From Eutreptiella sp. 'Long Island Sound 2002' (lineage: Eukaryota > Protista > Euglenida): DNA of 64,000 nt. Location of the stretch: contig OZ038378.1 in NCBI GenBank assembly GCA_964036045.1, positions 131,626,001 through 131,690,000 of the forward strand, in the 5' to 3' direction. The notes under the pieces are model-generated. The model did not search any database and was not told the DNA's origin. It saw only the letters and a program-made list of their open reading frames with translations. Below are positions 1 to 64,000 of the stretch, piece by piece (positions within the stretch are counted from its first letter, which is position 1; each line of letters opens with the position of its first letter). Made by a program: the position numbers and the translations under genes.

Positions 1-717
1 GACTACAAACCTGTAGCACTTGAGCCCAAATTTGGCCCAGGGCAACCATATCCTTGTCCCCCATGACGGCCATGACGATGACCCATAGGAAGGCGGGTGT
101 GCGCGCCTTTAGCCCATGGTTCAATAGCCGCACCGATAGCTGCGACCAACTGCCATTGGCGCAAGGATACCCGTCACCCCGCACCACAAAGGTGAGGGGG
201 CGGGTCCAGTCAATAGACTGGCACAATGCCGGCCGGGATTGCACGTATTGTGCCCACGACCGCAGGGGCCAGCAGCGACCCGACGATGGGAGGTGGGCAC
301 ATTCCACCGGGGGGGACAACGCAGGCGGAGCGGTCAATGACTTCCACGTTGCGCCAAATGGGTCCCGTGTGGGGATGGGCCGTGGGAAGGGGAGTCCTGT
401 GCGGGCGATGTACGCGTCGCCCTGGCGGGTGATGTACTCAAACAACGGGGTGCACCCAACTCCAAAAGGAGCCCTATCACATAGGGTGCGGGAAAGAGGG
501 CCTCCGCATACGTACGGATGGCCTGCACCTTGGTTTTGTGGACCGCCGGGAGGGGAGCGTGGTCCATTGCATCCGTAAAACGGGCCCGGATCAGGGGGGA
601 CGATGACATCCGTTGGGCCAACAGGTCGGAACACTTGCTGTCCCGAAGACTGGTGGCACCACGGAGCCGACCAAGCAGCATGTTGAGATCCATGAAGACG
701 GAGGGAGGGTAAGACAT
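1..717 (-). pseudogene. 5' part of RAG1/Transib-like DDE transposase (family copy C), frameshifted and cut by the window edge
   Basis: Minus-strand translation gives MSYPP...LRGATSLRD...SSSP...AIRTYAEALFP...LLLELGAPRC, homologous to the N-terminus of copies A and B. It then reads PALCQSIDWTRPLTFVVRGDGYPCANGSWSQLSV...PAFLWVIVMAVMGDKDM, matching copy B PPLCRMIDWSFPPTFIVRGDGYPCAGGEWTQLSV...PAYVWVIGLAICGDKAM. The first catalytic Asp codon is at 173-175. Confidence 0.75.
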
Positions 718-742
718 AACAAAAAATCTGTGGACAAAGAAG

Positions 743-832
743 CGTTCATTAAAGCTGTTCATAAGTCACGGTTCATATATGAACCGTTCATATATGAAAT
801 ATGAATTATGAACAATACTACTTTCAATACAG
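743..832. repeat. GTTCAT/ATGAAC hairpin cluster with a perfect 20-bp palindrome; possible subterminal region and terminus of copy C
   Basis: ACGGTTCATATATGAACCGT at 768-787 is its own reverse complement, and several GTTCAT and ATGAAC words surround it. The reverse complement of 809-830 (GTATTGAAAGTAGTATTGTTCA) loosely resembles the family terminus. Confidence 0.5.
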
Positions 833-844
833 GTACCAAGGGCC

Positions 845-1444
845 ATGCTATAAGCGGACAACAGCAACTTCAACGAGGAAAGATTTTGCTAAGCGGTAAT
901 GGTTGTGGATTTGCTTAAAAGCCTCTGTTCCCTGAATATGAAACGGTGGCAACATTTCATGAAGCGGAGATTCCAGCTCATTTTGCGGCTCCGCAAGTCC
1001 AAGTTGAAAGCAAGATTTGCGGCTAGAAATAATTCTGCTAAGAAGGAACGGTTGCGGCTTTGCATAAAAACCTCACTTGCCTTAATCGAAAACAGTGGCG
1101 CCATTTGATGGGGCAGATGGTCCACCTAACCTCCGACCTCAACTACTCTAAGCCGACAAGAGCAATTTCAACGAAGAAAGATTTTGGTGAGAGGTAATGG
1201 TTGAGGCTTTGCATAAAACCCCCTCTTGCATTGGTCTAAAACAGCGGCACCATCTGATGCCGCGCATAGTCCAGCTCACCTTGGACGTCCAATACTCTAA
1301 GCGGAACACAATAATTTCAACAAGGAAAGACTATGCGAAGAGGTAACGCTTGGGGCTTTGCAAAGAACCCTCTCTTGCCTTAATCTGAAGCACTCGCACC
1401 ATTTGCTGAGGCGAATAGTTGAGCTCACTTGGTACCTCCACTGC
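845..1444 (-). repeat. ~150-bp satellite, inverted block (~4 units)
   Basis: Reverse complement of the unit at 1445-3700. Positions 947-992 are the exact 46-bp reverse complement of 1515-1560. Confidence 0.85.
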
Positions 1445-3700
1445 CTGCAAAGCCCCTACCCTTACCTAGCAGAATCGGTCCTAGCTGAATTTCTTCATTT
1501 GAGCTTGGAGCAGTGGAGCCGCAAAATGAGCTGGAATCTCCGCTTCATGAAATGTTGCCACTGTTTCACATTAAGGCAAGAGAGGAGTGTACGCAAATAG
1601 TCAACCATTACCTCTTAGCAGAGTCTTTCCTTGTTGAAAATCGCCTCTGTAAGCCTAGATGAGTGGAGCTGCAAAGTAAGGTGGACCATCCGCCTCATCA
1701 AATGGTGCCACAGATTAAGGCAAGAAAGGGTTCTGTGCAAAGCCCCAACCATTCCCCTTGACCAAAGTCTCTCTCTGTTGAAATTGTTGCCGTCGGCTTA
1801 GAGCATCGGACGTCCAAAGGGAGCTCACCTACCCGCCCCATCAAATGGTGCTACTGTATCAGATTAACGCAAGAGAGAGTTGCATGCAAAGCCCCAACCA
1901 TTACCTCTTAGCAGAGTCTTTCTTTATTGAAAATTGCTCTTGTCTGCTTAGAGCAGTGGAGGTCCAAAGTGAGGTTGACTACCTGCTCCATCAAATGTTG
2001 CCATGGTTTGTGCTTAAGGCAAGACGGTGTTCTATGCAAACCGCCAAGCATTACTTCTCGGCATATTTATTTCTCGCTTGAAATTGTCGTTGGCGACTTA
2101 GAGCAGGGGGGTCCCAACTGGGCTCGACTATCCGTCCCACCTAATGGCACCACGGTTTTTGCCTAAGGCTAAGAGAGAGTTCTATGCAAACCCCAACCAT
2201 TACTTCTTAGGCGAATTCTTCATTGTTGAAATTGTCGCCGTTCCCTCAGAGCGTTGGAGGTCCAAGGTGAGCTTGACTATGCGCCCCATCATACGGTGCC
2301 ACTGTTTTAGATCAATGCAAGAGAGGATTCTATGCAAAGCCTCAACCATTACCTCTCACCAGAATGTTTCTTTGTTGAAATTGTTGTTGTCGGCTGAGAG
2401 CAGTGGAGGTCCGACGTTAGGTGCCTCATCCGGCCCCATCAAATGGTGCCACTGTTTCAGATTAAGGCAAGAGAGGGTTCTGTGTAAAGCCTCAACCATT
2501 ACCCCAGCCCAAAATCTTTCTTTGTTGAAATTTTTGCTGTCGGCTTAGAGCATCCGAGTTCCAAACTGAGCTCAATTACCGGCCCCATCAAATGGTGCTA
2601 CTTTATCACATGAACACAAGAGAGAGTTCAATGCAAAGCCCCAGCCATTAACTCTTAGCAGATTTTGTCTTTGTGGAAAAGTGCTGTAGTTAGCTTAGAG
2701 CAGTGGAGGTCCAAAGTGAGTACGACTATTTGTTTCATCAAATGTTGGCACCGTTTCTGCTTCAGGACAAAGAGATTTCTTTGCAAAGGCCCAAGCAATA
2801 CCTCTTAGCATGGTTTTTCCTCTTTGAAATTGTTGTTGTCGGCTTAGGGTAGCGGGGTCCAAAGTGAGCTCGACTATCCGTCCCACCTAATGGCACCACG
2901 TGTTCTGATTCAGGCAACATAGACTTCTATGCAAACTCCAACCATTACCTCTTAGCCGAATTGTTCCTTGTTGAAATTGTTGCTGTTGATTTAGAGCAGT
3001 GGAGGTCCAAAGTGAGCCCAGCTGTCCATGCCACCTAATGGCACTAAGGATTCTGATTCAGGCAGCAGCGAATTCTATGCAAACCCGAACCATTACCTCT
3101 TAGCCGAATTGTTCCTTGTTGAAATTGCTGCTGTTGGCTTGCAACAGTGGAGGTCCAAGGTGAGCTCCACTGCAGGCACCATAAAATGGTGCCACTTTTT
3201 CAGATTTACGCAAGAGAGGGTTCTCAGCAAAGGCCAAAGCATTGCGTCTTGGCATTATCTTTCTTTGTTGAAATTGCTGTTGTCGGCCTACAGCTGTGCG
3301 GGTCCAAAGTGTGGTCCACTATCCGCCCCATCAAATGGCACTACGGTTCAAGACTGAGGCGAGAGAGAGAGAGAGAGAGAGACAGAGAGAGCTGTGCAAA
3401 GCCCCAACCATTACCTCGTAGCAGAATCTTTTTTCGTTGAAATTGCTACCTTTAGGTTACCGCACTTGAGGTCCGAAGTGAGCTCAACTATCTGCCCCAT
3501 CAAATGGTCCCGCATTTTCACATTACGGCAAGACCGATTTCGATGCAAAGTTCCAAGTATTACCTCTTAACACGGTCCTTCCTCGTTGAAATCGTTGACT
3601 TCAGCTTAGAGCAATGGAGGTCCCAAGTAACCACGACTATTCGCCTCAGCAAATGGTGCTACTGCTTCACATTGAGGCAAGAGAGGGTTCTTTGCAAGAG
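1445..3700 (+). repeat. ~150-bp satellite (~15 diverged units)
   Basis: The AAATGGTG-like anchor recurs at 1700, 1843, 1993, 2142, 2291, 2441, 2590 and 2740, a period of mostly 149-150 bp. The unit contains gttgaaattg...ttagagcagtggaggtccaaagtgagc. A (GA)n tract is embedded at ~3357-3390. Confidence 0.92.
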
Positions 3701-4029
3701 AAGTTCGAAAAATCTTGTCACCATTGTCATGCTTTGCCATCGAGGGGGGTCATCGAAGGCTGAAGCGCATTTTGCGCAATAGCGGGGGCCTAAGCCTCCT
3801 CCGGGGGAGGCTACGGGTGCACGTGGTTGTGGCCAACCCCACCATTGGTGATAGCGTTGCGGCGCATTGGTGCTATACAACCAAAAGGGCACAACATGGG
3901 CACGGACCCATCAATGTCCAAAGGTACACGAACCGTACTAGAAAACGTCTTCTAAGCGACGTGCAACACCTTAAAACCTTAGAGAGGCTGTTCGGACACT
4001 GCAAGTCCTAAAACAATGTGTGCATGCCC

Positions 4030-5010
4030 ATCGCTGATATGCAACATGGTGTACAATGTATGGGATATCACTGCCACCCCTAAAGCCATTTCTACCGGCA
4101 ATCGGTGATGTGTGACATGGTTTACAAGATATGGGATATCAATGCAGCCCCTGAAACCATGTCTCCATGCCCAGCAGCAATATGCAACATGGTGTACAAC
4201 GTATGGGATATCACCGCAACGGCCGAAACCATGTCTCCATGCGAAATCGTGATATGCAACATGGTGTACAAGGTGCGGGATATCACCGGAGCCCCTGGAA
4301 CCATGTCTCCATGGGTAGCGGTGATATGCAACATGGTGTACATGGTGTGGGATATGACTGCAGCCTTGAAACCATGTCTCCATGGCAGTGGATGTATCAT
4401 GGTGTACAACGTGTAGGATGTCACTGAAGCCCTGGAAGCCATGTCTCCATGAGAACCCGTGATATGCAGTATGCTATACGAGGTATGGGATACCACTGCA
4501 GCCTTTGAAACCATATCTACATACACATCTGATATGCAACATGGTGTACAAGTTATGGTCCATCACCACCGCCCATGAAACCAGGTGTGCATGCCCACCG
4601 GTGATATGCAACGTGGTGTACAATGTAAGCGATATCACCGCAACCACTGAAATGATCTTGCCATGGGCACTGGTGATATGTAACATGGTGTATTAGGCGT
4701 AGGATATCACCGTAGCTCCCGAAACCATGTCTACACGGGTAGAAGAATATGCAACATGCCGTACAAGGTATGGGATATCATCGCAGCCCCTAAAACCATG
4801 TTGTTATGCCCAACGGTGATATGCAACATTGTGTACAAAGCATGGGATATTACTGTAGCCCGTGAAACCATATCTCCATGGGCAACCGTGATATTCGACA
4901 TGGTGTGCAATATGTAGGGTATCACTGCGCCCCTGGAAACCATGTCTACATACGCAGCGGTGATATGCAACATGGTGTATGCGTTATGGGATATCACTGC
5001 AGCCCTTGAG
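4030..5010 (+). repeat. 72-bp minisatellite (~13.5 units)
   Basis: The atatgcaacatggtgtacaa anchor recurs at 4037, 4108, 4180 and 4252, a period of 71-72 bp. Confidence 0.92.
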
Positions 5011-5059
5011 GCCAAGCGGTCCCTTGGTTAGGGCTCTTGGGGGTCCCAGTTCACAAGGG

Positions 5060-6520
5060 TTTCTACCCCTGCTATACCTGTTACCGCCTTCGGGTTCCCC
5101 CCATCCGTAGAGTTGTGGGCTGGGCGCTCAACTCCGGATAACCTACTAGCTCCTTGCCGCCGCTCATACGGAGGGGATCCCGTTCGTGGGCTACCTCCTC
5201 CATGCCGTGTACCCCGGGTACCCGCTGTACCTGGCCCTGGGCGTTGGCAGCCACGCAAGGTATGCAACAATACCAGGGGTCATAGCCACGGGGTAGCAGT
5301 AGCAGATTGTTAGTCCCAGTCCAAAGTGTTGCGGGGATGAGTCTCTTGTTAACCAAAAACCCGGATTCTGCCAGGGCTTAACTCCTGAACTAGTACAAAA
5401 GCCAGGGCCCCCCTAGGCAATTATTGCCCGCGGAGATGCGATGAGGCTTGGCCACCATCTAACTGCAGGCCCGCCATACCTCTGAGAGGCTGCCTTGTGG
5501 CGGCCGGTCAAGCCCAAATTTGGGTGGCAGCACTTAAGAGGGCCCAGAGGAGACCCTTCAACCCTTTTAGGCATTACTTACGGCAGTATAGCAGTATGTG
5601 TGCTAGTCAATACTGCAGCACTTTCTTTCTTACCCCGCAGACAGGCCCCTTGTGGTGGTGCGCTCACCATGGGGGCTGCCCATTGGGGGAACCGGGGCTG
5701 TTACCCGTTCCCAAAGCCTTCCCTCGGCCGTGGATTGTGGGTTTACATTATACAAATACTAAGGTTTATTGTTGGGTACGTACTACTTCACTTAATACAT
5801 ACAGAGCGTCGTTCACGGTCGTTGTGAAGTTTCCAAGCTAGGAGGGGGGCCACCCCTTGTTCATTGTTCTAGGCGAGGGCGAGTCTGATTCGGGCCGTCT
5901 CGTTAACGGGCCTCATCGCCCATTCCGTGGGGTCCTTGTGTCCCCTTCCCTTGTGTCCGAGGGCTCCGCCCGGCATAGGGCACCACCCACAAGTGGAGGC
6001 ACAAGGGCAGGGGCTTGGAGTGGGGTATGGGGGAGCGCTCATCGTGCGGTGGCAGGGCATCTTGCAATGGCAGGGCATCTTGCATAGGCAGGGCATCCTG
6101 CGCTAGGCAAGGTATGCCGCGCACTTGTGGGGAAGTCGGTGAGGGTGGGCACAGGAGGGGGGGAGACTTGCAAGGGCGACGGGGGGCGCTGCATAACTGG
6201 CCCGGGGGGGGAGGCGTGCTAGGCCGCGGCGCTGGGCCACTTGTGTGGGGAGTGCGCGTGCGGGGCAAAGGATGGGAGGTTGTGCTAGCCGTGCTCGCTA
6301 GGCGTCGCTGGCCGTTACCGAAGCCCAGACGGCCGGTACTAGGGGGCTGCGAGATCTGTGGGGTTGGTGTTTGGCATTGGGGCGTGCGCACACCTGACAC
6401 GGTTGGTACATCTCGCAGAGGGTGGTGCCCGGGCCCCGTCATGCGGGGCTTCGCACCCGGCACGCAATCCATGGGCTAGGACTGGGGAGTACTCACGGGG
6501 TGGTGTGGTGTGTTATGTGG
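5060..6520. repeat. Long direct repeat R1 (3' UTR of LINE 1) containing a conserved hairpin-rich block
   Basis: Collinear homology with 13500-15350, for example GGGGTAGCAGTAGCAG, GGGCTTAACTCC, TTACCCCGCAGACA and GCTGGCCGTT..CGGCCGGTACT..GGGGAGTACTCA in both. Confidence 0.85.
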
Positions 6521-6707
6521 TGTGCCGAAGGCGCTGTTACGAGCATGCAATGGCCGGGATGTATACCCACAGGTACAGGTAAACGGGAGGGGTGTGCGTG
6601 TGGTGTGCGCGATGTGCATAAGTGTGTGGTTTCGGGGCGAAATAGGGGGAGTTGGGGGATTGTGGAGGTTTCCCCTTTGATAAGAGTTGTCATACCACGA
6701 GCTCCCG

Positions 6708-9700
6708 CTATACTCCCTCTCTTTCCGCTTGCTGGTGCAGGCGTAGCTGTTGCAACACCCACTCCATCGTGCTGCATGGGCCCAGCCGGGCTTTTAGCAA
6801 CACGGCACGCGCCTTGGCGTGGGCGTACCAGACTCCAATGGACTCCTCGATCACGGGACGGGTGAACCCTATCCCCAGCGGGTGGGCCCTGAGAACTCCA
6901 CGGGGTCCCGCTGCATTGAGGGGGTCCGCAAGGGTGCTGCCCACTGCTCCACTGTAGCCCGCTCCCACAGCTGGTGGCGCAACGGGGGTGCCCGTGTCCC
7001 CACCCTCCGGTTGAGCCATTCCGCCAGTCGCATGCGGGCTTGCTCCCACCCATGGCACTGGGCCGAGCATTCCCAGAGGTGGGGTGCCGTCTCAAGGTGC
7101 GCCCCACAGAGGAGGCACGTTTTATCCGGCACCGTGTCTTAGTGGGAAGAGCGTTCGACCGGAACAATCATTGTAGGGATGTTGTCCATGCGTTGTGCCG
7201 TGATGTGACGCTGCTGGTCACTATCGAACCAGCAAAGGGGGAGCCCACCTTCTGACATGTAATTCACTCCCCACCGGCCCACATAGCTGGCCCGCGCCGG
7301 TATAAATGCCCAATTTTGCTCCAGTCGCTCACCGCCGACAGGGACAGCAGACACCGGTCCCGGTAGGTCACCAGGGGAGGAAGGAGAAAGGGCGCCGTAG
7401 GAGCCATGTTGGGTCCACCTCTGGTAGTTCCTTTGTCGCTGCATGAACACCGACGTTCTTGTCCGTTATCCAGTGCGACGGTGTGGTAACCACGTTGATG
7501 GCCAACTTTGGGGAGAGGCGTTTGCCCCCCCACGACAGCGGCGTAGAGGTGAAGTAAGCCATTTCCACAATGGCACCCCTCCTGGTACGTGCGCAGGGCC
7601 CCCACCGCCGCCTCGGAGTTTGGCACCAGCCAATGGACACCTGGCTGTTGCGCCAGTCTGCGGACGTACGCGAGGAGGATGACGGCCTCTCCTTCCTGGG
7701 AGGTGCCTATCCGTGAGGCCACGTGGGCCTAGTAGGCGGCGGGTCCGCTTTGGGCGAGTCCCGCAATCGCCATGTCTGCCTCCGTGGTTCTAGCATCAAC
7801 TACGGCGACGGTACCGCGGAGAGTGGCCAGCGCCGGCAGGTCATGGAACCAAATGCCCGGCTTGACCTCGGGGGCCAGCACTCTCGGGGGGTCGGTCGCC
7901 CGGCCGTGTGGCGCAAGGAGGGCTAGTTCCCCATGGTGCACCTGGAGCAGGGTTCGCAGGGCACGGCGGAGCTCCGCCGGTACGGTTCCCACTGTATTGA
8001 GGGAGTAGTAGAGGGGACCCTTGTTCGGGTGCCCCGGGCACCTGTGCGCTACACACTCCGCAGGGTACTTGAATTTTGCCACTGCTGCCCGGGCTATGGC
8101 CATCCATGGACACGGCGCCAACGCCGTGGTGACGGTGATTAGGGGCTCCTGCGACTCCAGGGCCCACGGCCAGTAGGTGTCGGCCGGGAGAGCGCACATC
8201 CACACGATGGTGGGCGCCCAAATCCCCACGCTTTGCCGATGGGCCAGGGACACGTGGTGTTGGTCGTCCCATAGTCTTGCATGTAGGGGCGTGTGGACCT
8301 GCACTTCAATGCCTAGAAGGGCCACTAGGAGGCGGTGTAGTCTAGGGTCGCTCGGCAGCGTGTCCGGGGGTTGCCAGCATTCCCGGAATTCCGGCGCCCT
8401 GTCTGCGGCCTCCATTGTGTCCTTCATGGCCGTGGTCACCTTGTTTGGATGTCCTCCGTGGTACACGTTTCCCACCCGGGTGGCTTTGGCCACCCGGCGT
8501 CCGATGACCACTTCCGACAGGTACGCGGGCACGGCGCCCGGGATCCATTCCTTAGGCGCAGGGTGCCACCGCGGCGGGGTCATCACCAGGAGGGGCGCCA
8601 AGCCAGCATCGTGGGGGGCCAGCCACGCCCTAAGGCCTGGGATACCCTTGCGGGTTGGCGCCCGTTCCTTCAGGGTACGCTCCGGTTTGACATGGTGGTC
8701 CTCAGTGTACAGGTCACCAAGGTGGTGGTATCCCAAGGCCTGCACCGTTTCGTAGATTGTCGGGGGGATGATCACTTGTACGGCATCGCCGTACTGGGTT
8801 GGGTAGTCCTCCACCTGGGGAGCAGGGGCCGCCGCTGCCCCCACCCGGGGCCCGCCGGGGCCCTGTACTAGGATGGGGGACGTTCCTGAGCAGGGGCCGG
8901 GCATCCACATGGGCATGGCCACGTCATCCACTACCCGCTGCAGCGTAGCGATGAGGTGGGGACATCTGGGGTGGTGGGTGTGCTGCCCCGGCCTAAGCAC
9001 AGCACGACCTCCCCCTCTGAGCACCTTGACTGGACGACCGCGGTTTGCCACGAGGGTGCGGATCGGGTCAAACCCTGGCGGCTATGCTCCCAAGGGTCCC
9101 AAATCGCTTCGGTGTGGGCATGGCGGGTGATTCCCGTCATGTGTTTGTACGCGCTCACCATGAGGGCGTCGTTGGCTGCGTGTATCTGAGCCGTGGGGTG
9201 GTAAACGCTGGCCAGGGCGAGCAGCTTACCCGGGAGCTTTGCCATCAGCACCATCATGGCCGCGTCCGGGGAGAGCCGCTGGGGGCGGGGCTGCCTCCAT
9301 ACCGCCGCCCGGATCTCCGCCAGGTTGCGGGGGGCTGTGGGTTTGCTCTGGAGGTAGGTGTCCGTCCCCATATAGCAGAGAACTCGGGAGGGGTGGGTCT
9401 CCGGGGCCCCGGCCAAAGACTCCTCTCGTTGGTCCGGGGTATTCGCCACCCATGCGCGGCCCATGTGACGGGTCACGGCCGCCGGAGTGGGCGACCGCAG
9501 GGACTGGGGGTCTGAGGTCGACCCGTGCTGGATTTTGCGGTTTGGGACATGTACCCGTAGGATACCCTTGTAGTACGTCCGCTGGTCCAGCAGCACCCCC
9601 TGTATAGGGCGGGCGCCGCCCCGTTCCGGGAGGACGATCGTGTTGTCCACCCACATGAGCCCTGGAAAGCGGAACGGCTCCACTGCAAAGGCCATGTATG

Positions 9701-12050
9701 CCATGTCCATGAAGCGCAGGAACGGGAGAACCGCCGTGGCTCCTGCATGGACCCCTTGGGTAGTGCCTTGTGGAGTACTCAAGAGCTGGGTCAGGGTACT
9801 CAAATGCTAGGGGCCCAAGGGCAAGGTGTACGAGAATCCTTTTGTGTGGGTGGCGAGGTGGTCTGCCCACTCGGGCTGCCACGATTGGGTGAACATCCTG
9901 GGCGATCACGTTGAAAAACTTCGCGAGGTCTTTGATAAGGACATCCACCAACTGGTGCTGAAGTTTGGCAAGGTCCAACTTCATGTGCACCGTGCGGACC
10001 ACTTCTTGGAGGGACACTCCCCGCATGACTCCTACTAGACAGGGCCCCCCCGACGCCCGCTCGTAGATAGCCGTGGCCAGGGCATAGAAGGCCGTGGGTT
10101 CCAGCTTTGAGATGTGGGAGGAGATGGTGATGCCCTGGAGGTTGGCTTCTTGGACGGGTTGGTCCGGGTTTCTAAAGAGCAGGGTAAGCCGCCCATGCCT
10201 GCCCACCGTGCAGCACATGGTGTGGCTGCGCATGACGGCGCAAAGGGCCACCTAGTCCGCCTCCGTCAGATGCCGGTACCAGGAGATGTCAACGCAAACG
10301 TCCGCCTCGGGTAATCGGAGGTTTGGGCCGCGGGCTATGCCGGATTGCACCTCCCAAAGGTGGCGAGGCTAGACATAGGCTTCCCGGGCCGGCGGGGCTC
10401 TAGGTATCACTCGAAATGGGCCCACCTTCGGGGTCGTCCCGGATCCGGGAGTTGTGGCCATGGAGCCGCATGCGACTCAAGTTTTGGGCAGACAACGCCT
10501 CCCTGGGGTTCCGAAGCGCCTTGCCGTGCAAAGGGATTTCCGAGAGATCCCACGGGGGGCCCCGACTGCTCCGTTGCGCCTCCCTCCACTGCTCCGGGGT
10601 GCACCGCAGGTTGCGGGCCTTTTGCGTGCGCCGGAGGGCCCGGCGCTTGATATCCCGAAGGCTTTGCTGGCGTTGGGCTTCCCCCAGAGCAAGAAGGCTC
10701 CTTTTGAGGGCGTGCCCCACCGCTTCGTAGTTGCCCAGCATGTTTTGGGTCGCCGTCGTAAAATGTGCCACGGAGGGGAGCATGCTGCGTGCTGGGAAAC
10801 GCGGTTCCGGAGTCTTGGAGGAAGGGGCTCGCTCCGCGGGGCGTGCCCGGAGGCGGTAGTGCCGGAAACGGAGGCCCCGGACCCTGCCTGTGGCGTGGGC
10901 CCAATCATAGATTGCCCGCTATAGGCCTTCAAGCCATCGGGCCGGGGCGACTTGGGGGTTGCTGTCTCTGCCGGAGAGTAGTGAGCTCTGGAAATTAGCC
11001 GCATCCGCTGGGGACAAAGCCACCGAGCCCAAATAGTACTCCGGCGTGCAGGACACCGTATGGGGGCTGGATTTTTCCAGCCGGACCACCGGAAAGGCGA
11101 CGGTGAAGAGGAGGGGGGCATGGTGGTCCGAGTGGAGGGTGCTTCCGCAGTAGCGGTAGGAAGCTATGGTGCATGGCGCCTCCGTGTGGCAGGCGATCGT
11201 GTCATTGCGGGGGCGTGCGGTCCCTTGGAAGCAGGAGTACGTCCCCTACGGGACTGGGTGCAGGTCCACTAGGTCAGCTTAGTCCGAAGGCCCACAGGAG
11301 CGCGCCGTAGCCTGTATCATCGGGGCGCGGAGTTCCCCGGTCTGCCGGTCGGGCCGCCGAGTTGGTGTCGGTCACCACCAGAACGGTCACCGCGTCCACG
11401 ATGCAGGTGACCTTTCGCCAGATGTCTGTCCACCATCGCACATATGGCTCTACGCCAATGTAGATTTGGGGGGCATGGGCCGCCAACACGTGATGCTTTC
11501 TCCACGGGGTCAACACTTCCATGAGGAGGGCGTTCGCGTCCTCCTTGCCCCAGATTAGGGTTGTCCAGGTGGTTTCTCCCGGCGAGAATACACGTCGAGA
11601 CCTGCCCCCGTCTTTTTTTGGGCGGGGAGCACGACGTGCCGGGTGTAGTCCTCGAAAGGGGGGTCCTCAGGGCCTGCCTTGGATTGGGCCTCGGCCAAGA
11701 TGAGGATCGTGGGGCGGCGCGCCGCCATGTGTAGAGCCTCCGGGGTGCGGTAGTGCCGGTGGTAATCCGCACGGTCATCTCTGCCGAGACTATCATAGCC
11801 TCGGCTGCGGCGGTGGAAGGGGAAGGGGGAAGGGGATCGGCGGTCGTCCTCTTGGAGGTCAGCGGCACGCGGCCGCGCCGCCTGGGGCGCCGGCGCAGTT
11901 CCACCGGTCACGCCGGCACCAGGGTTTTGTCGCGCTAGGGGCGCTTGTTGTGCGGCCCCATGGGGCGGCGTAGGATTCTCGGAGCGGCGGTCCAGGCCTG
12001 CCACATGGCCTTACAGGTAGGCCAGCTCCAAGTATCGGCGATCACGGGGC
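6708..12050 (-). pseudogene. APE endonuclease / reverse transcriptase / RNase H / zinc-knuckle polyprotein with multiple stops and frameshifts
   Basis: APE: PTILILAEAQ (~11700), VLVVTDTNS, TYSCFQG..RNDTI..SDHHAPL (~11110-11270). RT: NLQGITISSHISKL, IKDLAKFFNVIAQD, QGTTQG, MWVDNTIVL. RNase H: VPNSEAAVGAL, VVTTPSHW...N. C-terminal CLLCGAHLETAPHLWEC at ~7070-7120. Confidence 0.85.
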
Positions 12051-12439
12051 GGTACCACTGGCAGCGATGAGGCCGGCGGGGGGGGGGGGGCTGGGGTAGC
12101 CCATAGCGCGGCTCGCGCAAAAAGTCCGCGGGGTAGGCTGGCTGCGAGTGGATCTCGAGCAGCGGTTGGTGGGGCGTGTAGCGGCTATGGGTATATTAGG
12201 GGGGGGGAGCCCGGGCGTAGTACGGGGACTTCGCAGGGTGCGGCACATGCGGGCCCCCTGGGATGGGAGGGCGCCGTGCATAAGGGGTAGTGGGTGTTGT
12301 AGGGAACATGCTTAGTCACTGGGTTGCACAAACGAGAGCGGGCAGGCGTGGTGGACACCTCATGCCCGGGCACTGCGCTCCCTGATAGCCGGGTCGCCCA
12401 GTGCTTAGGCGCCTGCTACTGCTCCAGCTCTTGCGTTGG

Positions 12440-13400
12440 TGGCCTTCATCGGCCGGCCTTATGGGCCCGCGCATCGGTACACCAGCTTGAGGGGACGGGG
12501 AGCATTGCCCTGGCGGTGGACGGTGCTCAAGGAGGGCCTGCAGGGGCAGTGGTCCCCAGGCCCCGGGCACACCAGCCGAAGGGGACGGGGAGTCCCTCCC
12601 AGGTGGTCGTCGGCGTTCAAGGAGGGTCTTCGGGGGGTAGGGGGCCCTACCCAGGCGGTGGTCGGTGCTCAAGAAGGGCCTGCGGGGGGCAGCCCGGGCA
12701 CACCAGCCCGAGGCGACGGGGAGCCCTGCCCAGGCGGTGGTCGGTGCTCAAGGAGGGCCTGCTGGGGGGCAGCCCGGGCATACCAGCCTGAGGGGACTGG
12801 GAGTTGTGCCCAGGCGGTGGCGGTGCTCAAGGAGGGCCTGTGGGGGGCAGCCCGGGCACACCAGCCTAAGGGGACGGGGAGTCCTGCCCATGCGGTGGTC
12901 GGTGCTCAAGGAGGGCCCGCGGGGGACAGCCTGGGCACACCTGCCTGAGGAGATGGGGAGTCCTGCCCAATCCGTGGTCGGTGCTCAAGGAGGGCCTCCG
13001 GGGCGCAGCCCGGGCACACTAGCCTGAGGGGATGGGGAGCCGTGCCCAGGCGGTGGTCGGTGCTCAAGGAGGGTCTGCTGGGGGGCAACCCGGGCACACT
13101 CCCCTCAGGGCACGGGGAGTCCTGCCCAGGCGGTGGTCGGCGCTCAAGGAGGGCCTGCAGGGGGCAGCCCGGGCACACTAGACTGAGGGGACACGGAGTC
13201 GTGCCCAGGCGGTGGTCGCCGCTCAAACAGGGCCTATGAGGGGCAGCAGTCCCCAAGGCCCGGGCACACCAGACTCAGGGGACGGGGAGCGTGGTCAGTG
13301 CTCAAGGAGGGCATACGAGGGGCAGTTGTCCCCAAGGACGGGGCACACCAGCCTAGGGGGGGCAAGGGGCCCTGCCCCAGGCGTCTGGTTCCAGGGGGGT
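12440..13400. repeat. ~79-bp GC-rich tandem repeat (~12 units) upstream of the LINE 1 ORF
   Basis: The gtgctcaagg anchor recurs at 12665, 12744, 12823, 12902, 12981 and 13060, a period of 79 bp. Confidence 0.9.
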
Positions 13401-13499
13401 GCCGTCATGGGGCGGTAGTCTGCAGCGGCGCGTGCTCACCGGTCGGGGGGTCATGAGGCCCTTTCGAGTTGGCGGCCGTTGCTGCGACACGCCGTGATC

Positions 13500-15350
13500 G
13501 GACGTCCCTACCCGCTTCGGCGTCGGGCTGCCCCACCAGCAGAGCCTTGGGCTGGGTCCTCCGGTCAAAAGACCGCACTAACTCCCCGCCTCCGCGAGCC
13601 CTATGATGGGGTAGCCCTCCACCCTGACCCGGCTATTCTAAGCAGCAAGCAGGCGAGGTAGGCAGGCGGTACCGGAGGTCATAACTCCGGGGTAGCAGTA
13701 GCAGGGACTCAACGTGAGTCCTCTTAACCAAAACCCTAAGTCCCGGCGGGGCTTAACTCCCGAACAATACGGTACTTAGGGCCCCCTTGGGCAGTTAAAG
13801 CCCGCGGGGCAGCGAAGAGGCGTGACCACCAGCACTTAAAGTCTGTCCCGTCATACCCATACTCTGGTCTCGCCTCAACGCGGCCGGTTGAGTCCAGCTC
13901 TGGGGGGCGCACTTAACTGGGCCAAGGGGAGGCCCTTTAACCCTTTAAGCATTATTTACGGCGGTAAAGGGAGGGGGATTGCGTTAATTACTTAATATAC
14001 AAATTTAAATTACCCCGCAGACATGCCCCTTCTGTTGGTGCCCTCACCATTGGGGCTGCCCTTGGGGGATCGGGGACTGGTACCCGTCCCGGACGCCCTC
14101 CCTGTTGTGGGCGCCGGGGTGGTGGCCGGGGGGCCTTATACTTTACCCATACTCAAAGGATGTTGAGATACATTACCTTGGGGGCGTCCGGCCGGACTGG
14201 GGGGGAACAGGTTTTTCATATGCAATTTCTCCTTCAGTATGTTCACATAGTCCCATTTCCTGCACTCAGCCCCTAAGCATTACTTTGTCCCGGCAGCGCA
14301 ACGGCGGCGCGGCTTCGAACCACTCCACCAGCGGGGCCACGCCGCCCGTTCCGGGGGGTTGTGGGGACCCCTCCTACTTTGCTACACGTGCTCCAGCTGC
14401 CAGCCGGTAGCGAGCCTCAGCAGCCTGTATGGCTGTCTCTTCGTACAGCAGCCCTCCCGGCTGTCACCTTGGTCAATTGTAGGGTTAGGAGCTGGCTGGG
14501 CTGTGGCATGGGGGATCTTGGTTAGGCCCCCCACGCATGTCTGAGCCACAGGCCTTTGGGGCGCTGCGGCGCCGCTCGCCTCACTTCGCCTACGAACCAA
14601 AGGCAGGAAAACCGGAAGGAAAAGCGCTAACAGGCCCGAAGGCTCCTGCATGAGGCTTGCGCCTCTACAAGCAGTCGCGCAAAAGAAACAGAAAAGAAGA
14701 AGCAGAAACAACAAACAAACCAGAAAATTGTCGGCCCCGGCGCAGGCCGTCTACTTTGGGGTCCCACAACTCTCACACCTCTCTCACCCACGAACACACC
14801 CGTCACACCCATCCCGGTACTGCCGCGCTGTTGAAGCCCCAGTCTGGGGGCCTCCTCGCTGTTGGCTGCCACACCTGAGGCAGGGGGCGTGGCATGGGGC
14901 ATTGGAGGGGGGTGACAGGGAGTGTTGGGGCAAGGGCCCCCGTTGGGAGTGGGGCCGGTGTTGGGGGAGGCGTGTGGGGAGGCGCATGCCAGGGGGCACG
15001 GGAGCTCGCATGGGGGCGGCGGCAGGGGCGGCAGAGGCAGGAGCGTTGGGGAGGGCGCATGCCAGGGCTCTGCAGAGGGCCCTGCGTGTGGGCGGGCGCT
15101 GTGGGAGGAGAGGAGGGGGAGGCTAGGTCAGCCGTCCTCGCTAGGGGTCGCTGGCCGTTCCCATGACCGAGGCGGCCGGTACTGGGGGCCGCGGGGTCCC
15201 TGGGGATGGTGCTTGGCACTGGGGCGTGCACGCACCCGACACTGTTAGTACACTGCCTATAGGCAGTGCCCGGGCCCTGTCGTCCGGGGCTTTGCACCCG
15301 GCACCCAGCCCATGGGTAGAGCTGGGGAGTACTCAGGGTGTGGTGTGGTG
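13500..15350. repeat. Long direct repeat R2, probably the 3' end of a related, 5'-truncated LINE
   Basis: Diverged homolog of 5060-6520 in the same orientation (roughly 70-80% identity by eye). Confidence 0.8.
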
Positions 15351-15457
15351 TGGTGTGGTGTGGTGTGGTGTGATGTGGTGTGGTGTGGTGTGGTGTGCTG
15401 TGGTGTGGTATGGTGTGGTGTGGTGTGGTGTGGTGTGGTGTGGTGTGGTGTGGTGTG
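15336..15457 (+). repeat. (TGTGG)n microsatellite
   Basis: About 24 near-perfect pentamer units. A short version of the tract lies at the homologous position ~6500 in R1. Confidence 0.95.
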
Positions 15458-15551
15458 TGGTTAACATGGGAGGTTATCAGCCTTCTTGCATTTGTAGGGG
15501 CTGGACGAGGATGAGTTCATTGGCGATGAGCACAGTAACGTCCACCTGCTT

Positions 15552-16202
15552 GTGGTGGGCATGATGGCGACCTTGCTGTGGAGTTTGTGGCGCTTCAATC
15601 CAGTGTCGTGGGCGTGCACAAGCATCATGTTCCGAATGTTCCAGAAGGACTGGGGGATCACGTTTATCCCCTTCTTTGTGCAGCCGGATGTACACAAAAG
15701 GACCCCCCGCTGGTACCGATGCAGCTTTGTGGAGGAAACCCCCCCCAAAAATGTTCACAGCCTTGGACCAAACCCCACAAACCCCTTTGACGAACTCAAC
15801 CCCACAAAACCCTCTGAACCTGCAGAGCTGGGCTTCGTAGACGCGACCGCCTCAGGGCATGTGCCAGCTGCAAGGGCCATGTCACCAGCTGCAGGGCACA
15901 TATCCTCGGAACGCCCAAGCCTGCCCTACTTGCAGGAGGCATTGGCACAGGGGGAGTTGGGGATGCAGGAGGCTTCGGCATTCCAAGGTGGTGAGGGCCC
16001 TGACGGGAGCTCAGGCTCGCAGCCGTACAAGGTGTCGTCGTCGTGGGCAGAGGAGGGAGACGAGTTTCCCTGGCGGCCGACGTATTCAGAGTTGCGGCAG
16101 CTGCGGCTGGAGGCACTTGAGAAGCGGCTTGCGGTGCCCCCAATGTACACCCCAATGTACACAGACCTGGACCAGCCCCCCACACATGTCCACACTAAGT
16201 AG
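15552..16202 (+). CDS. ORF of unknown identity (216 aa), possibly an exon or gene fragment
   Basis: Non-repetitive open frame with a protein-like composition and no motif I recognise. Confidence 0.2.
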   Translation: MVGMMATLLWSLWRFNPVSWACTSIMFRMFQKDWGITFIPFFVQPDVHKRTPRWYRCSFVEETPPKNVHSLGPNPTNPFDELNPTKPSEPAELGFVDATASGHVPAARAMSPAAGHISSERPSLPYLQEALAQGELGMQEASAFQGGEGPDGSSGSQPYKVSSSWAEEGDEFPWRPTYSELRQLRLEALEKRLAVPPMYTPMYTDLDQPPTHVHTK

Positions 16203-16876
16203 GATGGGGGCCACGCACAGCTTCCAACAACTACAGTGTGACTTGCTTCATCATCCGTTTCTACCACAGACAATCTCGACCCTTTCCTTTGTCATTTCCC
16301 ACCCCATGCCATTCCTCCAGGAGTGGCGGGGAACTGTCACCTGGTCAACACAAAATTCACCTCGAAGAGAGGTTGTGAGATCAAGCGCAGGCGTGGGCGC
16401 CACATACCCCCTCTTTGGGGGTCATTTGCTTAGCATACCCCAATGTTATGATATCGGATGTCTAACCTCTTGTAAGACAAAATTATCCCTCGATTTTGAA
16501 CACTCCCCCATCCCCCCGTACCTGAGTACCACTTTGTAGGGAGGGGGTCAAAACAGTCACTGGGTACTCAGAGGGCTGGGATGCATATTGACCCATCACC
16601 TATGAGCATGAAGGCAGGACAGTGCTGCATGACTGTGCACCTGTCCACTGCTTCTCACTGCCACGTGTCTGCTCTCCACCCTGCCCCGCCCATGCTACGG
16701 CTTCATCATCCAAGTGGGTAGAGCAAGGGGCAGCTGTGAACTGCTGCCCAAAACACTCCCTATAGAGTACGCTACATGCCCTTTTGAAGCCCTGCAAGCC
16801 GCCCTAGGGGGAGGAGGACTCTATTCTTCGCACCTGGCCTGTGCCACAGCATGAGCCCCATGAACTAGGGTCCGTC

Positions 16877-19800
16877 GTCAAACTTAGTGAACAATTTTTT
16901 AATAGTGTTTTTTTATTGGTTCCAAACATTAGTAAAAAACCTTTCAGTTGCTAAGTTTTTCCTCTGTGGGGTTTTTACTAAGTAATTTACTCAGTGGAAA
17001 AACTTTTCCACTCAACAAAGTACTTAGTAATTTTTTTTCAACTAAACACTTTATTTAGTAATTTTTTTTTACCAAGTAAGTTCCTTAGTAGAAAGTAATT
17101 TTCTTCTACGAAGTAAAAAACCTACTAAAAAGTAAGTTCTTTCCACTAAGGAAAAACAAGCACCCATTTGTGGGCCACTGCTGATTTTGTCCCCCGCTCT
17201 GAAGCGTTGGGGACCCCGTGGATGGCATGGGTTATGAGGCGAATCCGCCCACGTATGGGCCACTTCTGATTTTGTCCCCCGCTCTGAAGTGTTGGGAACC
17301 TCCTAGACGGCGAGGGTTGTATAGCCAGCCCGCCCACTTGTGGGCCACTTCTGATGTTGTCCCCCGCTTTGAAGCACTGGGGACCCCCTAGACGGCATGG
17401 GGTGTAGAGCCAACCCGCCCACTTGTGGGCCACTACCGATATTGTCCCCCGCCCTGAAGCGTTGTCCCCCCCCCCCCCCAAAATGGAAGCGGTTGTATAG
17501 CCAATCCGCCCATTTGTGGGCCTCTTCTCATTTTGTACCCCGCTCTGAAGCGTTGCCTCCCCCTTACCCCCCAGATGGCAGGGGTTATGTAGCCAATCCG
17601 CCCTTTTGCGGGCCACTGCTGATTTTGTCCCCTGCTCCAAAGCGTTGTCCCCCCCCCCCCCAAGTGGCAGCGGCCATGTAGCCAACTTGCCCACTTGTGG
17701 GCCACTTCATATTTGTTCCGCGCTCTGAAGCGTTGGGGACCCCCTAGACGGCAAAGGTTATTTAGCCAATCTGCCCACTTGTGGGCCATACCTCATTTTG
17801 TCCCCCGCTCTGAAGCATTGGGGATCTCCTAGATGGCAAGAGTGATGTAGCCAATCTGCACACCCGTGGGCCATTGCTGATGTTGTCCCCTGCTTTGAAG
17901 CGTTGGGGACCCCCCGAACGGTAGGGGTTATGTAGCCAATCCGCCCACTTTTCGGCCACTTGTAATCTGGTCCCCCGCTTCGAAGCGTTTGGGACCACCT
18001 AGACGGCAGCGGTTATGTAGCCAACCTCCCCACTTGTGGGCCACTTCTGATTTTGTCCCCCGCTCTGAAGTGCCCCCCCCCCCCCCCCTCCATACCGCAC
18101 GGGTTATGTAGCCAACCCGCCCACTTGTGGGCTATTGCTGATTTTGTTCCCCACTCTGAAGCGTTGGCGACCCCCTAGACGGTAGCCGTTATATAACCAA
18201 CCCACCGACTTGTGGGCCACTTCTGATTTTGTCCCCGCTCTGAAGCGTTGGGGACCCTCTAGACGGCGGGGCGTATGTAGCCAACCCGCTCACTTGTGGG
18301 CCACTGCTGATTTTGTCCCCCACTTTGAAGCATTGGGGACCCCATATACGGTAGGGGTTCCGTAGCCAATCCGCCCACTTGTGGACCACTACTGATTTTG
18401 TCCCTTGCTTTGAAGTGTTGGGGACCCCCTAGACGGCAAGGGTTATGTAGCCAATCCGCCCACTTGTGGGCCATTGCCGATGTTCCCCCCCGCTTCGAAG
18501 CGTCGGGGAACCCCCGGACAGCCGGGGTTATTTAGGCGACATGCCCACTTGTGGCCCACCTTTGTTTTTGTCCCCCGCTCTGAAGCATTGGGGACCCCCC
18601 CCCCCCGGTGGCAGCAGTTACATAGCCAAACGGCCCACTTGTGGGCCATTGGTGATTTTGTCCCCCACTTTGAAGCATTGGGGACCCCCTAGATGGTAGG
18701 GGTAAAATCGCCAATCCGCCCACTTGTGGGCCACCTTTGATCTTCTCTCGTGCTCTGAAGCGTTGGGCAACCCCCATATAGCTGGGGTTATGTAGCCAAC
18801 CTCCCCCCTTGTGGGCCACTTCTGATTTTGTCCCCCGCTCTGAAGCATTGGGGCCCACCCAAACGGCAGCAATTATATAGCGAATCGGCCCACTTGTGGA
18901 CCACTTCTGATTTTGTCCCCCGCTTTGAAGCATCCCCCCCCCCCCCAAGATGGCAACGCTTATGTAGCCAATCCGCCCACTTGTGGGCCACTACTGATGT
19001 TGTCCCCGGCTTTCTACTTTTCGGATCCCCAGACGGCAGGGGTTAGACCGCCAATCCACCCATTTGTGGGCCACTTCTGATGTTGTCCCCCGCTTTGAAG
19101 AGTTGTGGACCCCCTACATGGCAAGGGTTATGTAGCCAACCTACCCACTTGTAGGCCACTTTTGATGTTGCCCCTTGCTCTGAAGCATCACCCCCCCACA
19201 CGCACACGGCAGTGGTCATGTAGCCAACCTGCCCACTTGTGGGCCACCTCTGATTTTGTCCCCCGCTCTGAAGCATTGGGGACCCCCGAGACGGCAAGGG
19301 TTATGTAGCCGATCCGCCCACTTGTAGACCACTTCTGATTTTTTCCTCCGCTCCGAAGCTTTGCCGCCACCCCCCCCACGGCAGGGGTTATGTAGCCGAC
19401 ATGCCCCCTTGTGGGCCAGCCATAGTTGCCGTCCGGCATGTCTCTCGACATTGCATTGTGCCTTGTCTTGGCGCGCTGTCAAGGGCATATTGCAAGTGCC
19501 ACATGATAGATTGTGGTTGCTACGTGAAATGGTGCAAGCTTCTTGTAATACAATTGTTCCATGTCGGCCTCCACACCCAGGACCCCGGCAAAGAATTGGG
19601 AGGTGGTCCGGATGTACATCCAACCCAAATCTGCGGACCTGCTGAAACATGGTTCTTTCGTGAGGGTACACCTTACACAACGTGCCACGAATGGAACACT
19701 CTTCATCGTACGTTGCATGTGTCTATCTTGTGTCAATCGGATATATGAGTTGGATTGCGCCAATTCTGGGGTGTTAACTTTGCTGCTGCTCCTGCCGCGT

Positions 19801-20475
19801 TTGTTGTTGCTGATGCGGATGTTATCACCCGTCCCGGTGTGTGAATCCGTTGCAAAGGGTATGCAATGCCTGCTCAATATCCCCAAAATGCTGATGGTCA
19901 ACTGAAAAATGACCAAGAATTTTGCAACAAGGTGCAAGGGGAACTGAAACAAAACTATCTTTGGGATGTGCACAATGAATCCCACAAAGGCAGGCAAACC
20001 GAGCCATACATACTAAGGCGACTTGATCTTCAAGCATGTCTTTTGTAACTACTTGTAAGTAGTTGGCACCAATGTGGGTTGTGGCCTTTCCGGGGTGCTC
20101 TTTTTTTATCACACCTGGTTTTGTTCCTAGTGCCACCTCACTGATGTTGGCCATGGCCCAGTCAGGAATCTTTTCTTGAGCTTTTTTTTGTTTCTAGTGC
20201 CCAATCCCAATTAAATTATTTGAAAATCGCCGAGTGCCACCTAGTTGGTGTGCATGATGGTTTGACCTAGGTGGGGCGCCACTAACACAAGTGGCTCAGG
20301 ATCGACCTCAGGATCGACTTGGGGGCTTTGTGAACTTAAACAAGAGTACCACCCACCATCGAAGTGTCCAGTTCCTTGGTATCAATTGGGGGGGGGGGGT
20401 ATGGTAAAATTGAGTAGAAACGAAGTAAAACTTAGCAGACAAACTTCGTTAAAAATTTTGTTCGCTAAGTTTGAC
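16877..20475. mobile_element. Putative non-autonomous TIR/foldback element with AT-rich CTTAGT/ACTAAG ends
   Basis: 16877-16903 (gtcaaacttagtgaacaattttttaat) is the near-reverse complement of ~20449-20475 (ttaaaaattttgttcgctaagtttgac). Both AT-rich blocks (16877-17160 and 20400-20540) are built of cttag/ctaag words. No TSD was found, so the true ends are uncertain. Confidence 0.4.
17160..19420 (+). repeat. ~85-bp satellite (~26 units)
   Basis: The cccacttgtgggccacttctgattttgtcccccgctctgaagc unit recurs at 17248, 17333, 17418, 17509 and 17601. The period is 85 bp, longer where poly-C is expanded. Confidence 0.93.
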
Positions 20476-23420
20476 CTCGTTTGTATTCAGTTTTACCAAA
20501 TTTTACTAAGTTTTACCTTGTCTGGTACTAAGTTCTACCAAACACCCCATGAACCGGCTCTGGCTGTAGACACGATATAACTTGGTGTATGAAGCATATT
20601 TTGGAGCGCATGCTCCATGACATGGTTTTGGGGAGAAGATAAATTTCATTTGTAATATTGCTGAAGACATGTGGGTTCCTAAAAGGCTCTGTGCCCCTGC
20701 TTCTGCAAAGCCTCCTTCCAAAAGGGCCAAACCACCACCCAAGGGTGCTGCGCAAAGTATTCCTGTGCAAAGTGTTGACTGTGTTCAGGAGTTCAATGTC
20801 AAATGGACCATGGATCAAGTTAGGTGACATTGCCAGCCCATTGAATGCCTGCATGATTTTTTTTATGCTTTGCACACTTGCTTTCATTTGCCACCGTGCT
20901 TTACAGATATTTTCTGTGCACATCAACGGATGTGCACGGTGGCGGTACCGTTTCCCAAAGCTGGAGGAACTGTCAACTTGCAACCATACTCTGGGGGCGG
21001 GGGGGGGGGGGGGAGATTGCGCAAAGGGTAGGGGTGGGGCAGGACCGGCCCAACACACCATGAGCAGAGGATAATTGGACCAAAAGGTCCGTCTGCGGAT
21101 ATGCCTCAGCAACCTCACTTTACACACCCTGTCCCTCCCCCAGCACACACTTAGTAGGACTAGGCTTCACACCAGAGCTCCTTTGGATAGTAGGGGATGT
21201 GGGGTGCACGCTCCCAACGCTCTTGACCTCCACCCGCTCTTTGACTGATTGAATAAACATCTGTCTGATGGGTAATTGAGACTTGAGACTTCTTCTGCAT
21301 TTTGGGTCTGCACCAGATCTCAATAAACTTGTTGCTTCAATCAGATTGTGGATTGTAAGGTACAATCGGAGGCTCAGTGGTGTAGGTGTTTCGTTACCAC
21401 CTCGGGCTGCCCATACATTGTAGCGATTGGACATGGGGCACATCTTTTTGCGAGAGAGCAGGGGGGGTCAAGAAAGGGGAGGATGGGGTCAGCTGACCCT
21501 TTATGATTTGCGGGGCCTTGAACCATCAGCTGACATACTTTTGGCATGGGTTAATCTTATCCTGCCCGTATTACGTTGTGCAGGGTAAAAGTGTTTCCCA
21601 TGGTAGCCTCATGGCCCTCTTGAAGTGCTGGTTTTCAGCTCATTGCGGCCTGCTGGTCCCCCCAGCAGGTTAGGCTCACGCTGTTGTGACAATGCAACCA
21701 TACGGTAAAGAGAAACAAGGGTTGTAATATCCAGGATATCCAGGATTAGAGGATGCAATGCCCCCCACGGCAAGAGGCCCGAATCCAATGAAACTGTAGC
21801 AGAGCTATTGGGCGTTGGAACTAAGTCCATGGGGTCTGACACCCTTCAAATGACCCATTCCCAAGGTTTTTATCTAAGAGGTCCCCATTTGAGCCGAGTT
21901 TGAGCCTTCTCCGGGCGGATTAGACTAAGCCACCCTTGCACAAGTTTTGGGTGTAGGGTTGCTCCTGTTGGGCTACCACACTAGACCCTGGTACTCTCCT
22001 TTGCTCATGTGGCCCCAGTACCCCCACCCAGGCTTGAGACGGCACCGTGCATTTTACCACCTAGCAACCAAACACGGAATGCGGAGAGGAATTTGAGGAG
22101 GGCGCTGGGCATTGTGTGTGGCTTGTGTGCTCCGGAGCAAAAATAACAGTAACCATCCTGTTACAACCATGTACATTGAGTAGGACTGGCCCCATGTGCC
22201 GCTGATCTTGCCTTTTGCAAGCCAAGCTCAAGGGGACAAGTAGGTGAAGTACCCCCATGCCACGTTTTCATCACATAAACAAGATTTAGGACTAGGACAG
22301 AGATGAGTCCTAGTCTTGTTCATTGCATAAAAAATTGCCGTTGAAGAAGAGCTGCCCTCATTGCCGAAGCCTACATGATGCACTGACAATTGTTCTGAAC
22401 GTTCATGACAATCATTCCTGAAAAACGGCTGAAAGCGCCCAATTTTCACCTCAAGATGGACCGCTGCATGGCACCACAACATGAGAGGCGCCTCGTTGAA
22501 CACCCATTTGCAATTATTTGATAGCCCAAGTGCTATGGAAGAAGACCGGACCTCATTGGAGACACCTACTTGGCATACGGGTGATGGTCCTAGACTTTCA
22601 GTATGATCGTCTTGAAAACTAGCTGTGAACCGTCATTTTGGACCCTACATCGGCCACAAAACAGGCTAGATAGCTCGAAATCAAACAAATGTTATTGTGG
22701 GTGGTGCATTTGCTGCACGGTCATTTTGAGCTACTTGGACGCCGATTTTCAGCCAAGGTGTGCCGAAAAAGGACTTTTGACCCGCTTGTTGCTAGCTTAT
22801 GCTAACACTACTAAAGTTCGTTGCTCACCCTAAGAATGGTTGCACAACCTCAGCTGGGACGCCACCTTGATAACCCTTACTTCTGCCCCTTCTTTTGGGT
22901 TGCCCCCATTCGCCTTCTAGATGCAGGTGTGTGGTACTAGAGTCCCAGGGCATAGGCAAGCTCCCTAAACACGGGCTTTTGAGGCACCATGTGCATTTAA
23001 CAGTGCAATTGTCTAATGTTGAATATCACCCCATGTTTTCATCTTTCCACCTTCCAAACAACCCCCTTCCCCTCTTTCTAACAGAATGTGTATGACAGGG
23101 GAGTGGACATCTTGAAGGTAGTGATGGTGCAAGCACCTAGATCCAAACAGTGCAGTTAGTAGCCTCCTCGGAACAAGTGAGGCACTTCTCACCGGTGTTT
23201 ATGCAATTGCATTCAGCTTTGTCGCATCTCCTTAACCATGGGTCCCTCATCACGCAAGTCATTTTTCAATAGCCAAATCCTTTTTTTGATCGCACCGTCG
23301 GGAAAGGAAGCAAAGGAAGGTAGCACGAAAGCAGGAGCTGGCGTCGGAGGCCCGTCGACTCATTTTGGAAAAGAAGTTTGAGGGCTTTTCATTGGTGTAC
23401 ACTGATACAGTTGAATATAT

Positions 23421-26400
23421 GTGCGCTGTTGGGTGGACTGGGGGATGGGGTTGCCATTCGCTGGATGGGTGGGAAAAGGCCTTTTATCCCCCCCCCCCCT
23501 TGCGCGGCCGACAATCAAAGAGGCAGATTTACGCGTTGTGATAGAAGTCATTCTACATGATGATGTTTCATTTATTAAATTAGCATTATGTACAGATTCG
23601 GTGTATGTTTATTGTGGTATGCAACAATCAACAATCAAGTTGAGAGTGAATGGGTGGGTGACAGCACAAGGCCCACTTAGAACCGTAGACTTGTGGATGA
23701 TAGTAATGAATCTTATGGACTCTACTTCTTCCGTCTGAGGATGCCTAAAGGTGCGTAGTGATGCGGATTTTGTAGAAAAAAACGGGCACACCAGCTGGTA
23801 CCCCGGCTTCTCCACCCTGGTCCTGAACGGCACAGGCCACGAGCACAGGTACACACAAATTATGAAAATTGTCCATCGCTCAAAACTCCATGTCATGGGG
23901 CTCCAGGAGCCTCACATTCCGGATGAGCAAACCGTGCTCAACTTGCATGAACAATTTTCCAAACGGGACATCAAGTTACTCACCAACCTGTCCCCGAAAG
24001 GACGGGGGGGGGGTAGCGATCCTATACCCCACCACATGGACGCACGTCCACAGCTGGACCTGGACCAACCGGTTCCTATTCGTCAGGCTTCAGGACCCAG
24101 ACGGCATCGAACTCTCCTTCGCTGTCTGTCATTTCCATCATGATGCCACCATCGGAACTCACCAGTGGAAAAAGTTAGCATCGCTCCGTCATCTCATTCC
24201 TTCTGGTACAATTTTTTGTCTGACCACAATTCTGTTATCCTGCCCTCCCGTGATGTCTCCTCCTTGAGAACCTCCCCTGAGCAGAAGGATGTCCTCGAGG
24301 CGAGAGAGTGCGAGATATCATTCATTGCCCAGCACGATTTAGTGGACGCCTTTGCTACGCTACACTCCTGCCGCACTGAAGATTTCCCCCCGGAAGGGTG
24401 GACATGGGGTTTCCCATCTTTATGCCCCAAGGACGCCCCTCCACCGGATGTCACTCAGCACGAAGCGGACATGACGGACATCAACACAGACAAAAGACGC
24501 CGGATTGACCGCGTCCTGGTACCGCACAACTTTGTTTCTGTTTTACGTGAATGCTATCCATGTTTTTTGGCTTCCTCTGACCACAAGGCTTTAGTTTTTT
24601 CGCTCTTATCTGCCTCCTGCGACCAGCAGCGTCGCAAAAGATGTCCTGTCTCCTTTCTGCAGTCCCAAGAGACTGTAGACGACATACAGGCACAACTCTC
24701 CAGTTTGCAAACTACAGGTTTCGCCCAATGGGCGGACTCCCAGGATTTGATCCGCCGACAAGCCCTCGCATATGAGAGGACTCATTGCTGCACAGGCTAT
24801 ACTCAAGTACAAATTCTATTGAGGGAATCCACATCACATAAGCTAGCCCCCGGAGGCCACGATTTTCTTTTGGCTAAAGGATATGATATTCCCTACCCTC
24901 ATGTGGCCTATCGCGTCCTTGCTGCCCTGGCTGAAAAGGCTGTTCGAGCACCGGACAGGCCAGCTGGTTCTAGACAAGTTGAAGACCACGATATCCGATC
25001 CATGGGCCTCACAACCCTGGCGGCGGAAGCAAGAAATCTGGCGCCTCACCCGCCAGCTATAGGTGAAACGGCAACTGCACACGCTCCGCAGCAAAACGGG
25101 CCAGGTATTCCCCGACCCCGAGTCGATAGCACAGGAAGTGCTGGGTTTCTGGTCTGACAAAATGTGCGCCACAATGTTCGCTACCCATTTGTTGCAAAAG
25201 TTTTGGAGCACTAGGGGTCTGAGGTCCTGCACACCGGGCAGACCTGCCGTTTTTGGAATAGGATTCAGCATGGCCATGGACCAGGCTTCAGGCAGGGTAC
25301 GATTATCCAGCAGTGATTGATAAAATTGGTGCATCAAAGGAACAAAGTGTCCCGAGAAACACTTATAAATAGCTCCTGTAAAACTGTCTATGCCCGGAGA
25401 GGAGGTCGCACTTAGGGCGTCAAGCGCCGCGTGCACCTGGTCAGCTGATGCTGGGCGAATGAGTAACTTGGCCACGTCAGCCAGAGGTTTACCCTTAAAG
25501 AAAGAGCGTCAGTAGTCCGAAACCTGAGGGGAGGAGAGCCCTGAGACGGACTGCAGCTGCAGGACTTCATTGCAGCCATCACCCCAATCCAACAAAAAGG
25601 TTTCATTAAAGGCCGCTATATCTTCGATAATCTCTGGCAGGCCTTTGGTACGTTTGCGGAAACGCCGCAGAGTATTTTCTGCCCAGTGGATTTCAGCAAA
25701 GCATTTGACTCGGTTTCTCACGTTTTTGCCAAGACCTTTTTCATCGACATGTGTTTTCCGCTACCGATAGTTAATCTGCTCATGAATCTCTTTGCTACTC
25801 CAATTTGTTTACTGGTAAGAGGAGGAGTAATGCCCCAGCACAGATTCTCCCCAGCCTCGGGTGTGCGGCAGGGCTGCCCCCTTTCTCCTTCTATATTCGC
25901 TATGCTGATTTCGCCACTGGCTCAGAAGCTGACCTCTGTCTCTGACACGGTACAAATTCTGCTCTATGCGGATGATCTGCTCATCATCGTGACCGGGGAA
26001 CCAGCGCAAGCTGTCTTTGTTTTCCTAATAGTCTGGGGCTCCCTCAAAGCCTTTTCTAAATACCCAGGACTGATGGTTAACCACAAAAAGTCAGCCATCC
26101 TCCTGAACGGACACTGGACTGAGAGTTTGAAAGTCCAGCTACTCTCGACCGGTCTGCAGTTCCAAGACAGCTACAAATACCTGGGGATTGAGTTTGGCCA
26201 TGTCACGCCAGAGGTGGCATACTCCCATGCACTGCAAACGGCCATGGGTCGGGCCTTTGCAATGCAGTCATGGGACCCGTCGCTAGCTGAAAGGGTCCTC
26301 CTGCTGAAACTCTGGATTCTCCCCCTCCTGATTTATCCAGCGAGAGTGGTCTTCATCTCGGACCCTGTGGTGAGCGCACTGCGCACGGTCTACCAGGTTG

Positions 26401-29290
26401 CATTAAAGGTCAACTCCTGGTCCATCACACTGGACATTCTCTCCCACCCTCTGCACAAGGGAGGATACAATCTGGCCGCACCGGAAACCTTCCTGTATTG
26501 GCAGCATGCATCAGCACTTGTGGCTTACGTTAAAGACCCACTGAGCGTTCCCAGTATTTTACACACGTCATTCCAGCCATTTGCTGCCGACCTGGGTATT
26601 ATCCTAAGCCCGGCATCACTGCCTTTCTTTCAGATGGGACCAAATGTTGTTAAAGAGACTATGCCTTTCCTGGGGTGGTGTGCACGCGCTTTCTCACTGG
26701 TTAAAAAAGATGTGCACTTTGAACACCCCGCCCAGTTACCCGGCGATGCCCCAACGTGGCACTCGACCTTTTTCTTGAATGAACGCTGCCACACCTACTT
26801 CTCGCCCCGCCTCATCCGCCAAGGAGTTTTAACAATTGGACAATTGCTTGAACAACCCACTTAGTTTTCCATGCTTGCTCCCACCTGGGAACCTGTCTAT
26901 CGGCACCGCCTCCAGGTGGATCAACCACTGCTCCCTGCCTCTCTCCTGCCCACTTTTGCACTGCCCCCTCAACCCCCTCGGGACCTTACCTTTTGGTATG
27001 CATGGACAAGAGCACCGGTGGCGGAGCTTTTTTCACAACCATATTCCCTGAAACCACGCCAGCCAGACTCCGTCTGGGAAGCCTTCCACCGCTGAAACCT
27101 TCCACCGCGGCACAAGGACTTTATTCATAAGGCATTATGGTCCAGGCTCCCTGTAGGCCAACGACAGCAGAGCTGGAAACCGCTAGAGGTGTGGTGCCTT
27201 GTTGACCAGGAACTAGAAACCGTCGCACATACACTGTATCACTGCCAATTTGTTCAAAAATCCTTTGCATGCATTAATCAGGTCTTCAGGCCAGAGGGTT
27301 TCCAACCTTTTAACGTTTCCCAACCTTTGCAAGAGGACCCTGCGGCCTCCCTGAGCACCCCAGCAGGCCTTGTGGGCTCGTCCGCCGTTATCACCAACTG
27401 GTCGCTACGATGCACCAAAAAACACCAGCCATTTTTCAAGGTCACGTGGGACAAATTCTGTGACCACTGGTATCACGTCCTAAACCTCTAGTCCTCGTGC
27501 CCACGCTACCTACCCATCCCGGATACGATCCACACCTGGTTCCTCACCAAGCTGCGACGATCGTCCCGCTCGTGCACCACCGCACTGCCCACGGCAGAGC
27601 AACCGGACCCGGTCCCCTCATTCCCCAATAACCCCTCAACCCCCCCACCCACCAGAGCAAAGGCGCGCGCCACAGCACGGCAATTGCGCAAACTTGAAAA
27701 AGCAGAGGAGCCGCAGGAAGTCCTGCAGGACCTACAGGACCAAGGCATCCCTCGAGTCTATACCGACGGTTCCTCCGCTGTTGAGGGGCCGGCAGGCAGG
27801 CTAGCAGGGTATGGCATTTTCTGTGACCATCGCACTAGCATCGCTGCATATGTCCCGGATGAGTACCGGCAAACCAACAATTCCGCCGAGCTCTTGGCGG
27901 TCATTAAAGCACTTAAAGTCTTTCACACAGCTGACATTGCACTATGCACGGATTCACAATACGTCATTTTGGGAGCATCCGGGGCCGCCCGCCGCTGGCG
28001 ACTGCGGGGGTGGGTCGGCTCGTCGGGACCAGTTTCCAATGTCCCCTTGTGGGAACAACTGCTAATGGAACTTGACAACAATTCACGCACCGTACACTGG
28101 ATCAAGGTCCCTTCGCATGTGACCGTCGAGGGCAACAATGAGGCAGACCGCCTGGCCGATCAAGGCAGGCAGCTCCACCCCCGCTACCCACACCCCCGCA
28201 CACCACAGCTACAACTCTGCCACACGGGCACCCTGGCGGCGCCCAAAAGAGTCAAACACTCCTCACTGGACGCAACTTCGCCTGTTGTTAAACGACTGGA
28301 TTTTCCCCTGCACGAGTCACCTCTTCGGGCAACCTCTGCGGAAGGGCATCACCTACTCACAGCTCTTAACCTCACACTTCTGTGTGACGGGGGTGTGAGC
28401 ACCCCTTCCAATAGTGACAGTGATACGGACACGTGGAACACCTCCAGGGAAGCGTCCAGCGAGGCAAGCGTGCGGTCGTGCTCCACGAAGGCCAGCCGCT
28501 AAGCCCGGCTGGATCCACCGGGTGCCCCCCCTCCAAAACGCCGGGAGACCCCCACAGCGGCCGCAAGGGCAACGCGTGGACGTCACCCAGCCCTCGAAGT
28601 AGACAAGCGATCCCCCGCCCTACCCCCCCGAACCCTCTCCCTTATTTCTGATTAGCCTACCTCTGCATTGCTGCGGCCACAATGGAACCCGGCGATTCCT
28701 CCCGCAAGAGGAAGAGGGGACGCAGGTCGTCTGATCCTGAACGGACAGAACAAAAGCGGAGAAGGCAGGACCACAATCTGATCCACGATGTGACCGTCAC
28801 GGAGCATCTAGCAGCAGCATCCAGCAGTTACCGAACATGGACGCTTGTCCCATCTATACCAGATCAAAAGCAATTCAGTCTCCTTGCCGCATTGGCTCAC
28901 AGGCTCGAACGGCACATCCCGCACCCTGTGAGTCGCCAGCCGGGTCGAAAAGACGTGCCGGAGTACACTCCATGGAACGAACGGTTGTCATCACGGACGT
29001 GGACACCAATAGGTCGCTGAAAACCGGCATCACAACACAACGCATTTCCGGTGTTCGCAAGGGTACCATGCGGCTGTGGTGCATGGGGCTGCCCCGTCTG
29101 GTGTCTGCTTACCAGCATGTGGTGCAGGCCTTTGTGGACGAGGACCTTAACACATGACGCCACATCCTTCTTACAGTACAGACTGCACACGGCCCACACG
29201 TCACACTTGTTCTTATACTTTATCTTCTGTATGTACCCCCCCCCCCTGCTGAATATGTATGTTACCCCCTGCACTTCTTGAAACTAAACA
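23421..29290 (+). mobile_element. L1/Tx1-like non-LTR retrotransposon (LINE 2), degenerate
   Basis: Carries APE, RT, zf-RVT and RNase H domains (see ORF feature), followed by a 3' UTR ending at ~29290. No TSD was identified. Confidence 0.88.
23751..28502 (+). pseudogene. APE-RT-zinc finger-RNase H polyprotein (ORF2) with frameshifts and stops
   Basis: APE: TLVLNG, VMGLQEPH, GGVAILYP, FLSDHNSV, RRIDRVLV, SSDHKAL. RT: DFSKAFDSVSH, GVRQGCPLSP, LLYADDLLI, YKYLGI (25686-26864). zf: WCLVDQELETVAHTLYHC. RNase H: VYTDGSS, TNNSAELLAV, CTDSQYV, WIKVPSH, GNNEADRLA (27684-28502). Confidence 0.93.
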
Positions 29291-29689
29291 GCAACTGACG
29301 GGGAAAGGACGAGTGAGTGCAATGCTTTGCAGCCCAGTCAGTCCGCACGTAAACAAGTGAATGCAGTCCACACCTTAAGGTTGACTGCTTTTTATTGATC
29401 CTGGTTGTTCACTAGAGTCGGCAGACAGGACAAGCACACAAGTGACCCACAGAGCTAACCGCAAGAAACGCCTCACTGTACCTTACATATTGGAGCACCC
29501 CAACCAAGAAGGGGACACGTGCATTGATTGAGCTACACAGTACTGCTGGACTAATGGATGGAATTGTCTATGGCGGGGACATTCAGTCTATCGGAACCGA
29601 CCATTGATCCCCCGGTGATGAGGGGCCTCGTCGCTCTACCGAACGGTACGTCAGCCTCCAGCTCCTCCCAAACTTTCGATGGCCTCGCC

Positions 29690-30290
29690 GGTGTTGCACC
29701 TCGCCACTCCTGGCTGGGGTGCGCGGTGTGGGTGTGTGTGTGTGGGCTCGGGTTTCGGCTGCGCCCCGCCACTCCTGGCTGGGCTGTTGGGGTGTGCGTG
29801 TTTGTGTGCGTGCCCCCCTTGTACCCCGCCACTTCTGGCTGGGGTGTGCCGTGGGGGTGTGTGTGTTTGGGCTCGGGTGTTGGGCTGTGTGTGTGCTGGT
29901 GTGGGCGCTCCGCTTGCACCCCGCCACTCCTGGCTGGGGTGCGCGCCGTGGGTGTGTGTGTTTGGGCTCAGGTTTCGGCTGTGCCCCGCCACTCCTGGCT
30001 GGGGTGTTGGGGTGTGTGTGCTGGTGTGGGCGCTCCGCTTGCACCCCGCCACTCCTGGCTGGGGTGCGCGCCGTGGGTGTGTGTGTTTGGGCTCCGGTTT
30101 CGGCTGCGCCCCGCCACTCCTGGCTGGGTTGTTGGGGTGTGTGTGCGCTTGTGTGTGCGCTCCGCTTGTACCCTGCCACTCCTGGCTGGGGTGTGCGGTG
30201 TGGGTGTGTGTGGTTGGGTTCAGGTTCCGGCTGCGCCTCGCCACTCCTGGCTGGGGTGTCGGGGTTTGTGTGTGCTTGTCTGCAGCGAGG
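29690..30290 (+). repeat. Minisatellite with alternating ~65/~60-bp units
   Basis: The gccactcctggctgggg anchor recurs at 29703, 29768, 29828, 29923, 29987, 30047, 30113, 30174 and 30240. Confidence 0.9.
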
Positions 30291-30911
30291 TGAAGGTGGC
30301 AATGGGGGTGCCTGCTTGCATTCTATTGAGTTGAAGCTTGTGTGTGACTTTCATTTAGCAACTCCCCTATTAGGAGCTCAGCCCATGTAGGAGGATGAAC
30401 CATCCTTGCCACGCGTTTGAACATAAAGGTTATTCGTGTGAGAACATTCCAAGTGGGAATAATTTTGGTCCGAATCATTTCTTACCAGAACAACACCGGA
30501 ACAAGTTGCCGGGACCTGATAACCAGGTCCGGTGCCATAAGGTCCACTGTTTGCAAGCGATGACATTGGACTCGTTTTTGCCTGTTGACTTTGTGTAGGA
30601 CCTACATTTGTCATTAGGGGCTTGCTAGCATATTGTGTGGCATTGGTCCCACTCTAGTCTAGTCGTGCACGTTTCCAAGTTTTGTCGTCCGTCTTGAACA
30701 AAACTGTTATTTCTTGTTTAGCACAATGACTTTATGGCTTTTCAAAGGTGGGGCATGACCTTTTCCGTTATTTTTGTGCCTTGCTGCCGTGTCAACTGCT
30801 CCTTTTTAATGTTGTCCCCTCTTAAAAATGCTACGTAGGACCAAAGATACCTTTCATAGTGGTTGTGAATTTTGAACTTTGGTCATTCGTGGTCACTTTT
30901 CTTCCATTGCC

Positions 30912-33900
30912 ATGCCTGCGAAATAGACCCGGGTTAAGGAAGTAACCACCCACCTTGTCCATTTTGCGGGTGCGGTGAGCCTTCAAGACGGGGATCGTGT
31001 TGGTGAGCTTTTGGTTGAATGGGCCGTCTCCTCACCACACGCTCCGCGCCAATTAGCGGTGGCCGTGCGTTTGGCGCAACTTAGTTGTGTTCTGGAGGTG
31101 CAGCAGGAGGCAATCGCAAACTGCGCCTTCGAGGTCCTTCACCAAGCTGAGTGTTGCGAAATCATCTTAAACCTATGTGTGCCCAAACGAGCATGATGTA
31201 CCCTTTCCGAGGTGTGTACCCGCCGTGGGTTGAAGTACACGGCCCCCGACCCCACCATCTACACCCTTCGGTGGTTCTTGCAACGACTCCTTTGGAACCA
31301 GTTCCACAGCCAGGCCCAGAGCCGCTAATGGTGGCGCCGGGAGGATGGAGATGCATCACGTGGGACCGTAGTGACATGGGTGATAGGGCCTTGGGTGGGG
31401 TACTCAGCACCCCTCCCCAATGATTGTTACCCCAATCACGCAAAGGGGGGGAAATTTCTTACCGCCGACGGGCAGGCGGCGGGCGCCTGCCAATGGCAGC
31501 TCATTTTTGAGCGCTGGGGTGACCATCGTATGGGGGATGTGAAGCGCACGCCCCGGAAGGACACTGTCGTCTTCCGCACTGGGTCAAGATCCCGAAGGAG
31601 GTGATCTAATAGGTCGAGGACGATGACAAGTACCACGGCAACGTCCCCGACCAGACCATGAGGCGCGCACGTGCTCTCCGCATAAAGGAAGTAACCACTC
31701 ACCTTGTCCATTTTGTGGTTGCGGGGAGCCTTCAAGACGGGGATCGTGTTGGGGGGCTTTAAGTTGAATGGGCCGTCTCCTTCCCGCACACTTCGCGCCA
31801 ATTTGCTGTGGCTGCGCGTTTGGCGCAACCTAGTTGTGTTCTGGAGGTGCAACAGGAGGCAATCGCTAAGTACGCCTGTGGGGTCCTTCCCCAGGTTGAG
31901 TGTTATCATCTTAAACCTATGTGTGCCCAAACGAGCATGATGTACCCTTTTGGGAGGTGTGTACCCTCCGTGGGTTCAAGTACACAGCCCCCCACCCCAC
32001 CATCTACACCCTTCGGTGGTTCTTGCAACGATTCTTTTGGAACCAGTTTCATAGCAAGCCCCACAGCCACTACTGGTCGCGACGGGAGCATGGGGATGCA
32101 TCAGGTGGGACCGCACTGACATAGGTGATAGGGCCTTGGTTGCGGCACTTAGCACGCCTCCCCAATGATTGGTACCCCAATCACGCAAATGGGGGGAAAT
32201 TTCTTACCCCCGAAGGGCAAGCGGGCGGCTGCCAATGGCAGGTCGTTTTTCAGAGCTGGGGTGATCATCGTATGGGGGATGTGAAGCGCACGCCCCGGAA
32301 GGACACTGTCGTCTTCCGAACTGGGTCAAGATCCCGAAGGAGGTGATCTAATGGGTCGAGGACAACGACAAGTACCACGGCCACGTTCCCGGCTAGACCC
32401 TAAGGCGCGCAAGTGCTCTCCGCATGAAGGAAGTAACCACCCACCTTGTCCATTTTGCGGGTGTTGTGTGGCTTCAAGACGGGGATGGCGTTGGGGAGCT
32501 TTTTGTTGAATGGGCCGTCTCCTCCCCACACGCTGCGCGCCAATTAGCCGTGGCCGTGCGTCTGGCGCAACCTAGTTGTGTTCAGGAGATGAAACAGGAG
32601 GCAATCGCTGAGTACGCCTTTCAGGTCCTTCCCTAAGCTGAGTGTTGCGAAATCATCTTAAACCTATGTGTGCCCAAACGAGCATGATGTACCCTTTCCG
32701 AGGTGTGTATGCTCCGTGGGTTGAAGTACACGGCCCCCCACCCCATCATCTACACCCTTCGGTGGTTCTTGCAACGATTCCTTTGGAACCAGTTCCATAG
32801 CAAGGCCCACGCCACTACCGGTGGCGACGGGAAGATGGCGATGCATCAGGTGGGACCGTAGTGACATGGGTGATAGGGCCTTGGGCTGGGCACTCAGCAC
32901 CCCTCCCCAATGATTGGTACCCCAATCACGCAAAGGGGGGGAAATTTCTCACCCCCGACGGGCAGGCGGCGGGCGGCAACCAATGGCAGCTCATTTTTGA
33001 GCGCTGGGGTGACCATCGTATGGGGGATGTGAAGCGCACGCCCCGGAAGGACACTGAAGTCTTCCGAACTGGGTCAAGATCCTGAAGGAGGTGATCTTAT
33101 GGGTTGAGGACGATGACAAGTACCACGGCCACGTCCCCGGACAGACCATGAGGCGCCCAAGTGCTCTCTCCATGAAGGAAGTGACCAGCCACCTTGTCCA
33201 TTTTGTAGGTGCGGTGAGCCTTCAAGACGGGGATAGTGTTGAGGAGCTTTTGGTGAAATGGGCCGTCTCCTCCCCACACACGCCACGCCAATGTGCTGTG
33301 GCCGTGCGTTTGGCGCAACCTAGTTGTGTTCTGGAGGTGCAACAGGAGGCAATCGCTAAGTACGCCTCCGAGGTCCTTCCCCAAGTTGAGTGTTGCGAAA
33401 TCATCTTAAACCTATGTGTGCCCAAACGAGCATGATGTACCCTTTTGGGAGGTGTGTACCCTCCGTGGGTTCAAGTACACAGCCCCCCACCCCACCATCT
33501 AAACCCTTTGGTGGTTCTTGCAACGATTCTCTTGGAACTATTTTCATAGCAAGCCGCACAGCCACTACTGGTGGCGCCGGAGGGATGGAGATGCATCACG
33601 TGGGACCGTAGTGACATGGGTGATAGGGCCTTGGGTGGGGTACTCAGCACCCCTCCCCAATGATTGTTACCCCAATCACGCAAAGGGGGGGAAATTTCTT
33701 ACCCCCGACGGGCAGGCGGCGGGCGGCAACCAATGGCAGCTCATTTTTGAGCGATGGGGTGGCCATCGTATGGGGGATGTGAACCGCACGGCCCGGAAGG
33801 TCACTGTCGTCTTCCGAACTGGGTCAAGATCCCGAAGGAGGTGATCTAATGGGTCGAGGACCACGACAAGTACCACGGCGAGGTTCCCGGGCAGACCCCG

Positions 33901-34675
33901 AGGCGCGCAAGTGCTCTCTCCATGAAGGAGGTAACCACCCACCTTGTCCATTTTGCGGGTGTGGTGTGGCTTCAACACAGGGATCGTGTTGGGGACCTTT
34001 TGGTTGAATGGGCCGTCTCCTCCCCACACGCTGCGCGCCAATTTGCTTTGGCCGTACGTTTGGCGCAATCTAGTTGTGTTGTGGATGTGCAGCAGGAGGC
34101 AATCGCTAAGTGCGCCTTCGAGGTCCTTCCCCAAGCTTAGTGTTGCGAAATCATCGTAAACCTATGTGTGCCCAAACGAGCATGATGTTCCATTTCCGAG
34201 GTGTGTACCCTCCGTGGGTTGAAGTGCACGGCCCCCCACCCCACCATCTGCACCTTTCGGTGGTTCTTGCAACGTTTCTTTTGGAAGCGGCTCCACAGCC
34301 AGGCCCTGAGCCGCTAGTGGTGGCGCCCGGAGGATGGGGATGCATCACGTGGGGCTGTAGTGACATTGGTGATAGGGCCTTGGTTGGGGCACTCAGCACC
34401 CCTCTCCAACGTTTGGTACCCCAATCACGCAAGGGGGGGGAAATTTCTTACCCCCGACCGGCAGGCGGCGGGCAGCTGCCAATGGCAGCTCATTTTTGAG
34501 CGCTGGTGTGACCATCGTATGGGGGATGTGAAGCGCACGGCCCGGAAGGACGCCAAAGTCTTCCGAACTCGGTCAAGATCCCGAAGGAGGTGATCTAATG
34601 GGTCGAGGACGACGACAAGTACCACGGCCACGTCCCCGGCAAGACCCTGAGGCGCCCAAGTGCTCTCCGCTTGAA
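30912..34675 (+). repeat. Five tandem ~745-bp units, each fusing the transposase N-terminus to an internal part of the accessory gene
   Basis: aaggaagtaaccac recurs at ~30936, 31685, 32427, 33174 and 33924. The unit reads EVTTHLVHFAGAVSLQDG...AVRLAQPSCV...LNLCVPKRA..TLSEV.TLRGLKYT (like 46930-47430) and then APHPTIYTLRW...APLPNDW...GGKFLT...IFERW.DH..TPRK...RPSALR (like 43435-43920). The ATG is at 30912. Confidence 0.92.
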
Positions 34676-36130
34676 GTGCGAACCGGACACACCGCATGAC
34701 CACCCAAAGCGGTGCCAGACATCCCTACGGCGAGGGAGCAGACACCATACACACGGCTGCGGCAGGCCCTAGCGTCTTTGCAGAAGCACGTGCACACGCA
34801 AGTGCGTGTAACCCCCTTTTCCCCATGCCTGAGGCGCCAATAGGGCCAAAAAGCTGTCGGGCTTTCTCCCCGAGAACCCGTTCCGGCCACGTTTTAGGTT
34901 TTTGTTCCGGCGGTGTTGCGCTTTGTAGCGCTGAAAACCACCAAATCGTCGCCGGAATGTCGACCGATCAAGTTATTGGTACTTCGCCGGAACACATTTT
35001 TCTGTTGTCCTCTTTGTAGGTGGCGGTCATCTAGATCAATCTTGGCGACCCCTGAGAGGTGCGCCTCAGCATGCAGTGGCCAGGCTGCGCCCTCCGGCCC
35101 ATCTACGTTAGCGCGCTCCTGCAGCAGCTGCACCTGCAGCCCATTGCAGCATTGGAGTTGCTGACGGCCCTGGCCGACCATTTGGCCGGCCGTAGTAGCG
35201 TTTTGGACATGCAAGTGAAGGGCTAGGGCAGCATTGACAACCAGTACCTGGCCCCTGCTCACCGCCAGCAACTTGTAGCCACTGTTGCTAGCCCCCCCCC
35301 CCCCCCAACCCCCGACCATGGTCCCAAATCCTGCCCGTGAGATCAAAACCAACCCCGAAATCCCAGCCCAAAACGAACCCCAACCCCCAAAACAAAGCAA
35401 AACCCCGCCCAAAACCCAAAGCCCGTGCGAAACCCATCTGCAAAAAGAGGAAGAGGCTTGCGGGCGAGTGCTCCACGGAGCCCTCCTCAGAGTCCCGATC
35501 GAACTCCTCCTCCTCCTCCTCCTCCTCCTCCTCCTCCTCCTCCCTTATCTCCCACTCGTCCGAGTGTTGTGCGGACTTGCCCGCATGGCAAAACAACACC
35601 CCTCAGCCCCCCAAAGAAAAGACCCCCCCCCCTCGGACCCCTCGAGACGTATCCCCAGCCCAGCCCAAGGACAGCCCCCTCGCCCCACGCCAGCCCCACA
35701 TCCCCACCGGCGGACGTCCCGAGGGATACCCCCCTGCCCAAGCCCAACCCCAAGGCCAAGGCAAGGGGGGTGGGGGGGGGGGTGTAAGTACAAGGCGGGC
35801 GAAAATGTTGATGTCGTTTTTTGCAACAAGGGTGTGTGGGGGATCAAGAACGGCAAGGAGGCCCTTTCCGCGGGTGGACCCCCCCCCCTAAAGGGGAAAC
35901 GTGGGTAAGGTTCCCGGGGGATGAGGAACTTTTTGGGATGTTGAAGGCCGCCGTGTGGCGGACCCGAAGGCAAGCCAAGAAGTTCCTCAAGAAAAAGAGG
36001 AAGGAGAAGGAGGCGGGTGAAGAGAGGGAGGGTGACAAGGATAACGAGGACGCGGACGCCCAGGACAGGACGGGGACGGGGATGGGGATGGGGATGGGGG
36101 AGACAAAGGGCAGGGGTGTGTGGCCGCCAA
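34676..36130 (+). pseudogene. Accessory gene of copy A (multi-exon, unknown function); its 3' end resumes at ~58000-58225
   Basis: RLRQALASLQKHVHTQ | intron 34802(or 34808)-35019 | VAVI.INLGD...WPG..RPI...LLQQLHLQP, then FCNKGVWGIKNGKEALSAGG..ETWVRFPGDEELF..AVWRTRRQAKKFL. All segments are homologous to 41880-43420 on the minus strand. Confidence 0.75.
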
Positions 36131-37729
36131 ACCGCCGGCGGCGCTAGCGGGGAAAGTTCATCTGGTGGTGGCAAGGAAATTTCCCATAATTCCCAAAGAC
36201 TATGGTGGGCCTGCCGAACAGCTGCTGCCTGTCCCGTCACATTGGTGGAATTATGGTGAATTATGGGGAATTATGGAGAATTATGGGGAACTGGGGTCAA
36301 ATTATGGGGAATTATGGTGGAATTCCGGGGATCTATGGTGTAATCATGGGGAACTATGGGGAATTATGGGGAATTATGGGGAATTATGGGGCCATTATGG
36401 GGGAATTTAGGTGGAATGATGGGGAATTATGGGGAAATTCGGAAATTGGGATGCCATTTCTTGTTTTGCTGATCGTTGTTTTTTGTCGTCGTATGGCCCT
36501 TTGTTTCCACAGACATGTCACACTTTCATCCTCACACCAATGTTCTTTATGTGCGAGTTGCCTACCTATACAAGGCCCCCAAGTAATACATTTCCCAGGG
36601 GCAAGTGGCGAAGCAAATGAAGAAACTGAATATCAAGGCACGCAACCCCATGCAGTGACATTGCGCTTAGTGGTGCCTGGGGCCGTCGTGGTGGTGTATG
36701 GATGTCGTGCGCTGTTGCATTAAATGTCGTGCCACCCAGACACCGTGCTGCCTGTGCATCGGCTTTTGCTGAGGCAGCGACTGCTGCTGGCTTGCAAGGT
36801 GTTGGCACGCCTGATGCTGCTGCTAATGGTGCACCACTTGCAACTGCAGATGCTGTGACTGGTCAAACGTACAGAGGAGTTGCGACAGAGGTAGAATTTT
36901 TGAGTGTCTGTGGAGCTGTTTTACTGCGCGGCCCTACTAGAGATCCCAAAAGGTATACAGTGCTGCCACTGCCACTGCCACTGCTATTGGTACTACGGTT
37001 GTGAATGGGTGCCCTGCTCCAATTGTTTGGCCGTGCTCTTTTTTTTTTTGGGGATCCTGCTGCCACTGCCACTGCCACTGCCACTGCATGGGTGCCCTTG
37101 TCCGATCGTTGGGCAGTTTTTTTGAAGTTTTTTTGGGATTGTGCCATTTCCGCTTTGCAAGGGACCTTCCAAGGCTGCCACCCCTTTTGGGACACCTGGC
37201 TTGTACCACCTCCGCCCTGGCAGCCCACCGGTCGACATTGCCGCTCATTCCAAGCGGGTCATTGGGGCATAGCGACCTTCAACGCCAGAGCCAATGGGGG
37301 CCGCCCAGAACCCCATCGCCGTAGAGTCTAGCCCGGAGTCCGTTGATTTGAGGGAGCCGGTGGTAGCCAACAGCACATCCAGCTGTGGAATTGATTTGCT
37401 TGCCGAAGTCCATCGCGTCTCAGTGGAACTCGAGGAGGAGGATCCGGCAGGGTCCCATTCAAATAAAGAGGAGGAGGGGCCGGGTGAGGAGGAGCAGGAG
37501 GACGAGGAGCAGGAGGAGGAGGAGGAGGAGGAGGAGCAGGAGGATGTCGAGTGGTTATTAGGCTAGGCCCACGATGGGCCTCACACCCGTGCAAAACACA
37601 CTGCCGAGTTGCCACCAGACTTTTATGACTTTAAAGAGTTGTGCAACAATAATGCGGCGTGATTCTGTTCCACACTGTTGTCACGTGCATGTGCATTGTG
37701 CTTGCCTTTGTTTCTCTAAGCCAACCCAT

Positions 37730-38110
37730 TAGGAATCAAGAATCAACAACAGGCCACCAGGAATGAAGATTTGAAGCATGAATGAAGAACAAACCAGCAG
37801 GATTCAACAACAAGCCACCAGGAATCAAGAACAGACCAGCAAAAATCAACAGCAAGTGCGCCACAGTCAAGGCAACGCATCAGGAATCAACAGCAAGCCA
37901 CCAGCAATCACGAAAGAACCAGCAGGAATCAACAGCAAGCCACCAAGAATCAACATTTGACCAAAAGGGATCAACAGCAACTGGGCAACACATTAGGAAT
38001 CAACAGCAAGCCACCAGGCATCAGGAACCGGCAACGCTAATTAAACACAACCTGGCAGGCCTCAAAAGCATAGCATCGGGAACGAACAGCAACCCGTCAA
38101 GAATTGAAAC
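37730..38110 (+). repeat. Degenerate ~21-bp repeat (aggaatcaacagcaagccacc)
   Basis: The words ggaatcaa, cagcaagccacc and caggaatc recur throughout the stretch. Confidence 0.75.
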
Positions 38111-41100
38111 CAAGCCATAATTCCACCATAATTTGCCATGATTCCACCCCAATTCCCCCACAATTCCACCCAAAAAAAAGTCCCCCATAATCCCACCCAA
38201 ATTCCCCATGATTCCCAATGATTCCCCATAATTCCCCCATAGTTCCCCATAATTCCCGATAATTCCTCATACTTCCACCCCGATTCCCCCGTAATTCCCC
38301 CCAAATTCCCGGTAATTCCCCATAATTCCCCATAATTCACCCCTAATCCTCCCCTAATTACCCATAATTCCCCATAATTGCACCCAAATGTCGGCTCGGC
38401 ACACGTGATGCTCCAATTGGATGGGAGGGGGATCATGAGGAAGTTGCGACGCAAGATGGTTGCCACCATAGTCGACAAGTCGGGGTACATTCAAGTAGCG
38501 AAGACCACATCTCCTGAGCACGTGGACATCGCTAGAGTGTCCATGTGGGACGTACGCATGGTAGCCTGCCTGCTGAGCAGCACCGGTGAGTGGCTCCCTT
38601 ATCAAGAGCTCCCGATCCGATACTTGCAAAATCCAAATGTGTTCAACCCACAGGTAGAAGTGCCACCCAGAACCTACCGAGTGCTGGTGCCCAGTGCGAT
38701 TGACAGAAGAACCCAATTCTATCGTTTCGTGAATTCTTCCACGGATGATGCATCTTCGGTGGCCCGCCGTAACTCTGTGTTCCCATGGAAGGGTCCCACG
38801 CGCATAGCCGCCCCTGATGACACAAGTTACTTGTGGGAATACCAAATTGCTCAGGTACTCCATGACAGAATGCAGGCCTTCCTTGAACACCAACACACCC
38901 GGACAGTGGCTTGACCTCACCGATCATGAGAAGTTGTACATCATCCTGCAAGCCAAACCAAATAAAGGAAATGAGGGGATACAAGATATCAAGTCCTCAG
39001 AAGATTTGGCGGTAGAACTGGCAGCGGCGATGGACAAGGACCTGGACGATGAAGTTTCCTTGCCTCGCCCACCCTTCTTGACAGAAGTGTTCCCAACGGG
39101 TGTGCCACACATGCGGTATCGGCGCATTGTGACACTTGCCAACGAGAATCAGGTCTCAAAGGTAGCGCGGGGGCTATGGCAGAACAGCCGACTGGTGTGG
39201 AAGAAGTTAACGACGAATCGTCGTGTCAGATTTGGGGTGTGGGCGGCAGGGGCAGAGGAAGACCATCAACGAGCACCAAGGGAACCGGTTATGGATGGGC
39301 AAGCGCCGATTACCGTTCTTTTTGGATTGTCCGAGGCCACCGTACACAAATATGCAGCGTTGTTCGGTCTCTTCACCACAGTCTCGACTCGAGGTGCATC
39401 CCACATATTGGGGCGCACAAAATACGTGGTCACATATGGCCGAAAAGAGAGAGCTTTCATAAGCCACGATGTCACGCTGGACTCTACGCTGGGCAAGTAA
39501 CGTTCGAGGCAAACTGCACGGAGGATGACCTCCTGGGAGCCAAGCGGGCCTTCCAAGAGCGACAAGGCCAAATGCTTGAAGACGACATGGGAGATTGGTG
39601 GAGAATGGAAATGGGCCGGGAATTGGGTGCGGAGACGGCGGTGGCCGAGGAGGCCAAGCGCCTGACGGCTGATAACCTTGTGGGCTTGTCGGGCTGAATT
39701 GCTGGCACACCACCACAGGACACGCACGACCACGCGCAGGTCACAAAGGTCCCCCCACAAGGGACAACACGAGGCTGTGCGGAGGGGGGATGCCTTGAGA
39801 CGCTGCACGGGGAAAAAACATCAAGGGGTGCGCCACTGCGTGACGCGACAAAGTGGAACAGACCATAGAAATCACTCAGCCAATACATTGCACATGCAAT
39901 CATGACCTCAGGCACAAACCGTGGCACTGGTGGATTCGAATGGTGGTGGCCATACTTGCCTGCCAAGTGGCCTTGTCCGTCGAGACTTCCTTTGACATGC
40001 AGACCCGGAGCACGAATAGAAAGTCGTGCCGTGCCCGCATTCGACGACGGCATGTGCCGCGTTCGTCATTGTTCCTTGACAACATACTATGGTACTGGAG
40101 GGTGCTCATGGGCGCGTGGGAAAAATTCCACTCCGCAGAGCACTCTGTCCAATGCACGCTACAGCACACCGAACGCCCCGCCTACCATGACGACCTACCC
40201 TACCTATGGCAATCGGCCCCGTTGTGGGATAGGGCGCACCGACTGGTGACCCTGTCCAACGACGTGCCCCCAAACCCGAACAGAGCGCGCCGGGGTTGCT
40301 GCCGTGACCCAGTCATATTGTCTCATGCCCGATGGAAACGTGAAACCCTAACACTGTCGGTAGATGTGCATCCAAACCCTAGTCACCCCAAGACAACCAC
40401 GTTGCACGCCCTGACTTTGAACGTTGGCGGCCCACACCTCAGCAGACGGAGGTGGGGTTGCCTCGTGCAAGAAACACATGCCTCCTCCCCCCACATCATT
40501 GCCCTCCAGGAGGTCCGCTTTAGAACAGGCGAGGCCCACCTTGCATACACTGCAAAGGCCTTTCCGAACCATCAGTCGCTCGCCCATGATGACAAGCGCC
40601 CCGACATGATGTTCCTTGTGCATGAGAGGGTCCACAAGTATTGCAAATTAATGGCCCACCGCTCGCCCCATGCAATTGCTCTCCGCGTCCAGATCCAAGG
40701 CGTACCCGAATTCCCTTTCGTGAACCAGCATGGACCGTTCACCTTACGGTAAAGGGAGGCCTTAGACGCCTGGATTGCGTTTGTTCCCAATGTGGGCATC
40801 GTTGGAGGAGACTTCAATGACGGAATTTGGCACGCAAGTCCCCGCCGCAGAAGGATATGGCACGACTGGCTCGACTCCGGACGCCTTTTTGACCCGCAAT
40901 ACCAAACGGTGCCTCAACCGCAGGGCCCGAGCCACACCCGAGGGGGCAAACGACTGGACGCGCTCCTGCTGTCACAAACAACATGGAATGCACTTACGCC
41001 GGTGGCCTACCAAGCGACCACGTTCCCGTTGTCAGGGGGGCACGCAGGTGTTGCAATCCACACCACGGTCGTGCTCCTTGAGCCACAGCCCCCAGATCCC

Positions 41101-41879
41101 GAGGTCATCAGCATCCGCGACTGCACGGGTACAGATCCGAAGCGCTTCCGCGCACATATGTGGATATGGTACCGGGGTTTTCCCCAAAAAATGACCATGG
41201 AGACCGCCAGCAATATGGTGCTGAAAGAGGTCGCGCGATACGTCGCTGCAAACAAGAAGCCAGAAAGACGACCGAACCAGGCTCATAAGGATCTGCAGGC
41301 CCGTCTTGCCAAGAACCCTTGTGACCAAGCCGCACTCAAACTATGGGGTGAACATATGCAATGCAAGTGCCATACCGAGGTGATGAAGAAGCTGCGCCGT
41401 TTCTGCAAATCTGCGATTGTGAGCACAGGGACAATCTTCGCGGAGCTCCCCACGTGGCTCCCGAAGCCTGCTCACGTTTCTTCCATGTCTCCCACTCCGG
41501 CGTCGGCCCTTCGTGCGCGTTTGAAACCCAATGTCGTTCCAGCCAAATTGTTCCAGTGTTCTAGGCTATCTGCCCGGAACAAAAAAAGTTCGAAATTTGT
41601 TTGTCCCCCAACCAAGCCTACCCGTGCATGGTGGCAAAATATGTTGTTTGCTAGCCTTGGGGGTCCCCGCTGGTATGCTTATATTTGTTGCCCGGCGCGT
41701 TGCCACGTGAAAAAAACTTTTTTTCAAAAACAGTTTTTGTTAGAGCACCATTGGAACACCGCTGGAACAAGTTATTTGAACGTTGCCGGAACAAGCAATC
41801 TACAATAAGAGCAAAGCACAATGAAGGGTAAAATGGTAACATACATTGTTGTGCAAGGTGCCCCCGGGGGCCCATCGGA

Positions 41880-44800
41880 TTAGTCTCTTCGTGTGTTCCT
41901 CACCCAAAAGTCCTGCGTGGTCGGGGGCCCGGCGGGCGCCCCCGAACTCTTGTTACCCGCCCCACTATCCCCCCCATCTCCCTCACCGACCACCACCCCT
42001 TCACCCACCACCCCTTCACCCTCCACCCCTTCACCCACCACCCCTTCACTCTCCACCCCTTCTCCCACCACCCCTTCACCCTCCACCCCTTCGACCTCCA
42101 TCGTTTCCCCCTCCACCCCTTCGACCTCTTCCCCGACGCCCCCATCCGGTTAGCCCCGGTAGCACCCAAACCTGCCCATGGTCCATCCCCTTCATGTCCC
42201 CTGTCCCCGTCCCCGCCGTTGCCCTCGTCCCCGGCGTCTTCCGCGTCCGCGTCCGCGTCGTCCTCCTTGTCCTCCTCCTCGGCCGCCATCATCTTGGCGA
42301 GGAACTTCTTCGCCTGCGTCTTGGTTTTCCAAACCGACGCTCTCGCGATGGCGAAGAGTTCGGGGTCTTTGGGGAAGGTGATCCACGTCTCCTCAACCCC
42401 GGGGGGCCACCCGCGGCAAGGGCCTCTTTGCCCTGCTCGATCCCCCACTCCCCATTGTCCCGACAAAAGACATACACTTGCTCCCCCCCTTTGCCTTTGG
42501 CTTGGCCTTTGACTTGGGTTGGGGTTGCGGGGGGGGCGCGGCTCTCTTGGGAGCCTTGCGAGGGGGTTTGGTGGGCTCCTTGGTCGGGGGGCGGGGCTGG
42601 GGCTCCTCGAACACCGAGGAGTCGGTGGTGGACCCCGAGGAGGAGTCCGTTGAGGAGTCGCTGGACGACTCCTCGCTGGAGGACTCCCGCGGGAGCCTCT
42701 TCCTTTTTTGGGTGGGTAGTTTGGGGGTGCTCTTGGGTTGCCCCTTGGGGGGGCGTTGGGGTTTGGGTTCGGGTTTGGGTGCTATTTGGGGGGCTGGGCG
42801 GTGGTTCGGGGGTTGGGGTTGCACGGGCGGTGCACACACGGGCGGGGCGGGGCCTCTGCGGCCACTTGTTGGCAGTGCGGCAGCGCTGGGGACAGGTCGC
42901 CAATGTTCCCCCACCCCTCGATGCGCGTCGCGAGAACGCTGCCGCGGGCTGCCAGGTGGTCCATCATGGCCGTGAGGAACTCGAGCACGGCGACGGGCTG
43001 CAAGTCGAACTGCTGAAGCAAGGTTCCCAAACAGATGGGCCGTGGATCGCTTCCTGGCCAACGACGGATCACCCGAATGGCGCGCAGGTCCCACGGGTTG
43101 ATCTGGATGTCCTCCACCTACATGGGGGATAGCCAAGATGAGTGTTCCAGCGACGTTCCACTAAGTTGTTCTTGCGACGTTCAAAAGATTTTTCAAACGC
43201 TTTTTTAGTGACAGATTGGAACGTCGTCAGAACAAGCTGTTTGGAACGTCGCCGGAACAATGCCCCGGCACGCCAACCATGTGCATTTTTGGGCCCTATT
43301 GGCCATGTGGACATGCTTGCGGGGGGGCATACCCGCACGCGCGTGTCCACGTTCTCCTTGATCGCCGCCAACGCTTGCCGCAATTGCGAGATCGGCCTGC
43401 GCTCACGCTCCGCTAGCACTGCCCGAACGGCAGATTATTGGTGCCGCTGCGCGTCGTCCTCACACTTGAGGCGTAGGGCACCAGGCCGCGACAGCGTTTG
43501 GCCAACGACGAAGCCATGGCCTTTGCCTTCGCCCTCGACCACATAGACCCCGTCGCGGAGGATTCGGGTCCAATTGGCCCAAAGGATGACGGTTTCCTTG
43601 CGGGGCGTCGCCCTCACCTCGCCAAGGCCGTGGTCGGCCCAACGCTCAAAAATGTGGTGCCAATTGCAACTCCCCGCACTGACAGAGCCCGCGGTTAGAA
43701 ATTTGCCCCCCTGCGCCTTGCTGGGGAGCCAGTCGTTGGGGAGGGGTGCTGTGCGCCCTGTCCCCGGCCCGGTCACCCAGGACACCGGGATCCCCCCTGG
43801 CGTGGACCCGTCCTCCCGGCGCGAGCAGCAATCACGCTGCTCCTTGCAGTGCAGCTGCTTGTGCAGGAAGCGCTGCAGTAGCCAACGGAGCGTGTAAATG
43901 GTGGGGTGGGGGGCTCGTAGGACACAGGTGTCCAAGGGGGGGGGGTTGGGGCCTACTATCTCCCTTGTCCAGGGAAAATTGGCGGCTTTTGCTGCCAAGG
44001 ATGAGCCAAGTCGGTTGCGCATCCAATCCGTAATGCGCAAGACGCCGCCGGCGTCATCCCCCTCCCCCTCCCCCTCCCCTCCCCCCCCCCCCCCTCTTCT
44101 TCCTCTCTCTTAACCCCCGGGTTAGCCCTCCGCTCTTCATCCTTCTCATGCACCACCACGTCACCCAGCTCCACAATCTCATCGTCGTGGAGCCCCCCCC
44201 CCTAGCTGCAACCTGCCACCCCCCACCCATGCCCTGCAACTCCTTTTCATGCACCTCCACCGCTTTCTGCGCCTCCCTTACCCGCCGGTTCCCCTCTAAA
44301 ACCCTCTCGCTCGCGTTCCCCCCCCCGGTTAGGTCCCCACGCCCCCGACACTCCGCCAATTTCCCTGCCCATTTTTTCACCCGGCGGTGGAGGCTTTCAA
44401 CATTGCCCCTCGTCTCTTGCAGCTCCCCCAAAACCACGGCTTGCTCCCGAACCCCCCCCCCCTTACTCATTGAGCTCCCAGCCGAGGGCTCGGGCAAATG
44501 GGGGCAATGCGCTTGGAGAGGCGCGACTGGCGCCGCCCCTTGTGGGGCACGCCGTGGCGGCTCCAGTGGCCTCTGAGCGGGGGTTGCCCACGGAGGACGC
44601 TTGGGAGCGCCCTGAGGTGGGGGAGGCGCTGGGGAACCCAGCGCAAAGCTGCTGCGTGGCTCGGGGCGCGTGGCCCCCTGTGGCCCCAGCGGGGCTGGCG
44701 GGGGTGGCGCAGCCAGTGTTGCCCCCAGGGCCTCGGTCTCGGTCATCCCGTCCTGCACACAAGGATGCGCGAGAGAGGCCAACCCTACCCACACGCCTTG

Positions 44801-45130
44801 TTCCTGCGACGTTCCAGCAACCTGTTCCGGCGACGTTCTGGCAACTTTCCGGTGGCCGCTGGAACCTCGCCAAAACGTCGCCAGAACAGGTTGTTGGAAC
44901 GTCGCCGGAACAGTGGAAAATAGACACAGTTCCACGCGCGCACAAGGCGCACTGCGTGCACTACGGCCCCGTGGGGGGGGGGGGGGGCATGTACTACAAA
45001 TGGCACTGGGGGGTTCTCAGGTTTTCCCCTTCCCATCCACAACAAAGGATCGTAGCCCCTTTATGGGCATGGGGCAAGCACAATAACCGGGGGGTTCTCG
45101 GGTTGTCCCCTTCCCATCCACATTCATCGA
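41880..45130 (-). pseudogene. Accessory multi-exon gene of copy B (unknown function; acidic and Pro/Lys-rich low-complexity segments)
   Basis: Segments are homologous to the copy A gene: APHPTIYTLRW...RPGALRLKCE (43435-43920), SQLRQALAAIKENVDTR | intron 43118-43338(or 43332) | VEDIQINPWD..WPG..LLQQFDLQP, and WITFPKDPELF..VWKTKTQAKKFL. It ends ..RD* at 41880, as copy A does at 58225. The 5' limit is uncertain. Confidence 0.7.
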
Positions 45131-45499
45131 ATTCCTAGGGGGGCAAACAGGGAATGGGACACAGGGGGGAGCGGGGGGAGCAGGGCAACACACAAGACAC
45201 ACAAACCCAACGCACTGATTTCCACTGCGCGCAAAGCGCGCCAAAGCATACACCCAAACCCAAACCCGAACCTAGGCCCAAACCAAAACCCGCACCCAAA
45301 CCCACACCCAACCCCCAGCCCAAACCCAAGCCCAAACCCACACCCGAGCCCAAGCCCAAACCCAAGCCAAAACCCCCACCCAAACCCAAACCCGCACCGG
45401 AACCCCAACCCGCACCCAAGCCCGAACCCATTTGCAAACCTGAATATTCTTGGTGCCCTTCAGAAGCGCCAACATCATTTGCATCATATCTGCGCTGAC

Positions 45500-47433
45500 G
45501 GGCGCGGCTTTGGATAGTAGCAGAAGAAAGAAGAGAGCTGAGGAACGGGGGTGGTGCAGAGGGGGTGGTCTCTAGTGCAGCCCTGGGAGCACAAGGCACA
45601 TGTCGAACAGCGTCATGTTGGTGGAGATGAATGTGAAAGTACAAGAAAACCCATTGCAACACTTGCCGCAGGGCGTCGGCGTCCGAGTCAATGGATCGAG
45701 CTACCGCAGCTGGCGGTCCATGTAGCCGTTTGCCGGCCACCGCCCCGGGCACTGTGTTCGTTGAAAGCCTGCTTCAGGAAGCGGTTAAGGCTTTCGACAA
45801 TGTCATTGGAGAACATTGCCAATCCGAACGTCCACATGTCGTCCAATACCCGATCCGCATCCTCCTCCAGGAACAGGAGGTAATGGGACGCGGACCTAGG
45901 AGCACAATGCTGCCGGAAGGCAGCTGCCGCTGCCCGGCTTTGGGGACGCGTACCCACCTAATAGGTGTGGCACAGGTCCTTCAAAGCTTCGCCATCCCCA
46001 TCACAGCCCTATAGAGGGGCTCCTCCGGCCCAACCAACAGCAACAATGCAACATCGGGCTAGGCCGCAAACAGGCGTGACGTCTCCTCACCATCCGGGGA
46101 ACAATCCTTGGCTAGGGGCCACCCAATGCGATGCTCATGCAGTACCACCTGAATCGCCGCACGGGACACCTCATCGCCCCCGGCCAGCCGTTGTGCCGCC
46201 AACCGCTCAATGTTGGTCATTTGCAACCGGCCCATCACCATGCAACAGTGCAGAATGCACATGACAACGCGGCACCGGGCAATGACCACCACCGGTTCCA
46301 CGGAAAAACCTGCGGCCTTCAGCGATGGTGTTCCCATCAAGAAGGACGTCCGCTGTGCGTGGTCCGACTCGGTGGTGCGGACCACGTCTTTGCCCCGCCG
46401 CACAGCGGTGTCGGAGTCCCAAATCCCCTCGTTGTATAGTGACCCCACTTGTGGGGCCGGTGTGATCCCGATGATGCGGCGCACCCACAGGGAATCACAA
46501 CCGAGCCAGGCATCGGCCGCTTCCTGATGGGAATTGAAGACCACCCGGTGGGTGCCCACGACCTCCTGGATGGCCTAAGAAAAAAACATCAATTTTGTTG
46601 GAACCAGATTGTTCCGGTGGCGCTTCCAACGAAACACTTGAACATCGCCGGAACAAGTTATCGGAACGTTGCCGGAACAACACGGTGTGTACGCGGCACA
46701 CCTTAATATTCTCTTCCCCAAGGGTTGCTAGGGTCGCCATCGCTTTGTCCCCGCAGATTGCGAGGCCGATGACCCACACGTAGGCGGGAATTCGTCCCCA
46801 AAGGCCCATGTTGGGGATGGACACAGACAATTGGGTCCACTCCCCGCCTGCGCAAGGGTAGCCATCCCCCCTAACAATGAAAGTCGGGGGGAACGACCAA
46901 TCGATCATGCGGCACAACGGGGGTTGGCTAGCAATGTAGCGCAGCCATGATGCCCACAGCCAACTGATGCCCGTGGCCTTGGGTTCCGAAGTGCTCACCC
47001 GGGGGGGGGGGGGGGGGCAGCTCCAAGGGGGCCAATAGATCTTGCCAGCATTGCTGGAAAGCCCTCTCAGGGCAAATCGGACGGGCGAATGGAAGGCCCG
47101 TGGTCGCGGTGTACTCCAGCCCCCGGAGGGTGTACACTTCCGAGAGCGTGCGCCAAGCGGTTTTGGGCGCACGCAGGTTGAGGATGAGCTCGCAACACTC
47201 ATCCGGGGGGAGGACCTCAGAGGCGTCCTTGGCGATTGCCCCCTGCTGTATCTCACGGACACAGCTTGGTTGGGCCAAGCGCACGGCCACCGCAAATTGG
47301 CGGCGGGCGTGTGGAGAGGAGATGGCCCATTCCGCTATAAGCTCCCCAACAGAATCCCCTGGAGGCTAACAGCACTAGCCAAATGGACGAGGTGGGTGCT
47401 TAGTTGCCCAACGCGTGTCTGCGATCTAGGCAT
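45500..47433 (-). pseudogene. DDE transposase with a RAG1/Transib-like catalytic core; one intron; several frameshifts and stops
   Basis: ATG at 47433. Motifs: FIVRGDG (D 46864-46866), WLGCDSLWVRRIIG (D 46494-46496), KAAGFSVEP..MCILHCCM.MGR, PDGEETSRL, SHYL..GLAMFSNDIVESLNRFLK..SAR (E 45793-45795), QVLQWVFLYF. The order and spacing parallel the RAG1 core as I recall it. The 3' end is approximate. Confidence 0.72.
46575..46701 (-). other. GT-AG spliceosomal intron (127 bp, phase 0) with an internal GTTCCGG/CCGGAAC inverted repeat
   Basis: AAT ATT AAG|gtgtgc...ttttttcttag|GCC ATC CAG joins ENIK to AIQEVVGTHRVV in frame. Confidence 0.85.
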
Positions 47434-48840
47434 GATGAAGCTACAACAATGAACTACGCAGCAGAATTGGCAATACGTACCACAAGGAGAAGATGCCTGC
47501 GAACCCACCGAGCATTCGAGCAAGGAACAAATACCAAAATGGGACCCTTGGCATTGCAACAATGCACAAACCAAACGGGAAAACGGGTACACCACCGGTG
47601 AAAAGTCATACAACGTTGCGTCTGAACTACAAGGAACAGCAGGCTTGCAAATGGATACGAAAAGTTCGAAATGTGTACACCTAGTGGAAGGTGGCACCAA
47701 CGGCCCACAATATGTCAACATGGCCCCGATGGGAAAGACAACCCTTGGACGCGTTACACATGCAAGAAAGAGACAAAAAACATCATTTACAAACTTGGAA
47801 ACTCATGGTGATGGATCTGGGTATCTGGCCTGCGACACTTGTTCCAGTGGTGTTCCCAAAGAAATTGTTCCGGCGGGAATTGTTCCAATTGGGAACATTC
47901 TAGTCGGCAACAACATTGGGGTTCAAACGCTTACCAAGGGGGCAACCAAAAAGCTGCCCGATTTTGCGGGAGATCCGCAATGGGATCCAGAGAAGGCCTT
48001 CAGTATGTTGCCAAATCTCGGCGTGCCAGGAACTCCCAGGGGTTAGACCCTACCAGCGTGGCGCGACTTCCAGGACACGGCCAATCAGCCCAAGAAAAAG
48101 TCGATGGGAACGGACGGGGTCCCGTCGCACACAGTACAATGGCTACCGGAGATCTTGCAATGGATCCTATATAGAAAAATTTATGAGTTATGGAACCTAG
48201 GACAGATGCCGACGTAATGGACCGACACCCGAATATCGATGTTGTACAAGAAGGGCGACCCGAGGGATGAAAGCAACTACCGTCCTATAGCGATATCCAC
48301 ATGCATGTACCAGATTCCCGCGAAAATGATCCTGAGGGGCATCAACAAACCTCTCACCGAAGTACTATTTGAGCACCAAGCTGGAGGACGACGGGGGCAT
48401 ACCACACTGCCCCGGGCTATAAAAGTGTGGTCGTCAGCGCTGAGCATGCTAGAGCACCGGACGTGGTGCTCCTTTGTCTACAGAAGCGCCATTTTGGGGC
48501 TTCCACTCACCATACCTGCTAGTACGTTATCCCCGTAAGCTAGGAGAACGCGTAGAACGAGGATAACACTCCTGAACGCTCCGGAACGGGGAGAACGCGG
48601 AGAACGCGGAGAACGCTTCCAGAACCACAAGCGGAAGCACTAAACCGGAACGCACAGAACGCCGAAAAAGCCTAAAACGCAGCACACCTATGTTGGGGGG
48701 GCCGCGTCCTCACAGTTGGGTATCCAGCCTACGCGGTTGGTCCCCCCCCAGGTTTCGCACTGGTCTGCATGGGTAGGGATGGCAGAGGCTTGGCGGCCAT
48801 GACCTTCTCGATCCCACCACGGCCGCCTCCGCCACCCCGT

Positions 48841-50400
48841 CTACTGCACGCTGAAAGAGAGGTTCTCCAACGTGTCGTCCTCTACGCTCCCTCTAGCGTC
48901 CTCCGCTTCCTCCTCTTCTTCCTCCTCATCGCTAACCGGCTCCTCCCCGTCCTCGCCGTCCGCTTCCGGGTCGTCCTCCCTGACGTCCCCCTCATGAGTC
49001 TCCTGGTTAAGGGGCGCTCCCCTTTCCTCGGCGTCCTCCGTGCCCGTTGTAGTGATCCCGTGCGCGGGTGCAAAGCATTGCACATGCAACGGGGTGTCCG
49101 CGCATCCGCTACACACGTATTGTGTGCGGCCCTTGCCGCAATGTGCACAAGTGCGCCGTTGGGCCCCGGCAACGGGGACGTGGATGTTGCGTCGCGGCTG
49201 CGCATTGGCACAGTACCGGCGGCAAAGAAGGGCCCACTGCCACTCCCACATGCTATTCCTGCCACGGCACCTTTCTAGGGCGCTGCAAGTTGCAAACGCG
49301 TTGGCCGCGGCGTATCGCAACAAGAAGCCTCGCACGGCTTGCGACCAGGTAATCTGCCTTCCTAAGAGGCACATGTGCAACGCCATCTGGTTGGCAGAAT
49401 GCACCCCCCGTGCCACTTGGCGGTACACAGCAACGAGGGGGTGGATTTCCCGGCCCGTGTGGTGCAGGGGGGGCCGCGCAACGTACCACACGTTGGACAA
49501 GATCGGCACCAATTGGGGAGGCCTACCTCCGGTTTTCGGCTGCTTGTACACCTGCAGGGCGTACTTGTGGCCGTCAACCGTGGCCACAGCCGTCTGCCCG
49601 GCCTGGATGGTGTCTCCGGCTTCCTGGACACCGGCCGTGTCCTTTCGCACCATGATGATGAAGGGGCGGCCCTCACGCGCAAGCCGTTGTGTGGTGGCAT
49701 GTGACCCGAAGAACAAGTTCCCTACAAGGACCGTGTAAGCCGGCAGCTGTTTGGACTACATGGCCATCAGCTGTCGAGCGTTGAGGTTGCCCGCACCACA
49801 ACCGTGTCGGCGAAGGACACCGAGGCGGCCAGTGTACAGGTACACGTCCACAATGTACGCCGTACCGGCATCGGCCAAGCAATAAAGTTTGATGCCGGTG
49901 TTGTGTGGTTTCCGCACAATGTACATCTTGAGGGGGCCTGCCCTAAGGCCCGTATGCGGCACTAGGGTTTCATCCCCCGTGGCCGCGCCACCCATGGTCC
50001 ATGCTGCAGCGCAATGGGCACTAACCGCCTCAATAAGGTCCACCACATCCGGGCGACAACGTTTGTGTAGATCGTAGTATTGCCCCCGGGATAGCAACCG
50101 TGCTAGATAGGCATTGTACACCAATCCATCACGGTCCCAGACACCATCCACCTGCATGGGCCGCACCACGCCCAGCAATAGCACGAAGGTGTTGTACCGT
50201 GGTACTAAGGGGATGAGGTCCTCCCTTTCCCGAGCTCGGAGGACGGCCTCTTGGGCATCCACAATGGGCTTCATCATGTAGTCCCATATACCATCCGTGT
50301 CTAGCTCACCGAGTTTGGCCTCCCCGGGTCGTAAACCGTACTCAATTGAAGTGGCACAGTGCTCCTTGCGGAGGCGACTAGCCGAGAGATTAAGAGGCAT
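48841..50400 (-). pseudogene. piggyBac (DDD) transposase with a C-terminal Cys-rich domain, inactivated
   Basis: GDETLVP..GPLKMYIVRKPHNTGIKLYCLAD..YIVDVYLYTG. There is an in-frame stop at 49756-49758, and the 2nd and 3rd catalytic motifs are degenerate (VGNLFFGS; RGVHSANQ). The C-terminal region reads CAHC...CSGC..LHVQCF..H, followed by an acidic tail. Confidence 0.9.
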
Positions 50401-50658
50401 TTCAAAGTGCTCTAAAATGATGTTGGTAACAATGATGAGACACAGAGTACACGCGAAATGCGCGGAACACAGGCCGCACATCCTCTAGAGGCACGTTCGG
50501 AGGCACGCTAACCGGAACGCGCGGAACGCGGAAAACGCGTACAACACACGCAACAGCTTCCAAATGCATGGAGGAGGCGCACAAAACACAGCACAGAGAA
50601 CGCAGGCAACACAGAAAACGGTGGGTCATATTCTTTTTCCAATCAAATCGTGTATCCG

Positions 50659-53600
50659 TTAATGTTTTCTCTCCCCCTTCCCGCTATGCGGGTTGGCTGG
50701 GACCTCTGGTGGTGTAACAATCAACTCACAGCGGTGTGGGGTCGTTTGTGGACGGTCCAAGGGACAGGCCACGAAGCTCCACCCCCGCGTTGCCACCAGT
50801 GGGGTGGCTGCAGGGTAAGGGGTGCTGCCATTCGGCATTTGGCATCCGGCCAAGAGGCCGTGGACTGTGTTGAACCCGGCGTTGGCCAGGTCACCGGGCT
50901 CTCGAAGTCGGATCCGACGGCCGGCATCTTCTTCTGAGCCGTTACTGCACAATGTGAATGGCAAAAAGAACGCGCATAACGTCGATAACGCGGTTAACGA
51001 TTCCAAAAGCATGGCGGAAGCAAACCGACAATGACACGGATCGCGCGCATAACGCGGCGAACGCCCCTAGAAGCATCCTGGGAGGCACAAGAACGCAACA
51101 CGCGGAAAATGAACGGCTTTAGAACACCAACTCACACCTACCTCCAGCATAACATTCTCGTCGGCGGATTCCTCCTCAGCCTCTTCGACCTTCACGTGGA
51201 TCGGCGACCTCCTCTGCTCCACCGGCGTGATGCTGCGGCCCCTGTCGGCGCGGGGCCCTGTAGAGGGGACGCCAAAAGCGTGCAGGACAGTGCAACTGCT
51301 GCCAGAGGCGTGACTGGAAGCACAAGAACGGGACGCGGATGACGTTGAAAACGCAGCCGACGCCTCTGGGAACATGACCGCTATCACAGTGGGGGGGCAT
51401 GCAGAACATGGAACACACAGTGGCCCTACCTTCGGCTTGCATCCGTTCGGCTTGCCTCGGTTCGGCTTGCATCGGGTCGGCTTGCATTGCTTGCTGCTGC
51501 GCCTGTGGCCGCTCGTACTACTCCCACCATTCCGGCGCTTCCGCTTCTCCCGGCTCCACGTACTCTTCCTTGCCCCGCCACTCCCACTCCTGGTCCCACT
51601 CCCGCTCCATCTTGACCTACGGCTCCGGCTCCAGCTCCAACATCCGCTCTTGGGGTTGGGGTTGGAGTTGATGGTGGTGTTCGTAGGGGTGGTGCTGGTG
51701 GTGGAGGTGATGGTGGTGGTGGTGGTGCTGGACCGGGCGCGGGAGATGAGGGTACCCAAACGGGCGTGGCGGACGCAACTGGGTTGTGCTCCGAGCTTCC
51801 CCGTAATCCGCTGCCATCTGCAAAGAAAACACACGTAACAATAATTATTACCCCTGGAGGCACGTCCAGAAGTACAACTGCGGGAACGTGGATCACGCGG
51901 CGAACGCGCAGAACAACCGGAAGCAGCTCCAGAGGCGCGTTGGGAGGCAAAAAACCGGAACGTACATAACGTACATAACGCAGCATACCCGCAGCGACCC
52001 CAACTCCCTCTTTTGGATCATTGTCCACGCGCCCATCACAGCTCCTCCTCGCGGTCTTCGGTGAGGGTATACGCCATCATCCTCGCCATTGTGACCGCTC
52101 TCTTGTATCTCTCTTCTAGGTCGTCGGTACTCATGTCCACGAGATCTTCGGCGGCCAGTCTCGCAAGGGACGGCGCCGGACGCCTCCGCTCCCCCAAGGG
52201 GTGCTGCCACTTCAGCGCTTCCAAGGGGACCCCTTGCAGCTCCGGGCCCCCTGGCTCTGTCTTCGCGAGCACACTGGGCGTCCTCTCCCGGGCCTCCACG
52301 CAGCCAGTACAAACGGAGATCCCTTTCCGGATCCCATCTGTGGCCTGCCGGTGCCCCGACGTCCGGTAGGCGCCGTCCAACTGTTCACGGGCGGCGGAGG
52401 CGGATTGCGCGTTCTTAACGCCGCAGGGCAGCAGTCCCTGCATCGCGGTCGTGCGCACCTGGGTGTGCAGCAGGGTGGCAGCGGCAGCATCCTTCCGGCC
52501 ACTGGCGTCCGCGCTCAAGCACACTTGGTAGTGCTTCTCCAGCCGTCCCAGCGTCACCCCATACTCCGCCAATTTGGACTCCAGAACCTGAAGGACGCGA
52601 AAAACACACAGATGTCCTCCAGAAGCATGTCCGGAAGCAGGGAACCGGCACGCGGATCACGGGCATAACGCGGCGGACGCCTCTGGAAGCATTGTCGGAG
52701 GCACGCAAAACACAACGCATGGGACGTGAATAACACCTGCATGTTGTTCATGAATTGCGTGCTCTCTTTGTAGTGCTCGAAGCGACTTCTCTTCGCCGGC
52801 ATGGACTTCTGGGGACCCACCGCTCCTTGGATCTTGAAGCCCACGTTGCCCACACCACCCGCCTTCTCTTTCTCCTTCTCTTTGCCCTTCTCTTTGCCCT
52901 TCGGCCTCCCCTCCTTGGCTTTCCCTTCCTTCCCCTTCCCACCCTCCACCACCACAACGTCGTGTGCCGCCGCCGCAAGGCCCTGCTTCTGCTGCCCAAC
53001 CGCCTCTCCTTCTGCCTCTGGCTCCTTCTCCTTGTCCTTCTCCTTCTCCTTGTCCTTCTCCTTCTGCTTGTGCTTCTCCTTCTCTTTCTCCAAAACGGTA
53101 CTCCTTGCGGCCTTTTTCTCCGGAGTGGGTGCGGGCACCCTGCCACCGGCGCTGGCGCTGGCGCTGGCACTGCTGGTGCTGCCGCTGCTGCTGTTGCTGG
53201 AGGACTCGTCCTCCTCCTCCTCGTCCTCTTCTTCTTGCGGCGTGTCCTCCGCCCAGGCCCCAAACCGGTCCTTCTGCAACTGAAAAGAACGTAGAGAACA
53301 CGTATAACGCAAGACGTGCATCCAGAAGCAGGGGTGGAGGCAGAAAACCGGAACGCGCAGAACGTAGATAACGCGCGAAACGATCCCAGAAGCGCGTTCG
53401 GAGGCAATGATGCAGCACGTCACGAACAAGGAAAACACAGCATAGGCCCCCCTGACACTAGAGGCACACTTGCAACGCATTGACAGACCCTCTTGTACTT
53501 GATCCATTGATCTACCTTACTGCGGCAGTCGCAGACCTGGGGCAGGGCCCCCTTTTTCGCGGCCTTCGGCACCTTGACGTGGTACAGCTGCACCGTGGTC

Positions 53601-53875
53601 AAGTAGAAGCTCTTGCCCGCGTCCCAACCATCCGGCACCTTCTTCTGCTTCTTGGCCCTCTGCTCGACCCACCCGCACCAGTACCCCGTTGTGCAGGAAA
53701 GAATGCAATTAAGAGAAGAGAGATGGGCAACGGAATCAAGAGGCAATGTCGAGCAAGCATGTGACGGACAAAACGAACGACGACAACGAAGGTTCCATGT
53801 TGCAGGCACATACCTGTTTGCGCTTTCAGCTGGAAAACAACAAAGCTCATCTGGCCGGCGTCCTTCGGCTTCCAC
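50659..53875 (-). pseudogene. Accessory multi-exon gene inside the piggyBac-like element (unknown; acidic, Lys/Glu-rich and Pro-rich segments)
   Basis: GT-AG introns at 52588-52736 (MNNMQ|VLESKLAEYG, phase 0), 51818-51988, ~50945-51141 and ~53280-53480 (donor degenerate). Internal stops are present near 52036. Confidence 0.6.
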
Positions 53876-56800
53876 TTCTCCAACGACCCATCAGCCTTCA
53901 GCCACTGCTTGCAGCTATTGGGGTACAGTGGGGTGGTCATTTTGTGAGAAGAGGGCCTCAGGGGCAACGGGGAAGACGAAAAGAACGCGGCAAACGCAGC
54001 AAACCCACCTCCGGAAGGACGTGCGGAAGCACCAGAGCGGAACGCGGAAAACGCGGCCGACAGGCGGCACGTGTACAACGCTGAGAAGGATGGAAGCAGA
54101 GGCAGAGGCAACATGCAAAGGGTCTCTCTCCTTGAAAATGGATGAACCGCATGAAAACTCATGCGCGAGTGCGTGGGGCCACCTCAAAAACCCCCGGAAG
54201 CGTTGTAAAAGCAAGGGTGTTTCTGCCGTCCCTTAGAAGCGCCCAATTCGTCATCTACGTCGTAGACAAAGGAATATTGCCAAAGCGTATCTGAGCACTC
54301 CCCACCCACTGCTGTGGGCTACAATGCAGCAGGTGGGGGTACCAGATCGCTACATCTCCATGATGCAGTACACATACCAAGAGACACGGTGCTACTATCG
54401 GGTGGATGGCGAAACGCATACATACCACCAGAGGAGAGGAGTGAAAGAGGGATGTCCCCTCTCCCCCCTACTCTTTTGCGTGGTGTACGAGATGTTTCAC
54501 GGAACGCTAGCAGCAGAATTCCCCTCCTTCCACTTCTACACGTACATGGATGATGTGGCTTTTGTCTCGCCGGACCGATCGACTACGTCGGCCGTGCTCA
54601 GGAGGGTCCCGGACCTGGGCAACACACTGGGCTTCCATGTGAACAAACGAAAAACAGAGGTGTATTGTTGGTGGGCGACCTACAAGGTGGACCAGCTACT
54701 GTGGGACGGACAACTGAATACCGTTAGACCTCCCATCCTCAGCTACCTAGGACACACCATTGCACACCCACAGTGGGCACACAAGGCGCGGTTGGACTAC
54801 CTGGGCTTGATTCCGTCGGACCTGGCACAGCATGCGCCTGTTCCCATGGATGGTTGGGAACGAAAACACGTGGTCAACTCCATCTTGATGCCTAGGTCAT
54901 TCCCTCTGACAGGTGGTACAAGGAGGTAAACGACCTATGTTCGGTGTTTGTACGTCAACCTAAAGGTATGGTCCCGGGACGGAACACCAAACAACTCAGT
55001 GCCCCTGCATCTTGCGGATGCATGGGGCTGCATCAGCTCTACTGGGCCTACCGACGGCGATTCATCACCACCATGCAGCAAACCGTCCGTCACCAGCACC
55101 AAGCATTACGGGTCTCCCTCAACACACCACTTGAACGTAGCCAGACGCCTTTTCTTGCGTACGTGACTTTGTTGAACTCAATAGGAGCAATCTCGGGCAT
55201 ACCGCTAAAGCATCCCCGTCGCCGTCCCGCGGGACGGAGTCTCATCGACAGCGAGGACACAGAGGACGGTCGCATGATCCACAATCAAATGGCCCCAGTC
55301 GGCGAAGAGGACATAGCACACTGGTATGGGCTTGACAAACAGCGGTGGCATGTCCTGGAAGGAGGACAGGTCTCGACAGGCTACTGACTCACTGTGGCAA
55401 GGGGTTGTGACGTCTACACCAACGGCTGTGATCCGCAGGGGACAACATGGTGCACGGATGGAAGTAGAAAAGGGAATCTGGCAGGTATGTGGGGCGCCAC
55501 AGGCTACTGCCGTGCAAGTTTCGGACTTCACTGCGGGCCACTGCACGTGATTGGACGAGTGCGGGGTCCTCAAACCCCGTACCGGGCGGAACTCATGGGC
55601 ATGTATGTAGCTTCCTGCCTGGCACGCGCTGGTGACGAGGTGGTGTTAGACAATTAGGCGGCACCAGATTGTGCTACAGCCGCATCTTACCATGAAGTGT
55701 GTGACGTGGACGTCTGCCAGCCATTAGCACAGGAGCTCCACAGCAAGTCACTGATGCCCAGGTGGGTGCTAGGCCACCGGGAAGAACGTCAGGCGCGGAC
55801 GCCTCAGGAAGCCCAAGACATAGGGGGAACAACCTTTCCGACTCGTTGGCTTCCATGGGAAGCGAGCTCCCATTGACACCATACACACCAGATGCGCCGC
55901 ATAGCATAGGTGTGGGAGGCACGGAGGCACCCACGCCGGCAAAAAAGTGGATCGCGGCAATGCGCCCACATGCCACTCCGGAGGGGGTTCACTGGGCAAC
56001 TTGGCTGCGCCATTAAAGGCACAGCGCTGCAGGCTGTGGCTACAGTGGGTGTGGGGAAACGTATGGTGGAAAGGGTGTATACCTCCATGTAAGAAGTCGA
56101 CGCAACCACGTGCTTTGCGTGGATCCACACACCAAGGAACGGCGCAAACACGGCTTGTGCAGTGTGGGGCATGGAAGGCGCTGTTGATGGACGAGTGGGC
56201 GAAAACGTGGGTACCCCGGGAGCCAATGGCCCGGCATTGGCTCTCTACAGCCACTTCTGACGACCTTGCCCGTGTAGCGAACTTCCACATTCCCCTGTCT
56301 CTTGTGGAGTAAATCCCGCCCGACCATATGCCAGATTTCCGGTACAGGGTGGCGGTGCACCAATACCAGTGCATAAAGCTGGCGGGTGAGCTACGTCACA
56401 ATCTTCCCATGCTGCAGGACTCGGTCGAGGAGCGGCGCTCCTCATCGGGCGGAACGGCCATCACGTACACGACCTTTCGCCGCAGGGCCCAATGCTTGCC
56501 CCCTACCGAGGAACGCCTTGTCCGACAATGCCACTACAACCCCCGAAAACGTGCGGTGACTGGAAGCCAACCAAGGTTTGCGAAACCTAAAAGAGATCAC
56601 AGGCTGGAAACCAGGCGCACGGTGGCGAAACTCATGCGTCAACCATATACGCTCCCAAGGGCGTGCATGGTAATCAGGGCTTAACCGGTTTTGACCGGGG
56701 ACGGACTCACTTGGGCGGAAACCTTCCTCGACACAGGCATGCACTTAACGCCGGCTGTGACCCCCACAAAACAATGGTGACCGGTGACAGGGGCAACCTA

Positions 56801-59800
56801 CATGGCGACCAATAGTCTGATGCAGAAGGGTCAATCACTGATTAGAGGAACCGTGAGGGGAATCCTGGCGCGACGATAGGTTACTGTCAGGGTGGCAGTG
56901 ACATGGGCCTCACACGTGGACGCCTGCGCTAGGGTGCTCGCCGTGTTCGCTCAGCGCAGGCAGTTTTGGATCCACCATAGTGTTCACGTGACTCTCTATG
57001 TGGCACACCACGCGTCAACGTGTCCTGTTGGGCACACTTTCCAGCCTGCGTTGCCTCACCACAAGGGTCCTACGGCATATAGAAATGCTGAAACTGGCGC
57101 TGCGCTCTGCGCTCGCCCACTCGGCCACAGTTGCCCGGGCCAACATTAGCCACCAGCAGCTGGCCTACCAGAAGTTCCGCACATGGGCTGCTATGGTGCC
57201 CCATAAGCTGGGCGACAGAGACATCTGGTTGATCGCAGCCATGTGCGATACCTTGCAACTTGCCCGCGTAAGCCAGCATAGATCCATGAAACAATGGCGG
57301 CAGGAGTCACTGGAAGATGTGCGGGCTTGCATGAGCCGGTGGCTGATGGAGTACCAAGCTTGGGTGGAGGAAATCGCAGAGCGGTGGAGCCTTGTCAGGG
57401 AACATAAAAAGAGGACTGCGAGTGCAGTCGCCTTATCACCGGGTCGGCGTTTCAAGCGATACAGGACACACAACCCCGACACCCCGGATTACATCCAGCT
57501 TACTGGGGACCCTGAGCTGACAGACCCATGGGAGATTCAGCTGACTGGATCTCCCAGGACCCACCGCACGTGACCCTTGGCTCGCCACCACCACACTAGA
57601 AAAAACATCACTTGAAACTTCTGATTGGGCAGCCAATGCCCGTGGCAGAGCAAATCTGCACACCACTGTCAGCCAGCCGACTTGTGGGATAACTTGTCCC
57701 CTCGGGCGTCCTCGATGGACGTGCATAACCCGCACGAAGCCTGTGGCTATAGTTGCAACGGCTGTACTAATGCTTGGCAACTTGCCTATGAGTGCTCCTT
57801 CTTTGTTCATCGTGAGACTTTGAACTTCGAACTTATGTGGCGCCGGAAGTATAAAAGCAAAATTCCCCATAATTGCCCCATAGCTCCCCATAATTCCCCC
57901 ATCATTCCCCATAACTCCCCCATAATTCCCCACAATTCCCCCGAATTCCCCATAATCCTCATAATTCTAGTTATCTGGCGAGAAGCCGTCGTTTGGCGCT
58001 AGCGGGCGCACACCCCTGAATGGGGATGGGCTAGGGGCAAGTGAGGGTGCACCGGTGGCTAACCGGGATGAGGGTATGGGGCTGGGGGTTGCCGGGGCGG
58101 AGGTTGAAGCGGTGGTTGTTGACCGGGTGGTGGTCGGCGAGGGAGAAGAGGAGGTAAGTTCCGGGGTGCCCTGCCGCCCGCCAACCACATAGGAGCCGTA
58201 GCCAAGCGAACTACAAAGAGACTAACCCCATGTGCCCTTGCCGTCACCCTAGCTGACAATGTATGTTTGACTTACCGTTTATGTACACTTTGCTTTTTGT
58301 GTTGCTTGCGTGTTCTAGTGGTGTTCGGGTAACTTGTTCCGTCGGTGTTCCGGTGGTGTTCGGTAAAAACTGTTTTTGGACGCAACTGTTCTTCACACGA
58401 CTACACGGAAAACGACAAATTTGAAATTTCCAGCGGGGTGCCCCTACGCTAGCAAACAACATATTTTCCTAGCATGCATGGGTGTGGTTGGTTGGGGCGG
58501 AAACAAACTTCAGACTTTTTTTGTTGCCGCCACTTTTGTTTGAACCATTTGGCCGGAACAATCGTTGCGTTCAAATGCGGACCCAGGGGCAGGGTAGAGA
58601 AAGTGCGTCGGGTGATATGCTCTTCCATGTGAGTTCTCAGTCCGTGTCGGGTGGGCCGACCGTGTAGTCCACACGTCGGTGCTACTTCGTGACCATGGGT
58701 CTGTGTCACTGAATGAGGAAGAGTCGAGTATAGATAGATGTGAGTTCAACTAGGAAAAGAAGGTACACACAGTAAGATAGATTGCCCGAGTTCCTAATAC
58801 TAACGACCACATAGGCAACATACTGCCTTAGTGCCCCCCACCCTCCCGTCCTCTCCCACCTAAGCCCGCAGGTTTGGCCAAAGGAGTGCCAACCATAGAG
58901 CAAGGGCCCGTAGATTGAGTTGAAGGTGCCCACTATGGTAGTATTTAAGCCACACGTTGTGGACAACGAAACACGGCTAACCTACGAACACTAAGGCAAT
59001 GATTGTCCATTTAATTGAGTTGTACCGCCCAAAATTGCTGCTCATGCATACTAGGACGTGCATTTGTGGAGCGCTCTTTGACATGTGTGTGGCCAAGTGC
59101 TGTGATGTCCACGCATTAATGACCACTAGTGTCACAAAACCTACACATCTCACCAACCTCTTTTTCATTTGTTCACACAACAGAGCAGAACATGGGGTAG
59201 TTGACGTGTTCCCCACTCCTCTATGCTGCTCTAGCAAACTAGTGTCCTGTAAAGTACAAGCCACCAAAGTAGCACCCTTCTACACCTGCAGGCAGTGCAA
59301 TGTAGGAGGCTCATCTGCCTTTGGGCAACAATCCACAGCCCTAGGTAATTTTCTGTAGCTGGTTCCATGGGGAACATCACATTGTGCCAAAGGGATTTAA
59401 GACAACCTTCATTTGGTGCCTAATCTCCCTCAAAGGAAATAGAGGGGGGACCGGCTTTTTGCCCGCTTGGGGTGTTTGGTACATGGACCCTCTCACCAAT
59501 CCTATTCTTACACCGGAATTGTGGTGGAATGGATGCCGATACCAAGTATTATACCCATGTATTTAATTCATTGATGCAAGGCTATACATGGGTTTGCACG
59601 TGCTGATGTACTATCAAGCTTGGCTAAGCGTCACCCAAGGTTAATGGGGGGTTGCCCTCAACAAGTAGCCCCTCCGCCAACCCATGGCCCTCAAAACCTA
59701 GGTTCCAGGTCTCCATCGTTCGGTAAGGGGCCAATCATGGGGGTGATCCCGGTCATGACCTGACCCCAAAGGGGGGGCTACCCCCCCCACCCCTCTACAG

Positions 59801-59802
59801 AC

Positions 59803-59998
59803 CCCAAAATGGTTGTACAGAACAATGGGTTTCGTGGGCGCCAAAGATTTTGTTTTAGGCATATGGCAGGGGGACTTTTTTTTGTTCGACCCTATGTGTC
59901 CTTACTCAAAATACTCAGAATTTTGTGGAGAATTCAAAAATGGTCGAAAAGCACAAACAAGGATTTAGACCCGGACCGGGCCTCCGGGTCGGACTTGT
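59803..59998 (+). repeat. ~195-bp dispersed repeat, copy 1
   Basis: ccaaaatggttgtacagaacaatgggttt..tttgttttaggcatatgg..cgaccctatgtgtc..ttttgtggagaattc..tccgggtcggac, also found at ~63149-63345. Confidence 0.8.
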
Positions 59999-60039
59999 GT
60001 GGTACATTGTGCACCTGCACAACTGCCTTTTGGTAGATC

Positions 60040-61910
60040 ATACACTTGCATGCATGCCTGCATGATAGATTATGCAATGGTATGCATGCATATGTGGTAC
60101 ATAATGCAACTATATGCATGCCCGTGTAGCAGACTAAGCACTACATGCGTGCAAGTGTAGCAGATGCAGCTTATGTAGCAGAGTATGCAACTGCGTGCCA
60201 TACATGGGTGACGCATTATGCGAATGTATTCATGCCCGTGTGGCAAAAACAGCATGAGGAGTAGCGTATGTGAGTGCATGCATACTTGTTTCGCAAATTA
60301 TGCACATGTCTTCATGCCGGTGTGGCGGATATAGCGGGTGTAACATAATATGCGACTACGTGCCCTGCATGCATGCTTGTGTGGCGGAGTATGCAACCAC
60401 ATGTGTGGCACATTATGCAACTGCATGCATGCCTGTGTGTCCGATAGTCCAGTGTGTGCATGCCTGCATGGCAGATTGTGCAACTGCATGCATGCCTGTG
60501 TGGCGGGTTGTGCAGCTGCATGCATGCCTGTGTGGGACATACCACTACTAAAGCAGAATGTGGCAGATTGTGCTACCGCGTGTGTGGCAGATTATGTTGT
60601 TGCATGCGTGGGAGTGCGGCGAAAAATGCAGTGTGTGCATGCCTTTGTGGCAGATTGTTCGCCTGCATGCATGCCTGTGTAGCACAATCAACTTGTGGAG
60701 CAAAATGTGCAACTGCATGCATACCTGTGTGACAGATTATGCAAATGTATTCATGCCTGTGTGGCAAACACAAGTTGGTTGCAAAATGTGGGACGACATG
60801 CATACATGTGTGGCAGATTACGCAAATGCAAACATGGCTGTGTGGCAAATGCACCATTTGTAGTAGAATGTACGACTGCATGCGTATGCTTGCCCGCGTG
60901 TGTGGCAGAGAATGCCGTGCATGCATGCCTGTCTGGCAGATACAGCATATGTAGCAGTATATGTGACCGCATGTAACGGCGTGCAAGCTTGAGTGGCGGA
61001 TTACGTGGCTGCTTGCCTGTGTGTGTTGCACACCATGCGGTGCGTGTGTCGCAGATTATGCCGCTGAATGCCGGCCTATGGGGCAGATCCAACTTGTGTA
61101 GCAAATTATGCAACTACATGTGACGCAGATACAACTTGTTTAGCAAATTGTGCGCCTACATGCATGCTTGTGTAGCAGATATATCTTGTGTAGTAGAATA
61201 TGCAACGGTGTGTGTACGTGTGTGAGCCATCATGCAAATGTATTCATGCCTGTGTGGCAGTTACACCTGTGTGCAAAATATGTGACTACATGCCTACGCA
61301 CGTGGCGGATTATGCAAATGTATTCATGCTTGTGTGGCACATACAACCTTTTTAGTAGAATGTTCGACGGCATGCGATGCGACTGCACGCCTGCCTATAT
61401 GGCAGAGAACACCGTGCATGCATGCCTCTGTGGCGGATTTTGCACTTGGGTGCATGCCTGTGTGGCAGATACAACATTTGCAGCAGCATATGTAGTTGCA
61501 GGCCACTGCGCGCAAGCCTGAGTTGCCCATTATGGGACGGCATGCGTGCGTGTGTGGTAGACCATGCGGGGCTTATGTAGCAGATTATGCCACCGCATGC
61601 CTGCCTAACCGGCAGACCCAACTTGCGTACCAGATTATGCGACTACATGTGTGGCAGATACAACTTGTGTAGCAGAATGTGCCACTGCCTGCATACCGGT
61701 GTGACATATAATGCCGATATATGCATGCATGTGTGGCAGATATAGGCTGCGTAGCAGAATATGCGATTGGATGCTTACCTGTGTGATAGCTTATGTAGAT
61801 CTATTCATCTGTGTGTGTGGTCGGTGCAGCTTGCATGGCAGACCATGTGACTACATGCATGCCTGTGTGGCAGAGGCTGCATGTGTAGCAGAATATGTGA
61901 CTGCCTGCCT
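60040..61910 (+). repeat. Degenerate ~32-40-bp repeat (gcatgcatgcctgtgtggcagattatgcaact)
   Basis: Dense recurrence of tgcatgc, tgtgtggcaga and ttatgcaa with irregular spacing. Confidence 0.85.
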
Positions 61911-63148
61911 CCCTCCCTCTCTCCGTCCCGCACACATGCATGCAAGGGTGCTTGTGTGGCTTATTATGCAACAGGTGCCGCCCTGTGCAAGAGGCGCTTG
62001 AGCCCCTCTCGGGATTTGCCTCAACGCTCCCTGCATGGGTTGTGCTATGTTGTGCGGTGTTGTGCTTGCTCTCATTGGCTCGCGTGGGCGGGGGGGGGGC
62101 ACTGTGCTGCCACTCATGGCACCAATATTCGGCGGTCCGATCAAGACCCTTGCGGGCAGCTGATCGTTCAGCTTGGAGGGGTGTGCTGTTTTCAGCAATG
62201 GTCGAGTAACCGCCCTACCCAGCTTTGTTGCCGCCATGGTACCGCTGAACCTTGCAGCCCAAGGTCCTCATACTCTTTATCCATTGTTGCGGCGAATTTT
62301 CTACTACTATCCGCAGAGCATTTGATCCCTTGTTTTTTTTTTTTTTGGTGTGGACCAAGATGAGGTGGCGTAGCCTCCTCACCATATGGTACTCCCCCGT
62401 CCCACAGTCTCGCCCGTGTGAGAAGCACACCCCACGTGTTTCTTGTAGAGCTGTTTGGGACCATTGCCTCAAGCACCAGGGACCCTCAAGTGTTTGCTTT
62501 GGGTAAACAATGGGTGGATGCTTTTTGCAGTGGACGTCGGCACATGATATTTCTCCTTGACCCTTTGTTGCGCTGATACCAAAACACCAGTTTTCTTTTT
62601 TGAAGTGCAGGTTCTTGGTCACCTCGGGAGGCTGTGGTTTTTGTCTAGGTTCTTAGGCCCCAGTCTCAGCCCGTTGTAATGGGGGGTCTGGTTGCTGGGT
62701 TTGCCAACCCCCCTCCCTTAATTGTACAACATGCCCCTCGGTTTGACAATGCCAATGGCCCCAGATCAGTTTTGGACACCTCCGTCTTATGGTATCTTTG
62801 AAACGCCCCGAGATCGTACCCATGCCCACTTCCGATTGCCCACTCTTGACTGCTGATACAGGGTGCAGGGTGCTTGAGGCCGGGTGCTTCCGGCCGGCAT
62901 TGGTGCACCGAGGGGGCCCAGTGTATTGTCACTGCCCACCATCTGGAGGCGGGTCATGTCCTCTGTCACGGTCCTCCGAGGCACCGGGTAGGCGGGGTTG
63001 CGGTGTTGTCACTGCCCATCGTACAGCAGTTGCGGCTTGCCCTACGACGGTCAAGCGATCAGAGTCATTGGCCCTTAGTTTGGGCTTCATTGCCTATGTC
63101 CTCGGGATGCGGCCCCCGGAATGCTTCCTCTCCATCAATCTATGCCTC

Positions 63149-63345
63149 CCAAAATGGTTGTACAGAACAATGGGTTTTGTGGGCGTTGGAGGCGCTAGAG
63201 ATTTTGTTTTAGGCATATGGCGAGGGAAAATTATTTTGCTCGACCCTATGTGTCTATACTACTCAGCATTTTGTGGAGAATTCGAAAGTGCCTGAATAGC
63301 CCAAAAGAGGATTTTTACCCCTACCCGGGCTCCGGGTCGGACCTT
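63149..63345 (+). repeat. ~195-bp dispersed repeat, copy 2
   Basis: Direct-orientation homolog of 59803-59998. Confidence 0.8.
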
Positions 63346-64000
63346 GGCTGATGGGAGCCTGACTTGATCGGCAAATTTGTTTGGCAAAATTTTTACCCGA
63401 CTTGTGCGTATTCAAAATGATCAGCATGTCATGGGAATCATTTTTGGGTATGTATGTTTGGGTCCCCACCGGCCACACCCCTAGGGAGCCCGACGGCTGA
63501 CCCCCCGACCCGTTGACCCCCAAGGGCCGGGTCAACCAAGGGGGGCGGGTGGGGTCCGCCCCCTCTACAGCGCCCAAAGCTGTCGCACACCCGTGGGGGT
63601 CACACATTGGCTGGGGGCGGCCCCCGTGGGGCCAACATTGGAGAAACAAACAAAGTGGATCTGGGCGTGCACTGCTGCACGCAATCGGCCACCATACGCC
63701 ACAATAGGCGAACCACGTTTCGTCTACGCCAGTTGCAGCCCAACCCATCCAAACAATAATATTTCATCTTGGCGTCTCGGCGGGCTCCCACCAAATACCC
63801 GGGAAATAGGCCTAAAGTAGGGGTTTTCCCCATACATTTGGAGACAAAATGACACAAGAGCTTTGCATACGTCTTACACCCTAGTTTTGACGTCAGTCTT
63901 TAGCTATACTTCCCATACCTGTGATTACTATGCATCAAATGCTAAACTGAGGCTCATGCCTTGGGATTAAGTTGATATTGCTTTCGCTGAAAAGTCACCT

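Follow-up and report, generated by a model that had tools for sequence, protein, structure and literature searches.

A decayed two-gene transposon in a LINE of Eutreptiella and the predicted RAG1-type fold of its transposase family

Positions 41507-47940 of the window (the whole 64,000-nucleotide stretch of Eutreptiella sp. 'Long Island Sound 2002' contig OZ038378.1 analysed here) appear to be a copy, now decayed, of an autonomous cut-and-paste transposon with two genes, inserted in a LINE, with a RAG1-fold transposase from an unnamed and very divergent branch of the CMCT assemblage; we put the probability of this reading at about 85%. The assemblage comprises EnSpm/CACTA, Mirage, Chapaev, Transib, Plavaka, ESTA as well as Lanisha (Kojima 2025, PMC12730594). 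Its target site duplications (TSDs) measure 2-5 bp and some of its lineages, ESTA among them, match RAG1 by HHpred (PMC12730594). The element is not of a new kind. RAG1-like transposases with 2-bp TSDs already fall within the CMCT concept. Present evidence does not allow the family to be placed in either Transib proper or CMC. The first-pass annotation had suggested an undescribed lineage, and indeed no match in Pfam, the PDB or the literature names the family. The features of the element and of its relatives in the window are collected in Table 1.

Table 1. Features of the transposon family in the window
Feature	Position	Strand	Basis or remark
Copy 3, first-D exon region	5..445	-	47-50% amino-acid identity; runs off the left edge of the window
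Copy 2, diverged non-autonomous derivative	30404..36100	+	Catalytic core wholly deleted
TSD, left copy (GG)	41505..41506		Identical dinucleotide at 47941-47942; empty site with one GG
TIR, 3' end of genes, begins CCCTTCG	41507..41542	+	29/36 against other end; L007 alignment ends at 41506
Pair of 17-nt motif GGAACGTCGCCGGAACA, subterminal	41753..41793		Motif count
Gene 2	42200..44748	-	Putative start ATG 44748; ORFs; exon structure inferred
Four 17-nt motifs, inverted pairs, within gene 2	43143..43259		Motif count
114-bp palindrome of four 17-nt motifs, between both genes	44799..44912		Motif count
Transposase exon 2 (pseudogene)	45300..46574	-	Open counterpart in L007; 180 HMMER matches
Intron, GT..AG, with two 17-nt motifs (46639-46679)	46575..46701	-	Splicing restores sequence contiguous in intronless relatives
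Transposase exon 1 (pseudogene)	46702..47433	-	ATG 47433; first catalytic D in IVRGDG, codon 46866-46864
TIR, 5' end of genes	47905..47940	-	L007 alignment; loose contig ends behind 47940 in X1, X5
TSD, right copy (GG)	47941..47942		LINE frame restoration, empty site, TIR comparison
Solitary terminal fragment, further copy	58079..58588	-	

That a terminal inverted repeat (TIR) element of about 6.4 kb lies inside a LINE had been proposed from the sequence and is borne out, the element measuring 6434 bp. Its ends had been placed at 41519 and 47928 with 22-bp TIRs; these positions bound only the inner part of the repeat, and the true ends lie 12 bp further out. The inverted ends are about 36 bp long with CCCTTGG as outermost bases, pairing improving from 29 of 36 positions in the window copy to 34 of 36 in a full-length paralogue (L007:6033-12506). 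This paralogue is 88.9% identical to the element and aligns to window 47940-41506 and no further. Contigs from three sequencing runs break precisely before 41507 and behind 47940 and then continue into unlike flanks, with loose ends before 41507 in runs X1, X2 and X5 and a rise in depth there of about 100-fold. The outer CC(C)TTGG is common to eight family termini.

The TSD is 2 bp in all five complete elements, the window copy included (GG, CG, TG, TC and TA); a 3-bp TSD matched in none of the five, and a 5-bp TSD was found neither in them nor at the one empty site. No LINE paralogue usable as an empty site was present in the window or at four loci, and the sequencing runs gave one, a contig of run X2 with a single GG, which confirms the 2-bp duplication. 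Excision of 41507-47942, that is the element with one GG, fuses the LINE endonuclease frame with the frame carrying the reverse transcriptase (RT) motifs. The reported restoration of the LINE frame therefore holds for these ends, whereas excision of 41519-47928 leaves the LINE frame open but without the RT motifs. The termini have no CAC(A/T)GTG-like heptamer and read CCCTTGG in the window subfamily and CCCTGCG in the L002 subfamily; those reported as atypical had been set 12 bp off. CACG/CGTG just outside the L007 ends suggested a CAC terminus with a 5-bp GGGCG/GGGCA duplication, which was rejected: these bases do not occur in the window copy, contig breaks fall within them, and only a 2-bp duplication agrees with the empty site.

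All peptide motifs quoted in the first-pass annotation were found on the minus strand in the order claimed. The transposase of the window copy is a pseudogene with several frameshifts (near 47365 and within the G-run 47000-47016 in exon 1, near 45690 in exon 2) and two stops in exon 2 (46061-46059 and about 45980). Exon 2 holds the second catalytic D (codon 46496-46494) and the catalytic E (codon 45795-45793) together with a C-x-L-H motif, PDGEET, RGGG and QWVFLYF. Its counterpart in L007 (7420-8691) is one open 423-aa ORF within an open two-exon transposase, and a relative, P0153, has an intact 474-aa transposase ORF. More than one intron had been proposed, of which comparison with relatives supports only one putative intron: its splicing joins ...EENIK to AIQEVV..., which is unbroken in the intronless P0134, P0153 and P0016, and the second proposed intron corresponds to coding sequence in L007. 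Neither spliced nor clearly transcribed RNA was detected, and the one metatranscriptome contig crosses the intron unspliced. The catalytic residues are about 81 aa (D-D) and 231-234 aa (D-E) apart, and among family members the triad is conserved at D86 in 16/18, D167 in 84/105 and E399 in 22/33 (P0153 numbering). The dN/dS of the window copy against L007 is near 1 (0.6-1.3), a value that is uninformative because it reflects decay after insertion.

The predicted second gene is present downstream of the transposase as a coding region under purifying selection, with a dN/dS against copy 2 of 0.28-0.39 in frame and 0.8-1.2 out of frame; as the older pair, copies 1 and 2 are informative where the L007 comparison is not. 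At the N-terminus the product is proline-rich and coiled-coil; two globular segments and a linker rich in S, P and K come next, and the C-terminus is made up of a conserved stretch of about 70 aa with an acidic tail behind it. An intron-like, motif-filled stretch lies inside the gene at about 43120-43330. More than 50 close paralogues occur in one ENA assembly, and searches of Pfam, the PDB and the Atlas gave no match. Identification as a RAG2-like protein or a dioxygenase was without support in these searches and in the paralogue comparison. Where 0.11 matches to the 17-nt motif would be expected in the window, 15 occur, every one inside family copies, and the deletion joints of other copies fall in the gene 2 array at 43182 and 43205.

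Further diverged copies had also been reported, and the window does contain a deletion derivative, an N-terminal piece and a terminal fragment (Table 1). In the deletion derivative, copy 2, the N-terminal exon of the transposase runs in frame into gene 2, and five tandem repeats of this fusion unit, each of about 748 bp, lie at 30925-34565, an array beyond the reach of TRF with its period limit of 500; the far terminus of this copy was not found. Beyond the window the family is large in this estuarine protist, with 180 HMMER matches to the transposase and thousands of contigs, and both intact and internally deleted copies are present.

Structure was predicted with AlphaFold for the intact P0153, which is about 30% identical to the window subfamily, and not for the window protein itself. 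A first run on a 14-sequence alignment (pLDDT 59.9) was discarded; the final model used 142 sequences and has a pLDDT of 75.7, exceeding 90 for residues 130-390. When this model was searched against the PDB with Foldseek, the best 47 matches, down to E 3.6e-10, were all RAG1, BbRAGL or HzTransib. VIA-align gave Z scores of 17.2 for RAG1 (342 residues matched, chain 531-975), 15.3 for BbRAGL, 13.5 for HzTransib, 9.8 for the P element transposase and 5.7 for Hermes, the last with a TM of only 0.24. A search of 48,161 chains independent of Foldseek returned the same ranking with noise at Z 6.3, and ranks 1-8 of a Swiss-Prot structure search were all RAG1. The proposed check against RAG1 and HzTransib thus came out in favour, the model of this relative matching both over about 340 residues and well above other solved folds. 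E399, which lies in a D-x-x-E-S-x-N motif, falls at alignment end-points on E962 of mouse RAG1 and E984 of zebrafish RAG1. In the model D86 stands at the end of strand 1 and D167 comes after strand 4, and judged by strand topology rather than residue-level superposition they probably correspond to D600 and D708 of RAG1.

Sequence searches were silent. No Pfam model matched any of the 142 members of the transposase alignment at E up to 10, including the RAG1_* models, Transposase_21, DUF4218, Transposase_24 and those of hAT, P and MULE, and nothing relevant came from scanning nine ORFs of the window, eight long homologues and five ORFs of L007 against Pfam. Phmmer and profile searches of the PDB were empty or noise, with no RAG1 or Transib chain, and Rfam had no match on the window. 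Language-model neighbours that carry a family name were RAG1 for P0134 (score 0.94, 180/256 features) and also for L007 exon 2; for these two queries neither Transposase_21 nor any other CMC family was named. Neither C(2)C nor H(3-4)H is conserved in nine long members, which instead conserve C232, C250, H253 and C363 (P0153 numbering), and a nonamer-binding-domain signature was not found.

Collectively, the P0153 fold match, the position of E399 on RAG1 E962 and the RAG1 language-model neighbours support the earlier placement in a RAG1/Transib/Chapaev clade. What stands of that placement is the RAG1-type fold; Transib specifically is not established, as the fold is common to EnSpm/CACTA-type transposases. 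RAG1 is the textbook domesticated transposase, and its known relatives Transib and RAGL have as hallmarks ends of CAC type, duplications of 5 bp and an insertion that binds zinc. The present family resembles Transib, RAG1 and RAGL in its predicted architecture (pre-RNase H region, RNase H fold, helical insertion and then the catalytic glutamate), in motif order, in a similar D-E spacing (232 aa here; 254 aa in RAG1) and in being built of TIR cut-and-paste elements with internally deleted non-autonomous derivatives. It differs from them in lacking detectable sequence similarity to the RAG1 Pfam models, in a 2-bp TSD and CCCTTGG ends in place of 5 bp and the CAC heptamer, in conserving a different set (C...C-x2-H...C) where they have C(2)C and H(3-4)H as zinc ligands and, compared with RAGL, in a partner gene that is not recognisably RAG2-like.

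One could ask whether the family truly belongs, as an extreme case, to the Transib superfamily, being sister to Transib plus RAG1 or nested within the two, with changed ends and a TSD that went from 5 to 2 bp. We regard this as possible, if unlikely. No other solved structure matches nearly as well as RAG1, RAGL and Transib, and RAG1 families are the only named language-model neighbours, never Transposase_21. Furthermore, TSD length is variable in Transib, a 2026 preprint describing relatives of Transib whose duplications are 3 bp or TA and whose TIRs vary (bioRxiv 10.64898/2026.08.26.747230). The short duplication, the CCCTTGG ends, the missing zinc motifs and the silence of the RAG1 Pfam models all speak against such membership, as do the score of HzTransib below RAG1 and the predicted Transposase_21 (PF02992) proteins of the ESM-Atlas clusters, whose fit to the model is as good as that of RAG1 (TM 0.54-0.65 over 323-405 residues against 0.58-0.61). 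To our knowledge no structure of a CMC transposase has been solved, so the ranking in the PDB cannot separate Transib from CMC.

This same structural agreement, with a DUF4218 protein among the AFDB matches, would also be expected of a Mirage-like or EnSpm-like member of the CMC side that shares with RAG1 only the architecture common to the whole assemblage. The two genes in one orientation and the subterminal and internal motif arrays likewise recall En/Spm, and a 2-bp TSD is the state of Mirage (PMC12730594). Such a placement is nonetheless improbable in our view: no member matches the Transposase_21, DUF4218 or Transposase_24 (TnpA-type accessory) models, the termini are neither CACTA nor CA..TG, the zinc motifs common to CMC are absent and language-model neighbours never name a CMC family. 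Descent from an unrelated DDE superfamily of the hAT, P, MULE or Kolobok type, with an RNase H fold and helical insertion that merely look like RAG1, is highly improbable. The P element transposase does reach Z 9.6-9.8, and the S-N-D-x-x-E-S-x-N-R motif resembles the glutamate motifs of MULE/IS256 and hAT. However, RAG1 scores Z 15-17 over about 340 residues that include the pre-RNase H region, so that no unrelated superfamily is the best structural match, a 2-bp TSD fits none of these groups (7-10 bp in hAT, P and MULE) and none of their Pfam models match. An unnamed EnSpm-Mirage-Chapaev-Transib branch that is not Transib proper is hence our preferred reading, given the nearly equal EnSpm/CACTA match and the absence of a 5-bp TSD, CAC ends and the C(2)C/H(3-4)H pair.

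Within the CMCT assemblage, 2-bp TSDs occur in Mirage and ESTA and termini are mostly 5'-CA..TG-3' (PMC12730594). The family agrees with this assemblage in a TSD within the 2-5 bp range, a RAG1-like core and structural similarity to Transposase_21, and departs from it in CC..GG termini, a TSD of any sequence rather than TA, the absence of the defining motif pair C(2)C/H(3-4)H and a protist host in place of a fungus, plant or animal (PMC12730594). AanRAGL of Aureococcus anophagefferens, a unicellular alga of estuaries, is likewise a RAG1-type transposon whose two genes point the same way and which shows signs of recent mobility, but has a recognisable RAG1L, a RAG2L of kelch type, asymmetric TIRs of CAC type and a TSD of 5 bp, none of which is seen here (Tao et al. 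2022, PMC9435367). Maize En/Spm (CACTA) shares two products from one orientation, short direct and inverted motif repeats near the ends and abundant deletion derivatives; it differs in its termini and in a TSD of 3 bp, and TnpA and TnpD have no sequence match in our family.

In the proposed mechanism the transposase would bind the ends of about 36 bp (CCCTTGG...), excision, on the analogy of RAG1, Transib and hAT, may go by way of a flanking-DNA hairpin, and insertion would follow a 2-bp staggered cut of targets whatever their sequence. Since the gene 2 product has no recognisable domain its role is a guess: it may be an accessory protein, possibly a binder of the 17-nt motif arrays, in the manner of TnpA for En/Spm, to which any likeness is by analogy.

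A RAG1 architecture is thus predicted in a protist family that lacks the Transib/RAGL hallmarks and is missed by all sequence models, yet is very abundant and retains intact copies. The RAG1 fold would accordingly reach well beyond what profile searches detect, in support of the idea, recently voiced, that lability lies in the end sequences and the length of the duplication and not in the core. An intact copy of the L007 type offers a natural system for testing what sets target-cut spacing. More speculatively, the family could be a deep, independent branch beside Transib and RAG1 that never had the canonical zinc site or replaced it, integrates with a 2-bp stagger and is still active in a euglenid-like protist. 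We consider this improbable as well; if true, transposases of the RAG1 fold would gain a third type, one amenable to experiment, the RAG1 architecture would extend to a eukaryotic supergroup distant from animals, and the finding would bear on the age of the RAG1 fold and the evolution of target-cut spacing.

Four results place the true ends of the transposon at 41507 and 47940, a length of 6434 bp. An ENA assembly contains a full-length paralogue (L007:6033-12506) that shares 88.9% identity with the window across 6588 aligned bases, and its alignment to the window halts at 47940 and 41506. The outer CC(C)TTGG is common to eight family termini, from the window and three loci, with no alignment beyond it. 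Contigs from three public sequencing runs break nine times directly before 41507 and six times behind 47940, running on into mutually dissimilar sequence, and depth rises about 100-fold at 41506. Finally, one contig of run X2 represents an empty site, joining the LINE flank directly to the sequence after 47942 with a single GG. The 22-bp terminal inverted repeats (TIRs) of the first-pass annotation do exist, at 41519-41540 and 47907-47928, forming the inner portion of a repeat that extends further out and is identical at 29 of 36 positions in the window copy and at 34 of 36 in L007.

The flanking dinucleotides are GG/GG for the window copy, CG/CG for L007 and TG/TG, TC/TC and TA/TA for L002, L005 and L006, which carry a second subfamily. 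Since the 2-bp flanks match in five of five elements and three bases never do, the target site duplication is 2 bp long, whatever its sequence, and one empty site agrees. The earlier proposal that removing the element restores the frame of its LINE host holds for excision of 41507-47942, which joins an endonuclease frame to a frame with reverse-transcriptase motifs, whereas the narrower interval first proposed opens a different frame without them. The host itself is a decayed LINE with stops of its own, and an uninterrupted paralogue or allele of the insertion site is present in run X2.

Coordinates of features of the transposon family and its surroundings (window positions unless a locus is named)
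Feature	Position	Orientation	Remarks
LINE host	39853-41506, 47943-48600		endonuclease and reverse-transcriptase frames
Transposase frameshifts	near 47365; G-run 47000-47016; near 45690		window copy
Transposase stops	46061-46059; ~45980		window copy
Gene 2	~44748-42200	same as transposase	downstream of transposase; preceded by 114-bp palindrome of 17-nt motif
17-nt motif GGAACGTCGCCGGAACA	41753-41793, 43143-43259, 44799-44912, 46639-46679, 34903-34994, 58335-58351
Deletion joints	43182, 43205, 46636		run X2
Copy 2	~30404-36100	opposite to copy 1	whole catalytic core absent
Fusion units of copy 2	30925-34565		five tandem repeats of ~748 bp
Tandem array of GGAATTATGG	36247-36436		18 copies of 10-bp unit
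291-aa ORF	48841-49716	minus
Second-subfamily copies	L002:7435-12612, L005:9333-15165, L006:9322-12075
369-aa ORF	L002:6387-7496		adjoins left end of L002 element
piggyBac-type ORF	L003:7495-8865		PF13843 DDE_Tnp_1_7

The peptide motifs first read from the sequence were all found on the minus strand of 41.5-47.9 kb in the order claimed. The window transposase is a pseudogene, carrying frameshifts and stops, and in L007 the gene is open, with exon 1 running from MPRSQ to ...DNIK, an intron of ~130 bp (GT..AG) and an exon 2 of 423 codons. Splicing joins ...EENIK to AIQEVV..., two stretches that adjoin without interruption in P0134, P0153 and P0016, relatives that lack the intron, and homology thus supports this putative intron. 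Only this one of the introns originally suggested stands: the region near 45900-45960 that had resembled a second one is coding in L007.

When 1.84 billion representatives were searched exhaustively by HMMER with exon 2 as query, 180 proteins emerged, mostly fragments of decayed copies. A word-indexed profile search added ORFs that are intact, 443-491 aa long and located on megabase-sized contigs in one ENA assembly. Family members share GDG-x-P-x-GGE-x-W, GGD-x-PW and C-x-LH-x-x-MA-x-GR, and further PDGE(E/D)T, F-x-x-D-x-x-ES-x-NR, RGGG and QW-x-F-x-YF. Three acidic residues (P0153 numbering) are kept in 16/18 (D86), 84/105 (D167) and 22/33 (E399) members, counts that include many pseudogenes, and in nine diverged members 231-234 aa separate the second D from the E. 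None of 142 family members matched Pfam at E up to 10, and phmmer and profile searches of the PDB with the transposase returned nothing. Sequence methods are blind to the identity of this protein; structure is not.

A model of the relative P0153, built from a 142-sequence alignment, has a pLDDT of 75.7 (>90 across residues 130-390) and the topology of an RNase H fold, with D86 at the end of strand 1 and D167 after strand 4. Its best 47 Foldseek matches in the PDB are RAG1, amphioxus RAGL and HzTransib (E down to 3.6e-10), followed by Hermes (E 2e-4, TM 0.24), and ranks 1-8 of its Swiss-Prot structural matches are RAG1. VIA-align gave Z 17.2 against RAG1 over 342 residues (chain 531-975), 15.3 for BbRAGL, 13.5 for HzTransib, 9.8 for the P element and 5.7 for Hermes. 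A Foldseek-independent search of 48,161 PDB representatives left this order unchanged; unrelated chains reached at most Z 6.3. For the conserved E of D-x-x-E-S-x-N the predicted equivalent is RAG1 E962, because several VIA-align alignments end with model residue 399 opposite mouse 962 or zebrafish 984, the catalytic glutamates in the respective RAG1 numberings. Independently of the structure match, protein-language-model neighbours with a Pfam family were RAG1 for P0134 (score 0.94, 180/256 features), as were 9 of the 10 best named matches of L007 exon 2, from the window's own subfamily (score 0.94). Fold match, E962 equivalence and language-model neighbours together support the original reading, an undescribed lineage of transposases from the RAG1/Transib/Chapaev clade.

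A shape search of the ESM Atlas returned RAG1 fragments at TM 0.58-0.61 and clusters with PF02992 (Transposase_21, EnSpm/CACTA family) at TM 0.54-0.65, and a DUF4218 protein was among the AFDB cluster matches. To our knowledge there is no solved structure of a CMC (EnSpm/CACTA, Mirage, Chapaev) transposase, so a PDB ranking is unable to separate Transib from CMC. In the CMCT assemblage, CMC plus Transib, target site duplications are 2-5 bp long, the termini are usually CA..TG and the motifs C(2)C and H(3-4)H are shared; it includes the ESTA lineage, which has TA duplications and matches RAG1 by HHpred (PMC12730594). The 2-bp duplication of the present family falls within this range, whereas its termini are CC..GG and neither C(2)C nor H(3-4)H is conserved. 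Nor does it have the 5-bp duplication and CAC heptamer that define Transib (PMC9435367). Both features have been argued to be labile within Transib (2026 preprint, bioRxiv 10.64898/2026.08.26.747230), and their absence hence only makes Transib membership less probable. We do not file the family under Transib.

Gene 2 evolved as protein-coding sequence, because in the old pair of copies 1 and 2 its in-frame dN/dS (0.28-0.39 by segment; 0.19-0.21 for the N-terminal transposase exon) lies below that of out-of-frame controls (0.8-1.7). Its paralogues number over 50, all from the same ENA assembly and 75-92% identical; the paralogue search found no distant homologue, and there was no match in Pfam, PDB or Atlas. 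Nothing supported a RAG2-like or dioxygenase identity. By analogy with TnpA of En/Spm, our best guess is that it may encode an accessory DNA-binding or regulatory protein.

With up to 3 mismatches allowed, the window contains 15 matches to the motif GGAACGTCGCCGGAACA against 0.11 expected, always inside copies of the family and in pairs 24 bp apart that are often inverted. Arrays of it occupy the transposase intron, the palindrome between the two genes and a part of gene 2 that resembles an intron, and they may be protein-binding sites or introner-like insertions. Deletion joints in run X2 fall in or near these arrays, and the related protein P0001 is the product of such an internal deletion. 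In copy 2 a short microhomology marks the joint where the N-terminal transposase exon is fused in frame to part of gene 2, and the GGAATTATGG array lies at the expected far end of this copy.

The 291-aa ORF ends in a cysteine-rich tail (C-x2-C...C-x2-C...H) and then an acidic stretch, resembling the C-terminal end of a further transposase, perhaps of piggyBac type. The 369-aa ORF has H-x-D and distal H/R motifs and could be a candidate 2OG-Fe(II) oxygenase. At L003 the piggyBac-type ORF lies directly upstream of what remains of the transposase in another family copy, a case of elements nested in a genome rich in repeats.

Runs with the family derive from two organisms and from estuary, sediment and marine metagenomes. 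As 5131 contigs of run X2 align to the element, the organism of that run has the family in very high abundance. The second, younger subfamily (TIR CCCTGCGTGCGCGC, 5.2 kb) has an intronless 474-aa transposase ORF and a Q-rich and K/E-rich downstream region unlike gene 2 of the window's subfamily. Its copies at L002, L005 and L006 are 92-97% identical, and this subfamily is probably currently active.
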